A stretch of DNA of 64,000 nt from Actinomycetes bacterium (lineage in GTDB: Bacteria > Actinomycetota > Acidimicrobiia > Acidimicrobiales > Bog-793): assembly GCA_021798745.1 (NCBI GenBank), contig JAJZBW010000001.1, positions 1,188-65,187 of the forward strand. The letters are read 5' to 3'. Within the stretch, counting starts at the first letter, position 1. Each line of letters begins with the position of its first letter. The notes below the pieces were generated by a model that searched no databases, was not told the DNA's origin, and saw only the letters and a program-made list of their open reading frames with translations. Of this stretch, positions 1 to 64,000 are shown piece by piece. The position numbers and the translations under genes are program-made.

Positions 1-181
1 AGCGCTTCTCGCGATCGAGGAGCTCGAGCTCGCACAGTCGCAGCAGGTAGGTGAGGTGATCCGCGTTGTCCGTGGCCGCCTGGGCGGCCACCTTTTCGGC
101 CTCTTGACCCATGGTCGGGAGGCGGAGCGCCTTCAGATGGTGCCGCAGCAGCAGCATCTGCTTGGTCTCGAGTGCGTTCAT
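1..181 (-). CDS. istB: IS21-family helper ATPase IstB, N-terminal part only (continues off the left edge)
   Basis: A minus-strand ATG at 181..179 lies 3 nt after the istA stop. It translates to MNALETKQMLLLRHHLKALRLPTMGQEAEKVAAQAATDNADHLTYLLRLCELELLDREKR, a typical IstB N-terminus. Confidence 0.8.
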   Translation of the reverse strand, partial: MNALETKQMLLLRHHLKALRLPTMGQEAEKVAAQAATDNADHLTYLLRLCELELLDREKR

Positions 182-184
182 TGG

Positions 185-1687
185 TCATGCGCCTTTCTCG
201 GTGAGGGCCGCGTACGCAGTGAGGTCGGGTGCTTCGATGGCGACGGAGCGGAGGTGCGGGTGGCCGTCCAGGCTGAACAGTCCGACGGGACGCTCGGCCC
301 GATGCGCGAGGACGAGCCCGATCGCGTCCGCTCCCGTTGCGCCGATCGAAAGCGCGACCTCGATGGCCGCGGTGAGCTCGGCGAGCGTCGCATGCTCCAT
401 GAAGCGGAGCACCTTGATGAACTCGCGCGTGCCGGACGACCCGAGATCGGCCTCGAGCCGCCGGCGCAACAGCGCGAAGCAGCTCGGCAGCTCCCATCCC
501 TCGAGGGGCCGGGCGAAGTCGAATGCACCGGGCTTTCGTTCGAGAAGCGCCAGGTAGTGGCGCGGGTCGTAGGTGATGTGCTCACGGCCCCACCATCGGG
601 GGTGGGTGGCGACGAGCTCTGGTCCGAGAGAGATCGCGACCTCCTCGATCCCGCCGGCGACCGTCACCTCGTGGTGCGCGTAGGCGGTCGGGACCGAGTA
701 GTCGTTCTGGTCGAAGCGGACGAGGCTGAGCGAGCTCGCCCTCCGGTGCTCGATCCGACGCGGCTCGAAGACGGCACCGGGCAGGGCGAGCATCGCGGCC
801 CGGTCGTCTTCCAGGCGCTCAGCCTTGGTCTGTGCGTTGCCGCGGGTCCTGCGTGAGAGGTCGGCGAGGCACCGCTCGGCGAGGTGGACGTTCAGCTCGG
901 AGAACGACGAGAAGGACGGGACCGGGACGAGGAAGTTCCTCCGTCCATACCCGACGAGGTTCTCGACGTGGCCCTTCTCGTTTCCTCGCGCCACCCGGCA
1001 GAAGCGGTGGGTGAACAGGTAGTGGCTTTCCAGGCGGAGGAACTCCCGCGTGAGGTTCCGCTCTCTTCCGACGATCTTCGACACCGCGATCGAGGTGTTG
1101 TCATACGCGGTCTTTCTGGGGACGCCGCCGCAAAAGGAGAACGCGGCGACATGGCCGGCCTGGAAGGTCTCGGTGCACTCTCTCGGATAGGCCGAGACCG
1201 AGAACGCGTCGGAGTGCGGAAGCGTCATCACCGCGAGCGCGGCCTTCACCCGGTCACCTCCGATCTCGACGGTCGCCTCGCCGAAGTCGAACTGGGCCTC
1301 GCCGGGCGGCTGTGAGAGCGGGACGAAGACTTCGGCACTGTGGCGCCGGTACTCGGCGACGTAACGACGGACCGTCACCTCGCTGCCCACATAGCCGTGC
1401 TCGTCGCGCAGCCGGTCGAAGATCCGCCGAGCGGTGTGGCGCTGCTTCCTTGGTGTCGTGGGATCGGCGTCGCCGATGAGGATCTCGTCGATGTTCGCGA
1501 TGAACGGGCCGAGCTTGGGCTGGGTCTGGTGGGATCGGGCCGAATAGCCCGGCGGCTCGGGGTGGGCAAGCATCTTCTCGAGCGTCCACCAGCCGACGCC
1601 GTAATCCCTACAGATCGCCCGCTTCGAGACGCCCTCGACGAGCACCTTTCGCCGGATCTCGTTCCACTGCTCCATGTCGGTATGCAC
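185..1687 (-). CDS. istA: IS21-family transposase IstA
   Basis: This is a 500-aa ORF. It has an N-terminal HTH (VSKRAICRDYGVGWWTLEKML), a DDE-type core and the canonical istA-istB gene order. Confidence 0.9.
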   Translation of the reverse strand: MHTDMEQWNEIRRKVLVEGVSKRAICRDYGVGWWTLEKMLAHPEPPGYSARSHQTQPKLGPFIANIDEILIGDADPTTPRKQRHTARRIFDRLRDEHGYVGSEVTVRRYVAEYRRHSAEVFVPLSQPPGEAQFDFGEATVEIGGDRVKAALAVMTLPHSDAFSVSAYPRECTETFQAGHVAAFSFCGGVPRKTAYDNTSIAVSKIVGRERNLTREFLRLESHYLFTHRFCRVARGNEKGHVENLVGYGRRNFLVPVPSFSSFSELNVHLAERCLADLSRRTRGNAQTKAERLEDDRAAMLALPGAVFEPRRIEHRRASSLSLVRFDQNDYSVPTAYAHHEVTVAGGIEEVAISLGPELVATHPRWWGREHITYDPRHYLALLERKPGAFDFARPLEGWELPSCFALLRRRLEADLGSSGTREFIKVLRFMEHATLAELTAAIEVALSIGATGADAIGLVLAHRAERPVGLFSLDGHPHLRSVAIEAPDLTAYAALTEKGA

Positions 1688-1759
1688 CCTTCTCCCGTCC
1701 TGTTCGCTGGTCCTTCGAGGGAGCCTCGGGGATCGGTGAGGAACAGACGGGGATGGTCA

Positions 1760-1815
1760 GGTGCTGCCGTTTTCGATGATCACAAACCGGTCACGGGTGC
1801 TGCCGTTTTCGATGA
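1760..1815. repeat. Two perfect 20-nt direct repeats, GGTGCTGCCGTTTTCGATGA, with a 36-nt period; a degenerate third copy lies at about 1829-1839
   Basis: Read directly from the sequence (1760-1779 and 1796-1815). The position upstream of istA fits the multiple transposase-binding repeats known at IS21-family ends. Confidence 0.7.
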
Positions 1816-1964
1816 GCGTTTACAGAAGCTTCTCGATGACCGAGCCCGGCTCCGGGGATACGTCGGTCGAAGATCCCTCAGGCGTCATCAGACGCCCTCA
1901 ACCTCGGGCTGTCGTCGGACGTGCGGCCGTGAGCCGTCGGCAAACCCAACGCTGACGCTTGAAG

Positions 1965-2567
1965 TCATCCTCCTGACCTGCCGCTGTCGGGGAGTCCCGC
2001 GGGGATGAGTTGCTGGCAGATCTGCTGGGCGTGCATGAACTTCGCCGACTGGGTGTCAATGCTGGAGGGGACGTCGAAGTGGACAGTTCCGCCGGAGAAG
2101 GTGGGGTCAGGGAAGTTGGGGAAGCCGTGTGAGCGCAAGCAGGAAGCGGCCTTGAGGTAGTCCTGCTGGTCTTGGGCGGTGATCGTCTCGGCAGGCTGTC
2201 CACTCAGCCCGCCGGCGGGCATCAGGTTGTTGCAGGCATTCTGGGCCGCCTTCGCCTGCGAGCTGCTTACCGCCTGGAGCGCGTTGATCAAAGCTTGCTT
2301 CGGGATCCCTCCGCTGCCATCGGGGTCGGGGAAGTTCGGGACGCCGTGGGAGCGCATGCAGGAGGCGTAGGCCAAGAGTCCCGTTCCTTGCGTCCCGTGG
2401 CTACTGCCACCGGTCGAGCCGGTGGCTGCGCCAGGCGTCGGCGACCCACCACCGCAGGCAGCAAAAGTGACGCCAACCGCGAGGATTCCGGCCGCCATCA
2501 ACGCGGCGCGGCCCACCCGGGTCCGTCGTATCGGCCTGGGGTGGGTGGGGGCATCCAGATCGCCCAT
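1965..2567 (-). CDS. Secreted lipoprotein with an internally duplicated C-x-RSHG-x-P-x-FPDP module, function unknown (copy 1)
   Basis: It has a signal peptide and lipobox (RRTRVGRAALMAAGILAVGVTFAAC). Two repeats (SCMRSHGVPNFPDP and SCLRSHGFPNFPDP) are each followed by a second Cys. The start at M55 of the ORF is uncertain; an alternative ATG lies at 2615. Confidence 0.75.
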   Translation of the reverse strand: MGDLDAPTHPRPIRRTRVGRAALMAAGILAVGVTFAACGGGSPTPGAATGSTGGSSHGTQGTGLLAYASCMRSHGVPNFPDPDGSGGIPKQALINALQAVSSSQAKAAQNACNNLMPAGGLSGQPAETITAQDQQDYLKAASCLRSHGFPNFPDPTFSGGTVHFDVPSSIDTQSAKFMHAQQICQQLIPAGLPDSGRSGG

Positions 2568-2713
2568 CGACGGATCGGCCGGATGGTCGTGGCGAGTGCG
2601 AATCAGGGGAAGCATGTCGGCCAGTGTGTGCGGCCGGGGCGGCGTGACATATCGGCCACCGGAGCGGTTTGTAGACCCCTCGTTGGAGGGACTGCGACTC
2701 CCTCTTTGGAGGG

Positions 2714-4264
2714 ATGTCGTGGCAGCCAACCGGAGGTAGCGTCCGAAGCGTGTTGGAGCAGGTCGGACGCAGACTGTGGGGCATCTTCCGTCGGTTGATC
2801 GCGTCCTATGTCCTGGTCACGGTCGTGGTCGTGGTGCTGGTCGAGGCCTTCGTGCTCGGCTACCAGGTGCCCCGAATGGTGAGCGACACCCAGCTACACA
2901 CCCAGGTCCAGGAAACCGCGGCAAGCTACTGGGGCCAGCTCGTCCAGCGTTACCCCAGCGGCGTGCCGACCGGGGCCCTGCTCGGCGAGACCGGTCAGCG
3001 CCCGGAACCGGGCACCGCCCAGACGGCACCCGACGCCAGCACGCTCATCGTCCCGGCTGTCGCCGGCACGGTCAACAGCGACAAGGCGTTGACCGCGGTC
3101 GTAGCAATCGGGCAAGACGGCACGATCGTCGCTTCGTCGGCCCCGTCTCGCTACCCGCCCGGGCAACCTGCGGCAAGGTATCTGCCCGGCGGCGCCTCGG
3201 CGGCGATCCACGCCGGGCTCCTCAAGGGCGTTGGCGGCGGCATCGGATCGACTCCCTACGGCAGCGTCGCATGGACGCTGTACGGAGGGCGGAACCCTGT
3301 CAAATCTTCAGCCAGCGGCCCGGGCGGGACCTACCTCTATGTCCAGGCCCCTCACTCGACCGGGCTCGTCAACCCGATCCGAGCCTGGGACGAATTGGGC
3401 CAAGTTTCCGGCAACAGCCTGCTGTCCACCATCCTCTACGTTCTGCTGCTCGTCATCGTCCCCGTCGGCGTGCTGTTCGGGGTGCTCGCCTCTCGCCGGG
3501 TGGTGCGCCGGGTCCGCCGCTTGGAGCGAGCAACGGTGGCGGTCGCCGATGGCGACTACACCGTCGCCCTGCCTACCTCCGGTCGGGACGAGGTGGGGCG
3601 GCTCGAAGCGAACGTCGCCACGATGGCCCACCAGCTCAACTCCGCCCTCGCTGCCGAGCGCGAACGCGTCACTAGCGAAGCGCGTGCTGCCGAGCGGTCC
3701 CGGATCGCCCGGGAGATCCACGACGCCATCTCCCAACACCTCTTCGGCCTGCGCATGATCGCCTCGGGGATGCGCCGGGCCGACCCGCAGAACGAGCAGG
3801 TCCAGGCCATCGAACGCATCACCGAGGAGGCACTGCGCGACATGCAGATGCTGCTGCTCGAACTACGCCCCGCCGGCCTCGACGGTGCCGGCCTCGGCCC
3901 TGCCTTGGAGCAGATCTGCGCGGCTTACCACGACCGCCTCGGCGTGACCGTCGACGCCGACCTCGCCGACATCACCCTCCCCGAACCGGTCGAGGACGCC
4001 CTGTTGCGTGTCACGCAGGAGGCATGCACCAACGCCATCCGCCACGGCAACGCCCACCGGCTCGCCGTGTCCATGACCCGCCAGAACGGGCAGGTCGAGC
4101 TGGCCGTACGCGACAACGGGACTGGCTTCGACCCAGCCGCCTTGCACACCGGCTCCGGGCTGCGACACATCCACGACCGGGTCACCGAGCTCGGCGGCAC
4201 GGTGGACATCGACAGCGCACCGGGAGCGGGCGCCGCGGTCACCGTGCGCGTGCCAGCACCATGA
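2714..4264 (+). CDS. Sensor histidine kinase, NarL/HisKA_3 type, with HAMP
   Basis: It has two TM segments and a HAMP-like linker (DEVGRLEANVATMAHQLN). The H-box is REIHDAISQHLFGL and a HATPase_c C-terminus is present (DNGTGF...GSGLRHI). Confidence 0.9.
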   Translation: MSWQPTGGSVRSVLEQVGRRLWGIFRRLIASYVLVTVVVVVLVEAFVLGYQVPRMVSDTQLHTQVQETAASYWGQLVQRYPSGVPTGALLGETGQRPEPGTAQTAPDASTLIVPAVAGTVNSDKALTAVVAIGQDGTIVASSAPSRYPPGQPAARYLPGGASAAIHAGLLKGVGGGIGSTPYGSVAWTLYGGRNPVKSSASGPGGTYLYVQAPHSTGLVNPIRAWDELGQVSGNSLLSTILYVLLLVIVPVGVLFGVLASRRVVRRVRRLERATVAVADGDYTVALPTSGRDEVGRLEANVATMAHQLNSALAAERERVTSEARAAERSRIAREIHDAISQHLFGLRMIASGMRRADPQNEQVQAIERITEEALRDMQMLLLELRPAGLDGAGLGPALEQICAAYHDRLGVTVDADLADITLPEPVEDALLRVTQEACTNAIRHGNAHRLAVSMTRQNGQVELAVRDNGTGFDPAALHTGSGLRHIHDRVTELGGTVDIDSAPGAGAAVTVRVPAP

Positions 4265-4926
4265 CGATCCGGGTCGTGATCGCCGACGACCACCGCGTCG
4301 TCCGTGACGGACTGCACTACCTGCTCAGCCAAGAATCCGACGTCGAGGTAGTCGGGGAAGCCGAGGACGGCACGCAAACGCTGCGCGTCGCGGCCGCAAC
4401 CAACCCCGACGTGCTGCTGCTCGACCTCTACATGCCCAAGCTCGACGGGCACGGGGTCCTCGCCGCGCTACGCGACGCGGCGCACCAGCCGGCGGTCGTG
4501 GTGCTCACCTCGGCCACCGACGACGAGCACCTCGTCCGTGCCGTCCAGGCCGGCGCGACGTCCTACCTGGTCAAGACCGCTGCCGCCGAGGACGTCGTCG
4601 CTGCCGTGCGCGGCGCCGCCACCGGCGAAGCGAATCTCAGCCCCGATCTGGTGACTCGGCTCACCCGCGCCCTCCGCCGCCCACCGCCACCAAACCCGCT
4701 CCAACCCCTCTCGGCGCGCGAACGCGAAGTCCTCGACCTCATCGCCAGCGGTCACAGCAACCGCCAAATCGCCCGTGAGCTCATCATCAGCGAGCAAACC
4801 GTCAAGACCCACGTCAGCAGTATCCTCGCCAAACTCGATCTCCAAGACCGCGTCCAGGCTGCGATCTTCGCCCTCCGACATCGAGCAGACGAGGTCCAGT
4901 ACCGACCGCCGCACTCGTCGAAGTAA
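4261..4926 (+). CDS. Response regulator, NarL/LuxR family
   Basis: It begins MTIRVVIADDHRVVRDGL. A REC domain and a LuxR HTH (LSAREREVLDLIASGHSNRQIARELIISEQTVKTHV) are present. An ATGA overlap joins it to the kinase stop. Confidence 0.92.
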   Translation: MTIRVVIADDHRVVRDGLHYLLSQESDVEVVGEAEDGTQTLRVAAATNPDVLLLDLYMPKLDGHGVLAALRDAAHQPAVVVLTSATDDEHLVRAVQAGATSYLVKTAAAEDVVAAVRGAATGEANLSPDLVTRLTRALRRPPPPNPLQPLSAREREVLDLIASGHSNRQIARELIISEQTVKTHVSSILAKLDLQDRVQAAIFALRHRADEVQYRPPHSSK

Positions 4927-5089
4927 AGCGCTTTGACCAAGGGGCGAGGAGACCTCCGATCCGCTACACGACCAGCCCCTTCATCCGTTCCCGCAGGTCA
5001 GGGAAGTTTGAATAGGAGATCGTCTTCTCCACTCCGAGGTCTTCACGTTTGGACCTCACCCATCTTCGCTCGTCGGCGTGACACCGCCC

Positions 5090-5114
5090 GAACGGCCCCC
5101 GCAGGGGGCCGTTC
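5090..5114 (+). terminator. GC-rich hairpin (GAACGGCCCCC-gca-GGGGGCCGTTC), a possible terminator downstream of the response regulator
   Basis: A perfect 11-bp inverted repeat was read from the sequence. It has no U-tract and lies about 165 nt after the stop at 4926. Confidence 0.4.
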
Positions 5115-5601
5115 GTCGCGTTCCGCCCCCTTTCGAGGCGCGTGGCGATCCGAGCCGGCCAGGACGCGCACGGGCCCGGCGGGCGACTGCGGCGGCGCGT
5201 GTGCGCCGGAAGCGGCGAGGTCCGCGAGAGTGCTCCGGCGTCGAGGCCGGGGTCGCGGCACCGGTGCTGTGCTTCGGCGGGGGTCCTCGGTCCCGCGTGC
5301 GACGAAAGCGTCGACGAGGCCGAAGTCCACGACGGCGCACGAGCAGGCGAGGAACGGGCCGAACGGTGTGACGCCCGTTCCGACCTTTGGGGGTGCCGTG
5401 TGCCCATCATCTGCGGAGGTCCGGCCCGGCGCGCATGGCATATCCGGAGGCACCCCTTGGCCTGCCAGACGACCGGAGGGACCGGATCGTGCCTCGGCGG
5501 CTGCGCGCGCGCCGGCCCCGACGCCTCTGCGACGGCCGCAGGATCTAGCCTGCGGCGTGGCGACCAGCGCTCTGTCCACGTCGTCCCCGAAGGGAGTGTT
5601 C

Positions 5602-5991
5602 ATGATCGGCGAGAAGGTGCAGCACTTCCAGAACAAGGGCACGGATCTCGGCGAGCTCGAAGGGAAGATCGAGAGCTACCTCACGTCCGAAGGCTTCTCC
5701 GTCCAGACCTCGTCGCCCAGCACGCAAGGCCTCGTCCTCCAGGCGAAGAAGGGCGGGTTTCTCCGGGGCGTGGTCGACGCGGATCGCGCGCTTTCTATCG
5801 TCATCTCGGGCAATCCGAGTGATTTCACGGTCCGCATCGGGATCGGCAAGTGGCTGCAGGACTTCGGCGTCGCGGTGCTCGAGACGTTGCTCCTGTCGGA
5901 TCTCTTCCTCGTCGTCGACGTCGCCGAGTCCGCGTGGAACATCGAGATCGAGGACAAGCTCGCCAAGAAGATCGAGTCCTTCATCGAGTAG
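5602..5991 (+). CDS. Hypothetical protein (129 aa)
   Basis: An ATG is preceded by GAAGGGAG. The composition looks protein-like (MIGEKVQHFQNKGTDLGELEGKIESYLTSEGF...), unlike the Arg/Pro-rich upstream part of the 352-aa ORF. I recognise no family. Confidence 0.6.
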   Translation: MIGEKVQHFQNKGTDLGELEGKIESYLTSEGFSVQTSSPSTQGLVLQAKKGGFLRGVVDADRALSIVISGNPSDFTVRIGIGKWLQDFGVAVLETLLLSDLFLVVDVAESAWNIEIEDKLAKKIESFIE

Positions 5992-6471
5992 GGGGCCGGT
6001 AGGTCCGAGCCTCTGCCGAGAGGTGCCCGGCGCCCCTCGCATCTCACCGCAGGCACGTCGGAAGCCGCCGGTCCCCGCGCCGGTCCCGCCCAGGAGCACG
6101 ACGGCCCCGGACGGTGTCGACCAACGCGGCACCCGCACGTCGTACCCGGCGGGCACGTTCGGCTGCGTGATGCGCTCGGAAGACGCTTCGGAGCCGGCAC
6201 TCCCGAAGGATCCTGGCCGGGAGGTCCCGGCCGTGGGCGGTCCGGATCCGCCTGGGCTCGACGGAGACCCGGGCTATCGGAGTCCAACGAGTCGCTGATG
6301 CACCTCGACAGTGCCTGCATCCGCTCGCCAGAGAGCGACTCGGGCAGCGTATGCGCCTCGAAGGCGCGGAGACAGTCCTCGGTCGACGCCTCGGACTTCG
6401 CGACGTCGGCTCCGACCGGGGAGAGCTGTTCCTCGACGACCGGGTGTTGCCGCGGAGCCGAGGGATCTTCC

Positions 6472-6951
6472 TCAGGGCTGCGGGTCGGTGAAGCGCTCTT
6501 CGGAGTCGGCGGCGGCGATCTCGCAGTGGAAGCGCTGATGGACCCAGTGCCGCTCGTCGAGCAGCGCCAACTCGGCCCGTCGACCGGACACCGGGCCGAG
6601 CCGGGTGTGCCGGGGCAAGGTGCCCACCAACGAGACGGGTCTGCCACCCCCGGACAGCTTGGTGCTGTTCACGACGTAGACGGCGTCGTGGGTGACCGCC
6701 ACGCAGCGGTGCTTGATCCAGGACATGGTGAGGCCGGTTGCATACGTGATCAGGAAGGAGGCGAAGTTGGGCGCGCTCGGGCCGATGAACGCGTGCCGGA
6801 TCTCGCTGCCCGGTGGCAGGGACGGCGCCGCTCTTGCCACGAAGTCAGGTCGTGGCGTCACGTCAGCCGCCCGTCCAAGCGCACGGGTCACCGTAGGTCG
6901 GACACGTCGACGCGCCGCGCCACACGCATGGCCGCCGGACAAGCCCATCAC
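6472..6951 (-). CDS. Hypothetical protein (up to 159 aa; start uncertain)
   Basis: The central and C-terminal sequence looks genuinely protein-like (FASFLITYATGLTMSWIKHRCVAVTHDAVYVVNSTKLSGGGRPVSLVGTLP). Local GC is lower. No family assigned. Confidence 0.5.
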   Translation of the reverse strand: MMGLSGGHACGAARRRVRPTVTRALGRAADVTPRPDFVARAAPSLPPGSEIRHAFIGPSAPNFASFLITYATGLTMSWIKHRCVAVTHDAVYVVNSTKLSGGGRPVSLVGTLPRHTRLGPVSGRRAELALLDERHWVHQRFHCEIAAADSEERFTDPQP

Positions 6952-7118
6952 GCGCCCGTCGTCACGTGGGGCACCCTCGGTGCGACAGCGACGACTCGTC
7001 GAAGACGTGCTCGTAGACGCCCTCCAACTCGGTCGTGCCGACGAGCTCGGCGAGCCGGTGGATCGCCGCGGGCGCGAGCCGACGACGAGCGGGGCGAGGT
7101 CCCGTCTCGCGCTCCCTG

Positions 7119-7551
7119 ATGAGCCGAGCGCACCACGAAGCGAAGATCGCCATCGAGGACCTTCGCGGTACCGTGCGCGGCATCCGTCCCTCCGTGCTCG
7201 ACGGGCGGGGAGTCGACGCCTCCCTGTCCGCCCTCGCGGGTAGCTGCCCGATCCCGGTGAGCCTGCGCCTTGACCCCACCGAGAGACCCGGTCCCATCCG
7301 CGAATCCACCGCGTGCTACGTCGTCGCCGAGTCCGTTCCCGACGCCCACAAGCGTGCCGCGGCCAGCAACGTCGCCGGCGAGGTGCGACTGGACGAAGGC
7401 CGGCTCGTCGTCCTGGTCGAAGACGACGGGAACGGCGGCGCGCAGCTCGAAGCTGGAGGCGGACTGCCCGGAATCGCCGCCCGCGTCCAGTCCATGGACG
7501 GCGCCTTTGCCGTCTGGGGCCCGTCCGGAGGACCTACGCGGATCGAGACGT
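7119..7551 (+). pseudogene. Relic of a HisKA_3-type histidine kinase (C-terminal catalytic part only, degenerate N-box)
   Basis: The frame reads ...AIEDLRGTVRGIRPSVLDGRGVDASLSALA...YVVAESVPDAHKRA...VLVEDDGNGG...GLPGIAARVQSMDGAFAVWGPSGGPTRIE. This matches the post-H-box through HATPase_c layout. No sensor, TM or H-box lies upstream, and there is no partner regulator. Confidence 0.5.
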
Positions 7552-8063
7552 ACGGGCCCGACGAGGAACGCTGTGTACCCGAGCTGCTCGCCGATAGCAC
7601 CGAGAAGGTCGGCTGCCTCCCCAAGCACCGAATCTCCGACGTTGCCGACTTCACCGAAGCAGCTCACCGTCTTCGATCCGCTCGCCTCCCGGGCGCGACG
7701 ACTCGCCGCCTGCACCGGGGCCGACGGTCTCGCCGAGGTCCGGCGGCTCGACCGGGCGACCTGACGGCTGTCGCCGTTGCACCTGCGAGCCCGGCCGACA
7801 ATGTCCACCGGTCGCCGCGTGGGGCTGCTCGTGGTCCGCATCTACCTCGTGGCGTCCGCGCTCCTCGCGGAGGTCGAGGTCGTCAGCGCCTTCGTGCACC
7901 GAGCCCGGGGGTCTCCTGCTCTGCGTCGGCTGTCCCGAAGCGTCGTAGATGGCGGGCAACGGTGGCCACCGGCTCGTGCGGACGGCAGAGAGGAGTGACG
8001 GCGGCGCGCGGCGGAGCGCGTCCTGCCGGGAGACGGGCGTCGCGCTCGGTGTCGTGCGGAGCC

Positions 8064-9431
8064 TCAGCGGACGCCGGATGGTCGGTCGGCTGGCGGCGCG
8101 CCCGGCGAGTGGTGGGCACGCCACCACCCGGCAGCGGTGTAGAGGGACGCGGGAACGAGGGCCCGGGAGACTGCGGTCGCGCCTGCCGCGGCGAGGGCGA
8201 TCGGCACGAGGAGGGAGAGGCCGCTGTGGGTGAGCTCGACCACGAGCGCCACCGAGGCGATCGGGCTCTGCATCGCCCCGGCGAGGAGCGCCGCCGCGCC
8301 GATGAGCGCGAACCCGGCAACCGGTCCGGCCGGGAGGATCACCGCCCAGGCTCGCCCGGCGAGGGTCCCCACGAGGGCGCCGACGGCGAGCGTCGGGGTG
8401 AACAGCCCGCCGACTGCCCCCGCGCGCAGGCAGGCGGCGGTGGCAAGGGGCCGTGCCACCACGATGACGGCGACGAGGGGGAGGCTGAGCGCTCCGGAGA
8501 AGGCCAGCTGGGCCACGTCCTTGCCGTTGCCGAGCACCTCGGGGAGACCGATCGCGACCACGCCGAGCGCACCGAAGGCGACCGCGACCGTGCCCGCGGC
8601 CCGCGTCCCCGTGGTCGCCCTCGCCTTTGCCCACCCGACGGCCACGACGAGGCCCGCGCCGATCAGCCCGGCAAGCAGGCCGAGGAGCACGGCCCACAAG
8701 GTGAGCGAGGCGCTGACCGGGAGGTGGCCGACGTCGTAGGTGGGGCGGTCGGGGAGCAGCAGCCAGGAGACTCCGGTCGCCACGCCTGCGGTGGCGAGGG
8801 CGGGGAGGACCGCCGGAAGCGCCAAGGTTCCGAGCAGCACCTCGGCCGCGAACAGGGCGCCGCCGAAGGGGACGTTGTAGACGGCGGCCATGCCGGCTCC
8901 GGCCCCGCAGGCGACGAGGACCTGGCGCTCCGTCGCGCTGAGCCCGGCCCGATCGCACAGGCTGCTCGCCAGCCCGGCGCCGAGCTCTTTGGGGGCGCCT
9001 TCCCGGCCCAGGGTCGCACCGACTCCGACCGCCACGATCTGCAGGAGTGCGTTCGCCGCGGTGTCGAGGGGCCGTAGCCGTCCCTCGTGCTCCCAGACCG
9101 CCTCGTCGAGCCCCCGTACCGGGCCGCCGAGCTTGCGCAGCAGGACCCACGCCGTGCCGAGGGCGATCCCGGCGCCGGCCAGCACCGCGAGGGGGCGCCA
9201 GGGTGGCGCGTGGCGGACGCCGGTCTGGAAGTCGCCGTGGCGGTAGCCGTACGCGAGGTGCTGGACGGCGTGGAGGATCGCCATGAGAACCCCGGCGCCG
9301 AGCCCCGCCCCGACGCCAGCAAGGACGACGACCAGCCAGAGCCGCCACGAGCGCAGGGAGAGGTCCGACGCGTCGCCATCGAGCGGCAGGTTGGGCTGGC
9401 GCGGCCCCCGCCCGCGTGCGGCGGCCGCCAC
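8064..9431 (-). CDS. ClC-family voltage-gated chloride channel / H+-Cl- antiporter
   Basis: It is polytopic and carries the ClC signatures GREGP (GATLGREGAPKE), GAGMAAVYNVPFGGALF and GGLFTPTL. I chose the GTG at 9431, just after the upstream stop. The ORF itself extends to 9566. Confidence 0.85.
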   Translation of the reverse strand: MAAAARGRGPRQPNLPLDGDASDLSLRSWRLWLVVVLAGVGAGLGAGVLMAILHAVQHLAYGYRHGDFQTGVRHAPPWRPLAVLAGAGIALGTAWVLLRKLGGPVRGLDEAVWEHEGRLRPLDTAANALLQIVAVGVGATLGREGAPKELGAGLASSLCDRAGLSATERQVLVACGAGAGMAAVYNVPFGGALFAAEVLLGTLALPAVLPALATAGVATGVSWLLLPDRPTYDVGHLPVSASLTLWAVLLGLLAGLIGAGLVVAVGWAKARATTGTRAAGTVAVAFGALGVVAIGLPEVLGNGKDVAQLAFSGALSLPLVAVIVVARPLATAACLRAGAVGGLFTPTLAVGALVGTLAGRAWAVILPAGPVAGFALIGAAALLAGAMQSPIASVALVVELTHSGLSLLVPIALAAAGATAVSRALVPASLYTAAGWWRAHHSPGAPPADRPSGVR

Positions 9432-9435
9432 GACG

Positions 9436-9750
9436 CTAGCGGGCGAGCTGTCGCCGGGAGAGGTGCCGTTGCCCGTGCAGCGCGGTGACGAGCATCGCCG
9501 AGCCGGCGACGGCGACGGCGGACCGGACCACGAGCCCCGCGCCGACGGCGAGACCGGCTGCCCCACCGATGAAGGACCCCACGATGCGGACCATCATCGT
9601 CGCAGCGAGGTCCATCCCCGCGTGGTCGGGCGCCACGAGACGTCCGGGGCCGCCGATGGCGAGGGCGCCGAGAGCCGCGAAGACCGGCGAGCCGAGCACC
9701 ATGGAGCAAGCGTAGGCCCGATGTCTCCCCGCCCGGCGGTCGGCGGCCAC
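9436..9750 (-). CDS. Small hydrophobic ORF, possibly the last piece of a decayed transporter gene
   Basis: It reads MVLGSPVFAALGALAIGGPGRLV...IVGSFIGGAAGLAVGAGLVV, which looks like a TM segment. Neighbouring frames upstream also carry plausible fragments (see findings). Confidence 0.3.
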   Translation of the reverse strand: MAADRRAGRHRAYACSMVLGSPVFAALGALAIGGPGRLVAPDHAGMDLAATMMVRIVGSFIGGAAGLAVGAGLVVRSAVAVAGSAMLVTALHGQRHLSRRQLAR

Positions 9751-10379
9751 CCGGGGCGGTTCGGGCCGATGACCTCGTCACCGGTGCCGACCGGCACGCC
9801 CCGCGAGCGCCTGCCGGCCGCGGTGGCGAGCGCGTTCTGGCCGACGACGCTGGCCGACAGCAAGACGAGCTGGAGGAAGTCCCGGGAGACCCGCGAGGCG
9901 AGCGTGAGCACGCTGTGTGGGGTGGACGCCTCGGGGAGCCCCACGAGGGCAGGTGCGGCGAAGGCGAGGCGTGCGCGCACCACATGGTGCCCACCCCGTT
10001 GGTCACGTTCGTGGCGAGCCATGAGTTGAACCGGGCGGCGGCGCCGTCCCGCGGCAGAGGATCGCTCGCCCTCACGGGTCGAGGCGTGTGCCCGAGCGTC
10101 TCGTTCGTGACGTGGTGCGGAGCGTGGTCGTAGATGCGTGGTCGTAGATGGAGCGACGATCCGTCGAATGCTCCTCCCGGTGGGACGGCGGCGGGGCCAC
10201 GTCGTGCCCGCTCCTGTCGCGGGCGCGCCACCGCGGGGCGGTCACGAGCGGACGCCGACCCGACGCGTCGAGCCTTGCGGGATCGGAGCCGACGGCGTGA
10301 CCCCGACCGACGCTCCTGTGCTGGCAAGATCGACGGCGACCCCCGACCCGGCCGTTGCCGACCGCGAGGAGCCCGCCCG

Positions 10380-12218
10380 ATGGACCACGCCGACTCGACG
10401 AGCGACACGAGCGCGCCGGCCTCCAGCGCCGGGACGGGAGCCGGGGCCGGCGGCGAGCTCGCCGAGGAGATCACCAGCCTCGAGGGGATCCCTGCGCTCT
10501 CGCTCGACGCGATCAGCTCGGTGGCCTACGGGCCCGAGGCGATGCTGGCGGTGCTGGCGACCGCCGGGGCGGGGGCGCTGGCCAAGATCGAGCCGATCAC
10601 CGTGGCCATCGTGCTGCTGCTCGTGATCCTGGTGCTCTCCTACCGCCAGGTGATCCGGGCCTATCCCGACGGTGGCGGCTGCTACGCCGTGTCCAAGGCC
10701 AACCTCGGCCATCGGGCCAGCCTGCTGGCGGGGGCGTCGCTCATCGTCGACTACGTGCTCACCGTGGCGGTGTCGATCGCGGCGGGCGTCGCCGCGTTGG
10801 TGTCGGCCTTCCCGGGCCTCGCCCCCGACAGCCTGCCCATCTCCCTCGGCGTCCTGGCAGTGCTGACCGCGCTCAACCTGCGGGGGTTGGCGACGAGCGC
10901 CCGGGCGCTGTTGTTGCCGACCGCCGTGTTCATCGTGGGGATCTACGTCGTCATCGTGGCCGGGCTGTTCCGTTCGCATCCGCTTCCCGGGGCGGAGATC
11001 CACGTCTCGGTCCCCACCGCGGCGGCTGCGGTCGGCGTGCTGTTGCTCTTGAAGGCGTTCGCGGCGGGCTGCAGCGCGCTGACCGGGGTGGAGGCCATCG
11101 CCAACGACGTGCCCATCTTCCGGGCACCCAAGGTGCGCCGGGCCATGCGCACCGAGGTGCTCCTGGGGGGGATCCTCGGCACGATGCTGCTCGGCCTGTC
11201 GGTGCTCACCGTCCGCTTCCACATCGCTCCGGAGGCCTCGCAGACGGTGCTCAGCCAGATAACCGGCGCGTCGGTCGGGCGGGGGGCCATCTACTACGTG
11301 GTCGACCTCTCGACCACCGCCATCCTGGCCATCGCCGCCAACACCTCCTTCGGCGGCCTGCCGGTGCTCGCCAGCCTGCTCGCCCGGGACAACCTGCTCC
11401 CGCACGTCTTCGGCCTGCGCGGGGATCGCCCCGTCTACCGCTACGGAGTGGTGGTGCTCGCCGCGCTCGCCGGTGTGCTGCTCGTCGCTGTCGATGCCAA
11501 CACCAACGCCCTCATCCCCCTCTTCGCCATCGGGGTGTTCACCGGCTTCACCCTCTCCCAGACCGGCCTCGTGCGCCACTGGCTCCACGAGCGGCCGGGG
11601 CGCTGGTGGGCCCGGGCCGGCCTCAACGGTCTCGGGGCGGCGATGACCGCGGTCGCGACCGTCATCTTCGTCGTCACCAAGTTCGCGGCCGGCGCCTGGG
11701 TGGTGGTGATAGCGATCCCTGCCCTGATCGTGCTCTTCTCCCGCATCGACGCCTACTACCGAGGCGTCGCCGACGAGATCGGCCTCGGCACGCTGCCTCC
11801 CGCCCCGGTGGCGGAGAGGAGCCTCGTAGTGGTCGCCGTCACCGCCGTCTCGAAGATGACCGCGGCCGCCCTCACGGCGGCGCTCTCGCTCGCCGACGAG
11901 GTTGTGGCAGTCAGCGTGCAGTTCGACGACCAACGAGCGGCATCGCTCCGATCCGACTGGGACAGATGGAACCCCGGGGTGCCGCTCACGGTCCTGCGCC
12001 CACCCACTCGCTCGATCACCAAGCCCATGCTTGCCCACCTGGACGACCTGATGCACCAGGACTGCTCCCAGGTGCTCGTGCTCATCCCCGAGGTGGAGCC
12101 GAGGAAGTGGCGCCACCAGCTCCTCCAGAACCAGCGCGGCATCCTCCTCGCCAATGACCTGCGCCGACACTGCGACGTCAACGTCGCCCGGATGCCGTTC
12201 CGCCTCGCCAAGATGTAG
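10380..12218 (+). CDS. APC-superfamily amino acid/cation permease with a C-terminal cytoplasmic domain
   Basis: It starts at MDHADST and is 612 aa. About 12 TM segments are present (SLDAISSVAYGPEAML..., AANTSFGGLPVLASLLARD), followed by a soluble tail. Confidence 0.85.
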   Translation: MDHADSTSDTSAPASSAGTGAGAGGELAEEITSLEGIPALSLDAISSVAYGPEAMLAVLATAGAGALAKIEPITVAIVLLLVILVLSYRQVIRAYPDGGGCYAVSKANLGHRASLLAGASLIVDYVLTVAVSIAAGVAALVSAFPGLAPDSLPISLGVLAVLTALNLRGLATSARALLLPTAVFIVGIYVVIVAGLFRSHPLPGAEIHVSVPTAAAAVGVLLLLKAFAAGCSALTGVEAIANDVPIFRAPKVRRAMRTEVLLGGILGTMLLGLSVLTVRFHIAPEASQTVLSQITGASVGRGAIYYVVDLSTTAILAIAANTSFGGLPVLASLLARDNLLPHVFGLRGDRPVYRYGVVVLAALAGVLLVAVDANTNALIPLFAIGVFTGFTLSQTGLVRHWLHERPGRWWARAGLNGLGAAMTAVATVIFVVTKFAAGAWVVVIAIPALIVLFSRIDAYYRGVADEIGLGTLPPAPVAERSLVVVAVTAVSKMTAAALTAALSLADEVVAVSVQFDDQRAASLRSDWDRWNPGVPLTVLRPPTRSITKPMLAHLDDLMHQDCSQVLVLIPEVEPRKWRHQLLQNQRGILLANDLRRHCDVNVARMPFRLAKM

Positions 12219-12236
12219 CAACGAAGATGTAGCAAC
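12210..12236. repeat. Tandem duplication AAGATGTAGCAAC-g-AAGATGTAGCAAC spanning the permease stop codon
   Basis: Read directly from the sequence. The TAG stop at 12216-12218 lies inside copy 1. Confidence 0.8.
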
Positions 12237-12419
12237 AGGGCCGAACCGTCAACCCCGGGCATCGAGCACGGCCCGGAGCCGCGTCGACGCCGAGCCCGTG
12301 CGACGGCGCGTCATGCAGGTGGGCAGCGCCCGACTGGCGGGAGCGCGAGACGAGGAGACCCTCGCCACAGACCTCGGCGACGTCGAGCGGGCGCAGGACC
12401 GTGGCCCGAGCGACCGCGC

Positions 12420-13232
12420 TCAGGGCCGACAGACGATCTCGCCGTGGGGGATCGTGATCCAACCGGTGTCCGAGCGCGCCCAGCGGAGCCACGCGTCGGC
12501 CATTGCCGCGAGCTCGGCGTCCGTCGCACCGCCCTGGGAGCGCGCACCGTCGGCGAACGCCGAGCGGGTGACGCGCTCGCTCCAGGAGGCCCCCCACCAC
12601 CGGCGCTCCTCCGCGCTCGCGTAGACCCACGAGCTCGCCGAGGCGGTGATCTCCGAGAATCCCGCCTCCCGCGCCCACGGGACGAGCCACCGCCCGCCGC
12701 GCGGCTCGCCTCCGTCGGTTCGCGCGACCGTGAGGTACAGCTCGAGCCACCGGTCGAGCACGGGGTCGGGTGGCGTCCAGAGGAACCCTCCGTAGTCCCC
12801 GTCCCGCGCCGCGACGACGCCCCCCGCACGGCACACGCGGCGCATCTCGCGAAGAGCGGCCACCGGGTCGGCCAGGTGCTGGAGCACCTGGTGGGCGTGG
12901 ACCACGTCGAAGGACCCGTCCTCGTACGGCAGCGCGAGCACGTCGGCCTGCTCGATCAGGACCGTCTCTGCCCCCTGCGCGGCGACCGTGGCACGGGCCT
13001 CTGCGAGGATGCCCCCTGCGGCGTCGACGCCGACGACCGTGCCCGGAGCGACGAGAGACGCGAGACCGGCCGTGATCGTGCCCGGACCGCAGCCGACGTC
13101 GAGGACCCGCTGGCCGGGGACGAGGTGGGGGATCAGGTAGGCGCACGAGTTCGCCGCGGTCCGCCACCGGTGGGACTGGAGGACGCTCTCGTGGTGCCCG
13201 TGGGTGTAGCGCCTCCCCGAAGTGTCGGTCAT
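12420..13232 (-). CDS. Class I SAM-dependent methyltransferase (UbiE/COQ5-like)
   Basis: The SAM motif VLDVGCGPGTIT is present, with motif II DGSFDVVHAHQVLQHL. The start is MTDTSGRRYTHGHHESV. Confidence 0.85.
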   Translation of the reverse strand: MTDTSGRRYTHGHHESVLQSHRWRTAANSCAYLIPHLVPGQRVLDVGCGPGTITAGLASLVAPGTVVGVDAAGGILAEARATVAAQGAETVLIEQADVLALPYEDGSFDVVHAHQVLQHLADPVAALREMRRVCRAGGVVAARDGDYGGFLWTPPDPVLDRWLELYLTVARTDGGEPRGGRWLVPWAREAGFSEITASASSWVYASAEERRWWGASWSERVTRSAFADGARSQGGATDAELAAMADAWLRWARSDTGWITIPHGEIVCRP

Positions 13233-13324
13233 CGCGACATCATTGGCCTCGCCGGCGCGATCCACAAACAGATAATCCGTACGTAGCTCATAAGCTTTTC
13301 GGATGTCGCCGGGTAGCATCGCAG

Positions 13325-14320
13325 GTGATGGCGCGGTCGGAGTGGCTTCGGACGTTCGTCGCGGTGTACCGCGCCGGGTCCGTGACCGCCGGCGCGCGCC
13401 AGCGCGGCCTCTCCCAGCCGGCCGCGAGCCAGCAGCTCGCGGCGCTGCAGCAGCGAGCGGGAGGCCCGTTGTTCACGCGAACTCCCGCCGGGGTCGAGGC
13501 GACCTCACGCGGGCGCGAGCTCTACGGACGGGTCGCGGACGCCCTCGACCGCCTCGAGGGCGTGCTCGCGGCGCTCGACGGCGGCAGCATCCTCGAGCCG
13601 GCCGTCGTCCGCGTCGGGGCCTCCGCAGAGTACGCGGCGCTCCGGCTCGTTCCCGCGCTCGCCGGCACCGCGGCAACCGTCCGGCTGCGGTTCGGGGACG
13701 ACTCGGACCTCCTCGGTCTCCTCGTCTCGGGAGAGCTGGAGGTGGCGTGCCTCTCGCGCGTCCCGGAACGCCGCGACCTCTCCGTCGTCCCGCTCCCGAC
13801 GGAGCCCTTCGTCCTCGTGTCCGCCCCGGAGCTGGCCCCGTCCGCCCGTGTGGCCGCGGACCCGCTCCGGCTCGGCGCGTGGCTCGCCGGGCGCCCGTGG
13901 GTGGCCGTCACGGTCGAGCTCCCGCGCACGCGACGACTCTGGTCGGAGGTGCTCGGCCGACCGTTCGCGGGTGACCTCCGGCTCGTGGCGCCCGACCGAC
14001 GCGTCGTCTCCGCCGCGGTCGCCGCGGGCATGGGGACCAGCCTCCTCCCGCGCTACGCATGCGAGGTGGCGCTCGCGACGGGTGCGGTCGTCCCCCTCGG
14101 GACGGTCGGAGACCGCGTCCCGCCCGAGCCCTGGTTCGCCTCGACGCGCGCGCCTCGGAGCGAGACGGTCGCGACCGTCGTCGACGCGGTGCGTGCCCGT
14201 GCGGGCGCCGCGCCGCGGCCCCGGGCGGGCCCGGGGCACGGGACGGGCGGTGGGGACGCTGCAGACGGGCGGGCGGAGCAGAGGAGCGGAGCGACATGGC
14301 CGACGAGTACTCGCTGGTGA
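13325..14320 (+). CDS. LysR-family transcriptional regulator
   Basis: The N-terminal wHTH reads LRTFVAVYRAGSVTAGARQRGLSQPAASQQLAALQ. It is divergent from the methyltransferase. The 3' end overlaps the cutA start by 25 nt. Confidence 0.85.
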   Translation: MMARSEWLRTFVAVYRAGSVTAGARQRGLSQPAASQQLAALQQRAGGPLFTRTPAGVEATSRGRELYGRVADALDRLEGVLAALDGGSILEPAVVRVGASAEYAALRLVPALAGTAATVRLRFGDDSDLLGLLVSGELEVACLSRVPERRDLSVVPLPTEPFVLVSAPELAPSARVAADPLRLGAWLAGRPWVAVTVELPRTRRLWSEVLGRPFAGDLRLVAPDRRVVSAAVAAGMGTSLLPRYACEVALATGAVVPLGTVGDRVPPEPWFASTRAPRSETVATVVDAVRARAGAAPRPRAGPGHGTGGGDAADGRAEQRSGATWPTSTRW

Positions 14321-14610
14321 CCATCGCGGCGCCGGACGGGGAGTCCGCCCGGCGCATGGCGGACGATCTCCTCGCGGGCAGGCTCGCGGCGTCCGTCCAA
14401 CTGCTCCCGATCGAGAGCCACTACGTGTGGAAGGGCGAGGTCGTCCACCGGGAGGAGGTGCTCCTCCTCGTGACCACGCGGACGGCGCTCTACCCGGCCC
14501 TCGAGACCGCCGTCGCCGGGTCCCACGAGTACGAGGTCCCCGAGATCGTGCGCATCCCCGTCGCGGCGGGGCTCCCCGCGTACCTGGACTGGATATCGGC
14601 GGTCACCTGA
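14296..14610 (+). CDS. cutA: Divalent-cation tolerance protein CutA
   Basis: It begins MADEYSLVTIAAPDGESARRMADDLLAGRLAASVQLLPIESHYVWKGEV, which is typical of CutA1. A GAGGAG RBS lies upstream. Confidence 0.85.
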   Translation: MADEYSLVTIAAPDGESARRMADDLLAGRLAASVQLLPIESHYVWKGEVVHREEVLLLVTTRTALYPALETAVAGSHEYEVPEIVRIPVAAGLPAYLDWISAVT

Positions 14611-15307
14611 GGGGCGCCTGTGCCTGCGACTGGCCGAGCGGGCGGTCGTCCCGTGCGATCCGGTAGCCGACGTTCGCGACGGTCTCTACGACGGTCGGCT
14701 CCCCGAGCTTGCGCCTGAGGCGGCTGATCGTCACGAGGACCGCGTTCGTGAAGGGGTCGGCGTGCTCGTCCCAGACCTGCTCGAGCAGGTCCTCCGCGCT
14801 GAGCACCGACTCGCCCGCGTGGAGGAGCGCCTCGAGGACGGCGAACTCCTTGGCGGACAGCTCGACGACCCGGCCCGCGCGAGTGACGCGGTGGGCGACC
14901 GTGTCGAACTCGACGTCCGAGGAGCGGAGCACGCACGGGCGCACGCCGGGCTGCCGTCGCGCGAGCGCCCGGACGCGAAGGACGAGCTCGGGGAAGTGGA
15001 AGGGCTTCGCGAGGTAGTCGTCGGCCCCCGCACCGAGCCCGCTGACCCGGTCCTCGGGGGACCCCGAGGCGGTGAGCATGAGCACCATCGCGCGTCCCTC
15101 GGAACCGGTGATCGCCCGGCACAAGACGTCACCGTGGGTCCCCGGCAGGTCGCGGTCGAGCACGACGACGTCGTAGGAGCTGATCGCGAGCTTGCGTGCC
15201 GCCTCGTCACCGTCGCGCGCGACGTCGACGGCCATGGCCTGGTCCCGCAGGCCCTCCGCGACGACCTCGGCGAGCCGGGTCGAGTCCTCCACGACGAGCA
15301 CCCTCAC
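14603..15307 (-). CDS. Response regulator, OmpR/PhoB family
   Basis: It begins VRVLVVEDSTRLAEVV. A REC domain and a winged-helix output (LSAKEFAVLEALL...VANVGYRI) are present. The GTG start overlaps the kinase stop (GTGA). Confidence 0.9.
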   Translation of the reverse strand: MRVLVVEDSTRLAEVVAEGLRDQAMAVDVARDGDEAARKLAISSYDVVVLDRDLPGTHGDVLCRAITGSEGRAMVLMLTASGSPEDRVSGLGAGADDYLAKPFHFPELVLRVRALARRQPGVRPCVLRSSDVEFDTVAHRVTRAGRVVELSAKEFAVLEALLHAGESVLSAEDLLEQVWDEHADPFTNAVLVTISRLRRKLGEPTVVETVANVGYRIARDDRPLGQSQAQAPLR

Positions 15308-16629
15308 GGCCGCGCCGCCCCTCCGGTGCCCTCCGGGAGAGCGCGCGCGGGGCGCGCCGCGAGCGGGAGGTCGACCTCGACTCGCAGCCCGCCCTCCGCG
15401 ATCGCCGTGAGAGCGAGCGACCCGCCGTGCGCGTCGGCGACGGCCGCGACGATCGAGAGCCCGAGCCCGAACCCCCCGTCCGACCCCGTGCGCTCCGTCC
15501 CCGCCCTCCGGAACGGCTGGACGAGGTCGACGACGCCGTTCCCGTCGAGCACCTGGCCGGAGTTCTCGACCACGAGCACGGCGGTGGAGCCGCGGGTGCC
15601 CGTGCGCACGCGCACGAATCCGCCGGGCTCGTTGTGCCGAACCGCGTTGTCGAGGAGGTTCTCGACCAGCTGGGTGAGAAGCGTCGCGTTGCCCGAGACC
15701 CAGGCGTCCGCGCAACCGGGCGCGTCCACGGCGAGCCCGAGCCTCGTGACCGGGCGCTCACGACGCGCGATCGCGGACGCCACGAGCTGGTCGAGCGCGA
15801 GGGGGGTGTCGAGGCCGGCGGGCCCCCTCTCGGCCCGTGCGAGCACGAGGAGCCCCTCGAGCAGGCGGTCGACCCCGTCGAGCTCGACGCGGAACCGCTC
15901 GGCGAGGGTCGCGAGAGGAGGGGGGACCGGTCCGGGCTTCGCGACCGCGACGTCGAGAGCCGCCCGCATCGTCGCAAGCGGGGTGCGGAGCTCGTGGGAG
16001 GCGTTCGCGACGAAGAGGCGCTGGGCCTGGAACGACCTCTCGAGCCGTTCGAGCAGCCCGTCGAAGGTGTCGCCGAGCTGCTTCAGCTCGTCGTCGGGAC
16101 CGGCGAGCGCGAGGCGCTCGTGGAGGTTGCTCGCGGAGATGTCGCGCACGCTGTTCGTGATCGCGCGCAGTGGTCGCAGCACCCGCCCCGCCGAGACCCA
16201 CCCGAGCGCGGCTGCGAGGACGACCGTCAGCGCGAGCGCGATCCCCGAGTAGAGGAGCAGCTGGTGGAGGTCCGAGCTCTGTTGGCCTGCGGCAACGATC
16301 CGGAGCTGCTCGGTGACCTTCCGGAGGACCTCGACGGGCGGGACACGCGGCAGTCCTGCCCGAGCCGGCCCGCCGAGCGCCGGGCTGACGCCTCCCGGCG
16401 GCACGAGCCCGAGCGCGACCGCCCCGGCCGCGGTGATGTCGATGATCCGCGCCGGCACCCTTGCGGAGACGGCGACACGCGTGCTCGTCGCACGCCCCCA
16501 CAGCAGGGCCGTCAGGACGACCAGGGCGGCTACCGACCCGAGGAACAGCGCCCCGTAGGAGGTCGCGAGCCGAGCGCGGACCGTCCGTCGGGAGCCTTCG
16601 CGCCCGTGTGCCGCTCCCTTGCGTCCCAT
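15304..16629 (-). CDS. Sensor histidine kinase (HAMP-HisKA-HATPase_c)
   Basis: The H-box is FVANASHELRTPLATM. The N, G1 and G2 regions are present (LLDNAVRHN, GFGLGLSIV). It has two TM segments and HAMP. Confidence 0.9.
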   Translation of the reverse strand: MGRKGAAHGREGSRRTVRARLATSYGALFLGSVAALVVLTALLWGRATSTRVAVSARVPARIIDITAAGAVALGLVPPGGVSPALGGPARAGLPRVPPVEVLRKVTEQLRIVAAGQQSSDLHQLLLYSGIALALTVVLAAALGWVSAGRVLRPLRAITNSVRDISASNLHERLALAGPDDELKQLGDTFDGLLERLERSFQAQRLFVANASHELRTPLATMRAALDVAVAKPGPVPPPLATLAERFRVELDGVDRLLEGLLVLARAERGPAGLDTPLALDQLVASAIARRERPVTRLGLAVDAPGCADAWVSGNATLLTQLVENLLDNAVRHNEPGGFVRVRTGTRGSTAVLVVENSGQVLDGNGVVDLVQPFRRAGTERTGSDGGFGLGLSIVAAVADAHGGSLALTAIAEGGLRVEVDLPLAARPARALPEGTGGAARP

Positions 16630-16808
16630 GGGTCACCTCGTGTGGCTCGTGCCCGCCGGCGTGCCAGGAGCCGGGACCCCCTGTCGCTCTCCGGTCGCGG
16701 CCGCGAGCGGACGCCCGAGCGCTCGGCCTTCCGGGCGTCGCCGCGCGAGCCTCGCCCGGCCGTGCGTCGCGCGCGCCGTCGCTCCGCCAACGGCGAACCA
16801 TAGGCGCG

Positions 16809-16838
16809 CGCCCGTTCTCGTGACGCCCGTTCCCGTGA
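16809..16838. promoter_or_regulatory. Tandem 15-nt direct repeat CGCCCGTTC(T/C)CGTGA x2, about 180-210 nt upstream of the OmpR-type HK/RR operon
   Basis: Read directly from the sequence; the two units differ at one position. OmpR-family regulators bind direct repeats, so function here is inferred only. Confidence 0.3.
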
Positions 16839-16981
16839 GGCCCATCTCCTCCGGAGCCGCGGGTGCGCGAGGTCCGGGTGGGCGCGGGGGCCGGATGCGC
16901 CTCGGGCGCGCGATCCGCGTCCCCTCGCGGCGTTGCACCCGGGAGCCGACGTGTCGCCCTCCTCGTCTCGCGCCCCCGCGC

Positions 16982-18190
16982 TCAGATCGACCACAGGGCT
17001 TCCGTCGGCGAGAGGCGCGCGGCCCGGAGCGCCGGGAGGAGCCCCGCGACCGCGCCGATCACGAGCGCCGCTCCGAGCCCTCCGCCCCAGGCGAGAGGCG
17101 GGACGACGATCGTCCATCTCTTCGTCGAGGCGTACACGGCCGTCGAGACCGTGCCGAGGACCACCCCCGTCGCGCCGCCGAGGAGGGAGAGCAGGACCGC
17201 CTCCGCGAGGAACTGGGTCCGGATGTGGCTCTTCGTCGCGCCGAGCGCGCGCCGCAGCCCGATCTCCGAGCGCCGTTCGAGCACGGAGATCACCATGATG
17301 TTCGCGACACCGACGGCCCCGACGAGCAGAGCGACGCCTCCGAGCCCGAGGAACAGCCCGTTGAGAGCGGCCTGCGCGTCGGCTTCCGCGACGAGGGCGG
17401 ACGAGGGCTGGGACACGTTGACCTGGTTCGGAGCTTCCGGGTTCGCGGTCGCCCCGAGGACCGCGTCGACCGCGTCGACCTCGCTCGTCGCGGCGCGGAC
17501 GTAGATCTCGGACGGGTGCCCGTCGAACCCGAGGTAGGTCTCCGCGGCGGGGAACCCGACGAGCACGGAGCTGTCGATCTCCGGGGTGAGGGGCGCGGGG
17601 TTCAGGATCCCCGTTACGTAGAACCACATGTTCCCGAGCCAGATCCTCTCTCCCGGGAAGACCCGGTCTATTCCGAGCCGCTGCGCCGCGGCAGCGCCGA
17701 GGACCGCGACGGGCTCGGTCGCCGTCGCGGGGTTCAGGTAGCGCCCGGAGGCGAGGGACGTCCCGACGTCCGACGGGAGGGCGAGGCTCGAGGCGGCCAC
17801 GCTGAGGGCGTTCGTGTCGATGCTCGGCACGAGCGGGCTCCTGTAGACGTTCACGTTGCCCACCGCACCCGTGTACTGGACCTCGGTCACGGGCCCGATC
17901 CGGCCGATCATCCCGGGCGCGGCGACCGGGAGTTCCGCGGGCTGACCGAACAGGCTCTCGCCGTTCGTGACCGTGAGGAGGTTCGTCCCGAGCCGGTTGA
18001 TCTCGGCGAGAAGGCCCGCCTCCGACGAGGAGGAGAGACCGAGGACGGCGACGATCGCCGCGACCCCGATCGCGATCCCGAGAGCGGAGAGCCCGGCCCG
18101 GAGCTTGCGGGTCCGGAGCCCGACGACCGCGACCCTCCAGAGGTCGCCCGGAGCGAGGGCGCCCGCGGAGGGCGACGCCTTCCCCGTCAC
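16982..18190 (-). CDS. ABC transporter permease, FtsX/MacB type
   Basis: It has an N-terminal TM, a large extracytoplasmic domain and a C-terminal FtsX region (ERRSEIGLRRALGATKSHI). A GTGA overlap joins it to the ATPase. Confidence 0.9.
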   Translation of the reverse strand: MTGKASPSAGALAPGDLWRVAVVGLRTRKLRAGLSALGIAIGVAAIVAVLGLSSSSEAGLLAEINRLGTNLLTVTNGESLFGQPAELPVAAPGMIGRIGPVTEVQYTGAVGNVNVYRSPLVPSIDTNALSVAASSLALPSDVGTSLASGRYLNPATATEPVAVLGAAAAQRLGIDRVFPGERIWLGNMWFYVTGILNPAPLTPEIDSSVLVGFPAAETYLGFDGHPSEIYVRAATSEVDAVDAVLGATANPEAPNQVNVSQPSSALVAEADAQAALNGLFLGLGGVALLVGAVGVANIMVISVLERRSEIGLRRALGATKSHIRTQFLAEAVLLSLLGGATGVVLGTVSTAVYASTKRWTIVVPPLAWGGGLGAALVIGAVAGLLPALRAARLSPTEALWSI

Positions 18191-18978
18191 CCGGTCACCG
18201 CGTCCCCGCGGTCCCCGTCCGCTCCCCGGGGCGGGGCGGGCGCCCCGCGGACAGGACCTGCCGCGCCGGCGGGCGGACCTCCGGCCGAGGACCTGTCCTC
18301 GACGACCCTGCCGTCCAGGACCTGCACCTGGCGCGGCAGCCGGTCGGCGATGGCCCGCTCGTGGGTGATCACGACGATCGTCGCCCCGCCGTCGTGGAGC
18401 TCCTCGAGGAGCGAGAGGATCGCCTGGCTGTTCGCGCTGTCGAGGTTCCCGGTCGGCTCGTCGGCGAGCACGATCGCGGGCCTCCCGACGAGGGCGCGGG
18501 CGATGGCGACGCGCTGCCGCTCCCCGCCCGACAGCTGGGTCGGCCGCGCGGAGCCACGGTGGCCGAGCCCGACGCGCGTGAGCGCCGCGGCCGCGGCGTC
18601 CCGACGCTCCGCGAGCGCGACGCCCGCGTAGAGGAGCCCGTCGGCGACGTTGTCGAGGGCTCGCTCGTGCTCCGCGAGGAAGAACTGCTGGAACACGAAC
18701 CCGATCCGGGTCGCCCGGAGCGCCGAGAGCTCACGGTCCGACATGTCTGCGACGTCGAGCCCCGTCACGCGCACGGAGCCGGTCGTCGGCCTGTCGAGCG
18801 TCCCCATGAGGTGGAGGAGCGTCGTCTTCCCCGATCCCGACGGGCCCACTATCGCGACGAGCTCGCCCTCGCCGACGACGAAGCTCACGCCCCGGAGCGC
18901 CTCGACGGGCGGCTCGCTCGGATAGGTCTTGGTCACGGACTGGACCTCGAGGACGGGCGTCGCCACGGTCGCGCTCAC
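18187..18978 (-). CDS. ABC transporter ATP-binding protein (MacB/LolD-like)
   Basis: Walker A is GPSGSGKTT, the signature is LSGGERQRVAIARAL and Walker B is VLADEPT. A GTGA overlap joins it to the adaptor stop. Confidence 0.92.
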   Translation of the reverse strand: MSATVATPVLEVQSVTKTYPSEPPVEALRGVSFVVGEGELVAIVGPSGSGKTTLLHLMGTLDRPTTGSVRVTGLDVADMSDRELSALRATRIGFVFQQFFLAEHERALDNVADGLLYAGVALAERRDAAAAALTRVGLGHRGSARPTQLSGGERQRVAIARALVGRPAIVLADEPTGNLDSANSQAILSLLEELHDGGATIVVITHERAIADRLPRQVQVLDGRVVEDRSSAGGPPAGAAGPVRGAPAPPRGADGDRGDAVTG

Positions 18979-20966
18979 GTGCCTGGCGTCACGACGCGGT
19001 CCCCCGCGGCGATCCCCGAGCCGGAGACCTGCACGAGCCCGTCCGCGTCGTCGAACAGCCCGAGAGAGACCGCGGCGAGATGATGCACACCATGTGATAT
19101 GAGCTCGAGAGCGTACCCTCCGTCGGCGAGCGCGAGGAGCGCGTCGACGGGGACCACCAGGACGTCCGAGACCGTCGCGGTCGTGATCGAGACGTTCACG
19201 GGCGCCTGGTCGAGGCCCGCGGTCGCGCGCAGGTGCGTCGGGGCGACGAGCACCGTGATCGTCGGCGAGGAGCTCCCGCCCCCCGCGGAGCTGCTCGGCA
19301 CCGTCGCGACCGTCCCGACCGAGGTCACGGTCCCGGGCGTCGTCGAGTTGTCCGGGAGCGTGATCGTCACGGGGTCGCCGACCTTCACGTCGGACTGGAG
19401 GGACGCGTCGAGCCCGATCGTCACGACGAGCGACGTCGACGTCGCCGTCAGGATCGCGAGGCCGGGGGTGGCAGCGACCCCGTCGGCGGCCGACACGGAG
19501 GCGACGGCGATCGGCCCCGGCTCGACGACCACGTCTCCGAGCGCGACGATCCCGGTCGGCGGCGCGCCGGTGGACCGCTGCCACGCCTCGACCGCCGCCT
19601 TCGTCGAGGGGCCGAAGTGGCCGTTCGGGACCAGTCCCCGTCCGAACCCGAGAGCGACGAGGTTCCTCTGGAGCTGCGCGACGTCGGCGCCGTCTCCGAC
19701 TCCCTCGGAGAGAGCGCGGTACGGGGTGACGGACCCGTAGAGGAGCGGAACCTCTCGGCCGTCGAGCCCGTACACGGCGCCGCCGCGGCGGACGACCTGG
19801 CCGGCGGTCGGCAGGGCGGTCACGCGCGCCCCGGGGTTCACCGCCTGCTCGGCGTCCGCCGCGAACGTGCTCTGCGCCACGCGGAGGGCGCTCTCGTCCC
19901 CTGCGAGGGTCTGCGCGTCCTGCGCGACCGCCGCCCCCGACCCCGCACGGTCCGCGGCGACCGAGTCGCTCGCGACCGCCAGCGCCTCGGTGTCCGCTGC
20001 GACGACGACCGCCTCCGCCGTGCACGACGACGTCGGGATCTGGAACGTCTGGATCGCACCCGTCGCGGTCCCTCCCGCGTTCGTCGCGACGAGGGTGAAG
20101 TCGTACGTCGTTCCCGGGACGAGACCGGTCACGGTCGCGCCGACGGGCACCGATGTCGCGCCCGATCCCGCGCTCTCGACGGTCGTGCTGCCTCCGTACG
20201 CCGCGCTCACGCCGTACTCGAACCTGTAGCTTGTGTCCGACCCGTTCGGATCGACGCTGCCCGAGAGGGAGACGCTCTCCGACGCGCTCACCGCCGCGGA
20301 CCCCGTCGTGACCGTCGGACGCAGCGGGGTCGGCACGGTGCTCGCCCCCGGGACGACCCTCCGTACGTGCGCCGCGGCGCCCGCGGCGCCGGATCCCGCG
20401 TTCCCGGCGCCTGCCCCGGTCCCGGTCCCGGTCCCCGTCCCCGTCCCCGTCCCCGTCCCCGTGGCCGTCGTGACCGTCGCGGCGGAGGAGGACGGGCAGC
20501 CGAGCCGCTCGTCCGTCGCGAGCTGCGTGTTGGCCTGCGAGAGAGCCGTCGTGTCGGCGCTCTCGGCCGCGAGCGCTCCGAGAATCGTCGCGGCGTCCTG
20601 GGCTCGTCCTGTCGCCCGCGCGCGCCCGAGGGCGGCCGTGTCGGCAGCGACCTTCGCGCGGTCGGCCTGGAGCGCCGTCCGGTCCGCGGCCATCGTGGCG
20701 GCGGAGGTGCCCGTCGGGAGCGACACCGAGTAGCTCCCCTCGTATCCGAGGGTCGCGCTCACCTCCGTCTCGGAGGAGAGGTTCTGTCGCGTGACGGTCG
20801 CCGTCGACGTCGGGTACGCGTTGTCGAGGGCGCTCCCCGGTGCTCCCGTCGAGGCGAACGGGTCGGTCGCGGCGAGCGCGGCCCCCGCTGCGGCGACGAC
20901 GGCCACGCCCGCCGCGGCGAGGCGTCGACGGCGCGTGCCGAGCAGGCGCGCCGCGTGCGGGCTCAC
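18975..20966 (-). CDS. Membrane-anchored periplasmic-adaptor-like protein (HlyD/MacA-like) with a peptidoglycan-binding domain and an inserted FN3-like domain
   Basis: It starts VSPHAARLLGTRRRRLAAAGVAVVAAAG (TM anchor). Ala-rich coiled-coil arms flank a (TG)n linker and an FN3-like segment (VDPNGSDTSYRFEYGVSAAYGG...GTTYDF). The PG_binding_1 motif is GADVAQLQRNLVALGF...GPSTKAAVEAWQ. A C-terminal beta-barrel region follows. Confidence 0.8.
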   Translation of the reverse strand: MSPHAARLLGTRRRRLAAAGVAVVAAAGAALAATDPFASTGAPGSALDNAYPTSTATVTRQNLSSETEVSATLGYEGSYSVSLPTGTSAATMAADRTALQADRAKVAADTAALGRARATGRAQDAATILGALAAESADTTALSQANTQLATDERLGCPSSSAATVTTATGTGTGTGTGTGTGTGAGAGNAGSGAAGAAAHVRRVVPGASTVPTPLRPTVTTGSAAVSASESVSLSGSVDPNGSDTSYRFEYGVSAAYGGSTTVESAGSGATSVPVGATVTGLVPGTTYDFTLVATNAGGTATGAIQTFQIPTSSCTAEAVVVAADTEALAVASDSVAADRAGSGAAVAQDAQTLAGDESALRVAQSTFAADAEQAVNPGARVTALPTAGQVVRRGGAVYGLDGREVPLLYGSVTPYRALSEGVGDGADVAQLQRNLVALGFGRGLVPNGHFGPSTKAAVEAWQRSTGAPPTGIVALGDVVVEPGPIAVASVSAADGVAATPGLAILTATSTSLVVTIGLDASLQSDVKVGDPVTITLPDNSTTPGTVTSVGTVATVPSSSAGGGSSSPTITVLVAPTHLRATAGLDQAPVNVSITTATVSDVLVVPVDALLALADGGYALELISHGVHHLAAVSLGLFDDADGLVQVSGSGIAAGDRVVTPGT
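20412..20464. repeat. Hexanucleotide tandem repeats (CCGGTC/CCCGTC units) encoding TGTGTGTGTGTGTGAGAG within the adaptor gene
   Basis: Read directly from the sequence. About 8 in-frame 6-nt units are present. Confidence 0.8.
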
Positions 20967-21610
20967 CCCCCGCCCTCGGCCTGCTTCGAGTAGGGGAGAC
21001 CCGCGGGGATGAGCGCCTCGCAGATCTGGCGCGCCCGGAGGAACGACGTCGAGCTCGGGCTCATCCCCGTCGGGATCGGGAAGCTCACCTGGCCGCCGTT
21101 GAAGACCGGGTCGGGGAAGCCGACGATCCCGTGGGACCGCATGCACGCCGCCGCCTTCAAGTAGTCCGCCTGCTGCGCCGGCGTGATGGTCGCGGCGTGC
21201 GCGCCGCCGCCCGCAGGGAGGTACTTGCGGCACTCGCCCTGCGCGGACACGAAGGACTTCGAGCCGGGGTCGACGCCGCTGCCCGGAGCGATCTTGATCC
21301 CGACGCCCTTCCCGTTGCTCGAGATCGTGGGCTGCGGGAAGCCGGGCACCCCGTGCGAGCGCATGCAGGCGGCGAACCTGAGCACGTCTGAGTAGACGGC
21401 GCCCGGGCTCCCCGCGGGCGCGGGAGCCCCGCTCGGTGCGGGAGCGGTCGTCGAGGTCGTCGTGGAGCCGAGGCTCGCGACGCCGGCGGACGGGCTGCCC
21501 CCGCACGCGGCCGCGAAGGCGACGACGCCCGTCAGGGCCGCCCCGACCGCGAGACGCCGCGCCGCGCTCCGGGGAGGCCGCTCCTTTCCTGCATGCTCAG
21601 TGACCGTCAC
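20963..21610 (-). CDS. Secreted lipoprotein with duplicated C-x-RSHG-x-x-FP-x-P module (copy 2; paralog of 1965..2567)
   Basis: It has a lipobox (LTGVVAFAAAC) and repeats ACMRSHGVPGFPQP and ACMRSHGIVGFPDP, each followed by a second Cys. The GTG start at 21610 is tentative. The stop overlaps the adaptor start (GTGA). Confidence 0.75.
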   Translation of the reverse strand: MTVTEHAGKERPPRSAARRLAVGAALTGVVAFAAACGGSPSAGVASLGSTTTSTTAPAPSGAPAPAGSPGAVYSDVLRFAACMRSHGVPGFPQPTISSNGKGVGIKIAPGSGVDPGSKSFVSAQGECRKYLPAGGGAHAATITPAQQADYLKAAACMRSHGIVGFPDPVFNGGQVSFPIPTGMSPSSTSFLRARQICEALIPAGLPYSKQAEGGG

Positions 21611-21941
21611 CGTCGTACCGTCCCCACCATCCGACCGCGGCCGGAGAGCTCGCACTGGTCGCCAACTAGATACGGAGTATCCTACTCGAGCGCCGCCTCC
21701 CGCGCCGACGCCGTCCCTTCGCGTGACAGAAGTACCCGGACGGGGGTAACAGGGGCCTAACAGGCGCGCCCGGGTGGACCGCGCCGGAGGTGCGTGCACG
21801 GGGCCGTCCGGCCGCCAGCGGCCGGGCCACCCGCCCGTGACGCCGCGCACCGCGACCGGGTCCCTACACTTCACGGCGTCTGGGGCGCCGGGCCCCGGAT
21901 CCGCCCGGGGAGGCGGGCGCGCTCGGGAGGTCGTCGGGAGA

Positions 21942-23063
21942 ATGGGACAGCGCGGCCGGCTCCCGATGCCCGAGCGCCGCCGGCCTCCGGTCGCCGTGCT
22001 CGCCCGGCGCTGGGCGGTGCTCGTCGCAGTCGTCGTCGTGGTGGTCGTCGGAGTCCGGGTCGCGACCGGCGGCCGTGCGCCGGCGCGCGCCACGACCCGT
22101 GCGGCGGGGGCCGGCACGTCCGCCCCGCGTCCGCGCCCTGCGGCCGGGCACCTCGTGGTCTCTCTCGCACCGTGGCGGCTCGGCGCACCGGTGTCCCGTT
22201 CGGCGGTCGTCCCGTACGGGTCGGACTTCCTCGTCCTCGGCGGGCTCGCGACGGGCGACACCTCGACGGCCGACGTGTGGAAGGTGGACCCGGCGCGCGG
22301 GACCGCGACGCTCGTCGGGTCGCTCCCCTCCGCCGTGCACGACGCGGCCGGTGGGTTCCTCTCCGGGCGCGCCGTCGTGTTCGGGGGGGGATCCTTCTCG
22401 ACGGTCGCGGCGGTGCAGGCGTGGTCGCCGAGCTCGGGGACCGCCTCGGTCCCGGGCGCGCTCCCGGCGCCACGCTCGGACCTGTCGGCCGCGGTGCTCG
22501 GCGGGACGGCGTACGTGCTCGGCGGGTACGACGGGACGTCGCTCTCCCCGACGATCCTCGCGACCTCCGACGGGGTCCACTTCCGCACCGTGGGTCGTCT
22601 CGTGCAGCCCGTCCGATACGCCGCGGTCGCCGCGGTCGGCGGATCGGTGCTCGTCGTGGGAGGGGACCTCGGGGCCGGCACGGCGAGCGCCGCGAGCAGG
22701 CAGACCAGCGAGATCCAGCGCTTCGACCCGCGCACGGGCAGGACCACCGTCGTCGGCCACCTGCCCGTCGTCCTCGGGGACGCCTTCGCGGTCGCGCTCG
22801 GGGGCGAGCTGTACGTGCTCGGCGGGCGGACCGGGAACGTGCTGTCCCGTGCGATGTGGCGCGTCGACCCGGCGACCGGAGCGGTGTCTCCCGCGGGGAC
22901 GCTCACGTACCCGAGGAGCGACGCGGGGGTCGTCGTCGTCGCAGGTCGCGCCTACGTCGTCGGCGGCGAGACGACCGGGCCCCTCGCCCCGCTCGACTCG
23001 GTGCTCGAGGTCCGGCTCGCGACCGGACGGCCGCGGACCGCGACGCGTGGGACCGCCGCCTGA
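21942..23063 (+). CDS. Membrane-anchored Kelch-repeat protein
   Basis: The start MGQRGRLPMPERRR is followed by a TM (WAVLVAVVVVVVVG). Repeated Kelch-like blades follow (LVLGG, AVVFGGG, AYVLGGYDG, VLVVGG, LYVLGGR, AYVVGG). Confidence 0.8.
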   Translation: MGQRGRLPMPERRRPPVAVLARRWAVLVAVVVVVVVGVRVATGGRAPARATTRAAGAGTSAPRPRPAAGHLVVSLAPWRLGAPVSRSAVVPYGSDFLVLGGLATGDTSTADVWKVDPARGTATLVGSLPSAVHDAAGGFLSGRAVVFGGGSFSTVAAVQAWSPSSGTASVPGALPAPRSDLSAAVLGGTAYVLGGYDGTSLSPTILATSDGVHFRTVGRLVQPVRYAAVAAVGGSVLVVGGDLGAGTASAASRQTSEIQRFDPRTGRTTVVGHLPVVLGDAFAVALGGELYVLGGRTGNVLSRAMWRVDPATGAVSPAGTLTYPRSDAGVVVVAGRAYVVGGETTGPLAPLDSVLEVRLATGRPRTATRGTAA

Positions 23064-23254
23064 ACGAGCCGCCCGCGTCGGCCTCGAGAAGGCCGCGCCC
23101 GTCCGGGGCGGACCCGGCCCGGAGACGCCGCCGACCGGCCCGGTCGAACCACGGCGGCAGAGATGGGCCCTCCGGCCGAGTCGTTCGCCCCTGTTGCGAT
23201 CGAGCCGCGCGCGGCATCGTGTCCCCAGATCGTTATCTACGAGAGGAGCACGAG

Positions 23255-23860
23255 ATGCGACGCAAGGTATTCGATCTCCTGGCAAGCGCAGTGGGGGCAG
23301 TGATCGTGGTGGTGCTTCTCGTCGCCGGGTCCTTGCTCTTGTGGGGCAACAGCTTCGCGACGTCGAACGTGCACAACCAGCTCGCGCAGCAGCAGATCTA
23401 CTTCCCGACCAAGGCGGCGTTCGCGCACGCGAAGCCCGGGACCGAGATCACGCCCTCGATGAAGCCGTACCTGTTGCAGTACGCGGGCCAGCAGCTCACG
23501 ACGGGCGCGCAGGCCGAGGCGTACGCGGACCACTTCATCGCGGTCCACCTGTCCGAGATGCCCTACGGCGGCGTCTACTCGAAGGTGAGCGCGGCATCGA
23601 TGGCGAACCCGAAGAACGCGGCGCTCGCGGCCGAGGTCCAGACGACCTTCCGCGGCACGACGCTCCGGGGTCTGCTGCTCGAGGCGTACGGGTTCTCGCA
23701 GTTCGCCGAGATCGCCCTCTGGGCAGCCGTCGCCTCGTTCATCCTCGCCGGTGTCATGGCGCTGCTCGTCGGCCTCGGGTTCTGGCACGCTCGCAAGGTG
23801 CCGGAGAGCGTCGAGCTTCTCGCCCATGCCGCGGCGCAGCGGGAGCTGACGACAGTCTGA
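23255..23860 (+). CDS. Hypothetical membrane protein (two TM segments flanking an extracytoplasmic domain)
   Basis: MRRKVFDLLASAVGAVIVVVLLVAGSLLLW is the first TM and AEIALWAAVASFILAGVMALLVGLGFW is the C-terminal TM. A GAGAGGAG RBS precedes the start. Confidence 0.75.
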   Translation: MRRKVFDLLASAVGAVIVVVLLVAGSLLLWGNSFATSNVHNQLAQQQIYFPTKAAFAHAKPGTEITPSMKPYLLQYAGQQLTTGAQAEAYADHFIAVHLSEMPYGGVYSKVSAASMANPKNAALAAEVQTTFRGTTLRGLLLEAYGFSQFAEIALWAAVASFILAGVMALLVGLGFWHARKVPESVELLAHAAAQRELTTV

Positions 23861-23894
23861 CCCCCACCAGGCTCGCCGGCTCCTGGCGAGACCG

Positions 23895-23926
23895 CTGCCC
23901 GGTCCGGAGGTCCTCGGGCCGGGCAG
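23895..23926. terminator. Hairpin between convergent genes (CTGCCCGG.CCG ... CGG.CCGGGCAG)
   Basis: An imperfect inverted repeat was read from the sequence between the stops at 23860 (+) and 23947 (-). Confidence 0.4.
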
Positions 23927-23946
23927 TGGCGCGTCCCGGACCGGGC

Positions 23947-25798
<1,852 letters not shown>

Positions 25799-25807
<9 letters not shown>

Positions 25808-25819
25808 ACCAGTCCCGAG
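25799..25819. promoter_or_regulatory. Candidate DosR-box-like site TTCGGCTAGACCAGTCCCGAG, upstream of the USP gene
   Basis: The right half, AGTCCCGA, matches the published DosR consensus TTSGGGACTWWAGTCCCSAA well. The left half matches only in TTCGG and carries one extra nt. The site lies 74-94 nt upstream of the USP start. Confidence 0.3.
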
Positions 25820-25892
25820 GGGCGAACAGGTCCGAAAGGCCCTACTGCCCTCCTCGGGGCGATGCGAACATCACGCGCGGAGGTGGTCCGCC

Positions 25893-26354
25893 GTGGACGT
25901 GGCAGCGAGACAGCGAGAGGGCAAGGGGCGCGCCGCGGGACCGGTCGTCGTCGGGGTCGACGGTTCGAAGGCGTCCGACGCGGCGCTCGAGTGGGCGGCG
26001 GAGGAGGCGCGCATGCGCGGTGCGACCCTCCGGGTCGTGCACTCGTGGTCGCTCCCGACCTGGAGCTACTCCGCGTACCTCCCTCCCGTCGCGTTCGAGG
26101 AGGTGGAGCCCGCGGCCCGAGAGGACCTCGACCGCCAGGTCGCCCAGGTGCTCGGTCCGAGCCCGGACGTGCGCGTCGAGAAGGAGCTCCGCGAAGGACC
26201 GGCCGCCGAGCAGATCCTCGACGCGGCGGCGGACGCGGCACTCGTCGTCGTCGGCTCCCGTGGGCGCGGGGGATTCGCGGGCCTCCTGCTCGGATCGGTC
26301 AGCGCCCAGGTCGTGCAGCACGCGCACTGTCCCGTGACGATCGTCCGGACCTGA
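25893..26354 (+). CDS. Universal stress protein (UspA family)
   Basis: The motifs VVVGVDGSKASDAALEWAAEEA and the ATP-binding region VVGSRGRGGFAGLLLGSVSAQVVQHAHCPV are present. Confidence 0.9.
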   Translation: MDVAARQREGKGRAAGPVVVGVDGSKASDAALEWAAEEARMRGATLRVVHSWSLPTWSYSAYLPPVAFEEVEPAAREDLDRQVAQVLGPSPDVRVEKELREGPAAEQILDAAADAALVVVGSRGRGGFAGLLLGSVSAQVVQHAHCPVTIVRT

Positions 26355-26361
26355 GCGTCAC

Positions 26362-26847
26362 GTGGCGAGCGAGGGGGGTGGCCCGCACGTGTTCGTCCTC
26401 GACTCCGAGGTCGTCGACCAGGCGTTCGAGACGATCGTCGCGCGTGTGCGGACGGACGCGGACCTCCTTCTCGGCGGCGCTCTCGACTCGGCGCGCGCCG
26501 AGGGCGAGCGGCTCCGGGGGCGCGTCGGACCGCCGGGCTGGCCGGTCGCGTTCGCGAAGGAGGTCGAGATCGAGCGCGGCCCCGTCCGGGTCCTGCACGA
26601 CCACGTGCTCCTCGCCTTCTCCTGGACCGCGACCGCCGCCGCCTCGCTCTTCCCCCAGCTCGACGCGGACCTCGAGATCGCCCCGTACGGGCTCGCGCAG
26701 ACCGAGGTCCTCCTCCGCGCCCGGTACGAGCCGCCCGGCGGGACGATCGGGCGGGGGGTCGACCAGCTCCTCCTCCGGCGGGTCGCGGAGTCGACGCTCC
26801 GGGCGTTCCTCGCGCGGATCTGCGACCAGCTCAATCGGGATGCGTGA
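26362..26847 (+). CDS. Hypothetical protein (161 aa)
   Basis: The composition looks protein-like and the gene is tightly packed after the USP gene. It has a GTG start. I recognise no family. Confidence 0.55.
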   Translation: MASEGGGPHVFVLDSEVVDQAFETIVARVRTDADLLLGGALDSARAEGERLRGRVGPPGWPVAFAKEVEIERGPVRVLHDHVLLAFSWTATAAASLFPQLDADLEIAPYGLAQTEVLLRARYEPPGGTIGRGVDQLLLRRVAESTLRAFLARICDQLNRDA

Positions 26848-26880
26848 CGGTCCGTTAGGAGCGCCCGAGGAGGGCGACCG

Positions 26881-27978
26881 ATGGACCAAAACGACCTGGA
26901 CACCGTTCTCGGCAAGCTCGTGAAGGCCGAGGGGTCCGACCTTCACGTCAAGGCCGGCTCTCCGCCGCGCATGCGCGTGAACGGGATCCTTCGCCGCATG
27001 ACCGACCAGCGCGTCATCGACGGGGGCGACCTCGAGCTCCTCGCACGGGCGATCATGCACGAGCGCGTGTGGCAGCGGTTCGAGACGACCTCCGAGGCGG
27101 ACTTCGCGTACTCGGTGTCCCAGCTCGGCCGGTTCCGAGTGAACGCGTTCCGCCAGCGCGGGACCGTGTCCATGGTCTTCCGGCACGTCCGCCCGGGGAC
27201 GCAGATGCTCGCGGAGCTCGGGCTCCCCGACGCCGTGAGACGGCTCGCCGAGGAGCCGCGGGGGATCGTCCTCGTCACCGGTCCGACCGGGTGCGGCAAG
27301 ACGACGACGCTCGCCGCGATGATCGACCACCTGAACAAGACGCGCGAGTGCCACATCGTGACCATCGAGGACCCGATCGAGGTGCTCCACCGCGACAACC
27401 TCGCCTCGATAAGCCAGCGGGAGGTCGGGTTCGACACGGACAGCTTCAACGTCGCTCTGCGGTCCGCGCTCCGGGAGGACCCGGACGTGATCCTCGTCGG
27501 CGAGATGCGGGACCCGGAGACCGTGGAGACGGCGCTCACCGCGGCGGAGACGGGGCACCTCGTGCTCTCCACGCTCCACACGGGGGACTCGGTCGAGACG
27601 GTGAACCGGATCATCGACTTCTTCCCCCCGAGCCAGCAGCGACAGGCGCGCCTGTCGCTCGCGGGCGCCCTCCGGGGCACGATCTGCCAGCGTCTCGTGA
27701 CGACCGCGGACGGATCGGGTCGGGTGCCCGCGCTCGAGATCATGGTCGTGAACGGGCGGATCCAGCAGTGCATCGTCGAGCCCCAGCACACGAGCAACAT
27801 CGCCGAGATCGTCGCCGAGGGCGACTACTACGGGATGCAGACGTTCGCGCAGTCCCTCATCGGGCTGCTCCGCGAGGGGACGATCGACGTCGAGGCCGCG
27901 ATCGCGTCGGCTCCGAACTCTCACGACCTGCGCATCATGCTCCAGCGCCAGGGGATGGCCCAGTCCGTCCTCGGCTGA
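26881..27978 (+). CDS. PilT/PilU-family type IV pilus ATPase (PilU-like: lacks the AIRNLIRE motif)
   Basis: Walker A is GPTGCGKTT. The Asp/His boxes are present (DPDVILVGEMRD, TGHLVLSTLHT). At the position of the PilT signature it reads GRIQQCIVE. Confidence 0.88.
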   Translation: MDQNDLDTVLGKLVKAEGSDLHVKAGSPPRMRVNGILRRMTDQRVIDGGDLELLARAIMHERVWQRFETTSEADFAYSVSQLGRFRVNAFRQRGTVSMVFRHVRPGTQMLAELGLPDAVRRLAEEPRGIVLVTGPTGCGKTTTLAAMIDHLNKTRECHIVTIEDPIEVLHRDNLASISQREVGFDTDSFNVALRSALREDPDVILVGEMRDPETVETALTAAETGHLVLSTLHTGDSVETVNRIIDFFPPSQQRQARLSLAGALRGTICQRLVTTADGSGRVPALEIMVVNGRIQQCIVEPQHTSNIAEIVAEGDYYGMQTFAQSLIGLLREGTIDVEAAIASAPNSHDLRIMLQRQGMAQSVLG

Positions 27979-28036
27979 CGCCCGGCGGCTCCCGCCGTCT
28001 CGCCGCGGCGACGCGCCCGGCCTCGCGCGCTCGCGC

Positions 28037-28990
28037 TCACCCGAGCCACGCGTGCGCGAGGTCCCGGCCGAACAGGACCGCGGCGAGCGTGCCGAACGCG
28101 AGGAAGGGGCCGAACGCGATCCGCGTCTTGCGCGTGACGCGGCCGGCCGCGATCAGGACCACCGCGACGAGGCCCGCCGCGACGAACCCGACCACGAGAC
28201 CGACCGCCGCGACGCGGTAGCCGAGCCACCCGAGGAAGCTCCCGCAGAGAGCAGCGAGGCGCACGTCGCCGAAGCCGATCCCACGCGGCGACACGAGGAA
28301 CACGAGCCCGAGCAGAGCGAACCCGACCGCTCCGGCGACGGGCACACGGACGAGCCCGGACCAGTCGTGGGTTGCCGCAGCGGCGAGGAGCAGCAGAGGA
28401 AGGCCGACGGCCCCCGTCGTGACGACGATCGGGGTCGGCAGGCGGAAGCGCTCGAGGTCGACGACGGTCAGCGCGACGAGCCCTGCGGCGAGCACGCAGT
28501 ACGAGGGGGCCGCCCAGTGGGTGGGGACGCGTGCGACGACCGCGCCGAAAAGCACCGCCGTGGTCAGCTCCGTCGCCGGGTAGCGCAGGGGGATCGGCTC
28601 CGAGCACGACCGGCATCGGCCCCGGCGGAGCACGTAGGAGACGACGGGGACGTTGTCGACGGCGCGGATCGCCGTCCCGCACGACGGACAGCGCGACCCC
28701 GGTGACACGACGGACCGACCCTCGGGGACGCGGGCCGTCACGACCGTGAGGAACGAACCGACGACCAGCCCGAACACGCCGGCCACGACGACCGCGATCA
28801 CGACCGGGGCTCCGGGCGGGGCCGGGAGGAGATCGTGTTCAACCCGCGGCTCGGGGCTGCCGTCAAGATCACCAGGAGGCGCACCGTGTCCCTTGTTGTC
28901 GACCAGACGCCGAGCGTGCCGCGGCGACGCTACTACGCGTCGCGCCCGCCGGTCCTCACTCTCACGGCTGCTCTCCTGACGAGCGCGCAT
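28037..28990 (-). CDS. pilD: Prepilin peptidase / N-methyltransferase (A24 family)
   Basis: CPSCG...CRSC Zn-finger-like pairs are present. The catalytic Asp motifs are GFGDVRLAA and a C-terminal FGPFLAFG region. It has multiple TM segments, and about 55 aa of N-terminal extension comes from the only ATG. Confidence 0.85.
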   Translation of the reverse strand: MRARQESSRESEDRRARRVVASPRHARRLVDNKGHGAPPGDLDGSPEPRVEHDLLPAPPGAPVVIAVVVAGVFGLVVGSFLTVVTARVPEGRSVVSPGSRCPSCGTAIRAVDNVPVVSYVLRRGRCRSCSEPIPLRYPATELTTAVLFGAVVARVPTHWAAPSYCVLAAGLVALTVVDLERFRLPTPIVVTTGAVGLPLLLLAAAATHDWSGLVRVPVAGAVGFALLGLVFLVSPRGIGFGDVRLAALCGSFLGWLGYRVAAVGLVVGFVAAGLVAVVLIAAGRVTRKTRIAFGPFLAFGTLAAVLFGRDLAHAWLG

Positions 28991-29043
28991 CGGTCGCCCG
29001 CGCCGAGCCCCGGGGGGTCGCGCCGGGACGCGGAGCGCTGACG

Positions 29044-31581
29044 GTGGCGATGGCCGACGGGGACGTCGCGGAGGCGGGCTTCCCGGCGGTGTCGTTCGCG
29101 ACCGACGACGTCGACGCGACGCTGCTCGCCGAGGACATAGCGCGCGCGCGTGAGGCCGCGGTCCAGGCCGGCTTCGACTTCGTCGACCTCGAGCTGTTCG
29201 AGCTCGACCCGACCTCCGCGGACGTGCTGCCGGAGGACCGGGCGCGACGCGACCGTGCGGTCGCGGTCGGGTGGCGGTACGGCCTTCCCGTCGTGGCGGT
29301 CGCGAGCCCGGAGAACCTGTTCCTCCTCGACGACATCTACCTCGCCGCGGGACGTGACGTCCACATCGTCGTCGCGAGCGGCATCCAGATCGACCGGTGG
29401 ATCGAGCGTGTCTACGGGGGCTCGGCGCGCCGGTCCTCGTCGCCCGTCGCGTCCCCGCGTCGAGCCGCTCCCGCCGCGGGCCCCTCCGAGCTCGTCCCGA
29501 CGGGTTCGGACTCGATCGACGAGTGGACCGCCGCGGGGGCGGCCGCGCTCGTCGGGGACCTCACGACCTCCGACGCGGAGGAGCCCGCCCCGGATGACGG
29601 CGTCTCTGCCGGGGCGACGGGCCCGGAGACGGTCGAGGAGGACCTCTCCGACGCGGGCTCCCCCGGCGCGGGCGCTCCGGGCGCCGAGCTCCTCGACGGT
29701 GGCGTGCTCGCGGCGACCCCGCTCGACGCCGCCCCGCTCGACGTGACGCTCTCGATCGGCCTCCCCGTGCGAGGTGAGGGCGACACGGGCACCCCGCTCG
29801 GCCTCCTCGCGGCCTTCCCGGAGGGAGACCTCCCGGCCGCGCTGCTCGAGGAGCCCGAGGACCTCGTCGGGCCCGTCGACCTGAGCGGCCCGAAGCTCGC
29901 GCTCGGCGAGGTCCTCCTCGAGTCCGGGTCCATCAGCCCGGCGGACCTCGAGACCGCCGAGCGGCACCAGCAGTCCTCTGGCCGGGCGCTCCGGGAGATC
30001 ATCGCCGAGCTCGGCGTCGTGAACGAGGTGGACCTCCAGCGCGCCATCGCGAGAGTGGAGGGCGTCGAGTTCCTGGACCTCAACAGCTGGGCGATCGACC
30101 CGTCCGCGGCGAGCCTCCTCCCCGAGTCCCTCGCTCGCCGCTACCGGATCCTCGCGATCGGGTTCCGCGGCGATCGGCCGGTCATCGCGATGGTGAACCC
30201 GACGGACGTGTTCGCGCTGGACGACGTCCGGACGATGCTCGGGCGCGACGTCGTCACGGTCATCTGCACGGCGCGTCAGGTCGAGGAGTACCTGTCGCGC
30301 ACCTACCGGCACAGCGACGAGGCGAACGTCGCGGCTCGCAACGCGGCGCTCTCGGCCGCAGCGTCGGAGGCGACGCAGCTCGGGGAGCTCACGGACCTCC
30401 ACGCGGTCGTCGAGGACGCCCCGATCGTCAAGTTCGTGAACCTCATCTTGCGCCAGGCGCTGAACGAGCGCGCGTCGGACGTGCACATCGAGCCGACCTC
30501 GGACGACCTGCAGGTCCGCTTCCGGATCGACGGCGTCCTCCACGAGGTGACGAGCGCGCCGAAGGCGATCCAGGGCGGGGTCACCTCGCGCCTCAAGATC
30601 ATGGCGGACCTCGACATCGCGGAGCACCGTGTCCCCCAGGACGGGCGCCTCTCGCTCAACGCCGGTGGCCGCGAGATCGACCTTCGCGTCGCGACCCTCC
30701 CGACCGTGCACGGCGAGAAGGTCGTGCTGCGGGTCCTCGACAAGTCGACCGCCCCACTCGACCTCGCGCGCCTCGGCTTCCTCCCCGAGGTGCTCTCGCG
30801 CTACGAGGAGTGCTATCGCAAGCCATCGGGGACCATCCTCGTGACGGGCCCGACCGGGTCGGGCAAGTCCACGACCCTGTACGCGACCCTCAACAAGCTG
30901 AACAGCTCGGAGCGGAACCTCATCACGGTCGAGGACCCCGTCGAGTACCAGCTCCGCGGCGTGAACCAGGTCCAGGTGAACCCTCGCGCCGGGCTGAGCT
31001 TCGCGAGCGCGCTCCGGTCGATCCTGCGCTCGGACCCCGACGTCGTGCTCGTCGGGGAGATCCGGGACCGGGAGACGGCGACGATCGCCGTGGAGGCCGC
31101 CCTCACCGGCCACCTCGTGCTCTCGACGCTGCACACGAACGACGCCGCGAGCACCCCGCTCCGTCTCGTCGAGATGGGCGTCGAGCCGTTCCTCGTGTGC
31201 TCCGCTCTCGACTGCGTCCTCGCGCAGCGACTCGCTCGCCTCCTCTGCGACGTCTGCTCCGATCCCTACGAGCCGACCTCCCAGGAGCTCGTCGCCGCCC
31301 GCTGGGTGGAGGCGGACACCCCCGAGTCGGGCGATGTCCAGTTCCGCCGTGCCGTCGGATGCCAGGCCTGCAGCGGGACCGGGTACCGAGGCCGTCTCGC
31401 GATCCAGGAGGTGCTCCCTGTGACCGAGGAGGTCGAGCGGGCGATCCTCGCGCGGGCCTCGACCGAGGACATCAAGCGCCTTGCGATCTTCGAGGGGATG
31501 ACGACGATGCACCGGGACGGCCTGAGGAAGGCCGCCATGGGGCTCACGAGCCTGGAAGAGATCCTGAGGGTGGTCGTATGA
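29044..31581 (+). CDS. pilB: Type IV pilus assembly (extension) ATPase PilB/GspE family, long form (845 aa)
   Basis: Two T2SSE_N-like N-terminal domains are separated by an acidic, Pro-rich linker. Walker A is GPTGSGKSTT. The tetracysteine motif is CDVC...CQAC. Confidence 0.92.
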   Translation: MAMADGDVAEAGFPAVSFATDDVDATLLAEDIARAREAAVQAGFDFVDLELFELDPTSADVLPEDRARRDRAVAVGWRYGLPVVAVASPENLFLLDDIYLAAGRDVHIVVASGIQIDRWIERVYGGSARRSSSPVASPRRAAPAAGPSELVPTGSDSIDEWTAAGAAALVGDLTTSDAEEPAPDDGVSAGATGPETVEEDLSDAGSPGAGAPGAELLDGGVLAATPLDAAPLDVTLSIGLPVRGEGDTGTPLGLLAAFPEGDLPAALLEEPEDLVGPVDLSGPKLALGEVLLESGSISPADLETAERHQQSSGRALREIIAELGVVNEVDLQRAIARVEGVEFLDLNSWAIDPSAASLLPESLARRYRILAIGFRGDRPVIAMVNPTDVFALDDVRTMLGRDVVTVICTARQVEEYLSRTYRHSDEANVAARNAALSAAASEATQLGELTDLHAVVEDAPIVKFVNLILRQALNERASDVHIEPTSDDLQVRFRIDGVLHEVTSAPKAIQGGVTSRLKIMADLDIAEHRVPQDGRLSLNAGGREIDLRVATLPTVHGEKVVLRVLDKSTAPLDLARLGFLPEVLSRYEECYRKPSGTILVTGPTGSGKSTTLYATLNKLNSSERNLITVEDPVEYQLRGVNQVQVNPRAGLSFASALRSILRSDPDVVLVGEIRDRETATIAVEAALTGHLVLSTLHTNDAASTPLRLVEMGVEPFLVCSALDCVLAQRLARLLCDVCSDPYEPTSQELVAARWVEADTPESGDVQFRRAVGCQACSGTGYRGRLAIQEVLPVTEEVERAILARASTEDIKRLAIFEGMTTMHRDGLRKAAMGLTSLEEILRVVV

Positions 31582-31609
31582 ACCGGAGGGCTTCGGAGAA
31601 GGTGGCTGC

Positions 31610-33394
31610 ATGAGCATTGCAACGACACCGGTGTCGGAGTGGTCGCGGCGCCTCGCGGAGGCGCTCGTGTCGAACGGCCAGCTCGACGCGGAGGCGGCGC
31701 GTGCCGCGCTCGCGCGCTCGGCCTCGAGTGGGACACCCGTCGCCGTGCTGCTCTCTCGCGAGGGCCTCGTCGAGAGCTCCGAGTCGCTCGAGTGCCTCGC
31801 CGCGATCTCCGGGCTTCGCGCGGTGGACCTCGACAGGGACCCCCCGACGCTCGCCGCCGCCGCCGCCGTCCCGCTCGGCGTCGCCCGCTACCACCGGGCG
31901 ATCGGCCAACGGCTCGAGGACGGGTACCTCGTGCTCGCGTGCTCCGAGCCTCTCGCGGCGGACCACCTCCAGTCGATCGCATCGGCCATCGACTGCGGGA
32001 TCGCGGGGTGCGTCCTCGGCGACCCCATCGTGATCGACAGGCTCATCGCACACGCAGGCGCGCCGCCGAGCACGCGTGCCGCCGACGAGGAGGACACCGT
32101 GAAGCTGCTCACGCGCGCGTCGACCCGCGACGCCCCGTCACCGGCTCGTGCCGGATCGTTCGCCTCGGGGTCCGCCGACGACCTCTTCGGGAGCGGGTAC
32201 GTGCTCGCGGACCGTGAGGAGCCGTCCACCCGGGTCGTGCTCGACCTCGGCCCCGCGTCGCCCGAGCGGGCGCTGCCCGACGGGACCTCCCCGACGGACC
32301 GTCGCCCCGGACCGTTCGGACGCCCGTTCGCGAGCGACGTGAACGACCTCTTGACCTTCGCTGTCGAGCACGGCGCGTCCGACCTGCACCTCGCTGCCCG
32401 GTTCGCGCCCGCCGTGCGCATCGACGGTTCGATCCGCCCCATCGAGGACCTCGAGCCGATGGAGCCGCTCGCGCTCCGGGACATGATCTTCCAGATCCTT
32501 CCCCAGTCGGTCCGGGAGCGGTACGAGGCGACGAAGGAGCTCGACACCTCCTACGAGATCCCCGACCTCGGGAGGTTCCGGCTCAGCGTGTTCCAGCAGC
32601 GCGGAGCCGTCGGGGCGGTGTTCCGGACGATCCCCCCGACGATCCCGACGCTCGAGTCGCTCGGCCTGCCGAGAGCGCTCGCGTCCTTCGCGGAGCTCCG
32701 CCGAGGTCTTGTGCTCCTCACGGGCCCGACGGGGTCGGGCAAGTCCACGACCCTCGCCGCCGTCGTCGACCGCATCAACGCGACGAAGCCCCTCCACATC
32801 ATGACCGTCGAGGACCCGATCGAGTACCACCACGAGCACAAGCGCTCGATCGTGAACCAGAGGGAGATCGGCCAGGACACCTCGTCGTTCGCCGAGTGCC
32901 TCCGTCACGTCCTTCGCCAGGACCCCGACGTGATCCTCGTCGGCGAGATGCGCGACCTCGAGACCATCTCGACCGCCCTCACGGCGGCCGAGACGGGCCA
33001 CCTCGTGTTCGCGACTCTCCACACCCAGGACGCGCCGCAGACGATCGACCGGGTGATCGACGCGTTCCCGACGAACCAGCAGGACCAGGTGCGCGTGCAG
33101 CTCGCAGGCGCGCTCGAGGCTGTCGTGACCCAGCAGCTCGTCATCGCCGAGGGGGGCGTCGGGCGCGTGCCGGTCGCCGAGGTGATGGTGTGCACGCCCG
33201 CGATCCGGAACCTCATCCGGTCGGCGAAGACCCACCAGATCTACTCCCTCATGCAGACCGGCGGGTCGAGCGGGATGCAGACGATGGACCAGGCGCTCGC
33301 CGACGCGGTGCGGGACCGCAAGATCAGCGAGAACGTCGCGTTCGACCGGGCGCACGACCCGAAGCAGCTCCTCGACTACCTGAAGGGCTCGTGA
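31610..33394 (+). CDS. pilT: PilT-type retraction ATPase with an about 240-aa N-terminal extension containing a T2SSE_N-like domain
   Basis: The C-terminal 350 aa form a canonical PilT: GPTGSGKSTT, DPDVILVGEMRD and the signature PAIRNLIRS. The N-terminus resembles GspE/PilB N-domains (LAEALVSNGQLDAEAARAAL...VLACSEPL). Confidence 0.88.
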   Translation: MSIATTPVSEWSRRLAEALVSNGQLDAEAARAALARSASSGTPVAVLLSREGLVESSESLECLAAISGLRAVDLDRDPPTLAAAAAVPLGVARYHRAIGQRLEDGYLVLACSEPLAADHLQSIASAIDCGIAGCVLGDPIVIDRLIAHAGAPPSTRAADEEDTVKLLTRASTRDAPSPARAGSFASGSADDLFGSGYVLADREEPSTRVVLDLGPASPERALPDGTSPTDRRPGPFGRPFASDVNDLLTFAVEHGASDLHLAARFAPAVRIDGSIRPIEDLEPMEPLALRDMIFQILPQSVRERYEATKELDTSYEIPDLGRFRLSVFQQRGAVGAVFRTIPPTIPTLESLGLPRALASFAELRRGLVLLTGPTGSGKSTTLAAVVDRINATKPLHIMTVEDPIEYHHEHKRSIVNQREIGQDTSSFAECLRHVLRQDPDVILVGEMRDLETISTALTAAETGHLVFATLHTQDAPQTIDRVIDAFPTNQQDQVRVQLAGALEAVVTQQLVIAEGGVGRVPVAEVMVCTPAIRNLIRSAKTHQIYSLMQTGGSSGMQTMDQALADAVRDRKISENVAFDRAHDPKQLLDYLKGS

Positions 33395-33401
33395 GCGCGC
33401 C

Positions 33402-34634
33402 ATGTCCATGACGACGTACGAGTACCGGGTCCGCGACAACGCGGGCAAGGTCGTGAAGGGCAGGATCGACGCGGACAACAAGTCGCTCGTCGCGACACGG
33501 CTTCGCGAGATGGGGTACCTTCCCATCGAGATCAAGGCGACGTCCGCGCTCGACCTCCACCGGGACATCCGGATCCCGGGCCTGAGCGACCGGGTGAACC
33601 TGAAGGAGATCTCGGTGATGAGCCGCCAGCTCGCGACGATGGTCGCGTCGGGGCTCACTCTCGTGCGGGCGATCGCCGTGCTCTCCGCCCAGGTCGAGTC
33701 CAAGCCGCTCCGCACCGTGCTCGTCGCCGTGCGCAGCGACGTCGAGCACGGAAGCTCGTTCTCCGCCGCCCTCGCGAAGCACCCGAAGGTCTTCGACCGC
33801 CTCTACGTGTCCATGGTGCGCGCGGGCGAGGTCGGTGGGCAGCTCGACGTCGTGCTCTTGAAGCTCGCGTCCTCGATCGAGAAGCGGGTCGAGCTGCGCT
33901 CCAAGGTGCGCTCGGCGTTCACCTACCCGGTCGTCGTCGTGTGCGTCGTCGTGCTCGTGATCACCGCGATGATGCTGTTCGTCGTCCCGACCTTCAAGCA
34001 CCTCTACGGGAGCCTCCACGGCACGCTCCCGCTCCCGACGCGCATCGTCATCGGCATCTCGAGCGTCGTCGCGAGCGTCTGGGCGCTCGCGGTGGTCGCT
34101 GTCGTCGCCGGCGTCGTCCTCGCTGCCCGCTGGTGGGTGTCGACCGAGAAGGGGCGACTCACCTGGGATCGTGTCCGGCTCCGTGCACCCGTGTTCGGCC
34201 CGCTCATGTTGAAGGTCGGCCTCTCCCGCATGCTCGCGACCCTCGCGACCCTTCTCTCCTCGGGCGTCGGCATCATCGAGTCCCTCGAGATGGCCGCGGA
34301 CAACGTGAGCAACCGGATCGTGAGCAACGCGGCCCGCGGGGCGATCGTGGGCGTGCGCGACGGGCGCTCGCTCGCGTCGGCGCTCGCCGAGCACCCGGTC
34401 GTCCCCCCGATGGTCCTCCAGATGGTCGAGACCGGCGAGGAGTCGGGCGCGGTGAGCGACATGCTGGAGAAGGTCGCCCAGTTCTACGACAACGAGATCG
34501 ACGCGACGGTCGGGAGCCTCACGTCGCTCCTCGAGCCCGCGCTCATCGTGTTCATGGGCATCTGCATCGGAGCGATCGTCATCAGCCTCTACCTGCCGAT
34601 GTTCGACTACGTAAAGCTCCTCCAGCCGTCGTAA
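33402..34634 (+). CDS. pilC: Type IV pilus platform protein PilC (GspF family)
   Basis: It has two T2SSF repeats, three TM segments and the typical C-terminus (LLEPALIVFMGICIGAIVISLYLPMF). Confidence 0.92.
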   Translation: MSMTTYEYRVRDNAGKVVKGRIDADNKSLVATRLREMGYLPIEIKATSALDLHRDIRIPGLSDRVNLKEISVMSRQLATMVASGLTLVRAIAVLSAQVESKPLRTVLVAVRSDVEHGSSFSAALAKHPKVFDRLYVSMVRAGEVGGQLDVVLLKLASSIEKRVELRSKVRSAFTYPVVVVCVVVLVITAMMLFVVPTFKHLYGSLHGTLPLPTRIVIGISSVVASVWALAVVAVVAGVVLAARWWVSTEKGRLTWDRVRLRAPVFGPLMLKVGLSRMLATLATLLSSGVGIIESLEMAADNVSNRIVSNAARGAIVGVRDGRSLASALAEHPVVPPMVLQMVETGEESGAVSDMLEKVAQFYDNEIDATVGSLTSLLEPALIVFMGICIGAIVISLYLPMFDYVKLLQPS

Positions 34635-34685
34635 GGAGATGGGTCCGGTGCACCGTTGCGAAGGGCGTGAGAAGGGGCGGGCGAC

Positions 34686-36395
34686 ATGACGCGGCGAATC
34701 GGCATCGAGGTGACCGCCACCTCGGTGCGGGCTGTCGAGGTGGAGAGCGGCGGCGCGCGCTCGAAGGTGCTGTCGTTCGGGGAGGCGGCGCTCCCGAAGG
34801 GCGCGGTCGCCGACGGGGCGATCCTCGACCGCGCGGCCGTGAAGCGGACGGTCGCCTCCTGCCTCAAGAACGCCCACCTCGAGCGGCGGAGGTTCGGTGC
34901 CCCGCCCGAGGTGTGGCTCGCGGTCGCGGGCCTCCGGGCCATCAGCCGGGAGATCGTGATGCCGAGCGTCCCCGACGCGGACCTCGACGCGGCGGTCCGT
35001 CTGCAGGCGCTCGACATCATCCCGTTCCCCGAGGACGAGACCCTCCTGTCGGCACGGACCCTCGGGACCGTGACGTCCCCGGACGGGACCGAGCTCGTGC
35101 GGGTCCACCTCGCGGCTGCGCACCGGGCGCTCGTGGAGCCGTTCGTCGACGTGCTCGCCGAGTCCGGTCTCGTCGTGAAGGGCGTGGACCTCGCGTCGTC
35201 CGCCCTCGTGCGGGCGCTCGCGGGAGCGGACCTCGGGGTGGAGGCGATCGTCGCGATCGGCGCGGACCTCACGACCATCGTGATCCACGAGCACGGCGAG
35301 CCGCACTTCGTCCGGACGATCGCGGGCGGCGGGAACGCCGTGACTCGGGCCATCTCGGCGGCGCTCGACATCCCCGCGCCCGACGCGGAGCAGATAAAGA
35401 TCCGGCTCGGGTGGTCGCCGACCGACGCGGGGAGGCTCCCGGCGGAGGCCGTCGCTGCGGCGCGTGACGGCTCCGCCCCGCTTCTCGGGGAGATCCGGAG
35501 CTCGATCGACTACTTCGCGACGCTGCCCGGGCTCCCGGAGGTGTCACGTGTGCTCGTGACCGGCGGAGGCTCCCGGCTCGCGGGCTTCGTCGAGAGGCTC
35601 GAGTACCAGGTGCGCGTGCCCGTCACGACGGGGAGCTGGCTCGAGAACGTCGACACGGGACGCCTCGGCGTCGACCGCATCCACCTCGACACGGTCGGAG
35701 CGGTCGCCGCGGGCGCCGCCATGACGGAGCCCTCGGGTCGGAAGGCGCTCGACCTCCTCCCGCCCGAGGTCCTCGTCGAGCGACGCCGGGCGCGCACGAC
35801 GCGGGCGATCCAGAGCGCCGCAGTCGTGCTCGTCGTCGCGCTCGTCGCGGGCGGGGCGCTCCGCTTCCTCCAGGTCCGCAACGCCGAGCACGGCGTCGGG
35901 AACATCCAGGGCGAGATCTCGTACCTCGAGAGGCAGCTCCCCGCCTACGACAAGGTCCAGCAGCAGGACAACGCGATCCTCACGGACTCCCACATCGGGA
36001 TGCCGATCGTGAGCCACGAGGTGAACTGGCCTGCCGTGCTCGCCGCTCTCGCGCGGTACACGCCCTCGTCGGTCAGCGCGAGCGGCTTCTCGGGCTCGAC
36101 GACCGTCGCCCCGACGGCGGCGACGAGCGTGACGACCGGCCACCCGGTCGCTCCCCCGTCCGCCCTGCCCGCCGCGACCGACACGGTCGGGACGGTGAAC
36201 CTGTCCTTCTCCGCCCCCCAGTACCCCTCGTTCAAGGAGTGGTTCGACGCGATGGTCGCATCCGCGAGTTTCGAGATCGTCCAGTACTCCGGCGTGTCGA
36301 GCAGCGGGCACGGCGTCGACTTCACCGCGCAGCTCGCGGTGACGGGGAGGATCCACACGGACCGCCTCGCCGAGTTCGAGGTTCCGAAGCGATGA
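34686..36395 (+). CDS. pilM: PilM-PilN fusion protein (actin-like ATPase fold, then a TM and a PilN-like periplasmic domain)
   Basis: The N-terminal 350 aa are PilM-like (IGIEVTATSVRAVEV..., VLVTGGGSRLAGF). Then comes LDLLPPEVLVERRRAR, the TM AAVVLVVALVAGGAL, and about 200 aa beyond it. Confidence 0.85.
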   Translation: MTRRIGIEVTATSVRAVEVESGGARSKVLSFGEAALPKGAVADGAILDRAAVKRTVASCLKNAHLERRRFGAPPEVWLAVAGLRAISREIVMPSVPDADLDAAVRLQALDIIPFPEDETLLSARTLGTVTSPDGTELVRVHLAAAHRALVEPFVDVLAESGLVVKGVDLASSALVRALAGADLGVEAIVAIGADLTTIVIHEHGEPHFVRTIAGGGNAVTRAISAALDIPAPDAEQIKIRLGWSPTDAGRLPAEAVAAARDGSAPLLGEIRSSIDYFATLPGLPEVSRVLVTGGGSRLAGFVERLEYQVRVPVTTGSWLENVDTGRLGVDRIHLDTVGAVAAGAAMTEPSGRKALDLLPPEVLVERRRARTTRAIQSAAVVLVVALVAGGALRFLQVRNAEHGVGNIQGEISYLERQLPAYDKVQQQDNAILTDSHIGMPIVSHEVNWPAVLAALARYTPSSVSASGFSGSTTVAPTAATSVTTGHPVAPPSALPAATDTVGTVNLSFSAPQYPSFKEWFDAMVASASFEIVQYSGVSSSGHGVDFTAQLAVTGRIHTDRLAEFEVPKR

Positions 36396-36982
36396 GCGCC
36401 CCGGCCCGCAGCCTCGTGCAGCGCCCGGCGGTGCTCGTCTCGGTCGTCGGCGTCCTCGTGCTCGCTCTCGCGTGGTGGTTCGCGTGGATGGCGCCGGAGG
36501 GGACGAAGCTCGCGGGGATCCGCCAGCAGCAGGTCACCGCGCAGCAGACCGAGACGCGCCTCGACCTCCGGCTCGTCCAGCTCCGAGCGGAGGCCAAGCA
36601 GGTCCGGGCCGCCGCCCCGTTCCTCGAGCACTTCGCCCAGGCGATCCCGCCGGTCCCCGACGCCCCGGACCTCGTCGTCCAGGTGTACCACCTCGCGGTC
36701 GCGAACGGCGTGAGCCTGCAGAGCGTGACCGACGACTCCGTGCAGACCACGGGGCTCGGGTACTCGACGATCCCCGTCTCGCTCAGCGTCGCGGGGCCCC
36801 ACGACCAGCTCCTCGCGTTCGTCTCCGGCCTGTACAGGCTGACCCGCCTTCTCACGATCCAGTCCGTGAGCCTCTCCGGCAACGGCAACCTGAACGCGTC
36901 GAGCTTCTCGAACTACACGGCCTCGATCAGCGCGACCGCGTACACGACGTCGGCGCCGAAGGCCCCGGCGGGCGCGTCCTGA
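36392..36982 (+). CDS. pilO: PilO-like pilus assembly protein
   Basis: An ATGA overlap joins it to pilMN. It has an N-terminal TM (VLVSVVGVLVLALAWWF), a coiled coil and a PilO-type C-domain (IPVSLSVAGPHDQLLAFVSGLYRLTRLLTI). Confidence 0.8.
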   Translation: MSAPARSLVQRPAVLVSVVGVLVLALAWWFAWMAPEGTKLAGIRQQQVTAQQTETRLDLRLVQLRAEAKQVRAAAPFLEHFAQAIPPVPDAPDLVVQVYHLAVANGVSLQSVTDDSVQTTGLGYSTIPVSLSVAGPHDQLLAFVSGLYRLTRLLTIQSVSLSGNGNLNASSFSNYTASISATAYTTSAPKAPAGAS

Positions 36983-36990
36983 GCGAGACG

Positions 36991-38556
36991 ATGGCCGCGA
37001 CACCGTGGTCTCGTCGCGCTCGCGCCGACGCGCGCCGCGCGTGCGCCGGCGCGCCCCTCGACGACGGGTTCTCCCTCGTCGAGGTGCTCGTCGCGCTCCT
37101 CGTGCTCGCCCTCGTCGTGCTCCCCCTCACGCTCGTGCTCATAACGACGCACAGCTCGGCGAACACCCTGCACCGTAGAGCCGAGGCGGCGGACCTCGCG
37201 ACCCAGGCCCTCGAGACGGCCCAGTACCAGGCGGCCGCGGGCGCGCCGCTCGCGACCGGGGCGACGACGTCGACCCAGATGTCGGGGAGCGACCAGTTCC
37301 GCGTCTCGCTCGACCTCTCGATCCTCCCGCAGTCCGGGGTCGGCACGTTGTGCACGGCCCCTCCCGGGGCGACCTCGACCGAGGTGTGGCAGGCGACCGC
37401 GTCCGTGAGCTGGGGGTCGTCGGGGTCGAGCGGGAGCTCGGTCGTCGAGCGCGCGCTCATCTCGCCCGCGCAGGCCGACCTCGCGAACGTGAGCGCGGGC
37501 GAGATCGCCGTCCCGGTCTACACGACCGTCGCGTCCTCCATGTCGACGACCACGACGACGTCCTCCCCCGGCTCGCCCGCGGCGCTCCCGACGACGCTCG
37601 AGACACAGACCCCGATATCGGTGACCGTGACGGGCCGCTGCACCCTCGCATCCTGCGCGCAGCCCTCGGGCACCCCCCTGCCCGTGACGACGGAGACCGA
37701 GAACACAGGGTCGACCGGGTGCGCGGTCTTCCCGAACCTCTGGGCAGCGACGGGGTGGCTCTACACCGTGACCGTCTCCGGGAACGCGGGATGGGTCGAC
37801 CCGAGCGAGCTCTCGGACTCGGCGACCGCGACGGGCGTCCCGACGCTCGCGCCGATGGCGATCACTCCCGACTCCGTCACCCAGCCGACCGGCCAGATCG
37901 TCCTCGACCAGGGAGCGGCGGTCACGGTCGACTTCTCGGACACCGTGAACAAGTCGGCGGTGCCAGCTCCGTTCCTCCCCGTGACCTTCGTGAGCCCCGG
38001 GGCGTGCGGGAGCGCGGGCCTGTGCGTGCTCGGGAACGCGACGACTGCGTTCGCGACGGTGGCGTCCTCGGCGCAGACCGCCCTGCTCTTCCCGTTCCCC
38101 TCGGCCGGCGCCAACTACACGGTGTACGCGGGAGGGACGTCCGACGCGGACCCGAGCGCCGCGTACTACGGGACGGGCGGGACGGTCACGCGTCTCACGG
38201 CCGGCGCCGCGGGATCGGCGACGGTCACGCTGCCGCTGTACCCGCTCTCGCTGACGGCGACCGTGAAGAGCGACGCGGGCTCCGTCATCCAGCTCCTCGC
38301 GAAGGACTCGGCGGGGAACACGATCGACCTCAACTACGCGGGCGGGACCGGGGCGAGCCTCACGAGCCTTCCGCTCGGGGAGTACGAGATCGGGGCGACC
38401 GTCTCGGGCTCGAACTCGAACGTCACGTACTCGGGTGGGACCGCGTACATGTGGGTCACACCGACGGGAGTCTGCCCCTCCACGTCGCCGCTCTCCCCGG
38501 GGACCTCCGTGTGCTCGTCGCCCTCGACGTCGCAGATCGCGGTGACCGTCGGATGA
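36991..38556 (+). CDS. Large minor pilin (521 aa) with a prepilin N-terminal cleavage/methylation motif
   Basis: The class III signal is ...APLDDG|FSLVEVLVALLVLALVVLPL, with Glu5. A long Ser/Thr-rich beta-rich C-terminal region follows. Confidence 0.85.
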   Translation: MAATPWSRRARADARRACAGAPLDDGFSLVEVLVALLVLALVVLPLTLVLITTHSSANTLHRRAEAADLATQALETAQYQAAAGAPLATGATTSTQMSGSDQFRVSLDLSILPQSGVGTLCTAPPGATSTEVWQATASVSWGSSGSSGSSVVERALISPAQADLANVSAGEIAVPVYTTVASSMSTTTTTSSPGSPAALPTTLETQTPISVTVTGRCTLASCAQPSGTPLPVTTETENTGSTGCAVFPNLWAATGWLYTVTVSGNAGWVDPSELSDSATATGVPTLAPMAITPDSVTQPTGQIVLDQGAAVTVDFSDTVNKSAVPAPFLPVTFVSPGACGSAGLCVLGNATTAFATVASSAQTALLFPFPSAGANYTVYAGGTSDADPSAAYYGTGGTVTRLTAGAAGSATVTLPLYPLSLTATVKSDAGSVIQLLAKDSAGNTIDLNYAGGTGASLTSLPLGEYEIGATVSGSNSNVTYSGGTAYMWVTPTGVCPSTSPLSPGTSVCSSPSTSQIAVTVG

Positions 38557-39605
38557 CCGCTCCGTCGCGCCCGAGCGCCCCGCACCTCGGCCGTCCCCTA
38601 CGCCGCGCACGCAGGGGGGACGGAGGGTTCACGTTCATCGAGCTCCTCGTCGCGATGGCCGTCCTCGCGATCATCGTGCCCGTCATCTACGGGCTCATAG
38701 GGAACCTGAGCCAGCAGAGCGTCGACCTCCACGACACGATGCTCGGGCTGAAGCAGGACCAGACCGCCGGCAACGCGCTCCTCGAGTACCTGCACGGCGC
38801 GGTCACGGTCCTGCCGGGGTCGACCCCGACGACGCTCATCGCCTCGATCGAGGCGGGCTACAACACGACCACCGGGACCCAGGACATCGCGACGCTCGAA
38901 GCCCAGCTCGTGCCGCCGAGCGGCTCGAACGCCGACGCGTCCTTCGTCGTGTCCATCACCCCGCAGGGCGGGACGCCGCACCCCATCGGGACGTACTACG
39001 TCGTGAACGGCGCGAACCCCTTCACGTACTACTACTACGCGGCTGCGGGAACTGCAGCTCCCTCGTGCGGAGCGACGACCCCGACGACCACGACCAACCC
39101 GCCGGACGCGACCGGCCAGGAGCTCGTCGCGGTCCACGACCCGTGCGCCGTGCTCGCGAACGTCGTCGCGGTCGGGGTCGACGTCACGTTCCTCGCCGGG
39201 CCGCAGAAGCCCCTCCAGGGCTTCCAGGCAATCCAGCCGACGACGTTCCAGACGACCGTGTACCTCCAGAACGCGAACGCCCCCGCCCCGACGACCGCGA
39301 CGGCCGTGACCTACCCGAACATCTCGCCGACCTACGGGACCACGGTGGCGTTCACCGTCACGGTCACTCCCGCGCCCGACGGGGGCACGGTCACCGCGGT
39401 CGTCACGTTCGGGGGCTCGACGATCTCGAACTCCTGCTCGGGCGCCACGACGCTCTCGGCGACCGGTCAGGCGTCGTGCTCGTTCTTCGCGTCCTACCGC
39501 GGCACGTACACGGTCACCGCGACCTACTCGGGCGCGACGAGCCCACCCGCTGCCTCGGCCTACACCGCGTCGACCTCGGCGGGCACGCCGGTGAACGCGT
39601 CGTGA
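38553..39605 (+). CDS. Minor pilin (350 aa) with a C-terminal Ig-like domain
   Basis: An ATGA overlap joins it to the upstream gene. The signal is ...RRGDGG|FTFIELLVAMAVLAIIV. The C-terminus resembles a bacterial Ig-like fold (TTVAFTVTVTPAPDGGTVTAVVTFGGSTI...GTYTVTATYSGA). Confidence 0.85.
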   Translation: MTAPSRPSAPHLGRPLRRARRGDGGFTFIELLVAMAVLAIIVPVIYGLIGNLSQQSVDLHDTMLGLKQDQTAGNALLEYLHGAVTVLPGSTPTTLIASIEAGYNTTTGTQDIATLEAQLVPPSGSNADASFVVSITPQGGTPHPIGTYYVVNGANPFTYYYYAAAGTAAPSCGATTPTTTTNPPDATGQELVAVHDPCAVLANVVAVGVDVTFLAGPQKPLQGFQAIQPTTFQTTVYLQNANAPAPTTATAVTYPNISPTYGTTVAFTVTVTPAPDGGTVTAVVTFGGSTISNSCSGATTLSATGQASCSFFASYRGTYTVTATYSGATSPPAASAYTASTSAGTPVNAS

Positions 39606-41980
39606 GCGCGCCCCGCACGCTCCGGCGCCGGGCGCGCCGAGGGGTCGCGTCGGCGCTCCACCGGCGGCTCGAGGCCGTGCGCCACGGCCGGGACGACTCG
39701 GGCCAGATCATCGTGATCATCGTGATCCTCGTCGTGCTCCTCTCGGTCCTCGGCCCGCTCATGGCGTCTCAGATCACGAGCGACGCCCCGCTCGTCGTGC
39801 TCTCCACGAACAAGCACGCTGCTCTCGCCGCGGCGGAGTCCGGGATCGAGTGGTACCGGAACCACCTCGACGCGAACCCGAACTACTACCTCTACAGCGC
39901 CTCGAACCCGCCGTCCCCCGCGGACCCGGCGATGCTGGCGAACGGGTGGTGCTCGTCCGCGTGCGACCTCGGGGGAACGAGCCCGAGCGAGGCGTTCCAC
40001 TACGTCCCGAACGACTCGACCCTGTTCGCGACCTCCGGGACGAACGCGGGGCGCGTCGTGCTGACCGTGACCGGCCGGGGTGGCTCCGCGGGGAGCTACG
40101 TGTACGTGACCGCACGTGCGAGCTTCACCGCGAGCTCGATCCTCGCGAACGCGTACTTCTCGAACACCGAGGTCCTCGACCCCCTCTACCCCGACGAGCA
40201 GCAGACGGGCGTCTCGGTGACCGGGCTGAGCGCTCCCCAGGGGATCACGACGTACCCCGTGACGTACCCCGTGAACGGGACCGACACGACGACCTCGCTC
40301 TGGAACGCGCTCTGCGGCTACCAGACGTACCAGGCCAACACCTTCCTCGACTGGCTCGGCCAGACGCAGAACACGCAGATCGACGCGGAGAGCGCGACGA
40401 ACCCGAGCAACGTCACCGTGCAGGCGTACACGCCCACGCACCCCTACTACGGCCCCTACTACGGGGTCCAGGGGTTCAGCTTCACGAACGGCAACGGCGA
40501 GACCGTGAGCGTCCCGGGCATCGCGTGCGGCGGGACGTTCGACTTCAACACCGGCGAGAGCTTCGCGGGCCCCGTGTACTCGAACGACCAGCTCCACGTG
40601 TGTGGCTCGCCGACGTTCTCGGGGTCGCCCATCTCCTACACCTCGGGGGTCTCCTCGAACGTCGCCTACGCCTACGACTGGCTCGGCTCGGTGGAGGTCA
40701 CGCCGAAGACGGGCTCCCCCTACTACGCACCGGACGGAACGACCGTCGACCCCGTCCAGGGGTACTGCGGGCGGGGCGCGGCGCCGAACTTCGTGCACGG
40801 CTCGAGCCTGAACGGGAGCCTCGTCCTCCCGAGCTGGAACACCCAGCTCGCGTCCGCCGCGGCAGCCGGAGGGTGCCTGTTCACGGGACCGACGATGATC
40901 GCGCTCGTGACCTCGTCGACAGGAACGACGATGAACGTGTGGAGCCCGCTCTCAGGAGGCGCGAACGCCCCGGCCGCCGCGTGCAGCACGGGGAAGAGCC
41001 CGACCGGTGCGTCGCTCACGTCGTTCGGCCAGAGCTTCTCGGGGAGCTCGGGCCCGTACATCACGGGAATCCCGCTCCCCTCGAACGGCGTGGTCTTCGT
41101 CCAGAACGCAGGGGCGGCCGCGAGCGCCCCGACGGTCCAGGACGGCCTCAACAGCACGAACTCCGGGTGCATCAACCCGTACGTGAACCTCACGCAGGCG
41201 AACAACCCGATCCTGCCGACGGTCACGAAGACCTCCGCGACCTGCCTCGAGGGTGACGCCTTCGTGGAGGGAGAGCTGAAGGGCGAGCTCACGATCGGGT
41301 CCGCCGCGAACATCATCATCACCCGCGACCTCACGTACGCGTGCGCAGACGGGACGAGCGGGCCCGCGTCCCGGTCGGACCCGTCCTCCGTCGCCGCGTG
41401 CACGACGGGGACCACCCCGGACGTCCTCGGGCTCGAAGCCTTCGACAACGTCCTCATATCGCACCCCGTGAGCTCCCCCTACTCGGCCGCCCAGATGGCG
41501 AGCGGCACCCTCACGAACAACGGCGTGTCGATGTGCACCTACGACGGCACGGCCGCGACCGCTGCGACGCTCGCGGGGGGGACCTCGGGCGACCCCACGA
41601 GCGGGAAGACGATCGGCGAGCCCGTCGCGGTGTGGCCGAGCTGTGACATCGCGAACCCGATCGTCGACGCCGCCGTGATCTCGCTGAACGGCGCTCTCGG
41701 CGTCGAGTTCTGGGACCAGGGCTCCCCGCAGGCCTCGAACGGGGTGTTCCTGAACGGCGCGGACATAAGCCAGTACCGGGGACCTTTCGGGCTGATGAGC
41801 CCGTACTACGGAACCTGGGGGTACGACAAGCAGTTCAGCTTCGACAGCCGCCTCCAGTTCCTCCAGCCCCCCGACGCGCTCCAGTCGGCCGTGACCTCCT
41901 GGCAGGACCTCGGGTACGTCGTGTGCGGCAACGCGAACATCGCGACCGAGCCGACCCCCGTGTGCCCGCCGCTCGGCTAG
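39602..41980 (+). CDS. PilX-N-like, membrane-anchored large pilus-associated protein (792 aa, Cys-rich), a putative tip or adhesin component
   Basis: A GTGA overlap joins it to the upstream gene. The N-terminus DDSGQIIVIIVILVVLLSVLGPL resembles PilX_N and has no Glu5. I count about 16 Cys. The rest belongs to no family I recognise. Confidence 0.75.
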   Translation: MSAPRTLRRRARRGVASALHRRLEAVRHGRDDSGQIIVIIVILVVLLSVLGPLMASQITSDAPLVVLSTNKHAALAAAESGIEWYRNHLDANPNYYLYSASNPPSPADPAMLANGWCSSACDLGGTSPSEAFHYVPNDSTLFATSGTNAGRVVLTVTGRGGSAGSYVYVTARASFTASSILANAYFSNTEVLDPLYPDEQQTGVSVTGLSAPQGITTYPVTYPVNGTDTTTSLWNALCGYQTYQANTFLDWLGQTQNTQIDAESATNPSNVTVQAYTPTHPYYGPYYGVQGFSFTNGNGETVSVPGIACGGTFDFNTGESFAGPVYSNDQLHVCGSPTFSGSPISYTSGVSSNVAYAYDWLGSVEVTPKTGSPYYAPDGTTVDPVQGYCGRGAAPNFVHGSSLNGSLVLPSWNTQLASAAAAGGCLFTGPTMIALVTSSTGTTMNVWSPLSGGANAPAAACSTGKSPTGASLTSFGQSFSGSSGPYITGIPLPSNGVVFVQNAGAAASAPTVQDGLNSTNSGCINPYVNLTQANNPILPTVTKTSATCLEGDAFVEGELKGELTIGSAANIIITRDLTYACADGTSGPASRSDPSSVAACTTGTTPDVLGLEAFDNVLISHPVSSPYSAAQMASGTLTNNGVSMCTYDGTAATAATLAGGTSGDPTSGKTIGEPVAVWPSCDIANPIVDAAVISLNGALGVEFWDQGSPQASNGVFLNGADISQYRGPFGLMSPYYGTWGYDKQFSFDSRLQFLQPPDALQSAVTSWQDLGYVVCGNANIATEPTPVCPPLG

Positions 41981-42152
41981 CGGTCGCGCGTCCGCGGACG
42001 GAGCCGCCGGCGGCGCCGGCGGGCGCACGCGTGCCACGAGTCGTGGTCGACGAGCGCGCCCGACGGGGGAGGGTCCGGACTTTCGCCTCAAGGAGGTGTC
42101 ACGTCGCGCCGTTGTAACCGAGAGCCGAGCGTCGGCGCGATCCCAAGGAGGA

Positions 42153-42755
42153 ATGGAAGAGTTGCGAACCCATCTCAAGCGGCATCTCTCGAAGATGTCC
42201 GAGGGCGCCGATGAGGGATTCACGCTCATCGAGCTCCTCGTCGTCCTGTTGATCCTCGGCATCCTGCTGGCGATCGCGATCCCCACGTTCCTCACGGTGA
42301 CGAAGAGCGCGACCAACACAGCGGTGACGTCGAACCTTCAGACCGCCCTCACGGGTGCGGACACCTACTACACGCAGAACAACGGGAGCTACACCTCCCT
42401 CGTCGGCGCGACGTCGGTGTCGGACATCACCCAGGAGGGGACGGGTCTCTCGTTCCCGGCCAAGACGGACGGCTCGGCGGCCTCGACCAGCTCGAAGGTC
42501 GTCAGCCTCGACGTCATCGACTCGAACGACCTCGTGCTCGCGGCGTGGAACGGGAGCAACCGCTGCTACGCGATCGCGGACCAGAAGTCGCAGGGGGTCA
42601 TCTCGACGACCTTCACCAGCCTCCCGAAGGCAGTCGGGACCTACTACGGCTGGTACAAGGCGACGACGAACGCGACCTGCACGTCGGCGGGCGCGACGGC
42701 CGTCACGGCGACCGGACCGGGCGCGTGGACGAACACGGGCGGCTTCCCGGCGTAG
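42153..42755 (+). CDS. pilA: Major type IV pilin
   Basis: AAGGAGG lies 5-6 nt upstream of the ATG. The leader MEELRTHLKRHLSKMSEGADEG precedes |FTLIELLVVLLILGILLAIAIPTF. An alternative ATG at 42195 would give an 8-aa leader. A strong hairpin follows the stop. Confidence 0.9.
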   Translation: MEELRTHLKRHLSKMSEGADEGFTLIELLVVLLILGILLAIAIPTFLTVTKSATNTAVTSNLQTALTGADTYYTQNNGSYTSLVGATSVSDITQEGTGLSFPAKTDGSAASTSSKVVSLDVIDSNDLVLAAWNGSNRCYAIADQKSQGVISTTFTSLPKAVGTYYGWYKATTNATCTSAGATAVTATGPGAWTNTGGFPA

Positions 42756-42782
42756 CACCACGAGAGGTGACGTGAATCGAGC

Positions 42783-42819
42783 CCTCGGTCGTGGCGCTCC
42801 TCGAGCGCCACGACCGAGG
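42783..42819. terminator. Strong bidirectional hairpin (15-17 bp stem: CCTCGGTCGTGGCGC...GCGCCACGACCGAGG) after pilA
   Basis: A perfect inverted repeat was read from the sequence between the convergent stops at 42755 (+) and 42918 (-). Confidence 0.7.
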
Positions 42820-42917
42820 CGAGGTGCAGGGGCCCCGGTCGGCGCATCCGGCCGGGGCCCTTCGCCGTCCGGGGCCCGCCCGTCGTGCCCGGTCGCCCGG
42901 GGCCCCGGCCGACCCGC

Positions 42918-44687
42918 TCAGCGCGTCCCGCCGAGCTGGGCCAGGAGCTGGTGCGCGGGACGGTAGCCAGGTGCGGTCGCGAGCGCGCGGCGGAGGAGCA
43001 CGACGGCCTCCGTGCTGTGCCCCTCGTGTGCCTCGACGCGGGCGAGCCCGACGAGCGCCTCGGTCGCGAACCGGTCGAGACGGAGCGCGGTGCCGTACTC
43101 GGCGGTCGCGGCGCGCAGGTTCCCGAGCTCCGCGTCGGCGCCCGCGAGACCCGTCCACATCTGGGTGTCCGTCGGGTTGCGGCTCACTGCGACCGAGTGC
43201 CAGTAGCGGGAGAGACGGAGCCAGTGCGTCCCGTCCGCGAGGGCGACCGAGCGGTTCGTGGCGACCTCGGCGGGCACGAGCGCCGCGTCGGCCCACACCG
43301 CGAGCGCCCGTGCTCCGGCCGTCGCGACCGGGTAGTCGAACCGGAGGAGAGCGACGTTGAGCTCGTAGTCCCCGTAGAGCATGACGGCGGACGCGCCGAG
43401 CGCGACGAGCGTGAGCGCTGCCGTCGCCGCGTGGCGCGCCCGGCCGCGGCTCGGGCCGCCCGAGAGCGCCGTCCCCGCACCGGCCGCTCCGAGCGCGAGG
43501 AACGCGATCGGCGTGACCCCGACGTTGAGGGGCTCGACGAGCTCGACCGCGACCGCCATCACGGCGACGCCGAGGAGCGCTCCGGAGGCGCCCCGGAGCG
43601 CGAGAAGCCCGAACGCGGCGAACGCGAGGATCCCGAGGATCCCGGTCGTGATCGCGACCTCGACGAAGATGTCGTGCGCGTCCGTGAAGTACGTCGCGAC
43701 CGGGAGGCGCCGCGCGAGCGCCGCCGACTCGAACGCGGTCGACGCCTGGAGGGTCTGGCCCGGGCCGAAGCCGATCAGCGGCCGATGCTCGAACGCATGG
43801 AGGAGCACCTTCCACAAGGTGGGACGCGGGTTCGAGACGACGCTCTGCGCGATGCGCTCGTGGACGAGCGCGCTCGAGAGCCCGTAGGTCACGGCGTAGC
43901 CCGCCGCGAGCGACGCGGCGAACAGGGCGGCGAAGCGGTCCCGGTGGACGACGAGCGCCCACGCGGCGAGGAGCGCGAGGAGGGCGATCGCGAACCGCTC
44001 GCCGCTGAGCTCGAGCGACGCGGAGAGCAGGAGGGCGAGGAGCGACCACCTCCACCTCCCGGAGCACGTGCGCACGAGAACGACCGCGAGCGCTCCGAGC
44101 TCGATGCTCTCGAGGAAGATCGGGTTCCCCATGAGCCCGTCCGCCTGCGTGCCCTGGTAGAGGCCGAGGACCGGGCTCGCGAGCTGGAAAGCCTGCTGGA
44201 CGATCGCCACGAGGGCGTTCACGACGGCGCTCGCGACGAGACCGGCCACGACGAGCTCCCGGCCGCGCGGGCCGGTCGAGCGACCGATCGCCCACGCCCC
44301 GACGACGCCGCACCAGAACACCCACCCGGTCCCGGTGAGGTACCCCCCGAAGAACCCCGACAGCACGCTCCCGGAGGACGCGGCCGAGGCGAGCCCGACG
44401 GCGAGGAACGCGGCCGCCGCCCACGCGGCGCGGTCCCGCGCGCGGCATCGACGTGCGAGCTGAGGCAGCCCGACGGCCGCGACGACGAGCAGGACCGCGA
44501 GCTTCGGCGTGAACGTGTAGGAGCCCATGACCGGGGAGATCGCGACGGGGAGGAGGAACGCGACGATCGCCGCGAACACGTCGAGGGCTCCCGCTCCCTC
44601 GAGCCACTCCGGCACGGCGAAGCGCGAGGTCGGCGCGGCACCGGTGATTGAATTGGTCACGGTGGCGAGGTCAGCGCGGTGGCTCAT
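42918..44687 (-). CDS. O-antigen ligase/polymerase-like (Wzy_C) polytopic membrane protein with C-terminal TPR repeats
   Basis: The Wzy_C-type loop reads HRPLIGFGPGQ...DAHDIFVEVAITTGILGIL. It has more than 10 TM segments. The C-terminus looks TPR-like (AELGNLRAATAEYGTALRLD...). The start is uncertain (44687, 44660 or 44615). Confidence 0.8.
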   Translation of the reverse strand: MSHRADLATVTNSITGAAPTSRFAVPEWLEGAGALDVFAAIVAFLLPVAISPVMGSYTFTPKLAVLLVVAAVGLPQLARRCRARDRAAWAAAAFLAVGLASAASSGSVLSGFFGGYLTGTGWVFWCGVVGAWAIGRSTGPRGRELVVAGLVASAVVNALVAIVQQAFQLASPVLGLYQGTQADGLMGNPIFLESIELGALAVVLVRTCSGRWRWSLLALLLSASLELSGERFAIALLALLAAWALVVHRDRFAALFAASLAAGYAVTYGLSSALVHERIAQSVVSNPRPTLWKVLLHAFEHRPLIGFGPGQTLQASTAFESAALARRLPVATYFTDAHDIFVEVAITTGILGILAFAAFGLLALRGASGALLGVAVMAVAVELVEPLNVGVTPIAFLALGAAGAGTALSGGPSRGRARHAATAALTLVALGASAVMLYGDYELNVALLRFDYPVATAGARALAVWADAALVPAEVATNRSVALADGTHWLRLSRYWHSVAVSRNPTDTQMWTGLAGADAELGNLRAATAEYGTALRLDRFATEALVGLARVEAHEGHSTEAVVLLRRALATAPGYRPAHQLLAQLGGTR

Positions 44688-45981
44688 ATCGGGCCTGACG
44701 GTAGCCGTCGTGGTCGCGCTCGGCGAGGCTCACGCACATCTCGTCGGGCACTACCGGTTCACCGCGTTCCCGCGCTTCGGATGGCTCGTCGTGTTCACGG
44801 CCCTCCTTCTCGTGTCCTTCTACGCAGCAGGGCTCCCCGAGTCGGCCCGCCGCTTCTCCGGTGCGCTCGTCCGATCGTTCGCGGCGGCCCTCGTCGCGGC
44901 AGGGACCGTGTCGGTCATGGCGCTCGTCGTCGGGGAGCCCCTCCTCCCGCGCTTCGTGGTGTTCCTCGCCGTGGCGCTCCTCACCCCCCTCGTCGCGCTG
45001 CTCGCGAGGCTGACCTCCGGGGTGGGCGGCCGACGCGACGCGGCCGAACGCGTGCTCGCGGTCGTCGGTCCGGCCGAGGCGGGGGCGCTCGCGGCCGACC
45101 TCAGGGTCGCCCGCGAGCGGCCCGCGTTGCTCGTGGCGAGCGCGCTCGCGCAGGACGTCCGGTCCAGCGCGTCACGCCCGCGGCCGCTCGCGGAGCTCGT
45201 CACGGCGCACCAGGCGACTCTCGTCGTGCTCTCGCGCGAGGCCATCTCGGACGAGGACGTCGTCGTGCAGGCGGCGGAGCTCCACCGTAGGGGGTGCAAG
45301 GTCCGCACGCTCGCCCTGTTCTACGACCAGTGGCTCGGCAAGCTCCCGCTCAGCGAGCTCGAGCGGTCCGCGCTCCTCTTCGACATCCACGAGATCCACA
45401 ACCCCGCGTACGCGCGCACGAAGCGAGCGGTCGACGTGCTCGCCTCGCTGTGCGCGCTCCCTCTCCTCGCGCTCGCCGCGGTCCTCGTCGTGGTCGCGGA
45501 CCTCGCCGGGAACCGCGGTCCGTTGCTCTACCGACAAGAGCGCGTCGGGAAGGACGGGAGGATCTTCACGATCCTCAAGTTCCGGACGATGGCCCCGCTC
45601 TCGGGCGAGCCGACCTGGACGAGCGTGGACGACCGCCGTGTCGGCCGGGTGGGGCGCGCCATGCGCAAGACCCACGTCGACGAGCTCCCCCAGGTCCTGA
45701 ACGTGCTCCGTCGCGAGCTGTCCATAGTCGGCCCCCGTCCCGAGCAGCCCCGATACGTCGCCGAGCTCGCACGGAGGATCGACTACTACGACCTCCGCCA
45801 CCTCGTGCAGCCGGGGATCACCGGCTGGGCACAGGTGAACTTCGACTACGGCTCGAGCGGGTTCGACGCGCTCGAGAAGCTCCAGTACGAGTTCTACTAC
45901 CTGCGCCACCAGAGCCTCCTCCTCGACGCGCGCATCGTGGGGCGGACGCTCCGCTCGATCGTCGGTCGCACGGGCCGTTAG
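44662..45981 (+). CDS. Polyprenyl-phosphate glycosyl-phosphotransferase (bacterial sugar transferase, WbaP/EpsB-like)
   Basis: The motifs are GKDGRIFTILKFRTM, DELPQVLNVLRRELSIVGPRP and GITGWAQV. The start is uncertain (GTG at 44662, or later at about 44710). Confidence 0.88.
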   Translation: MARSARWLISGLTVAVVVALGEAHAHLVGHYRFTAFPRFGWLVVFTALLLVSFYAAGLPESARRFSGALVRSFAAALVAAGTVSVMALVVGEPLLPRFVVFLAVALLTPLVALLARLTSGVGGRRDAAERVLAVVGPAEAGALAADLRVARERPALLVASALAQDVRSSASRPRPLAELVTAHQATLVVLSREAISDEDVVVQAAELHRRGCKVRTLALFYDQWLGKLPLSELERSALLFDIHEIHNPAYARTKRAVDVLASLCALPLLALAAVLVVVADLAGNRGPLLYRQERVGKDGRIFTILKFRTMAPLSGEPTWTSVDDRRVGRVGRAMRKTHVDELPQVLNVLRRELSIVGPRPEQPRYVAELARRIDYYDLRHLVQPGITGWAQVNFDYGSSGFDALEKLQYEFYYLRHQSLLLDARIVGRTLRSIVGRTGR

Positions 45982-45987
45982 CCCCTC

Positions 45988-47463
45988 ATGCGCGCGGCGC
46001 CGCTCGTCGAGCGAGACAGGCTCTCGGGGCGCTCGCTCGTGTCGGGCTCCGCGGTGCAGATGGGCGGGCGGGCCGCAGCCATCGTCCTCCAGGCGGCGAG
46101 CGTCGCGCTTCTCACGCGTCTGCTCGGCCAGGCGCGCTTCGGGGACTTCTCCGCCGGGCTCGCGACGGTCGGGATCGTGGCCGCGGTGGCCGAGTTCGGG
46201 CTCACCGCGATGGCCGTCGTCCGGATGGGGAGAGGGGAGGCGGCGCGCTCCGTCGTCCGCTCGTGCGCGCTCGCGTCGCTCGTGACCGGGCTCGTGGGCC
46301 TCGCGATCGCGGTCCCCACGTCGTTCGCCCTGTTCGACGCGTCGAAGAGGCTCGCGCTCTGGGTGCTCCTCCCGGGGACCGCCGTCGAGCTCGGTGGGAT
46401 CGGGCTCGTCGCGTACTGGCAGCACCGCCTCGCGTTCGCCCGGAACGCCCTCGCGTCCGCGGCCGGGCAGGCCGTCGGGTGCGCGCTGGTCGCCGTCGTC
46501 CTTCTCGACGGGCGTCGGCTCGGCGAGAGCGCGCAGTTCCTCGCGGTCGGCGGTGCGATGCTCGCAGCGTCGGCCACGGTCGTCGCGCTCCTCGTGCCGC
46601 GCGGCCCCGACAGGCTCGCTGGCGCCCCGCGTTCCCCGGCCGCACGTGACGTGCGCTCCCTCCTCCTCGCGGCACTCCCGCTCGGGCTGGCGGGCTCCCT
46701 GTCCCTCATGCACATGCGCGCCGACCAGGTGATCCTCGCGGCCCTCGGCTACAGGAGGAGCCTCGCGAGCTATGCGATCGCCTACCAGGTGCTCCAGGGA
46801 GTCGTCGTCGCGGTCGGGTCGGTCGGCGCGGTCGGGTTCAGCTTCATGGCAGCGAGCAGCTCCGGTGACCGCGCGCGCCACGCGCGACGTTCCGCCGCGC
46901 TCCTGTGCGACCTCGGGGTCGTGGCGTCCGCCGGGGTGGCGCTCCTCGCGCCGGTGGCCGTGTACCTGCTCGGGGGGTCTTCCTACGACGGGGCGCTCCA
47001 CGTGAGCAGGCTGCTCGCGCCCGTCGTGGTGCTGTCCGTCGGCAACACGATGGCAGGGCGCGTCCTCATCGTCGAAGGGCGCGCGCGGTCCCTCGTGTAC
47101 GTCGCGTCCGGCGCGCTCCTCGTGAACGTCGCGCTGTGCCTCCTCCTCATCCCCCGCTACGGGATCGGCGGGGCCGCCGTCGCGACGGTGTCCTCCGAGG
47201 CGCTCGGGGCCGCCCTCGTCGTCGCGATCGCCGAGCGTGCCGTTCCGACGAGCCAGCCGGTCGCGATCCTCGTCGTGGCGGCGGTGGGCTCGACTGCCGC
47301 GGCTCTCACGAGCGCCTCGTCGTCGGGGGGCGTCCCCGTGTCACTCGGCCTGTGGGCCGCGACGCTCGTCGGGTGCCTCCTTCTCTCCCGAGAGGCCTGG
47401 AGCCGACGTGACCCGCTCCGGGCCGGCGCGCCCTGCGCGCTCGAGGAGCCGGACGCGCGCTGA
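45988..47463 (+). CDS. Polysaccharide biosynthesis protein / Wzx-like flippase (MOP superfamily)
   Basis: It is a 491-aa polytopic protein of about 12-14 TM segments, sitting in a glycan cluster. No sharp motif supports the call, only topology and context. Confidence 0.6.
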   Translation: MRAAPLVERDRLSGRSLVSGSAVQMGGRAAAIVLQAASVALLTRLLGQARFGDFSAGLATVGIVAAVAEFGLTAMAVVRMGRGEAARSVVRSCALASLVTGLVGLAIAVPTSFALFDASKRLALWVLLPGTAVELGGIGLVAYWQHRLAFARNALASAAGQAVGCALVAVVLLDGRRLGESAQFLAVGGAMLAASATVVALLVPRGPDRLAGAPRSPAARDVRSLLLAALPLGLAGSLSLMHMRADQVILAALGYRRSLASYAIAYQVLQGVVVAVGSVGAVGFSFMAASSSGDRARHARRSAALLCDLGVVASAGVALLAPVAVYLLGGSSYDGALHVSRLLAPVVVLSVGNTMAGRVLIVEGRARSLVYVASGALLVNVALCLLLIPRYGIGGAAVATVSSEALGAALVVAIAERAVPTSQPVAILVVAAVGSTAAALTSASSSGGVPVSLGLWAATLVGCLLLSREAWSRRDPLRAGAPCALEEPDAR

Positions 47464-48228
47464 GGCCACGAGGTCGAGCGCGATCCCCTCGACGAGCGCC
47501 CTCGGGGTGACGACCTCGGGCCACCGCCTCCTCGCGCCCCGGTGCACCGCGAGCAGCGAACGGACGGGGAGCGAGTTCCGCGAGCCTCCCTCGTGCCGGC
47601 GGTAGCCGAGCCAGGTGTCCGGGACCGGCACCCCCGTCGCCCCGCGCGAGAGGGCGGCGACCCAGAAGGCCCAGTCCTCCATCCCGGTGCGATCGAACCC
47701 CGCGTCGAACCCGCCCACCTGCTCGAAGAGCTCGCGGGTGAACATCGCCGACCCGTTCACGAAGTTCGCCCTCGCGAGCCTCCGGGGGTCGAAGGGCCGC
47801 GCGGGCCAGGACCCGGAGCGGCTCCCGAAGTAGCGGACGCCGCTGTAGGCGAAGGACGCCTCGGTCCCGACGAGCCGCGCCTCGAGCGCCTCGAGGTAGT
47901 TCGGTGCGACGACGTCGTCCGCGGAGAGGATCACGACGAGCTCCCCACCCGTGGCGCGCACCCCGTCGTTGAAGGTCGCGACCGCCCCGCGTGCGGGCGC
48001 GCGGGAGAGCACGCCGCAGGCGGGCCATCGCTCGGCGAAGGCGCGGGCGACGTCGAGCGTCTCGTCGGCGCTCCCGTCGTCGACCACGAGGACCTCGTCG
48101 GCGGGTCGCGTCTGCGCCGCGATGCTCCCGAGCGCGTCCGGGAGGAACCGCCCGTAGTCGTGGCAGGGGACGACCACGCTCAGCGTCCGCACGCCCCCGG
48201 GGATCGCCGCGCGCAGCGGAGCGCTCAC
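47341..48228 (-). CDS. Glycosyltransferase family 2
   Basis: The motifs LSVVVPCHDYGRFLPDALGSIAAQT...VLVVDDGSADET and SADD are present. Its 3' end overlaps the flippase 3' end by 123 nt (convergent). Confidence 0.85.
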   Translation of the reverse strand: MSAPLRAAIPGGVRTLSVVVPCHDYGRFLPDALGSIAAQTRPADEVLVVDDGSADETLDVARAFAERWPACGVLSRAPARGAVATFNDGVRATGGELVVILSADDVVAPNYLEALEARLVGTEASFAYSGVRYFGSRSGSWPARPFDPRRLARANFVNGSAMFTRELFEQVGGFDAGFDRTGMEDWAFWVAALSRGATGVPVPDTWLGYRRHEGGSRNSLPVRSLLAVHRGARRRWPEVVTPRALVEGIALDLVASARVRLLERAGRAGPERVTSAPGLSGEKEAPDERRGPQAE

Positions 48229-48274
48229 GTCACCACGCTACCGACGGGTGCCGGCGGGCCGGTAGCGTCGGTCC

Positions 48275-49141
48275 GTGGCGACGGGAGACGCTCGACGGAC
48301 ATCGGCCGTCGTCGTGAACTTCAACGCCGGCCCCTCTCTCCTCGAGTGCGTCGCGAGCCTGCGGCGCGAGCAGGTCTCCGAGGTCGTCGTCGTGGACAAC
48401 TCCTCGATCGACGGCTCTCCCGCGGCGCTCGCACGCGCCGACCCGGGCGCGGACCTTGTCGCGGCCGGGGGGAACCTCGGGTACGGGGCGGCCGTGAACC
48501 TCGGGGCGGGGAGGACCGCGTCGGAGTTCCTCCTCGTCTGCAACCCCGACACCTCCCTCGAGCCCGGAGCGCTCGCGGCCCTCGAGAGCCGCCTCGTGCA
48601 CGACCCGTCGCTCGCCGTCGTCGGTCCGGCCCTCGTCGCCCCGGACGGGGCGAGCAGTCGCTCGGGCGGGGCGTTCCCCACGGTCCGTGGCTCGCTCCTC
48701 CCGGCCGCGCTCGGGGTCCTCTCCCCACGGGGCCGCTACAGCACGCGCCACCGCGCCGCGAACGCGGCGCGCACCGAGTCCGGGGTCGTGGACTGGGTGA
48801 CCGGCGCGTGCATGCTCATCCGTCGGTGCGCGTTCGACGAGGTGTCGGGCTTCGACCCCGGGTACTTCATGTACGTCGAGGAGGTCGACCTCTGCTGGCG
48901 CCTCGCGCAGCGGGGCTGGCGCACGGGCTACGAGCCTCGAGCACGGGTCGTGCACCTGGCCGGGCTCTCCGCAGGGACCCGCCCGTACCGGATGCTCGTC
49001 GCGCACCATCGGTCCCTGTGGCGCTTCGCCCGTCGATCGGCCCGCGGCCCAGAGGTCGTCCTCCTGCCTGCCGTCGCCGTCGGGGTCGTGCTCCGCTGGG
49101 CGGTCGCGTCGGCCCGCAGGGCCGTGCTCGGGCGGAGCTGA
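48275..49141 (+). CDS. Glycosyltransferase family 2 (rhamnosyltransferase-like)
   Basis: The motifs are AVVVNFNAGPSLLECVASL...VVVVDNSSIDGS, NLGYGAAVN and FMYVEEVDLCWR. Confidence 0.85.
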   Translation: MATGDARRTSAVVVNFNAGPSLLECVASLRREQVSEVVVVDNSSIDGSPAALARADPGADLVAAGGNLGYGAAVNLGAGRTASEFLLVCNPDTSLEPGALAALESRLVHDPSLAVVGPALVAPDGASSRSGGAFPTVRGSLLPAALGVLSPRGRYSTRHRAANAARTESGVVDWVTGACMLIRRCAFDEVSGFDPGYFMYVEEVDLCWRLAQRGWRTGYEPRARVVHLAGLSAGTRPYRMLVAHHRSLWRFARRSARGPEVVLLPAVAVGVVLRWAVASARRAVLGRS

Positions 49142-49183
49142 GCACCTCGGCGACGGCGGGCAGGAGCCGACGTACGGGAGCTC

Positions 49184-50119
49184 TCAGCGCGGGCGACGGG
49201 CGGCGCGAACGAGCCCGCGCACGAACCCCGCACCCCAGGACGCGTGCATCGTCGGGAGCGAGACGGCGAGCCACGGCGCCGCTGCCGGGTCGCGCGCCGT
49301 CTCGAGAGCGGCTCGGCCCGCGACGAGCGAGGAGTACGTGAGCAGCACGGCACGGCGCCACGGGCTCGCGAGGCCGACGAGGAGGAGAGGGACGGCGAGC
49401 TGGCGGGGGGAGAGGGACGCGGGGTGCTTCACGACGGTCCCCGCGCGGGCGCTCCCGTACCGGAAGTACTGGGACGCGAGCTCGCGTGGCCCGCCCCTCA
49501 CGGCGTAGCAGGAGCGTATGGACGGGTCGATCCACACGCCGCCCGCGGCCCGCGCCCGGTGCGCGAGCTCGGCGTCCTCGTTCCCCCCGAACTCCTCGTC
49601 GTAGCCTCCGAGGGCGAGCACGGTCTCGCGGCGGAACGCCCCGAGGTACACGGTGTCCACGAAGCGCGCCGGGCCGGACGCGCGGCGGAACGCCGCCGGG
49701 CCACCGCCGACCCGCGACGTCATCGCGGCGCGGATCCCCCGCTCGCGCGCCGTCTCCGCCCCGAGCCGCATCGGCCCGCCGACGATCGCCGCGCCCGATC
49801 CCGCGAGCGCGTGCACGCACCGTTCGAGGTAGTCCGGCGCGATCGTGGTCCGGACGTCGACGCGGACCACGACCTCTCCTCTCGCCTCGCGAAGTGCGAC
49901 GTTCATCGCCGCGGGACGGCTCCGACGCGGGTTGTCGATCACCCGGACTCGGGGGTGCCGAGCGGCGATCTCGCGGGTGCGGTCCCGGGAGCCCCCGTCG
50001 ACGACGAGCACCTCGACGTCGCCGTCGTAGGCCTGGTCGTCGACTGCGGCGATGCATCGCTCGATCTGGCCCTCCCCGTCGAGCACGGGTATCGCGACCG
50101 TCACGGACGGATGCGGCAC
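49184..50119 (-). CDS. Glycosyltransferase family 2 with a C-terminal membrane segment
   Basis: The motif VTVAIPVLDGEGQIERCIAAV...VLVVDGGSRDRT is present. I chose the GTG at 50119, 10 nt after the upstream stop and preceded by GAGGCGGGG. An alternative start lies at 50140. Confidence 0.8.
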   Translation of the reverse strand: MPHPSVTVAIPVLDGEGQIERCIAAVDDQAYDGDVEVLVVDGGSRDRTREIAARHPRVRVIDNPRRSRPAAMNVALREARGEVVVRVDVRTTIAPDYLERCVHALAGSGAAIVGGPMRLGAETARERGIRAAMTSRVGGGPAAFRRASGPARFVDTVYLGAFRRETVLALGGYDEEFGGNEDAELAHRARAAGGVWIDPSIRSCYAVRGGPRELASQYFRYGSARAGTVVKHPASLSPRQLAVPLLLVGLASPWRRAVLLTYSSLVAGRAALETARDPAAAPWLAVSLPTMHASWGAGFVRGLVRAARRPR

Positions 50120-50129
50120 CGTCCCCGCC

Positions 50130-50636
50130 TCACCCGTCACGGTCGCCGTGCTCCGCGAGCACCCAGCGGTTGTTTCGGCTCGTGCGCGCCTCGGCGGTCG
50201 ACTCGATGGCCCCGTCGGCCTCGAGCATCCGGAGCCACCGGAGCACGCCTTCCCGGCTGATCCCGAACCTGTCGGCGAGCTCCTGAGCGGACGCCGGCCC
50301 CTGTCGGAGCTGCTCGACGATCTCGCCCCGGCGGTCCCTGCGAAGCGGCAGCCGGTCGGCTCCCGGTCGCCTCCCACGCGGGCCGCGGCCGCGTCCTCCG
50401 GGCGCAGCGCCCGTACGGTCCCCGTCCGCCCTCGCGGGCGGCTCCCCGCCGGCGCGCCCCGGCACCTCCGGCACCTCCGGCACGTCGCGCGCCCCGTCGG
50501 CGTCGCGTGCGGAGGCGGCACGCGCGGCGGCGTCACGCCGGGAGGAGTCGAGCCGCGCGTACCCGTCGAGGAAGTCCGGGCGCACGAGCTGGTGGAGGAG
50601 GTCGTCGTGCGACCCGCCGCTCAACTCCTCGCTCAT
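50130..50636 (-). CDS. Winged-helix DNA-binding protein (ArsR/MarR-like HTH) with a disordered N-terminal half
   Basis: The C-terminal part reads EIVEQLRQGPASAQELADRFGISREGVLRWLRMLEADGAI. Confidence 0.65.
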   Translation of the reverse strand: MSEELSGGSHDDLLHQLVRPDFLDGYARLDSSRRDAAARAASARDADGARDVPEVPEVPGRAGGEPPARADGDRTGAAPGGRGRGPRGRRPGADRLPLRRDRRGEIVEQLRQGPASAQELADRFGISREGVLRWLRMLEADGAIESTAEARTSRNNRWVLAEHGDRDG

Positions 50637-50740
50637 CGGCTCGCCTTCCCCGGACCGGCCGGCATCGCGCGCCCGATCCTACAAGCGGGCCGTCCCGCCG
50701 AGCCGCCTCGCCCGCCGGCCAGTGGCCCGACGGCGAGCGG

Positions 50741-51592
50741 TCAGCCACGGTGCGCAGCGGGCCGGAGCGACTCGAGCTCCGCGACGACCTCGTCGGGCAC
50801 GGCGAGGTCGCCCGTCCCGGTCCCGACGGAGAGGTCGGGCTTGTAGCTCCCGTGGAAGTCCGACCCCCCGGTCGCCACGAGCCCACATCGCCGAGCGGCC
50901 GCGGCGAGGTCCGCGCGTGTCGCGGGGTCGTAGCGCCCGTAGTGGCACTCGACGCCTGCGAGCCCGAGCTCGGCGAGCCTGCGGAGCTCGGGCTCGAGGC
51001 CCGCGGGGGACAGGCCGAGCGAGAGCGGGTGCGCGAGGACCGCGACGGCCCCGGACCTGCGGGCGAGGTCGACGACGGAGGCGACCTCGACGCGAGCCTT
51101 GCTCACGTACCCGGGCGCTCCCTTGCCGAGGTAGGAGCCGAATGCCTCCTCGACGCTCGAGACGACGCCCTTTCGCACGAGCACGGACGCGAAGTGGGGA
51201 CGGCCGACCCCGAGGCCGCCGGCCTCCGCGACGACCTCCTCGTACGTCACGGGGAGCCCGAGGTGCGCGAGCGTGCGTGCCATCTCCTCGTTGCGACGGT
51301 CCCGGTCGTCCCGGAGCCGCGCGAGCTCCTCCTGGAGGAGCCCTCCCGACGTCGGCACGAAGTAGCAGAGCACGTGCATAGTTCCCGGCTCGTAGGCGCA
51401 GGAGACCTCGCATCCAGGAACGAGCCGGATCCCGAGCGACGCGGCGCGCGCACCCGCACGGTCGAGGCCGCCGGTCGTGTCGTGGTCGGTGAGCGCGACG
51501 GTCGAGCACCCGGCGTCCGCGGCCAGCTCCACGACCCGCTCGGGGCTCTCCGAGCCGTCCGAGACGTCCGAGTGGCTGTGGAGGTCGATCAT
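50741..51592 (-). CDS. PHP-domain phosphoesterase (TrpH/YciV-like)
   Basis: It begins MIDLHSHSDVSDG. The motifs VALTDHDT and GGSDFHG are present. Confidence 0.88.
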   Translation of the reverse strand: MIDLHSHSDVSDGSESPERVVELAADAGCSTVALTDHDTTGGLDRAGARAASLGIRLVPGCEVSCAYEPGTMHVLCYFVPTSGGLLQEELARLRDDRDRRNEEMARTLAHLGLPVTYEEVVAEAGGLGVGRPHFASVLVRKGVVSSVEEAFGSYLGKGAPGYVSKARVEVASVVDLARRSGAVAVLAHPLSLGLSPAGLEPELRRLAELGLAGVECHYGRYDPATRADLAAAARRCGLVATGGSDFHGSYKPDLSVGTGTGDLAVPDEVVAELESLRPAAHRG

Positions 51593-51650
51593 CCGCCCCA
51601 GGGTAACTGCCGGGGCGGGGGGGCCACGGTGCGTCGCGGACGATGGCACA

Positions 51651-53096
51651 ATGGGCCAGGTGAAAGAGGCGTGCGGCGTTTTCGGCGTGTACGCGCGCGA
51701 CGTGGACGTCCCCCACCTCGTGTTCGACGGGCTGTTCGCCCTCCAGCACCGCGGGCAGGAGTCCGCGGGGATGGCCGTGAGCGACGGGGACACGGTCACG
51801 GTCGTGAAGGACATGGGCCTCGTCACGTCCGTGTTCGACCAGCGGACGCTCTCCTCGCTCCAGGGGCACGTCGCCCTCGGGCACGTGCGCTACTCGACGA
51901 CGGGGCCGAGCACGTGGCAGAACTCGCAGCCCGTGTACCGCTCGGTCGGGAACGCGGGCTTCGCGCTCGGCCACAACGGGAACCTCACGAACGTCGAGGA
52001 GCTCGCGGAGGCCGCCGGGATGCTCCCCGGGATCGTCGCGTCGGACAGCGAGCTCGTCGGAGAGCTCCTCGCGCGCGCCTACCCTGCAGTCGACCGAGTC
52101 GGCGGCGAGGCGGACACGGACCTCGAGCAGGCGCTCCTCGAGGTCCTCCCGAGGCTCGAGGGCGCGTTCGCGTTCGGGCTCCTCGACGCGACGCACCTCG
52201 TCGGGGTGCGTGACCCGAACGGTTTCCGCCCCCTGTGCCTGGGCCGGATCGACCCGACTCCCGGGGCGCCCGAGGGGGGCTGGGTGGTCGCCTCGGAGAC
52301 CCCCGCCCTCGACATCGTCGGAGCGGAGCTCGTCCGGGAGATCGAGCCGGGCGAGATGGTCGTGATCGACTCGGATGGCCCCCGGTCCTACCGTCCGTTC
52401 GCGCCGGAGCGCATCGACCCGAGGCTGTGCGTCTTCGAGTTCGTCTACTTCGCCCGCCCGGACTCCCGCCTCCTCGGGCGCGAGGTCCACGCGGCGCGCC
52501 ACCGCATGGGGGAGCGTCTCGCGCTCGAGTCCCCCGCGGACGCGGACCTCGTGATCGGGGTGCCCGACTCCGGCGTGCCCGCCGCGGAGGGGTTCGCGGC
52601 GCGCAGCGGGCTCCCGTTCGGCCAGGGGCTCGTGAAGAACCGGTACATCGGGAGGACCTTCATCGCCCCGACCCACGAGGCCCGAGTCGACGGGGTGAGG
52701 CGCAAGCTCAACCCGCTGCGGGAGAGCGTCTCGGGACGGCGGCTCGTCGTCGTTGACGACTCCATCGTGCGCGGCACGACGACGCGCCAGATCGTGCGGA
52801 TGCTGCGCGACGCGGGAGCCCGCGAGGTCCACCTCAGGATCTCGTCCCCGCCGTTCCGCTGGCCCTGCTACTACGGGATCGCCACCCCCGACCGGAGCGA
52901 GCTCGTCGCCGCGGGGATGCCCGTCGACGAGATCGCGGGGCACCTCGGCGCGGACTCCGTCGGGTACCTGTCCCTCGACGGTCTCGTCGGCTCCGTCGGG
53001 GCGGGGGACGCAGGGTTCTGCACCGCGTGCCTCACGGGTCGGTACCCGACCCGTGTTCCCTCGGCGCGCGAGCCCGTCGCCTCCGCCCACCGCTGA
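51651..53096 (+). CDS. purF: Amidophosphoribosyltransferase
   Basis: A short propeptide precedes the Cys nucleophile (MGQVKEACGVFGVY). The PRTase motif is VVVDDSIVRGTT. Cys ligands fit the Fe-S type (CVFEFVYF, WPCYYG, CTAC). Confidence 0.93.
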   Translation: MGQVKEACGVFGVYARDVDVPHLVFDGLFALQHRGQESAGMAVSDGDTVTVVKDMGLVTSVFDQRTLSSLQGHVALGHVRYSTTGPSTWQNSQPVYRSVGNAGFALGHNGNLTNVEELAEAAGMLPGIVASDSELVGELLARAYPAVDRVGGEADTDLEQALLEVLPRLEGAFAFGLLDATHLVGVRDPNGFRPLCLGRIDPTPGAPEGGWVVASETPALDIVGAELVREIEPGEMVVIDSDGPRSYRPFAPERIDPRLCVFEFVYFARPDSRLLGREVHAARHRMGERLALESPADADLVIGVPDSGVPAAEGFAARSGLPFGQGLVKNRYIGRTFIAPTHEARVDGVRRKLNPLRESVSGRRLVVVDDSIVRGTTTRQIVRMLRDAGAREVHLRISSPPFRWPCYYGIATPDRSELVAAGMPVDEIAGHLGADSVGYLSLDGLVGSVGAGDAGFCTACLTGRYPTRVPSAREPVASAHR

Positions 53097-53140
53097 GGCC
53101 GCCGGGGCGGGCGTCGCTCCGGTCGGGCGTCATCTCGACG

Positions 53141-53180
53141 AGAGATCTTACATATTGGTATTTTCTATTTTACAGATGTC
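53141..53180 (+). promoter_or_regulatory. Isolated AT-rich tract with a promoter-like arrangement TTACAT-N17-TACAGA
   Basis: AGAGATCTTACATATTGGTATTTTCTATTTTACAGATGTC stands out against the GC-rich background. It lies 30-70 nt upstream of the 53210 ORF. Confidence 0.35.
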
Positions 53181-53209
53181 TCCTGCATGCCGATACTGGA
53201 GGTGAGGAA

Positions 53210-53680
53210 GTGCCCGGGGCAGGACCACCGGGCAGGAGCGAGGAGGCGACCGTGAGCATCTCCGCAGACGAGCTCGAGCGCACGCAGGGCGTCAGCTGGT
53301 ACGTGTCGCGGCGGGTCGACGTCGAGTCGTCGGACCTGTCCGAGGTCTCGCTCCCGTCGGAGGTCTCCGGCGGCGGAGGGGTGACGCTCGTGATCCTCGG
53401 CCCGCGCTACGTCGACGACGAGAGGTACCGGAGCTTCTCGGGCGTGCTCACCCTGCCCGGGATAGTCGGGGCGCGCATGCGGGTCGAGGTCGACCTCAAC
53501 CCGTACAGCTCGCGGCACGCGGAGATCGGGCTGCGCCCGGCGGGACGCGCGCCCCGCTACCGGGTGGCTCCGGAGCGCTACTTCGACGCCGCGTGGAGAG
53601 CGCTCGACGCGCTCGCCGAGGCCGTCTCGCCGGCGTCCCGCGCCGAGCGGGCGAACGACGAAGGGGGCGCGGCGGCCTGA
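53210..53680 (+). CDS. Hypothetical protein (about 142-156 aa)
   Basis: The GTG at 53210 follows GGAGGTGAGGAA. An alternative GTG at 53252 follows GAGGAGG. The sequence looks protein-like, but I recognise no family. Confidence 0.55.
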   Translation: MPGAGPPGRSEEATVSISADELERTQGVSWYVSRRVDVESSDLSEVSLPSEVSGGGGVTLVILGPRYVDDERYRSFSGVLTLPGIVGARMRVEVDLNPYSSRHAEIGLRPAGRAPRYRVAPERYFDAAWRALDALAEAVSPASRAERANDEGGAAA

Positions 53681-53739
53681 CGGCGCGAGCCGTCTGCGCT
53701 CGACGTGTCCGGGGCGCGTCGTCTCGCGGGACGCGTCGG

Positions 53740-54843
53740 TCAGGAGCGGAGCAGGACCCGCGTGCCGACGGGGACGAGCTCGACCCACGTCCGGCCCGGG
53801 GCGAGCGCCACGGCGGCGCCGGACGCGTCCGTGAACGTCGTCGGGTCCGACGCGGCGGGGCGGTGCCAGGTCACCGCGACGGACCTCTCGTCGCGGAGCA
53901 CGTAGCCCGTCCCGCTGCCGGTCGTCTGGCTCTCCACGTCGCCCGTGCTTCCCGGGCTCTCCACGTACGGGCCGAAGCTGTAGTGGACGACCTCCACGAC
54001 GACGTTCGTCGCGGTGACCGGCTTGCCCGTCGCGGCGTCGACGTCGGGTACGCCGGAGTACGTGTGGAGCCACCCGTGCGCAGCGGAGTCCCACTTCCAC
54101 ACGACGTCGGTCCCGTAGGAGAAGTCGATCTCGACGGACGTCGTCGGTCGCGCCGAGCGCGGCGGCGAGCTCGAGAAGGTGAACACCGGCTTCGGCGGTC
54201 CAGTCGCCGTGCGGAACATCGAGTAGAGCGCGGACGTGCTCGTGTAGAGGTTGTCCGGAGGGACCCGGTCCGTCGTGCGCACGGCGGCCGCCTGGGCCCC
54301 CTCGAGGAGGTTCGCGGGGTGGAGCCACCCGAGCGACGTCACGGTCGCGACGTCGGGCTCGATCCCCCCGGCGAACGCGAGGATCGGGTGCCCGAACTCC
54401 GCCATGACGTGCCAGTCGACCCACCGGAGCGAGCGGGTCGGGCCGACGCTCGCGGCGTCGTCGCACTGGTACACGGCTATGTAGCGCATGACGAACCCCT
54501 CGGCCGGCGTGTCGAACACGACGTCGGCCGCGTCGAGCCCGCTCTGTGGGCGCGCCCCTTCGGGCTCGTTCCCCACCTTGATCGCGAGAGCCGGTCGGTC
54601 GGGGACGCCCCCGGGGGCCGGGAGGTCCGTGAGGGGGCAGCGCGGCACGGGCGGAGACGTCGTGGACGTCGTCGAGGTGGTCGTCGTCGGCGCGGGCTCA
54701 GGTGTGGCTCGCGGCGCTCCTGCCACGAGCGAGAGCGCGACGCCCGTCCCGGCGAGGATCGCGCCCCCGGCCAGCGTGGAGACCGCGCGACGCCGTCGTG
54801 CCTCGGGCGAGACCGTCCTCCGGTGCGCGCTCCGCCGAGCCAT
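53740..54843 (-). CDS. DUF3048-family secreted protein/lipoprotein (YerB-like)
   Basis: It has a signal/TM, a Thr/Pro-rich linker and then a DUF3048-type core (PALAIKVGNEPEGARPQSGLDAADVVFDTPAEGFVMRYIAVYQ). Confidence 0.8.
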   Translation of the reverse strand: MARRSAHRRTVSPEARRRRAVSTLAGGAILAGTGVALSLVAGAPRATPEPAPTTTTSTTSTTSPPVPRCPLTDLPAPGGVPDRPALAIKVGNEPEGARPQSGLDAADVVFDTPAEGFVMRYIAVYQCDDAASVGPTRSLRWVDWHVMAEFGHPILAFAGGIEPDVATVTSLGWLHPANLLEGAQAAAVRTTDRVPPDNLYTSTSALYSMFRTATGPPKPVFTFSSSPPRSARPTTSVEIDFSYGTDVVWKWDSAAHGWLHTYSGVPDVDAATGKPVTATNVVVEVVHYSFGPYVESPGSTGDVESQTTGSGTGYVLRDERSVAVTWHRPAASDPTTFTDASGAAVALAPGRTWVELVPVGTRVLLRS

Positions 54844-56590
54844 CCGGGTCAGGGTAGCCGGGGGCCAGCTGGCGGCGGCGCTCCGCCGCGAGGAAGCGGC
54901 CGATCACGGGAAGCTCCCAGAACGACTCGGCGCGTGCGATCGCGATCGCGATCGCGGGGAGGTGCGCCGGAGAGCGGTACACGACGTGCCGGGGGAGCCA
55001 GCGGGGGTGGTACTTCGCGGTGAACCGCCAGAGGGACTCGATCTGCATGGAGCGGGAGAGGCGGCGGAGCGCCGACCGGGCGAGGCGGTGCGCGAGCCCC
55101 TCGCCGTCCTCGCCCGCGACGACCGCGCGCAGGGCCGCGAAGTTGAGCGCGAGCGACTCCATACCTTCGGAGCGGAGGCGGTCGATCGTCGAGACGATCA
55201 CGAAGTCGACGAGCCCGTTCGGGTGGTCGCCGTCGTCGCGTCGCATGAGGTCGAGCGAGTACCCGCCGACGCCCGGAGCGGGGACGAACTGGCAGAAGGC
55301 GACGGGCTCGCCGTCGGGAGCGTGCGCGACCGCGAGGAGGAGACCCGTGTCCTCGGGGTCGAGGACGCGTCCGAGCGTCATCGAGAAGCCGCGCTCGCGC
55401 TCGCCGCGCCGGCTCTTCGCCATCACCCGGACGAGCGCAGACGAGAGCGAGGGGTCGCAGTCCCGAGGGTCGTGGAACGTGACCGTGTACCCGTGCCGTG
55501 CGATCCGGTTCACGGCCTGCCGGAGCCCCTTGCTCCTCCCGCCCCGCAGGTCGAAGTCCGCGAGGTCGACGATCGCCTCGTCTCCCACGTAGAGGTCGCG
55601 CAGCCCGGCCTCCCGGTAGGTGGCGAGCCACTCCTGTCCTGCGCCGAGCACCGCGACCGTCCAGCCCCGCGAGTCCGCGAACCGGGAGAAGCGCGCCCAG
55701 GCCCGCGCCCGGTCGCACGCGGGCCCGATCGGGTCCGGGGAGACGAGGCACACCCCTCCGTAGACCGCGTAGGTCACGAGCGTCTCGCCGTCGAAGAAGT
55801 GCTGCTTGTCGTCGCGGAGCGCGAAGTAGTCGAGCGTCCCGACCCCGTGCCGGGACACGAGGTCCCGCGCGCGGCGCCTCGACCCGTTCCCCGCGCCGCG
55901 CCGGCGCACGACGACCGGCCGCGACACGAGCGCGAGCGTGAGCGCCGCTAGCGCGAGCCCGGAGGCGAGAAGGCTCGGGGAGAGGAACTCGTCGAGGCGC
56001 TCGGGGAGGGGGATCGAGCGCACGCCGACGAGACGCTCGGTGACCGCCGCGATCGCCCGGGCGGGCGGGATCGGGAAGCGGTCGGGGTCTAGCGCCAGCC
56101 ACACCTCCACCGCGAGAGTCGCGAGAGCGGTCGTGAGCGCGAGGCCTGCGACGAGAGCGCGCGCGGCGAGCGCCTGCGAGGGACGGTCGACGGCCGTCGC
56201 GAAGGACCTCCGGTGCGCGACGAGCCAGGCGAGCGCCGCGGCGCAGAGGAGCGACCCGGCGACCTCCACGCCCTTCACGAGGTGGAGCACCGCCGCACCT
56301 CCGAGCAGCACGTTCGAGACGAGCCACGCCTGTCGCTGCCCGCGACGCACCCCGTGGGCGAGCGCGAGGAGCACGAGCGCGGCGAGCGCGCCGAGCGCGG
56401 CGGCGGCCTGGGACACGACGAGGGGCTCGAGCTCGAGCACCAGGTGGAGGCCGGTCCCGGTCGGAGGGGTCGTGGCGGACACGAGGTTCGCCGCACCCGC
56501 GACGAACACGAGCGCGGACGCGACCCGCCGGGTGCGCCGCAGGCGCGCGGCGTCGGCGATCCCCGCGGGTGCGTCGGACACGGCCGCCAA
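54698..56590 (-). CDS. MprF-like protein: N-terminal membrane domain plus a DUF2156/lysyl-PG-synthase-type C-terminal domain
   Basis: The C-terminal domain motifs are TLDYFALRDDKQHFF, GYSLDLMRR and ESLWRFTAKYHPRW. TTG or GTG starts lie at 56590/56581. The open frame runs 146 nt into the next gene. Confidence 0.8.
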   Translation of the reverse strand: MAAVSDAPAGIADAARLRRTRRVASALVFVAGAANLVSATTPPTGTGLHLVLELEPLVVSQAAAALGALAALVLLALAHGVRRGQRQAWLVSNVLLGGAAVLHLVKGVEVAGSLLCAAALAWLVAHRRSFATAVDRPSQALAARALVAGLALTTALATLAVEVWLALDPDRFPIPPARAIAAVTERLVGVRSIPLPERLDEFLSPSLLASGLALAALTLALVSRPVVVRRRGAGNGSRRRARDLVSRHGVGTLDYFALRDDKQHFFDGETLVTYAVYGGVCLVSPDPIGPACDRARAWARFSRFADSRGWTVAVLGAGQEWLATYREAGLRDLYVGDEAIVDLADFDLRGGRSKGLRQAVNRIARHGYTVTFHDPRDCDPSLSSALVRVMAKSRRGERERGFSMTLGRVLDPEDTGLLLAVAHAPDGEPVAFCQFVPAPGVGGYSLDLMRRDDGDHPNGLVDFVIVSTIDRLRSEGMESLALNFAALRAVVAGEDGEGLAHRLARSALRRLSRSMQIESLWRFTAKYHPRWLPRHVVYRSPAHLPAIAIAIARAESFWELPVIGRFLAAERRRQLAPGYPDPDGSAERAPEDGLARGTTASRGLHAGRGRDPRRDGRRALARGRSAASHT

Positions 56591-56685
56591 TCATCGCAGG
56601 TGCGCGGGCGCTCCGCGGGGCGGCGGTCGGCGTGCCGCGTCGGCCGAGGGTGGACGGGTCCGCCGCGGTCGGTCGCGCGCGGGCC

Positions 56686-57300
56686 ATGATCGTTCCCGTG
56701 CGCTCCGTATGTGTGTACTGCGGGTCCAACCCCGGCGGGCGTCCCGAGTACGCGCAGGGGGCCGTCGAGCTCGCGCGGGCGATCGTCGGTCGCGGGGCGC
56801 GCGTCGTCTACGGAGGTGCCCGGGTCGGGATGATGGGAGCGCTCGCGGACGCCGCGCTCGACGCGGGCGGAGAGGTCGTCGGGGTCATCCCCGACCACCT
56901 CGTCGGCGCGGAGGTCGCGCACGGGGGGTTGAGCGAGCTCCACGTCGTGCGGTCGATGCACGAGCGCAAGGCCCTCATGGCCGAGCTGTCCGACGGGTTC
57001 GTGGCCCCCCCGGGGGGGATCGGAACGCTCGAGGAGTTCGCCGAGGTAGCGACGTGGTCGAAGCTCGGGATCCACGCGAAGCCCACCGGGCTGCTGAACG
57101 TGCTCGGCTACTACGACCGCCTGCTCGGCTTCCTCGACCATGCGGTCTCGGAGCGGTTCCTGCGCGACGAGCACCGCCGGATGGTGATCTCGGAGCCTCG
57201 CCCCGACGCTCTCCTCGACGCGATGGACCGGTGGGTCCCGCCGACGGGCGCGCGCTGGCTCGACTCCGACGGTCGCGCCTACGACCCCGGGAGGCCGTGA
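56686..57300 (+). CDS. LOG-family (TIGR00730) nucleotide phosphoribohydrolase
   Basis: The motifs are VCVYCGS, YGGARVGMMGA and PGGIGTLEEF. Confidence 0.88.
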   Translation: MIVPVRSVCVYCGSNPGGRPEYAQGAVELARAIVGRGARVVYGGARVGMMGALADAALDAGGEVVGVIPDHLVGAEVAHGGLSELHVVRSMHERKALMAELSDGFVAPPGGIGTLEEFAEVATWSKLGIHAKPTGLLNVLGYYDRLLGFLDHAVSERFLRDEHRRMVISEPRPDALLDAMDRWVPPTGARWLDSDGRAYDPGRP

Positions 57301-58892
57301 GCCCGCGCGGACGTGGAGCGCGCGACGACCTCGTCGAGGTCGATCCCGAGGTCGCGGAGGATCACCCTCGCGGCGTTGCGTCCCGGGGCGCCCGACACCG
57401 ACCCCCCGGGGTGCGTGGTCGATCCCGTCTGGTACAGGCCCGGGATCGGCATCCGGTGCGTCGCCCATCCGGCGGCGGGTCGGAGCGCTCCGGACTGGGC
57501 GGGTCCCGAGTCCCCTCCGTGGCACGATCCGTGCCAGTTGTGCGCGTTCGCGCGCTCGAGGTCGAGCGGGCTGTGCACGCTCCTCGCGAGGATCGTCTCG
57601 TCCGTGAGGTCCGGGGAGTAGCGACGGAGGTGACGGAGGTGCGCGTCGGAGACCTCCTCGGCGATGTCGTCCCAGCGCGCGGCCCCTCCCTCGACGTCGT
57701 AGGGATGGAAGCCGACGACCTTGAGCACGTGCCTGGCCTCGGGCGCGCGGCTCGCGTCCACGGCCGTCGGGCAGAGGACGAGCAACGGCGGGTCGTCGAG
57801 GGCGACCCGGCCGCGACGGACGTCGACCTCGACGTCGCGCAGGCGCGACGTCGAGACGGGGATCCCGGACGCGAGCGGCCGCAGGGCGCCGCCCTCGCCC
57901 GGGTACTCGAGCGGGGCGGAGAGCGCGTAGTGGGTCACGAACATCCCGATCCCGGGCTTCCAGGAGTCGACCGAGTAGCGGAACGACTCGTCCCACAGCT
58001 CGGACGGTGCCATCTCGACGAGGTGCTTCACGTGGATCGTCGAGAGGACGGCCCGCGTCGCGTCGTAGCGGGCGCCGTGACCGGTCTCCACCCCGACGCA
58101 GCGCCCGTGCTCGAGCCGGAGCGCCACGACCGTCTCGCCCGTGCGGACCTCGCCTCCTGCGGCCTCGACGACCCGGACGAGCGCGGCGGGGAGCGCGCCC
58201 GACCCCCCGCGCGGGACGACCCAGCTGTGCTGCTGGCGACCGTAAACGAGGGAGTACGCGTTGAGCCCCGTCCCGGGCTGCTCGAGCGGCTGGACGGTCG
58301 TGAAGGCCATCCAGGCCATGAAGGCGCGGACGTGCTCCTCCTCGAAGGTCGCCGCGATCTCGTCCCACGCGCTCGCCGCCGCACGGCGCACCCACTTTGC
58401 CCCGTCGGGGGCCGCGAGGAGCGCGTCGGCGAGAGCGGGCCCCCATCCGATCGGCGTGTAGCGCCAGGCGCCGACCACCGGAGCGACCGCGGAGTACCGG
58501 TCGACGAGGTCACGGTACGCGTCGGCGTCCCGGCGCGAGAAGCGCGCGAGCTCCGCGCACGTGCGATCGAGCTCCCTCCACTGGGTGATCGAGGACCCGT
58601 CGGGGAACGGCACGTGCACGACGGGGTCCGGATAGAGGTACTCGAGCCCGAGGGCCGAGAGCCCGAGCTCGTCGCGGCGAAGCGTCGGGGAGGACTGGAT
58701 GAGGTTGTGGGACGTCGAGCAGCTGTCGTGGAGGAAGCCCGGGAGCGTGAGCTCCTCGGTCGCCGTGTCCCCGCCGGCGACGGCCCGCGCGTCCACGACC
58801 AGGCAGCGCATGCCCGCGGTCGAGAGATAGGCGGCGGCGATCAGGCTGTTGTGGCCGGCGCCTGCGACGACGACGTCGAACGCCTCGCTCAC
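57279..58892 (-). CDS. FAD/NAD(P)-dependent oxidoreductase, phytoene-desaturase (CrtI)-like family
   Basis: The start VSEAFDVVVAGAGHNSLIAAAYLSTAG carries a GxGxxG dinucleotide fold. A GTGA overlap joins it to the decarboxylase stop. It is 537 aa. Confidence 0.8.
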   Translation of the reverse strand: MSEAFDVVVAGAGHNSLIAAAYLSTAGMRCLVVDARAVAGGDTATEELTLPGFLHDSCSTSHNLIQSSPTLRRDELGLSALGLEYLYPDPVVHVPFPDGSSITQWRELDRTCAELARFSRRDADAYRDLVDRYSAVAPVVGAWRYTPIGWGPALADALLAAPDGAKWVRRAAASAWDEIAATFEEEHVRAFMAWMAFTTVQPLEQPGTGLNAYSLVYGRQQHSWVVPRGGSGALPAALVRVVEAAGGEVRTGETVVALRLEHGRCVGVETGHGARYDATRAVLSTIHVKHLVEMAPSELWDESFRYSVDSWKPGIGMFVTHYALSAPLEYPGEGGALRPLASGIPVSTSRLRDVEVDVRRGRVALDDPPLLVLCPTAVDASRAPEARHVLKVVGFHPYDVEGGAARWDDIAEEVSDAHLRHLRRYSPDLTDETILARSVHSPLDLERANAHNWHGSCHGGDSGPAQSGALRPAAGWATHRMPIPGLYQTGSTTHPGGSVSGAPGRNAARVILRDLGIDLDEVVARSTSARAHGLPGS

Positions 58893-60304
58893 CGGCCACC
58901 CTCGCGCGCGCCGCCGGAGCGGCGCACGGACGCGGCCGCTCGCGCGACCGCGTCGAGGGAGCGAGCGACGTCGCGGTCGTCCGTCGTCCAGTTGCTGACC
59001 GAGACGCGAAGCACCCGACGACCGCGCCAGAGGGACCCGGACATCCAGGTGATCCCGTCCGAGAGGATCCGGTCGGTCACCGCACGGGTCGTGTCGTCGT
59101 CGTCGAACGCGACGCACACCTGGGTGTAGACGACCTCGTTCTGCACCGCGGCCCCCTCGACGCGGCCGAGCCCCTCGGCGAGGGCGCGCGCGTTGCGGGC
59201 GAGCCCCTCGACGAGCCCCGCGACCCCGGAGCGACCGAGCGCGCGGAGGGCGGCCCACACCGGGACGCCCCGCGCGCGGCGCGAGAGCTCCGGGACGTGG
59301 TCGAGCGGGTCGCCGACGCCTGCGTCGTCCGCCACGAGGTAGCTCGCGTGCACCCCGAGGGCGCTGCGCATGACCGCCGGGTCCGCGACGATGGCGATCC
59401 CGCAGTCGTACGGGACGTTGAGGGTCTTGTGCGCGTCCGTGGCCCAGGAGTCGGCCCGCTCCATCCCGTCCGTGAGCGGGGCGAGCGAGGGGGAGGCGGC
59501 CGCCCACAGCCCGAACGCGCCGTCGACGTGGACCCACGCGTCCCGGGCGTGCGCGAGCTCGACCGCCTCGCGGAACGGGTCGAACGCGCCGGAGTGCAGG
59601 TTGCCCGCCTGGAGGCAAACGATCGTCGGGCCGTCTCCCGACGACAGAGCATCGTCGAGCGCGTCGAGTCGGATCCTTCCCTCCTCGTCGGCGGCGACGG
59701 CCGTCGGGGCGCCGAGTCCGAGGTAGCGGAGGGCGACGTCCACCGAGTCGTGCCGCTCCTCCCCGACGAGGACGCGGACCGCCGGTCCGCCCACGAGACC
59801 GTCGCGTGCCACGTCCCGGCCGGCACGCGCGAGGACGGCCGTCCTCGCCGACGCGAGGCACGAGAAGTTCGCCATCGTGGCTCCCGTGACGAACCCGACG
59901 CCCGACCCGGCGGGGAGACCGAGGAGCTCGAGCACCCATGCGCCTGCGGCCTCCTCCGCGGCAGCGCACGCCGGCGTCGCGTACCGCATGGCCGCGTTCT
60001 GGTCCCACGCGCTCACGAGCCAGTCGGCGGCGAGCGCCGCGGGGAGGGTCCCCCCGATGACCCATCCGAAGAACCGTCCCGAACCGAACGCCATGAGCCC
60101 GGGCTCGGCGAGCGCGGCCAGGAGGTCGACGACGTCCGACGCAGCGCTCGGGCCGTCGGGGAGCGGGCCCGCGAAGCCCGCCCGGAGGGCGTCCGCCGTC
60201 TCGCGAGGCGGGAGCGGGCGAGTGCCGACGGTCCCGAGCCAGGAGCGCGCGTGGGCGACCGCGCGTGCGAGCGCCTCGTCGTACGCGTCACGCTGCACCG
60301 ACAT
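58889..60304 (-). CDS. PLP-dependent group II (aromatic-amino-acid/glutamate-type) decarboxylase-like enzyme
   Basis: It starts MSVQRDAYDEAL. The PLP-lysine motif is SWATDAHKTLNVPYDCG. It is 471 aa. Confidence 0.8.
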   Translation of the reverse strand: MSVQRDAYDEALARAVAHARSWLGTVGTRPLPPRETADALRAGFAGPLPDGPSAASDVVDLLAALAEPGLMAFGSGRFFGWVIGGTLPAALAADWLVSAWDQNAAMRYATPACAAAEEAAGAWVLELLGLPAGSGVGFVTGATMANFSCLASARTAVLARAGRDVARDGLVGGPAVRVLVGEERHDSVDVALRYLGLGAPTAVAADEEGRIRLDALDDALSSGDGPTIVCLQAGNLHSGAFDPFREAVELAHARDAWVHVDGAFGLWAAASPSLAPLTDGMERADSWATDAHKTLNVPYDCGIAIVADPAVMRSALGVHASYLVADDAGVGDPLDHVPELSRRARGVPVWAALRALGRSGVAGLVEGLARNARALAEGLGRVEGAAVQNEVVYTQVCVAFDDDDTTRAVTDRILSDGITWMSGSLWRGRRVLRVSVSNWTTDDRDVARSLDAVARAAASVRRSGGAREGGR

Positions 60305-60603
60305 GTCCGACCCCCTCGTCGTGTCGTCGGGCGTGAGCCTTGCATCCGCCGTGCGCGTACGCCAGCGCGACGAGCGCCCTCGAGGGGTCGGCGAGCCCCG
60401 TGGGCCCGCGACCGCCCCGGCGGCCCGCTCGGAGCCGCGCGCCGGCAGGACGAGGTGGTCGTGCCCGAACGCGGCGGGCACGTCGCAGCGACGGCCTCGG
60501 AGACGAACCTCCCGCGTCGCATCCGGGGCGCGGGGGTCGGCCACTAGGGTCCTCCGGAGTCGCGTCCGTCACGCCCGCCCCCCCGGAGAGCACCCGACCG
60601 AGC

Positions 60604-61800
60604 ATGCCCGACCATCTCGCGACCGTCGACCCTCGGGTGCTCCGAAGATGGCGGAGGACGGTCACCGGAGCGTTCGCGCTCGGGGGGATCGCGACGTCCG
60701 CGTGGGGCCCCCGTCTCCCTGCGGTGAAGGCGGACCTTCGAATCGGGACCGCCACGATCGGGGTCGTCCTCGCCGGGGCGACCGCGGGCGCGCTCGGAGG
60801 ACTTCTCGCCGCGAGCCCGCTTCTCGGGCGATTCGGGAGCCGGCGGAGCGTCGCGGGCGCGCTCGTCGCCGTCGCGGCCTCCCTCGCGCTCGTCGGCGCC
60901 GGGCTCACGCTCGGCTCCCTCCCGCTCGTCGCCGCTGCCTTCGTCGTGGTGGGTGCGGGCATCGGGACGCTCGACGTCGCGATCAACGTGGAGGGGGCGG
61001 CCATCGAGCGCGCCTCGGGCCGCACTCGGATGCCGATGATGCACGCCGCATGGTCGATCGGGGTCGGAGTGGGCTCGGGGATCGGCGCCGCGTGCGCGGC
61101 GGCGGGCGTCGACCCCGCGGCGCAGTTCGCGGCAGAGGCGGCCGCCATCGCCCTCGTCGCGCTCGTGACTGCGTCGGGGATCCCGGCGGGGCGCCGAGCG
61201 GTGGCGGAGCTCGCCGTGCGGCGCTCCGCCCGTGTGCGACGCTGGCTGCGCGGCTGGCTGGACGGCCGGCTTCTCCTCATCGGGCTCGTCCTGTTCGGGG
61301 TGGAGCTCGGCGAGGGCTCCGCGAACAGCTGGCTCGCCCTCGCGGCGCGGGCCGGTCACGGCGAGCCCGTGGCGGTCGCGGCGGCGTTCCTCACGGTGTT
61401 CGCGGCCGGGGAGGCCCTCTCGCGGCTGTTCGGGGGGCCGGTCGTGGACCGGCTCGGACGGGTCGCGACCATCCGCGTCACGACCGCGCTCGGTGCCGTC
61501 GGGGTCGTGCTCTTCGTCGAGGGGAGCGGCCTCGTGGTCGCCCTCACCGGGGTCGTGCTGTGGTCGGTCGGGGTGTCGATGGGCTTCCCGCTCGGGATGT
61601 CCGCCGCGGCGGAGAGCGGGCCCGATCCCGCCTCACGAGTGAGCGTGGTCGCGTCCGTCGGCTACTTCGCGGGCCTGGCGGGCCCGCCGGTGGTCGGCGC
61701 CCTCGCGCAGGAGACGAGCCTGCTCCACGCGCTGCTCCTCGTCGCCGCGTCCCTGCTCGCGGCGTTCGCCGTCGCGGGCTCGCTGCGCACGCGCCGCTGA
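60604..61800 (+). CDS. MFS transporter
   Basis: It is 398 aa with about 12 TM segments. An MFS-like loop (GRFGSRR) is present. It is divergent from the decarboxylase operon. Confidence 0.8.
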   Translation: MPDHLATVDPRVLRRWRRTVTGAFALGGIATSAWGPRLPAVKADLRIGTATIGVVLAGATAGALGGLLAASPLLGRFGSRRSVAGALVAVAASLALVGAGLTLGSLPLVAAAFVVVGAGIGTLDVAINVEGAAIERASGRTRMPMMHAAWSIGVGVGSGIGAACAAAGVDPAAQFAAEAAAIALVALVTASGIPAGRRAVAELAVRRSARVRRWLRGWLDGRLLLIGLVLFGVELGEGSANSWLALAARAGHGEPVAVAAAFLTVFAAGEALSRLFGGPVVDRLGRVATIRVTTALGAVGVVLFVEGSGLVVALTGVVLWSVGVSMGFPLGMSAAAESGPDPASRVSVVASVGYFAGLAGPPVVGALAQETSLLHALLLVAASLLAAFAVAGSLRTRR

Positions 61801-61828
61801 GGGGCGGTGGGCGCCCGAGCGGGCCCTG

Positions 61829-61880
61829 CGGTGGTCGGGACCGGCGTCGATCCGGTGACCTCGCGCTTCTCATTCGCGCT
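61829..61880 (-). repeat. Duplicated 3' part of tRNA-Phe (att-type direct repeat); not a functional tRNA
   Basis: Positions 61829-61868 are identical to 63377-63416, covering the acceptor 3' strand, the T-arm and part of the anticodon stem. Similarity continues with mismatches to about 61880. No D-arm or 5' acceptor strand lies upstream. Confidence 0.85.
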
Positions 61881-61986
61881 GGGGTCGCGTCGCGCCGGCT
61901 CCTCGTGGACCATCAGGGACGTGCCATCGCAGGTGAAAGGCCATTCTTGAGGTGATGGACACGACCGAGAGCTGCCGGGATTGACC

Positions 61987-62022
61987 GTGGCGTGCCACCC
62001 GATGTGGCACGAAAGTGGCACG
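61987..62022. promoter_or_regulatory. Cluster of GTGGCACG-type motifs (GTGGCGTGCCAC inverted pair, then GTGGCACG twice)
   Basis: Read directly from the sequence, about 120-190 nt inside the left att repeat. They are candidate recombinase arm-type or Xis sites. Confidence 0.35.
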
Positions 62023-62134
62023 GTGCTCGGAGTCGGCGGCATGGCCTGCGAGCCCTCATGAGGGGCCTGCCCGCTTGCGGCCCGTTGCCAGGCCATCCGC
62101 GGGCGCGGTCGGATGAGCACAGCAACGTGCTCCT

Positions 62135-62545
62135 GTGAGCTCCGTCGAGCGGGCCTTCACCTCCGACGAGGTGACCCGGTTCACGAGCGTCAGCCGTCGG
62201 CGGCTGGCGCACTGGCTGGACAAGGGGGTCCTCAGCGCCGACGTCGACGAGGCGCGCGGTCGTGGGCGTGCGCGCCTCTGCTCCTTCGCCAACCTGGTGG
62301 AGGTTCGGGTTGCCCTCTGGCTGCGAGCGCACGTCTCCGTGCAGCTCCTCCGTGAGGTCGTTGCCGCCCTTCGACGGCGTGGCCTCGCCTATCCGCTCGC
62401 CGAGGTCAGCGCGGCCGTCGTCGACGGGCCGATTCGCTCCCGTGTGCCTGTCCTCATGGCGGACGGGTCGTGGGAGGAGCCGCTCACGGGACAGATCGTG
62501 ATGGAGCTCGTCGTCCCGGTCGGACAGCTGTCGGCGTTCAAGTAA
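62135..62545 (+). CDS. MerR-family/excisionase-like HTH DNA-binding protein
   Basis: It has a GTG start. The N-terminal HTH reads FTSDEVTRFTSVSRRRLAHWLDKGVL. It is 136 aa and lies inside the element relic. Confidence 0.6.
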   Translation: MSSVERAFTSDEVTRFTSVSRRRLAHWLDKGVLSADVDEARGRGRARLCSFANLVEVRVALWLRAHVSVQLLREVVAALRRRGLAYPLAEVSAAVVDGPIRSRVPVLMADGSWEEPLTGQIVMELVVPVGQLSAFK

Positions 62546-62704
62546 TCCCGCAGCTCAGCGGGTCGGCGTTCAAGCTATCCAGCACCTCGACGTTCACGTA
62601 ATCCCGCACTTTCGAGGCGGGGCATCCACCACCTCGGCTCCTTGATCAAGTAGCTGCTTCTCGTTCCCAAGCGAGAGGCACCGATGACAAGGAGAAGCTT
62701 CACC

Positions 62705-62912
62705 ATGATCGACATCGTCGAGATCCTCACGCACTGGCACGCCGGACGGAACAAGGCCGAGGTCGCCCGAAGCCTCGGGGTGGACCGGGGCACCGTCGCC
62801 AAGTACATCGCGAAGGCCGAGGCCGAGGGCTACGTGCCCGGCAGCGAGCCGCTCAGCCCCGAACGGTGGTCAACGCTCGTGCACGGCTGGTTCCCCGAGC
62901 TCGTCGACCTGT
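62705..62912 (+). pseudogene. Truncated IS21-family istA (N-terminal about 70 codons only)
   Basis: MIDIVEILTHWHAGRNKAEVARSLGVDRGTVAKYIAKAEAEGYVPG...WFPELVD is an IstA-type N-terminal HTH. Recognisable sequence stops at about 62912. Confidence 0.7.
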
Positions 62913-62928
62913 CCCGATGTCGGCATAG

Positions 62929-63063
62929 GTCGACGATGACGAGCTCGAAGCGGAGCAGCTGCTCGATCGTTCTTCCGACCGAGCTGTCGGCCGTCGCGCG
63001 ATAGAGCGTCTCGACGAGCTCGGCCGCGCAGAAGTAGCGGACGCGGATGCCCGCCTCGACCGC
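62929..63063 (-). pseudogene. Internal fragment of IS21-family istB (about 45 codons), inverted relative to the istA stub
   Basis: AVEAGIRVRYFCAAELVETLYRATADSSVGRTIEQLLRFELVIVD matches the IstB region between Walker A and Walker B. Confidence 0.65.
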
Positions 63064-63204
63064 GCGAGCCCGAGGGCGGCGATGATCTACCAGCACGCCG
63101 CCGACGACCGGGACCGGCTGATCGCCGACGGGCTCGATGCGATGGCGGCCGAGGCCGACCTCGCTCCGGTGGTCTCGCTGGAGGAGCGGTCGACACGCCG
63201 CTGA
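63064..63204 (+). pseudogene. C-terminal stub (about 47 codons) of a tyrosine recombinase/integrase
   Basis: ASPRAAMIYQHAADDRDRLIADGLDAM... matches the conserved integrase tail (the catalytic Tyr context ..IYQHA..DRD..IA). It ends at the TGA at 63202-63204, about 175 nt from the tRNA-Phe 3' end. Confidence 0.65.
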
Positions 63205-63300
63205 GGCGGCGGGGGCACCTGCCCGGGCCCCGACACCGACCGGCCGCTGGCCCGTGCGTGCCCTCAGAGGCCGCCGGCGACCGTGGCTGCCCGTTGCGCT

Positions 63301-63319
63301 GTGGCACGCTCGTGGCACG
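63301..63319. promoter_or_regulatory. Two further GTGGCACG motifs (11-nt spacing) between the integrase stub and tRNA-Phe
   Basis: GTGGCACGCTCGTGGCACG was read directly from the sequence, 60-80 nt from the tRNA 3' end. Confidence 0.35.
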
Positions 63320-63379
63320 CCGATCGGGGCTCGACGGGGGTCCTCGCGGGAACACCCCGCCTGAGCTGGGGAGATTCGG

Positions 63380-63452
63380 TGGTCGGGACCGGCGTCGATC
63401 CGGTGACCTCGCGCTTTTCAGGCGCGCGCTCTGCCAACTGAGCTACCCGACC
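63380..63452 (-). tRNA. tRNA-Phe (anticodon GAA)
   Basis: The reverse complement is GGTCGGGTAGCTCAGTTGGCAGAGCGCGCGCCTGAAAAGCGCGAGGTCACCGGATCGACGCCGGTCCCGACCA, which folds as a cloverleaf. The anticodon loop is CTGAAAA. Only the CC of CCA is encoded. Confidence 0.93.
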
Positions 63453-63531
63453 TCGCCGGCTACCGCCGACCGACCGAATATACGAGCCGGAGACGGAACT
63501 CGCGGCACGCCGGCCGGCCGGCGCTCGCCGG

Positions 63532-63609
63532 TGGCGGACCTGACGGGATTTGAACCCGCGACCTCCGGCTTGACAGGCCGGCGTGCACTCCGAGCTGCAC
63601 CACAGGTCC
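63532..63609 (-). tRNA. tRNA-Asp (anticodon GTC), CCA encoded
   Basis: The reverse complement is GGACCTGTGGTGCAGCTCGGAGTGCACGCCGGCCTGTCAAGCCGGAGGTCGCGGGTTCAAATCCCGTCAGGTCCGCCA. The anticodon loop is CTGTCAA. Confidence 0.93.
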
Positions 63610-63801
63610 TCGCAGGGGCCGACGTCCACGCGGCGCCCGTCGGCGCGACACCGGCCCGGTGAGGCGACCACGGATACTAGGCGATCGACGGCCGAGCCGT
63701 GACCAGGGACGCTGCCGACGACGCGCTCCGGCGTCGGCCCCGGGTCGCTGCGGAGCGTCTCCGCTACGATCGTCCGGAGCGGCGGGCACCCGCGCGGTCC
63801 G

Positions 63802-63874
63802 CACCCCCAACGGGATTCGAACCCGTGTTACCGCCTTGAAAGGGCGGCGTCCTCGGCCGCTGGACGATGGGGGC
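63802..63874 (-). tRNA. tRNA-Glu (anticodon TTC)
   Basis: The reverse complement is GCCCCCATCGTCCAGCGGCCGAGGACGCCGCCCTTTCAAGGCGGTAACACGGGTTCGAATCCCGTTGGGGGTG. The anticodon loop is CTTTCAA. The first acceptor pair is G1-U72, and no CCA is encoded. Confidence 0.88.
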
Positions 63875-64000
63875 TCGGGGCGCGCCCGGAGCCCGACACT
63901 ACCAGCGGCGCGATCGGCGACCGCCGGGAACGCGAGGAGGACACGTGACGGTCGACTCGACGCGCCAAGGAGACGGGGAGGCGCGCGGCGCCCCGCAGGA

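Follow-up and report, generated by a model that had tools for sequence, protein, structure and literature searches.

A Wzy_C Protein with a TPR Domain Encoded beside the Major Type IV Pilin Gene of an Uncultured Acidimicrobiia Actinobacterium Is a Candidate Pilin O-Oligosaccharyltransferase

Results

Organization of the locus

In this uncultured Acidimicrobiia actinobacterium, the major type IV pilin gene is adjoined by a gene for a Wzy_C protein with a C-terminal TPR domain (Wzy_C+TPR). The window, which is the whole 64-kb stretch of DNA that was analysed, also contains a complete pilus cluster directly upstream of pilA and a set of glycan-assembly genes (Table 1). A Pfam scan recovered every gene listed in the preliminary description of this DNA at its reported place. 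The coordinates and strands also agreed with its claim that pilA and the Wzy_C+TPR gene are convergent, and the two are not co-transcribed.

Table 1. Features of the pilA-Wzy_C+TPR region and of the upstream pilus cluster
Feature	Position	Strand	Evidence
Type IV pilus assembly cluster, leading into pilA	26848-41980	+	Pfam T2SSE, MshEN, T2SSF, PilM_2, N_methyl
pilT	26848-27978	+	Pilus cluster
pilB	28750-31581	+	Pilus cluster
Second T2SSE ATPase	31568-33394	+	Pilus cluster
pilC	33384-34634	+	Pilus cluster
pilM	34671-36395	+	Pilus cluster
Two large minor pilins	36991-38556 and 38553-39605	+	Pilus cluster
791-aa ORF	39605-41980	+	Pilus cluster
pilA, major type IV pilin	42153-42755	+	Pfam N_methyl, E 3.3e-07
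Two G+C-rich hairpins, pilA/Wzy_C spacer	42783-42860	.	Repeat search and RNA folding
Wzy_C/WaaL-fold polytopic protein with C-terminal TPR, 589 aa	42918-44687	-	Pfam Wzy_C, TPR
Initiating polyprenyl-phosphate sugar-1-phosphate transferase, large WbaP/WcaJ-like Bac_transf type	44527-45981	+	Pfam Bac_transf, E 9.7e-53
Wzx-type lipid-linked oligosaccharide flippase	45988-47463	+	Pfam Polysacc_synt, E 9.4e-09
GT2 glycosyltransferase (a)	47341-48228	-	Pfam Glycos_transf_2, E 5.8e-24
GT2 glycosyltransferase (b)	48275-49141	+	Pfam Glycos_transf_2, E 4.2e-16
GT2 glycosyltransferase (c)	~49184-50140 (start approximate)	-	Pfam Glycos_transf_2, E 1.4e-21
Small winged-helix (ArsR/HTH_11-like) wHTH protein	50130-50636	-	Several weak HTH Pfam matches, residues 99-148

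The PilA precursor consists of 200 aa with a 21-residue leader and the prepilin cleavage site G/FTLIELLVV, and it matched the NCBIfam model IV_pilin_GFxxxE with 32.5 bits (cut-off 16.3). The leader is kept in relatives (tblastn alignments begin at residues 2-4), and the pilin alignment indicated that this pilin is of the major type. Two Cys are located near the C-terminus; the alpha-beta loop is rich in Ser/Thr/Ala, the tail past the second Cys is rich in Ser/Thr/Gly, and the last residue is Ala. The Ser/Thr-rich strings DGSAASTSSKVVS and TATGPGAWTNTGG, to which the preliminary description had drawn attention, are both present in the translation. In the pilin alignment, the last residue of the family pilins was A, S, K, G, F or W. 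The two minor pilins of the upstream cluster are very Thr/Ser-rich.

The stop codons of pilA and the Wzy_C+TPR gene are separated by a 162-bp spacer (42756-42917). A single strong hairpin had been described here earlier; a hairpin structure is indeed present, but two were found, the first with a 17-bp perfect stem and a 3-nt loop (42783-42819) and the second with a 13-bp stem (42830-42860). Folding of the spacer RNA gave -110.4 kcal/mol (z = -4.99), and 0 of 200 shuffles were as stable. A consensus terminator scan did not flag these hairpins because they lack a T-run; they probably form a bidirectional terminator.

The Bac_transf ORF and the 5' end of the Wzy_C+TPR gene share 161 nt, and the start codon of this ORF is therefore uncertain; its homologues in the family loci have 430-446 aa. 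It scored 272 bits against TIGR03025 (EPS_sugtrans), below the cut-off of 295.55, and the flippase showed a weak match to HfsF. The GT2 (c) gene, whose start abuts the stop of the wHTH gene, is kept at 71-77% identity in loci L002, L003 and L005. The C-terminal HTH of the wHTH protein is kept at 84-86% identity in L002 and L003, and this protein may possibly regulate the glycan genes.

The initiating transferase, Wzx, glycosyltransferases and one Wzy_C protein of the window are also the exact minimal set of a Wzx/Wzy polysaccharide pathway, and the cluster holds no second Wzy-like membrane protein as another candidate polymerase. This gene content fits the main rival explanation, unlikely in our judgement, that the Wzy_C+TPR protein serves as the Wzy polymerase for a surface or 'slime' polysaccharide that is made by the Wzx/Wzy route and works with type IV pili. 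Its model is the cyanobacterial hps locus, in which a Wzx/Wzy polysaccharide system is documented together with minor pilin genes (PMC12288463). The pilin linkage would then mean that pili and polysaccharide are regulated together or act together, and the TPR would make contact with the polymer or with a partner in export. Against such a polymerase, neither the window, whose ORFs were picked by their codon GC bias and compared with Pfam, nor the glycan clusters of L009, L010 and L013 that were listed in full showed a Wzz/PCP, tyrosine kinase, LCP or export component.

Fold, topology and family of the Wzy_C+TPR protein

Pfam placed the Wzy_C domain at residues 217-357 (E 5.2e-15) and the TPR at residues 519-585, and the AF2 model reached a pLDDT of 89.6 and a pTM of 0.89. 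The predicted architecture consists of a 12-TM core, a cytoplasmic Arg-rich loop (403-415), TM13 (416-449) and an extracytoplasmic TPR domain (452-588). The loops alternate between K+R-rich (0.16-0.34 per residue) and K+R-poor (0.00-0.03), the exception among the latter being the short L7 loop, which carries the invariant R231. By this alternation, the catalytic loop and the TPR are assigned to the outside of the cell, the latter because of the 13th TM helix, and we infer from the model a topology of 13 TM helices with an extracytoplasmic TPR. The same plan of 13 TM helices and a C-terminal extracytoplasmic domain is that of PglS and PglL (PMC12800693, PMC9829042), and a C-terminal TPR was reported in WsfB and PglL (PMC2943079).

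A profile search against the PDB gave WaaL (7TPG) as the only significant match (E 1.7e-08), and Foldseek with the TM-core model returned only 7tpg_B (E 2.4e-05, TM 0.48/0.52). Across 80 diverse family representatives, R231, R288, D336 and H338 were invariant, and P386 was also invariant in the family alignment. Residues R288 and H338 align with R288 and H338 of E. coli WaaL, two residues that are reportedly indispensable to WaaL and also kept in PglL (PMC3643930). As a weak test against the polymerase, the nearest solved and alignable relatives are ligases, and E. coli O16 Wzy gave no alignment with the Wzy_C+TPR protein.

The family is large and discrete, and so far comes mainly from Acidimicrobiia MAGs; the TM-core profile search gave 601 clusters (50% identity) at E<=1e-30, all members being from uncultured MAGs or metagenomes. 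Wzy_C domains are found in polymerases and ligases alike, and sequence alone does not separate the two. The protein did not group with capsule or EPS polymerases but formed its own clade, whose only solved relative is the ligase WaaL. The PglL/PglS marker domains PglL_A (PF15864) and Wzy_C_2 (PF11846) had no match at E<=1 in 32 members, and the families listed for another 80 representatives included neither of them; membership of PglL/PglS was rejected on this basis. Membership of TfpO/TfpM was also rejected, as the protein is too large and has a C-terminal domain that those enzymes lack. The analogy to TfpO and PglL drawn in the preliminary description can thus be kept for the mechanism, but not for family membership.

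Gene neighbourhoods of the family

Close relatives (54-70% identity) keep the pilA-Wzy_C arrangement. The whole region is syntenic in this narrow group (the window and L002-L006), so that conserved adjacency says little there and would also be seen if an unrelated cell-surface polysaccharide cluster had come to lie beside the pilus operon of this lineage by chance. In the distant members (27-46% identity), a pilin gene still adjoins the Wzy_C+TPR gene in differing gene orders and in convergent, divergent or co-directional orientation. A pilin gene lies within 2 kb (<=2 kb) in 16 of 26 independent, rearranged family contexts, compared with 0 of 40 control loci of unrelated Wzy_C proteins. The adjacency therefore survives rearrangement and is far beyond chance. 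The same counts contradict the alternative of a merely adjacent polysaccharide cluster, which the preliminary description had raised and which we now regard as highly improbable.

Neither of two outgroup Wzy_C+TPR loci contained a pilin gene. The outgroup proteins sit in plain glycan clusters, so the TPR alone does not imply a protein acceptor, and this setting is also what a polymerase would show. Most of the pilin-negative family loci were truncated contigs, and at least one such locus with full flanks (L011/L012) had no pilin; in L010, the nearest pilus genes were 8.6 kb from the Wzy_C+TPR gene.

Bac_transf is the most frequent direct neighbour, adjoining the Wzy_C+TPR gene in most family loci, which is in line with a polymerase. 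In L008, however, the gene is flanked by a pilin gene on either side and has no glycan genes in its vicinity, and in L020, L028 and L031 it is surrounded by pilM, pilin, pilC, pilT and pilB genes, neither Bac_transf nor GT2 being detected in these neighbourhoods. There are at least four contexts of this kind, among pilus genes and without glycan genes nearby, and they are unexpected for a repeat-unit polymerase. The neighbouring pilin is moreover of the major type and not an hps-like minor pilin, and the hps system makes a secreted polysaccharide.

Discussion

The gene context is the main evidence for a pilin-directed role. As the relatives stay by pilin genes after the gene order changes, the Wzy_C+TPR protein most likely represents a new class of candidate pilin O-glycosylating enzyme. 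We consider it fairly probable that it is a pilin-directed O-oligosaccharyltransferase (O-OTase), which would move a short Und-PP-linked glycan onto an internal site of the pilin. The WaaL fold with the invariant R/R/H, the linkage to pilin and to Bac_transf, and the missing polymerase partners support this, while the absent PglL/PglS markers, the pilin-less loci and the convergent genes count against it. The pilin O-glycosylation proposed in the preliminary description is supported in part: both of its computational tests, on the conservation of the adjacency and on the grouping of the Wzy_C+TPR protein, favour the functional link to pilin, from which we infer the glycosylation itself.

In the proposed pathway, Bac_transf would load a sugar-1-phosphate onto undecaprenyl phosphate at the cytoplasmic face, the three GT2 enzymes would build it up into a short chain of about four sugars, and Wzx would turn the Und-PP-oligosaccharide outward. 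In the Wzy_C core, R231 and R288 may hold the pyrophosphate and H338 may act as the base, and the core would pass the glycan en bloc to the hydroxyl of a Ser or Thr in membrane-anchored PilA, either ahead of pilus assembly or in the course of it. The Thr/Ser-rich minor pilins are possible further acceptors. The extracytoplasmic TPR, carried out by the extra TM13, would hold the protein acceptor. This arrangement would have its counterparts in the C-terminal periplasmic domains of PglL/PglS and in the TPR of WsfB, a Gram-positive S-layer O-OTase. Since PilA ends in Ala, its terminal residue is not glycosylated in the TfpO manner, and the varied last residues of the family pilins likewise lead us to expect an internal site, which would lie in the Ser/Ala/Thr-rich alpha-beta loop or in the Ser/Thr/Gly tail that follows the disulfide.

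Such an internal site would be shared with PglL of Neisseria and PglS of Acinetobacter baylyi, which also have a Wzy_C/WaaL-like core with conserved Arg/Arg/His, a length of ~520-620 aa, and 13 TM helices ahead of a sizeable extracytoplasmic domain at the C-terminus (PMC3643930, PMC9829042, PMC12800693). Their genes often adjoin pilin genes (PglS-ComP; 21 of 31 PglL homologues), and pilin-adjacent O-OTases have been experimentally confirmed (PMC3643930, PMC9829042). PglL/PglS are, however, proteobacterial, whereas the host here is a monoderm actinobacterium, the C-terminal domain is a canonical TPR without a PglL_A or Wzy_C_2 signal, and the initiating transferase beside the candidate enzyme is of the large WbaP/WcaJ type. 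TfpO (PilO) and TfpM of Pseudomonas, Acinetobacter and Moraxellaceae are likewise Wzy_C enzymes encoded beside their pilins as dedicated gene pairs (PMC9829042, PMC12645811). They differ in having 420-470 aa without a C-terminal domain (here 589 aa with TPR), in modifying a C-terminal Ser/Thr, and in lying immediately downstream of and co-oriented with the pilin gene.

It appears to us improbable, and more so than the polymerase, that the protein is a ligase or O-OTase for a different acceptor or a wider range of them, for example many secreted or surface proteins, an S-layer protein or a glycolipid of the cell envelope. In that case pilins would be no more than one of many substrates, as they are for Neisseria PglL, and the linkage would reflect shared regulation of envelope biogenesis. 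In its favour, the protein is similar in size and architecture to the general O-OTases PglL and WsfB (PMC9829042, PMC2943079), the upstream minor pilins offer many Thr/Ser residues, and some family loci are without pilin. The tight and repeated adjacency to a major pilin is nevertheless the pattern of pilin-dedicated and not general O-OTases (PMC12645811), and no S-layer or other alternative acceptor gene recurs in the surveyed family neighbourhoods. The Bacillales S-layer O-OTases WsaB/WsfB, compared by description only, share with the candidate pilin O-OTase a monoderm host, a Wzy_C domain whose TPR partner is C-terminal (WsfB) or forms a protein of its own (WsaA/WsaB), and a pathway started by a WbaP-like Gal-1-P transferase (PMC2943079). 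They modify an S-layer protein instead of a type IV pilin, and in G. stearothermophilus an ABC transporter exports the glycan, whereas a Wzx flippase is encoded here.

WaaL of Cupriavidus metallidurans (7TPG) and E. coli, although the closest structural relative, ends after 12 TM helices and lacks a C-terminal domain, in contrast to the extra TM13 and TPR. It acts on lipid A-core and is encoded in LPS core loci, whereas the host here is actinobacterial and no LPS genes were found in the window. In cyanobacteria, the gene of the TPR-containing glycosyltransferase Ogt also lies by pilA and affects PilA glycosylation (PMC12288463), but Ogt is a soluble cytoplasmic GT41 enzyme and not a Wzy_C membrane protein.

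Gene Content Around pilA

Open reading frames of the window, which has a base composition of about 72% G+C, were chosen by their expected codon bias and then scanned against Pfam and NCBIfam. Every gene named in the preliminary description of this region was found in place. Upstream of pilA lies a complete type IV pilus cluster comprising pilT, pilB (943 aa), a second ATPase gene, pilC, pilM, two minor pilin genes and a 791-aa ORF. The glycan genes are bordered on the right by housekeeping genes, encoding a PHP-domain protein and a glutamine amidotransferase/phosphoribosyltransferase protein, the latter of which is probably purF judging from its domain content.

Features of the pilA region and its surroundings in the window
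Feature	Position	Strand	Details
Mu-type transposase/integrase	185-1756	-	rve and Mu-transpos_C_2
pilT	26848-27978		Separate from pilB
pilB	28750-33394 (region, with the second ATPase)		943 aa
Minor pilins, two	36991-41980 (region, with the 791-aa ORF)		521 aa and 350 aa
pilA	42153-42755	+	N_methyl motif; cleavage after G, before FTLIELLVV
First hairpin of the spacer	42783-42819		Perfect 17-bp stem
Second hairpin of the spacer	42830-42860		13-bp stem
Wzy_C protein, 589 aa, convergent with pilA	42918-44687	-	Wzy_C at residues 217-357 (E 5.2e-15); TPR at 519-585
Overlap of Wzy_C and Bac_transf 5' ends	44527-44687		161 nt
Bac_transf initiating transferase, large	44527-45981	+	Pfam
Polysacc_synt/Wzx flippase	45988-47463	+	Pfam
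Overlap of Wzx and GT2a 3' ends	47341-47463		123 nt
GT2 glycosyltransferase (GT2a)	47341-48228	-	Pfam
GT2 glycosyltransferase	48275-49141	+	Pfam
GT2 glycosyltransferase	~49184-50140	-	Pfam
wHTH protein, small	50130-50636	-	Pfam

The stop codons of pilA and the Wzy_C gene are separated by a spacer of 162 bp. The hairpin noted there earlier is present, but the spacer carries two of them and not a single one, and RNA folding of the spacer gave -110.4 kcal/mol (z = -5). A scan of the 72% G+C window DNA with consensus promoter and terminator patterns returned no relevant match.

The divergent Wzy_C and Bac_transf (initiating polyprenyl-phosphate transferase) ORFs overlap at their 5' ends, and the same overlap was observed in two of the close genome loci (L002 and L003). 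The true start of the transferase probably lies further downstream, because homologous transferases are 430-446 aa long, and the two promoters must lie close together. A further overlap, at the 3' ends, joins the Wzx ORF with the convergent GT2a ORF; as the tails of both are of low complexity, they may be read-through extensions, which are typical of DNA poor in stop codons. In the wHTH protein, the C-terminal HTH is conserved and the middle part is variable and repeat-rich; in L002 (positions 2334-3032), this part consists of tandem repeats of the APGAEPE(T/A)VA type. PilB is unusually long, with two MshEN stretches ahead of the ATPase, and the second T2SSE ATPase encoded after it also has an MshEN domain, so that together with PilT there are three ATPases in one actinobacterial pilus cluster. 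The Mu-type transposase/integrase near the left end of the window has no relation to the finding.

Linkage of the Wzy_C Gene with Pilin Genes

The genome scan with closer alignment gave only five loci, with proteins 54-70% identical, and all of them kept the arrangement of pilA, convergent Wzy_C gene and divergent Bac_transf gene. These loci say little on linkage because the whole region is syntenic with the window in each of them. More distant loci were located by exact-protein look-ups (L007-L013, L015 and L077) or came from a metagenome scan (L017-L034).

Among the loci from the look-ups, the Bac_transf gene is divergent from the Wzy_C gene in L007, L015 and L077, where a pilin gene lies downstream in the same direction, two genes downstream and 123 bp downstream, respectively. 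In L008, the Wzy_C gene has a major-pilin gene on either side, and no genes of glycan assembly are near. The order in L009 is pilin, PilD, pilin, PilM, PilO, Wzy_C, Bac_transf, glycosyltransferases and Wzx. The Wzy_C gene of L010 is at the head of a glycan cluster whose other end is PilO/PilM, and in L013, PilD and three pilins are divergent from Wzy_C-Bac_transf. L011 and L012 have no pilin and are a clear exception. The metagenome scan added 18 family loci, and a pilin was directly adjacent in 12 of them, including two pilins cut by a contig end. In three of the 18 (L020, L028 and L031), the Wzy_C gene lies amid pilM, pilins, pilC, pilT and pilB, and no Bac_transf or GT2 was detected. The pilin-negative metagenome loci are mostly on short or end-cut contigs.

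Overall, a pilin was found within 2 kb in 16 of the 26 independent family contexts, and other pilus genes within 9 kb in 2 more. As a control, the same scan found a genuine pilin in none of 40 loci with unrelated Wzy_C-domain proteins, and two outgroup Wzy_C+TPR proteins are encoded in plain glycan clusters; the pilin link is therefore family-specific. It has survived many rearrangements, and the orientation of the family gene relative to the pilin is convergent in the window and variable elsewhere. Thus, the pilA-Wzy_C adjacency is conserved in relatives, and the alternative considered in the preliminary description, a glycan cluster that adjoins pilA by chance, is effectively excluded by the contrast between family and control loci. 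The Bac_transf gene is the other recurrent direct neighbour and adjoins the Wzy_C gene in most family loci.

In an unrelated MAG (GCA_041643055.1; L075:5815-12457), three paralogous Wzy_C+TPR genes, each encoding about 730-750 aa, stand in tandem; they are flanked by a sigma-70/1273-aa protein pair on one side and by a GT4-rich glycan cluster on the other, with no pilin near.

Family and Predicted Structure of the Wzy_C Protein

The Wzy_C domain scored 56 bits against the Pfam gathering cut-off of 31.7, which places the protein in the O-antigen ligase superfamily. This domain was found in 32 of 32 and 79 of 80 members of two Pfam-scanned sets, and TPR in at least 62 of the 80 sampled representatives. 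A word-indexed search returned 51 homologues, nearly all of about 590 aa and Wzy_C-positive, and in the profile search, a clear gap after E ~1e-67 separated the family from generic Wzy_C proteins. An exhaustive search with the membrane-core profile gave 601 representatives (50%-identity clusters) at E<=1e-30; at least 150 of these matched over the full length at E<=1e-84, most of them being 550-650 aa long. Residues G114, R231, R288, G306, G308, D336, H338, G349, G352 and P386 are invariant across the 80 representatives. An identical protein occurs in the MAG GCA_027408005.1, named Actinomycetota bacterium, and close relatives come from Acidimicrobiales/Acidimicrobiaceae MAGs. NCBIfam gave the protein no equivalog name, only weak matches to TPR models. 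The JGI name of two homologues, 'putative inorganic carbon transporter', was set aside as a probable carry-over from the annotation of IctB-type Wzy_C proteins.

The full-length AF2 model (pLDDT 89.6, pTM 0.89) matched only TPR proteins of the PDB in Foldseek, such as OGT and designed TPRs, and phmmer with the full-length sequence against PDB sequences likewise found TPR chains only. When the TM core was modelled alone (pLDDT 80.4), the sole Foldseek match below 1e-3 in the PDB was WaaL (7tpg_B; E 2.4e-05, TM 0.48/0.52, 433 aligned columns), and the TM-core sequence profile also matched only WaaL 7TPG (E 1.7e-08). The models thus predict a WaaL-like fold of 12 TM helices with a large outward loop bearing conserved Arg and His. 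In a weak hhalign alignment with Escherichia coli WaaL (E 0.071), R288 and H338 of the family pair with R288 and H338 of WaaL, which were reported to be essential in WaaL and conserved in PglL (PMC3643930). No alignment was obtained with E. coli O16 Wzy in a weak, single-sequence test, and since Wzy proteins are extremely diverse, this contrast is a hint only.

In the AF2 model, the 12 core helices are followed by an Arg-rich loop (403-415), a long 13th helix (416-449) and the TPR domain (452-588). The K+R content per residue of alternating loops in 32 members was 0.16-0.34 for those assigned inside and 0.00-0.03 for those assigned outside, except for the loops with the catalytic arginines. 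The helices and this positive-inside pattern point to 13 TM helices with the N-terminus inside and the C-terminus outside. The TPR domain would lie outside, because the catalytic loop is placed outside as in WaaL.

Pilins Encoded Beside the Family

The signal peptide of PilA is of class III (G at -1, F at +1, E at +5), and a hydrophobic helix comes next; the cleavage site lies between EG and FTLIELLVVLLILGILLAIAIP, and both N_methyl and TIGR02532 exceeded their cut-offs. The pilins adjacent to family genes are major-pilin-like, with 140-185 residues in the mature form, a conserved N-terminal helix and two cysteines. They have a Ser/Ala/Thr-rich segment directly before the first strand, which is PAKTDGSAASTSSKVVS in the window, and a Ser/Thr/Gly-rich tail past the second Cys. 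PilA ends in TNTGGFPA and the last residue of the family pilins is A, S, K, G, F or W, so that the C-terminal Ser/Thr rule of TfpO/TfpM does not hold. TfpO-style glycosylation of the terminal residue was dropped for this reason. If these pilins are glycosylated, the acceptor site would be expected to be internal, by analogy with PglL/PglS.

Both minor pilins are of very large size and rich in Thr/Ser. A TTTTTSSPGSP run occurs in the one of 521 aa, and the one of 350 aa combines a Big_3_5 Ig-like domain with a TTPTTTTNPPD run. These Thr/Ser/Pro runs look like additional candidate targets of O-glycosylation. The 791-aa ORF after them has an N-terminal hydrophobic segment and no Pfam match.

Comparison with Known Enzymes

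O-oligosaccharyltransferases (O-OTases) of the PglL/PglS plan are about 520-620 aa long with 13 TM helices and a large C-terminal periplasmic domain (PMC9829042, PMC12800693), and the 589-aa Wzy_C protein is predicted to share this plan. It has been documented that PglS has these 13 helices and this domain (PMC12800693), and the domain was suggested to recognise internal sequons (PMC9829042). However, the C-terminal domain of the Wzy_C protein is a canonical TPR and not the Wzy_C_2 of PglL/PglS. PglL_A (PF15864) matched none of 32 members at E<=1 and was not among the 25 families listed for the 80 representatives at E<=0.1, where unlisted families match very few members each. Wzy_C_2 (PF11846, the PglL_B region) was found neither in the Wzy_C protein nor in the 32 members, and was not among the families listed for the 80 representatives. 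The protein lies outside PglL/PglS because these marker domains are absent.

TfpO/TfpM enzymes are 420-470 aa long without a C-terminal soluble domain (PMC9829042, Table 2), whereas the protein here has 589 aa and a TPR domain of 140 aa. Their gene lies directly downstream of the pilin gene and is co-oriented with it, and their pilin ends in the Ser/Thr that is glycosylated, while in the window the genes are convergent and PilA ends in Ala. As the protein differs from TfpO/TfpM in size, in its C-terminal domain, in the end of its pilin and in gene orientation, it lies outside this class, too. WaaL acts on lipid A-core and is encoded in an LPS core or O-antigen locus of a diderm, whereas the window has no LPS genes and the sources are named Acidimicrobiales/Actinomycetes. 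Actinomycetota are known to lack LPS. Given this context and source, it is unlikely that the protein is a WaaL.

According to a review of Gram-positive S-layer glycosylation, both PglL and the O-OTase WsfB carry a TPR at the C-terminus (PMC2943079). The S-layer enzymes WsaB/WsfB combine Wzy_C with a C-terminal or adjacent TPR, an architecture that is alike by this description only, and their genes sit in a glycosylation cluster by the S-layer gene, whereas the neighbour here is a pilin. By analogy, the mechanism would resemble that of the Gram-negative pilin-adjacent O-OTases and the Bacillales S-layer O-OTases. The earlier comparison with TfpO and PglL thus stands as a likeness of proposed mechanism but not as membership of either class. 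Four O-OTase classes are recognised, all of them Gram-negative (PMC12645811). The literature searched contained nothing linking Acidimicrobiia/Actinobacteria, pilins and O-antigen-ligase-like enzymes or OTases, which weakly suggests that the family is undescribed.

Proposed Function

From its sequence and context, the Wzy_C protein is probably a pilin-directed O-OTase. Such an enzyme would join a lipid-linked glycan to protein. This role would account for both recurrent neighbours, the Bac_transf as initiator of the donor pathway and the pilin as acceptor, as well as for the loci with pilus genes alone around the Wzy_C gene. It would also make sense of a fold and residues of the ligase type, a TPR domain that faces outward and the absence of polymerase partners. 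An O-OTase or ligase with a broader or different acceptor than the recurrent pilin neighbour seems quite improbable.

The main rival reading is that the protein, as a Wzy, polymerises a polysaccharide associated with the pili. In the hps loci of cyanobacteria, a Wzx/Wzy system is combined with minor pilin genes (PMC12288463), and the gene set of the window, with Bac_transf, Wzx and three GT2 genes adjacent, fits this model. However, although Bac_transf adjoins the gene in most family loci, in L008, L020, L028 and L031 the gene is surrounded by pilus genes and no glycan genes are near, and the neighbouring pilins are of the major-pilin type. Moreover, a Wzy polymerase would be expected to have a partner co-polymerase (Wzz/PCP, often with a tyrosine kinase) and, in monoderms, an LCP ligase. 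No genes for Wzz/PCP, tyrosine kinase, LCP or export were found among the scanned ORFs of the 64-kb window, and the genes listed for L009, L010 and L013 include none of the first three; such genes could sit elsewhere in the genome. We consider the polymerase unlikely.

For the pilin-directed O-OTase, a wider proposal has about an even chance of being right. The family would be a fifth, undescribed O-OTase class in which a 13th TM helix and an extracytoplasmic TPR follow a core of the WaaL fold; it comprises hundreds of sequence clusters, mainly from Acidimicrobiia so far. It would be dedicated to type IV pilins of monoderms, with the TPR docking the pilin and the glycan started by a WbaP/WcaJ-type hexose-1-phosphate transferase. 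To our knowledge, lipid-linked pilin O-glycosylation by O-antigen-ligase-like enzymes is known only from Gram-negatives (TfpO, TfpM, PglS and PglL classes), and the protein O-glycosylation characterised so far in Actinomycetota is Pmt-type mannosylation. If this is confirmed, Actinomycetota would have their first system for the lipid-linked, en bloc glycosylation of pilins, and the mechanism would reach to the type IV pili of monoderms. Acidimicrobiia are abundant in soil and water and almost uncultured, and the family would offer a testable handle on their pilus decoration. The small toolbox for bioconjugate vaccines would also gain a class whose acceptor-binding domain is a modular TPR; in that field, novel specificities for glycan or sequon came with every class newly added, such as PglS and TfpM (PMC9829042, PMC12800693). 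None of the O-OTases has a solved structure (PMC12800693), and the confident AF2 model obtained here for a member with a TPR therefore offers a concrete hypothesis of acceptor recognition. The interest is moderate at present and would be higher if pilin-glycosylating activity were confirmed.

In L008, genes with adh_short, FAD_binding_4 and UbiA domains (6418-9568) lie a few kb from the pilin-Wzy_C-pilin trio. Their domain content resembles that of the DprE2/DprE1/Rv3806c trio, whose product decaprenyl-phosphoryl-arabinofuranose serves as Araf donor when group IV pilins of Pseudomonas are glycosylated; their position near the pilins may be a coincidence.

What the first reader, a model, noticed from the sequence alone, without database searches (positions are those of the whole stretch)
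61829..63452. tRNA-Phe 3'-end duplication marks a decayed integrative element
The 40 nt at 61829-61868 are identical to 63377-63416, covering the acceptor 3' strand, the T-arm and the start of the anticodon stem of tRNA-Phe. Similarity continues for about 12 more nt with mismatches. This is the classic attL/attR signature of site-specific integration into a tRNA 3' end. Only about 1.5 kb lies between the repeats. It holds a MerR/excisionase-like gene, an integrase C-terminal stub and IS21 debris, so most of the element has been deleted and it can no longer excise by itself.
Basis: partly seen in the sequence, partly recalled or inferred. Interest (0 to 1): 0.6.

Follow-up and report, generated by a model that had tools for sequence, protein, structure and literature searches.

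The report
Decayed mobile-element scar at tRNA-Phe
A 1.6-kb stretch next to a phenylalanine tRNA gene is the gutted remains of a mobile DNA element that once inserted into that gene, which is a common and well-understood kind of genomic scar.

Summary
Positions 61829-61868 are identical to 63377-63416 (40/40). The match extends to 51 nt (48/51) and occurs nowhere else in the window. The right copy is the 3' part of an intact tRNA-Phe(GAA) gene, from position 26 to the 3' end.

The 1.5 kb between the copies is the wreck of a tyrosine-integrase integrative element:
- **Integrase tail:** only the last ~40 codons survive (83% identical to residues 362-401 of full-length PF00589 integrases). In Acidimicrobiia/Actinomycetota MAGs those integrases sit convergent to tRNA-Phe, beside TrwC relaxases in three intact relatives checked.
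- **Arm sites:** both element arms keep a TGGCACG-N4-TGGCACG doublet. The same or a near-variant doublet lies 58-90 bp from tRNA-Phe in 19 of 21 loci, so it is probably an integrase arm-binding site.
- **"MerR/excisionase-like" gene:** this is not an excisionase. It is the N-terminal 131 codons of a MerR-HTH+DUF433 antitoxin-type gene, cut by an IS21 left end.
- **IS21 debris:** IstA codons 1-68 are fused to an inverted IstB fragment.

A related metagenomic strain carries the same remnant without IS21. No empty site was found, because no close relative is available.

Verdict: an ordinary decayed island, CIME-like (both att sites kept, mobility genes lost). Interest is low.

The parts
61829..61879 (-). 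Displaced 3' fragment of tRNA-Phe, the distal att site (attR-type). Positions 61829-61868 are identical to the tRNA. Positions 61869-61879 carry the 3 mismatches and are inferred to be attP-derived, lying beyond the crossover.
   Evidence: not called as a tRNA
61880..62134 (+). Distal element arm with TGGCACG-type sites: 61920-61926(-), 61991-61998(-), 62004-62011(+), 62015-62022(+). The last two form a doublet with 11-bp spacing. These are candidate integrase arm-type binding sites.
   Evidence: same layout in L005
62135..62545 (+). Truncated MerR-HTH+DUF433 antitoxin-type gene. Codons 1-131 (to 62527) are homologous to 207-aa relatives; the last 5 codons and the stop come from IS21 sequence. 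The whole DUF433 domain and the downstream PIN-like toxin gene are missing.
   Evidence: P0002, 83% identity, 207 aa, PF04255; P0002: MerR_1 at residues 8-64, DUF433 at 153-204; homology to L005 ends at 62527
62529..62612 (+). IS21-family left terminus, starting TGT, with three ~27-nt direct repeats (62530-62556, 62562-62588, 62586-62612).
   Evidence: repeats unique in the window; position fixed by the homology break with L005. Assignment as an IS end is inferred from the known IS21 end structure.
62705..62908 (+). IS21 IstA transposase fragment, residues 1-68 of ~530 (HTH only).
   Evidence: 58.8% identity to annotated istA, E 2e-20; (NF033546)
62908..63066 (-). Inverted internal fragment of the IS21 helper ATPase IstB (profile positions 115-167 of 238).
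   Evidence: PF01695, E 1.2e-6, 28.6 bits, cutoff 24.1; NF038214, E 1.5e-7
63049..63204 (+). Tyrosine-integrase C-terminal tail, the last ~40-50 codons including the Box II tyrosine in 'MIYQHA'. All other catalytic residues are missing.
   Evidence: 83% identity over 40 aa to residues 362-401 of the L018 integrase, E 4e-17
63205..63376 (+). Integrase-proximal element arm with a TGGCACG doublet at 63301-63308 and 63312-63319 (11-bp spacing), 58-76 bp from the tRNA 3' end.
   Evidence: The same or a near-variant doublet is at the same distance from tRNA-Phe in 19 of 21 loci; the exact GTGGCACG form in 7 of them.
63378..63452 (-). Intact, regenerated tRNA-Phe(GAA). Its 3' part (63377-63427) is the proximal att site (attL-type).
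   Evidence: (64.2 bits)

Best explanation
This is the inert remnant of an integrative, probably conjugative or mobilizable, element. The element used a tyrosine integrase to recombine its attP with the anticodon-loop-to-3'-end segment of tRNA-Phe.

Integration split the tRNA gene. The element supplied a new 3' part, so the tRNA stayed intact at 63378-63452. The original 3' part was displaced 1548 bp away to 61829-61879, next to the MFS gene.

The element then decayed in steps:
1. Transfer genes and most of int were lost.
2. An IS21 inserted into the antitoxin-type MerR-HTH+DUF433 gene at codon 131.
3. IS21-associated rearrangements removed everything between that point and the last ~40 codons of int. 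They left IstA codons 1-68 fused to an inverted IstB piece.

Shown directly:
- the repeat and the intact tRNA;
- the identity of each gene fragment;
- homology of the int tail to tRNA-Phe-linked integrases;
- conserved TGGCACG doublets in both arms;
- a relative carrying the same remnant without IS21.

Inferred:
- the order of decay events;
- a crossover in the anticodon loop (the three mismatches all lie on the side that would come from attP);
- TGGCACG as integrase arm-binding sites;
- a relaxase-bearing ICE/IME as the ancestor;
- inactivation or co-deletion of the toxin gene no later than the disruption of the antitoxin gene.
For: **Repeat and tRNA.** The repeat is 40/40 and 48/51, is unique in the window, and has zero chance expectation. 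The tRNA-Phe is intact. The fragment and the tRNA have the orientation expected for an island between a regenerated tDNA and its displaced 3' fragment, the principle stated in PMC4383910.

**Integrase tail.** It is 83% identical over 40 aa to residues 362-401 of the L018 integrase. L018 and L023 have PF00589 (E 5e-19 and 7e-18). A scan of GTDB species genomes returned 80 loci. In 18 of them, including most of the closest matches, tRNA-Phe(GAA) lies convergently downstream of the int frame. More distant relatives sit at other tRNAs.

**Arm sites.** The TGGCACG-N4-TGGCACG doublet occurs only twice in the window, both inside the element and in the same orientation. The same or a near-variant doublet lies 58-90 bp from the tRNA-Phe 3' end in 19 of 21 loci.

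**Intact relatives.** In L015, L021 and L023 the integrase is adjacent to a TrwC relaxase of 930-1060 aa. L023 has an HTH_17 xis-like gene just upstream of int.

**Closest relative.** L005/L176 has the same att fragment (51-52 nt), the same distal-arm layout, a full MerR-DUF433 gene, a DUF5615/PIN_10 toxin gene, a degenerate int tail, and tRNA-Phe. It has no IS21. Its homology to the window breaks exactly at 62527 and resumes at 63126.

**IS21 parts.**

**Other remnants.** Decayed remnants bounded by tRNA-Phe fragments also occur in L019, L040 and L051.
Against: - No empty site (MFS gene followed directly by tRNA-Phe) could be shown. The closest MFS homologues are at most 71% identical and none has a tRNA downstream.
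- The GC deviation is modest: 69.5% inside against 72.6% for the window, about the 12th percentile of equal-sized windows.
- No intact family member with both ends was recovered, so the size and gene content of the ancestor are unknown.
- The relaxase link rests on three loci and on one contig with a MerR-DUF433 homologue.
- The arm-site role of TGGCACG is inferred from position and conservation only.
- The left flank differs between the window (MFS) and L005 (an older int remnant plus VapBC). It is therefore undecided whether the two remnants share an integration event.
Confidence: 0.9

Rival explanations
1. The remnant is not fully dead. It is a non-autonomous, cis/trans-mobilizable element (CIME-like). 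It keeps both att cores and both sets of arm sites, and it can be excised or moved when a cognate tRNA-Phe integrase arrives with another element.
For: - Both att copies share a perfect 40-nt core, and both arms keep the TGGCACG doublet.
- Cognate full-length integrases are common in related MAGs.
- The same minimal architecture sits in a different left-flank context in L005/L176.
- Tandem arrays at tRNA-Phe exist in L005, L040 and L051.
- CIMEs are defined as elements that lost integration and transfer genes but retained attL and attR (PMC5704250).
Against: - No cognate integrase is present in the 64-kb window; only the stub is found.
- No excised or empty-site contigs were seen in the same metagenomes.
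- The three mismatches sit in the presumed crossover and core-binding region of the distal copy.
- Nothing shows mobility. Shared ancestry, or excision of an older tandem neighbour, explains the different flanks equally well.
Confidence: 0.1
2. The ancestor was a temperate phage or a pSAM2-type actinomycete element (AICE: Int, Xis, RepSA and an FtsK-like Tra), not a relaxase-bearing ICE/IME.
For: - tRNA 3'-end integration with an anticodon-to-3'-end identity block is also typical of actinobacterial AICEs and prophages (established knowledge).
- Nothing diagnostic of the transfer mode survives in the window.
- One distant MerR-DUF433 homologue lies near a phage capsid-like gene (L178).
Against: - In all three intact close relatives examined, the gene next to int is a TrwC relaxase-helicase. 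No capsid, terminase, RepSA or FtsK-like genes were seen among the large ORFs scanned within 6 kb upstream.
- Another MerR-DUF433/DUF5615 pair lies on a contig with a TrwC relaxase.
Confidence: 0.07
3. The 51-nt repeat arose without site-specific integration, for example by a local duplication or an IS21-mediated rearrangement that copied part of the tRNA gene.
For: IS21 debris with at least two illegitimate junctions lies between the copies, so the region has been rearranged.
Against: - The fragment boundary (51-52 nt, 3' end to position 26) is the same in L005/L176, which lacks IS21.
- The fragment is oriented and placed as a displaced 3' tDNA fragment.
- Integrase remnants and conserved arm doublets flank it.
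- The IS21 end lies 650 bp from the fragment, not next to it.
Confidence: 0.02

Closest known systems
Genomic islands at tRNA genes as mapped by Islander (regenerated tDNA plus displaced 3' fragment, anticodon-centred 'A' crossover class)
   Same: An intact tRNA lies at one end and a same-orientation 3' fragment at the other. The identity block runs from the anticodon region to the 3' end. A tyrosine-integrase gene lies next to the intact tRNA (PMC4383910).
   Different: Only ~40 codons of int survive, and the interval is 1.5 kb. It would therefore fail Islander's integrase and length filters. It is a scar, not an island.
CIMEs (cis-mobilizable elements) derived from decayed ICEs/IMEs, first described in streptococci
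   Same: Integration and transfer genes are lost while attL and attR are retained. Tandem accretion with other elements occurs at the same tRNA in relatives (PMC5704250).
   Different: No mobilization has been shown. The host lineage is different (Actinomycetota MAG). The distal core has three mismatches.
ICEs/IMEs with a MOBF (TrwC-type) relaxase and a tRNA-targeting tyrosine integrase
   Same: The closest full-length integrases sit beside TrwC relaxase-helicases, and one has an HTH_17 Xis-like gene.
   Different: No relaxase, oriT or coupling-protein remnant is detectable in the window. Whether the relatives are self-transmissible or only mobilizable is unknown.
PIN-COG2442 (DUF433) toxin-antitoxin pairs, including HTH-DUF433 fusions such as Rv2018/Rv2019
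   Same: Homologues of the 136-aa ORF are HTH+DUF433 proteins followed by DUF5615/PIN_10 genes. This matches the predicted PIN-COG2442 TA class and its HTH fusions (PMC2701414).
   Different: In the window the DUF433 domain and the toxin gene are gone, so no TA function can remain.
IS21-family insertion sequences (IstA transposase, IstB helper ATPase, ends with multiple repeats)
   Same: An IstA N-terminal HTH, an IstB internal fragment, and a TGT-starting left end with three repeats are present.
   Different: Only 68 IstA codons and ~53 IstB codons remain. The IstB piece is inverted and there is no right end. The element is non-functional debris.

Membership tests
tRNA-integrated tyrosine-recombinase element (genomic island) or its remnant | Intact target tRNA plus a same-orientation displaced fragment of that tRNA bounding the element | tested here: met
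tRNA-integrated tyrosine-recombinase element (genomic island) or its remnant | Tyrosine integrase gene at the tRNA-proximal end | tested here: met
   Present only as a remnant. The last ~40 codons are 83% identical to full-length PF00589 integrases that sit next to tRNA-Phe. Not functional.
tRNA-integrated tyrosine-recombinase element (genomic island) or its remnant | Empty (unoccupied) site in a related genome | tested here: inconclusive
   No MFS orthologue above 71% identity exists in the collections, and none of 80 MFS loci has a downstream tRNA.
tRNA-integrated tyrosine-recombinase element (genomic island) or its remnant | Composition differs from the flanks | tested here: inconclusive
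   69.5% GC inside against 76.5% in the left flank and 72.6% window mean. This is only the 12th percentile of equal-sized windows.
CIME (cis-mobilizable element) | attL and attR retained; integration and transfer genes lost | tested here: met
CIME (cis-mobilizable element) | Excision or transfer when a cognate element supplies the integrase | not testable with these tools
   Needs an excision assay or read-level evidence of attB/attP junctions.
AICE (pSAM2-type actinomycete integrative and conjugative element) | Int-Xis with RepSA-type replication and an FtsK/SpoIIIE-like Tra protein | tested here: not met
   Nothing of this kind is present in the window. Intact relatives carry a TrwC relaxase next to int instead. 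Only large ORFs within 6 kb upstream were examined.
Excisionase (Xis, HTH_17 / MerR-like, ~60-80 aa) | Small stand-alone HTH_17/excisionase-domain protein next to int | tested here: not met
   For the 136-aa ORF, MerR_1 scores E 0.01 and HTH_17 E 0.068, both below cutoff. Its homologues are 207-230 aa with DUF433 and a PIN-like neighbour. The true Xis-like gene in L023 is a different 70-aa protein.
PIN-COG2442 (DUF433) toxin-antitoxin module | DUF433 domain in the antitoxin | tested here: not met
   The window ORF ends at codon 131, before the DUF433 domain (residues 153-204 in P0002).
PIN-COG2442 (DUF433) toxin-antitoxin module | Adjacent PIN-like (DUF5615/PIN_10) toxin gene | tested here: not met
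   Absent in the window, replaced by IS21 debris. Present in L176, L177, L006 and L011.
IS21 family insertion sequence | Full istA (HTH + DDE/rve) and istB (AAA+) genes between two terminal inverted repeats | tested here: not met
   Only IstA residues 1-68, an inverted IstB fragment (profile positions 115-167 of 238) and a left end remain.

The most novel reading that the evidence does not exclude
The 1.5-2.2 kb unit (att, arm sites, MerR-DUF433 TA module, int tail, arm sites, att) could be a propagating miniature non-autonomous element rather than a passive scar. It would parasitise the tRNA-Phe integrases of TrwC-relaxase elements in Acidimicrobiia-like Actinomycetota, and that would explain its presence in two different flank contexts.
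Probability: 0.07. Interest if true: 0.5.

Novelty: new member of a known kind. Interest (0 to 1): 0.15.

Why it matters
It matters little for biology at large. It is a textbook tDNA-integration scar.

It has some practical value:
- It shows that short remnants lacking an integrase can still be delimited exactly by the tRNA fragment, even though integrase and length filters in island finders would miss them.
- It corrects an 'excisionase' guess to a truncated antitoxin gene.
- It brings out a so far uncharacterised clade of tRNA-Phe-specific integrases in uncultured Acidimicrobiia/Actinomycetota. The clade has a conserved TGGCACG-N4-TGGCACG arm motif and TrwC relaxase partners, and could serve as a marker for annotating mobile elements in these MAGs.

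Tried and rejected
- **Empty site.** A metagenome scan with the MFS protein gave 80 loci at 59-70% identity, none with a downstream tRNA. A protein search found nothing above 71% identity except the source organism itself. No empty site could be shown.
- **Integrase stub against other libraries.** tblastn of the stub against plasmids found no match. Pfam and NCBIfam gave no hit on the stub because it is too short.
- **IS21 terminus.** An annotated Streptomyces IS21 (L095) was fetched to compare termini. Another transposase abuts its istA, so it gave no usable end.
- **Hidden remnants.** Relaxase, xis and neighbouring ORFs from intact relatives were searched against the window element and L005, with nothing significant. 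L005 4020-4680 remains unidentified.
- **Second int-like stretch.** The stretch at 60534-60698 (40% over 57 aa) was rejected as chance. It lies in an alternative frame over the MFS N-terminus; that N-terminal peptide (MPDHLATV) served as a scan pattern and several homologues align from residue 1.
- **38-nt similarity.** The similarity between 61789-61826 and 63193-63230 (D7) was rejected as chance. It is not in register with the att repeat.
- **Signals.** No promoter-like or terminator-like signals were found in 61700-63500.
- **Other IS21 in the window.** The full-length IS21-type transposase at 185-1687 is unrelated to the debris.
Full report
**1. Observation**

The window carries tRNA-Phe(GAA) at 63378-63452, tRNA-Asp at 63532-63609 and tRNA-Glu at 63801-63874, all on the minus strand. 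Rfam confirms them at 64.2, 65.4 and 63.5 bits.

The 40 nt at 61829-61868 are identical to 63377-63416. In register, the match runs to 51 nt with three mismatches, at 61869, 61873 and 61874. With up to 3 mismatches the 40-mer occurs only at these two places, and 100 shuffles gave none. With up to 12 mismatches over 45 nt there is still no third copy.

Reading the tRNA from the sequence, the perfect 40 nt run from anticodon-loop position 37 to the 3' end, plus a partial CC tail and one further base. The imperfect 11 nt cover the rest of the anticodon loop and the 5' strand of the anticodon stem.

**2. What lies between the copies**

From left to right:

(a) *Distal arm, 61880-62134.* It contains TGGCACG-type sites at 61920(-), 61991(-), 62004(+) and 62015(+).

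(b) *A 136-aa ORF, 62135-62545.* It scores only weakly for MerR_1 (E 0.01, below cutoff).
- Its homologues are 207-230 aa proteins with an N-terminal MerR-type HTH and a C-terminal DUF433 domain. One example is P0002, 83% identical, with MerR_1 at residues 8-64 and DUF433 at 153-204.
- In relatives the next gene is a DUF5615/PIN_10 protein. This matches the PIN-COG2442(DUF433) toxin-antitoxin class and its HTH-fusion variants described in PMC2701414.
- The window ORF matches only through codon 131 (62527). It therefore has no DUF433 domain and no toxin partner.

(c) *IS21 left end.* Directly at the break, from T62529 (TGT...), three ~27-nt direct repeats follow (62530-62612). They are unique in the window. 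I read this as an IS21-family left end. IS21 ends carrying multiple repeats is established knowledge about the family, and I did not verify it against an intact copy of this particular IS.

(d) *IstA fragment.* Residues 1-68 lie at 62705-62908. They are 58.8% identical to annotated istA genes, E 2e-20.

(e) *IstB fragment.* Abutting at 62908 is an inverted internal IstB piece, 63066-62908 on the minus strand, matching PF01695 positions 115-167 of 238 (E 1.2e-6, above the cutoff). Neither side of this piece is an IS end, so at least two illegitimate junctions exist.

(f) *Integrase tail, 63049-63204.* The sequence is ARLDRASPRAAMIYQHAADDRDRLIADGLDAMAAEADLAP...

(g) *Proximal arm, 63205-63376.* It has a TGGCACG doublet at 63301 and 63312.

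(h) *The tRNA.*

**3. The integrase tail and its family**

The tail alone gave no Pfam hit and no plasmid hit. A protein search found only other short stubs of 40-79 aa from Actinomycetota/Acidimicrobiales MAGs, one of them with PF00589.

A scan of one genome per GTDB species, using an alignment of these stubs, returned 80 loci.
- Many have open frames of 390-440 aa.
- L018 and L023 score PF00589 at E 5e-19 and 7e-18.
- The window tail is 83% identical over 40 aa to residues 362-401 of the 428-codon L018 frame (E 4e-17).

The tail therefore covers only the end of Box II, with the catalytic tyrosine (IYQH), plus the C-terminal extension. The Arg, Lys and His-x-x-Arg residues are all missing, so it cannot be active.

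In 18 loci, tRNA-Phe(GAA) lies convergently downstream of the int frame, overlapping it in L019 and otherwise 13 to 5763 bp away. These are L015-L021, L023, L024, L026-L028, L031, L037, L038, L040, L051 and L072. More distant integrases of the same set sit at tRNA-Gly, -Glu, -Ala, -Arg, -Leu, -Val, -Asn or -Thr.

**4. Conserved arm motif**

The doublet TGGCACG-N4-TGGCACG occurs exactly twice in the window, both times inside the element and in the same orientation. The chance expectation is 0.05.

The same doublet, or the near variants CTGGCACG or GGGGCACG with the same 11-bp period, lies 58-90 bp from the tRNA-Phe 3' end in 19 of 21 loci examined. These include loci with intact integrases, such as L018, L021, L023 and L026.

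The distal arm of L005 has the same layout as the window's: one inverted site, then an inverted site followed by a direct doublet.

Position, helical-turn spacing and conservation across genomes make these good candidates for integrase arm-type binding sites. This is an inference.

**5. What the intact element was**

In L015, L021 and L023 the large gene next to int is a TrwC relaxase-helicase of 930-1060 aa (E 1e-74 to 1e-85). L023 has a 70-aa HTH_17 gene directly upstream of int. L015 also carries an HTH+DUF433 gene and a PIN_10 fragment. A further MerR-DUF433/DUF5615 pair lies on a contig with a TrwC relaxase.

The ancestor was therefore most likely an ICE or IME with a MOBF-type relaxase, rather than a prophage or a pSAM2-type AICE. 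No complete family member with both ends was recovered, because flanks were limited to 6 kb.

**6. A relative with the same remnant**

L005 is a 5.7-kb contig from the same sample series. L176 is 99.4% identical to it.

These contigs align to the window at 61831-62527 (76.7%) and 63126-63609 (78.6%), but not in between. They contain:
- a 51-52-nt tRNA-Phe fragment;
- the same distal arm;
- a full-length MerR-DUF433 gene;
- a DUF5615/PIN_10 toxin gene, intact in L176 and carrying a 1-nt indel in L005;
- ~660 bp of unidentified DNA;
- a degenerate int tail;
- the TGGCACG doublet;
- tRNA-Phe.

They have no IS21. This locates the IS21 insertion and the associated deletion as events specific to the window's lineage.

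To the left of the L005 fragment lies the C-terminal half of another integrase of the same family, plus a VapBC pair. That is an older remnant, showing tandem accretion at the same tRNA. In the window the fragment is instead 28 bp from the stop codon of an MFS transporter gene (60604-61800; PF07690, E 1e-20).

Other decayed intervals bounded by tRNA-Phe fragments occur in L019 (~0.75 kb), L051 (~2.6 kb) and L040 (~3.3 kb). tRNA-Phe appears to be a recurrent integration and decay site in this group of bacteria.

**7. Mechanism**

The geometry follows the standard rule: a regenerated tDNA and its displaced fragment mark the island ends (PMC4383910).

- The tRNA is on the minus strand with its 3' end on the left, so the element lies to the left of the tRNA.
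- The 5' part of the tRNA (63417-63452) is of host origin, and its 3' part (63377-63416) came from attP.
- The left copy's 61829-61868 is the original host 3' part, and 61869-61879 came from attP.
- All three mismatches fall in that attP-derived stretch.

This pattern fits a crossover in or next to the anticodon loop, which is Islander's anticodon-centred class, the majority class in that database. Later mutation of the non-functional copy is an alternative explanation, because L005's fragment is identical through 51-52 nt.

Disrupting an antitoxin gene is tolerated only if the toxin is already inactive or is removed at the same time. The toxin gene was therefore probably lost no later than the IS21 event (inference).

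**8. Tests that failed or were inconclusive**

No empty site was found. The GC dip is modest. No promoter-like or terminator-like signals were found. No relaxase or xis remnants were found in the window or in L005.

**9. Comparison and verdict**

This is a decayed integrative-element remnant. Structurally it fits the CIME definition, with att sites kept and integration and transfer genes lost (PMC5704250).
- It is not an AICE.
- The 136-aa ORF is not an excisionase.
- No functional toxin-antitoxin module or IS21 remains.

On novelty, this is a new member of a known kind. The only mildly new material is the uncharacterised tRNA-Phe integrase clade of uncultured Actinomycetota, with its TGGCACG arm motif and TrwC partners.

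Interest is 0.15. The most novel reading not excluded is that the mini-element is still mobilizable in trans. I give that about 7-10%.

The source is a MAG labelled Actinomycetota bacterium, with locus tags M0Z33_06715 and M0Z33_06730.

Noticed in passing
window 185-1687 (-), and window 1-6000: A full-length IS21-type IstA-like transposase of 500 aa (rve plus Mu-transpos_C_2) lies at the left edge of the window. It is unrelated to the IS21 debris in the finding. The first ~6 kb have lower GC (0.67-0.68 against a 0.73 mean) and also hold a histidine kinase / LuxR-type response regulator pair.
   Followed up: partly
L005 1671-2780 (also L176 3-601): To the left of the relative's tRNA-Phe fragment there is an older remnant. 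It consists of a VapC-type PIN gene with a small upstream ORF (a presumed antitoxin, no Pfam hit) and the C-terminal half of a second integrase of the same family, running right up to the fragment. This is tandem accretion of decayed elements.
   Followed up: partly
L012 9926-11209: An Acidimicrobiales MAG has an N-terminally truncated integrase of the same clade. Two small genes resembling a toxin-antitoxin pair (66 and 141 aa, no Pfam hit) lie between int and tRNA-Phe. A triple GTGGCACG array lies 58-86 bp from the tRNA. No tRNA fragment was detected within 10 kb.
   Followed up: partly
L019 5592-6416; L040 7085-10483; L051 9333-12021: These are further short intervals bounded by a tRNA-Phe 3' fragment and the intact tRNA (~0.75, 3.3 and 2.6 kb). 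The L040 and L051 fragments match the tRNA only as far as TTTTCAG (about 43-45 nt), which suggests a second element family with a different attP at the same tRNA.
   Followed up: no
window 60534-60698 (+, alternative frame): There is weak similarity (40% over 57 aa, E 8e-4 in a 4-kb search) to the same integrase C-terminus. It overlaps the start of the MFS gene in another frame. I judged it a chance match in GC-rich sequence, because MFS homologues align from the protein's first residues.
   Followed up: partly
window 61789-61826 vs 63193-63230: A 38-nt, 76% similarity links the 3' end of the MFS gene and the 3' end of the integrase tail; both end in ...RR-stop. It is not in register with the att repeat and I judged it chance (family D7).
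   Followed up: no
L001 5617-5677 vs window 63452-63532: A strain variant of the same organism in another sample has a tRNA-Phe/tRNA-Asp spacer 20 nt shorter (59 against 79 nt). The remnant is otherwise the same.
   Followed up: no
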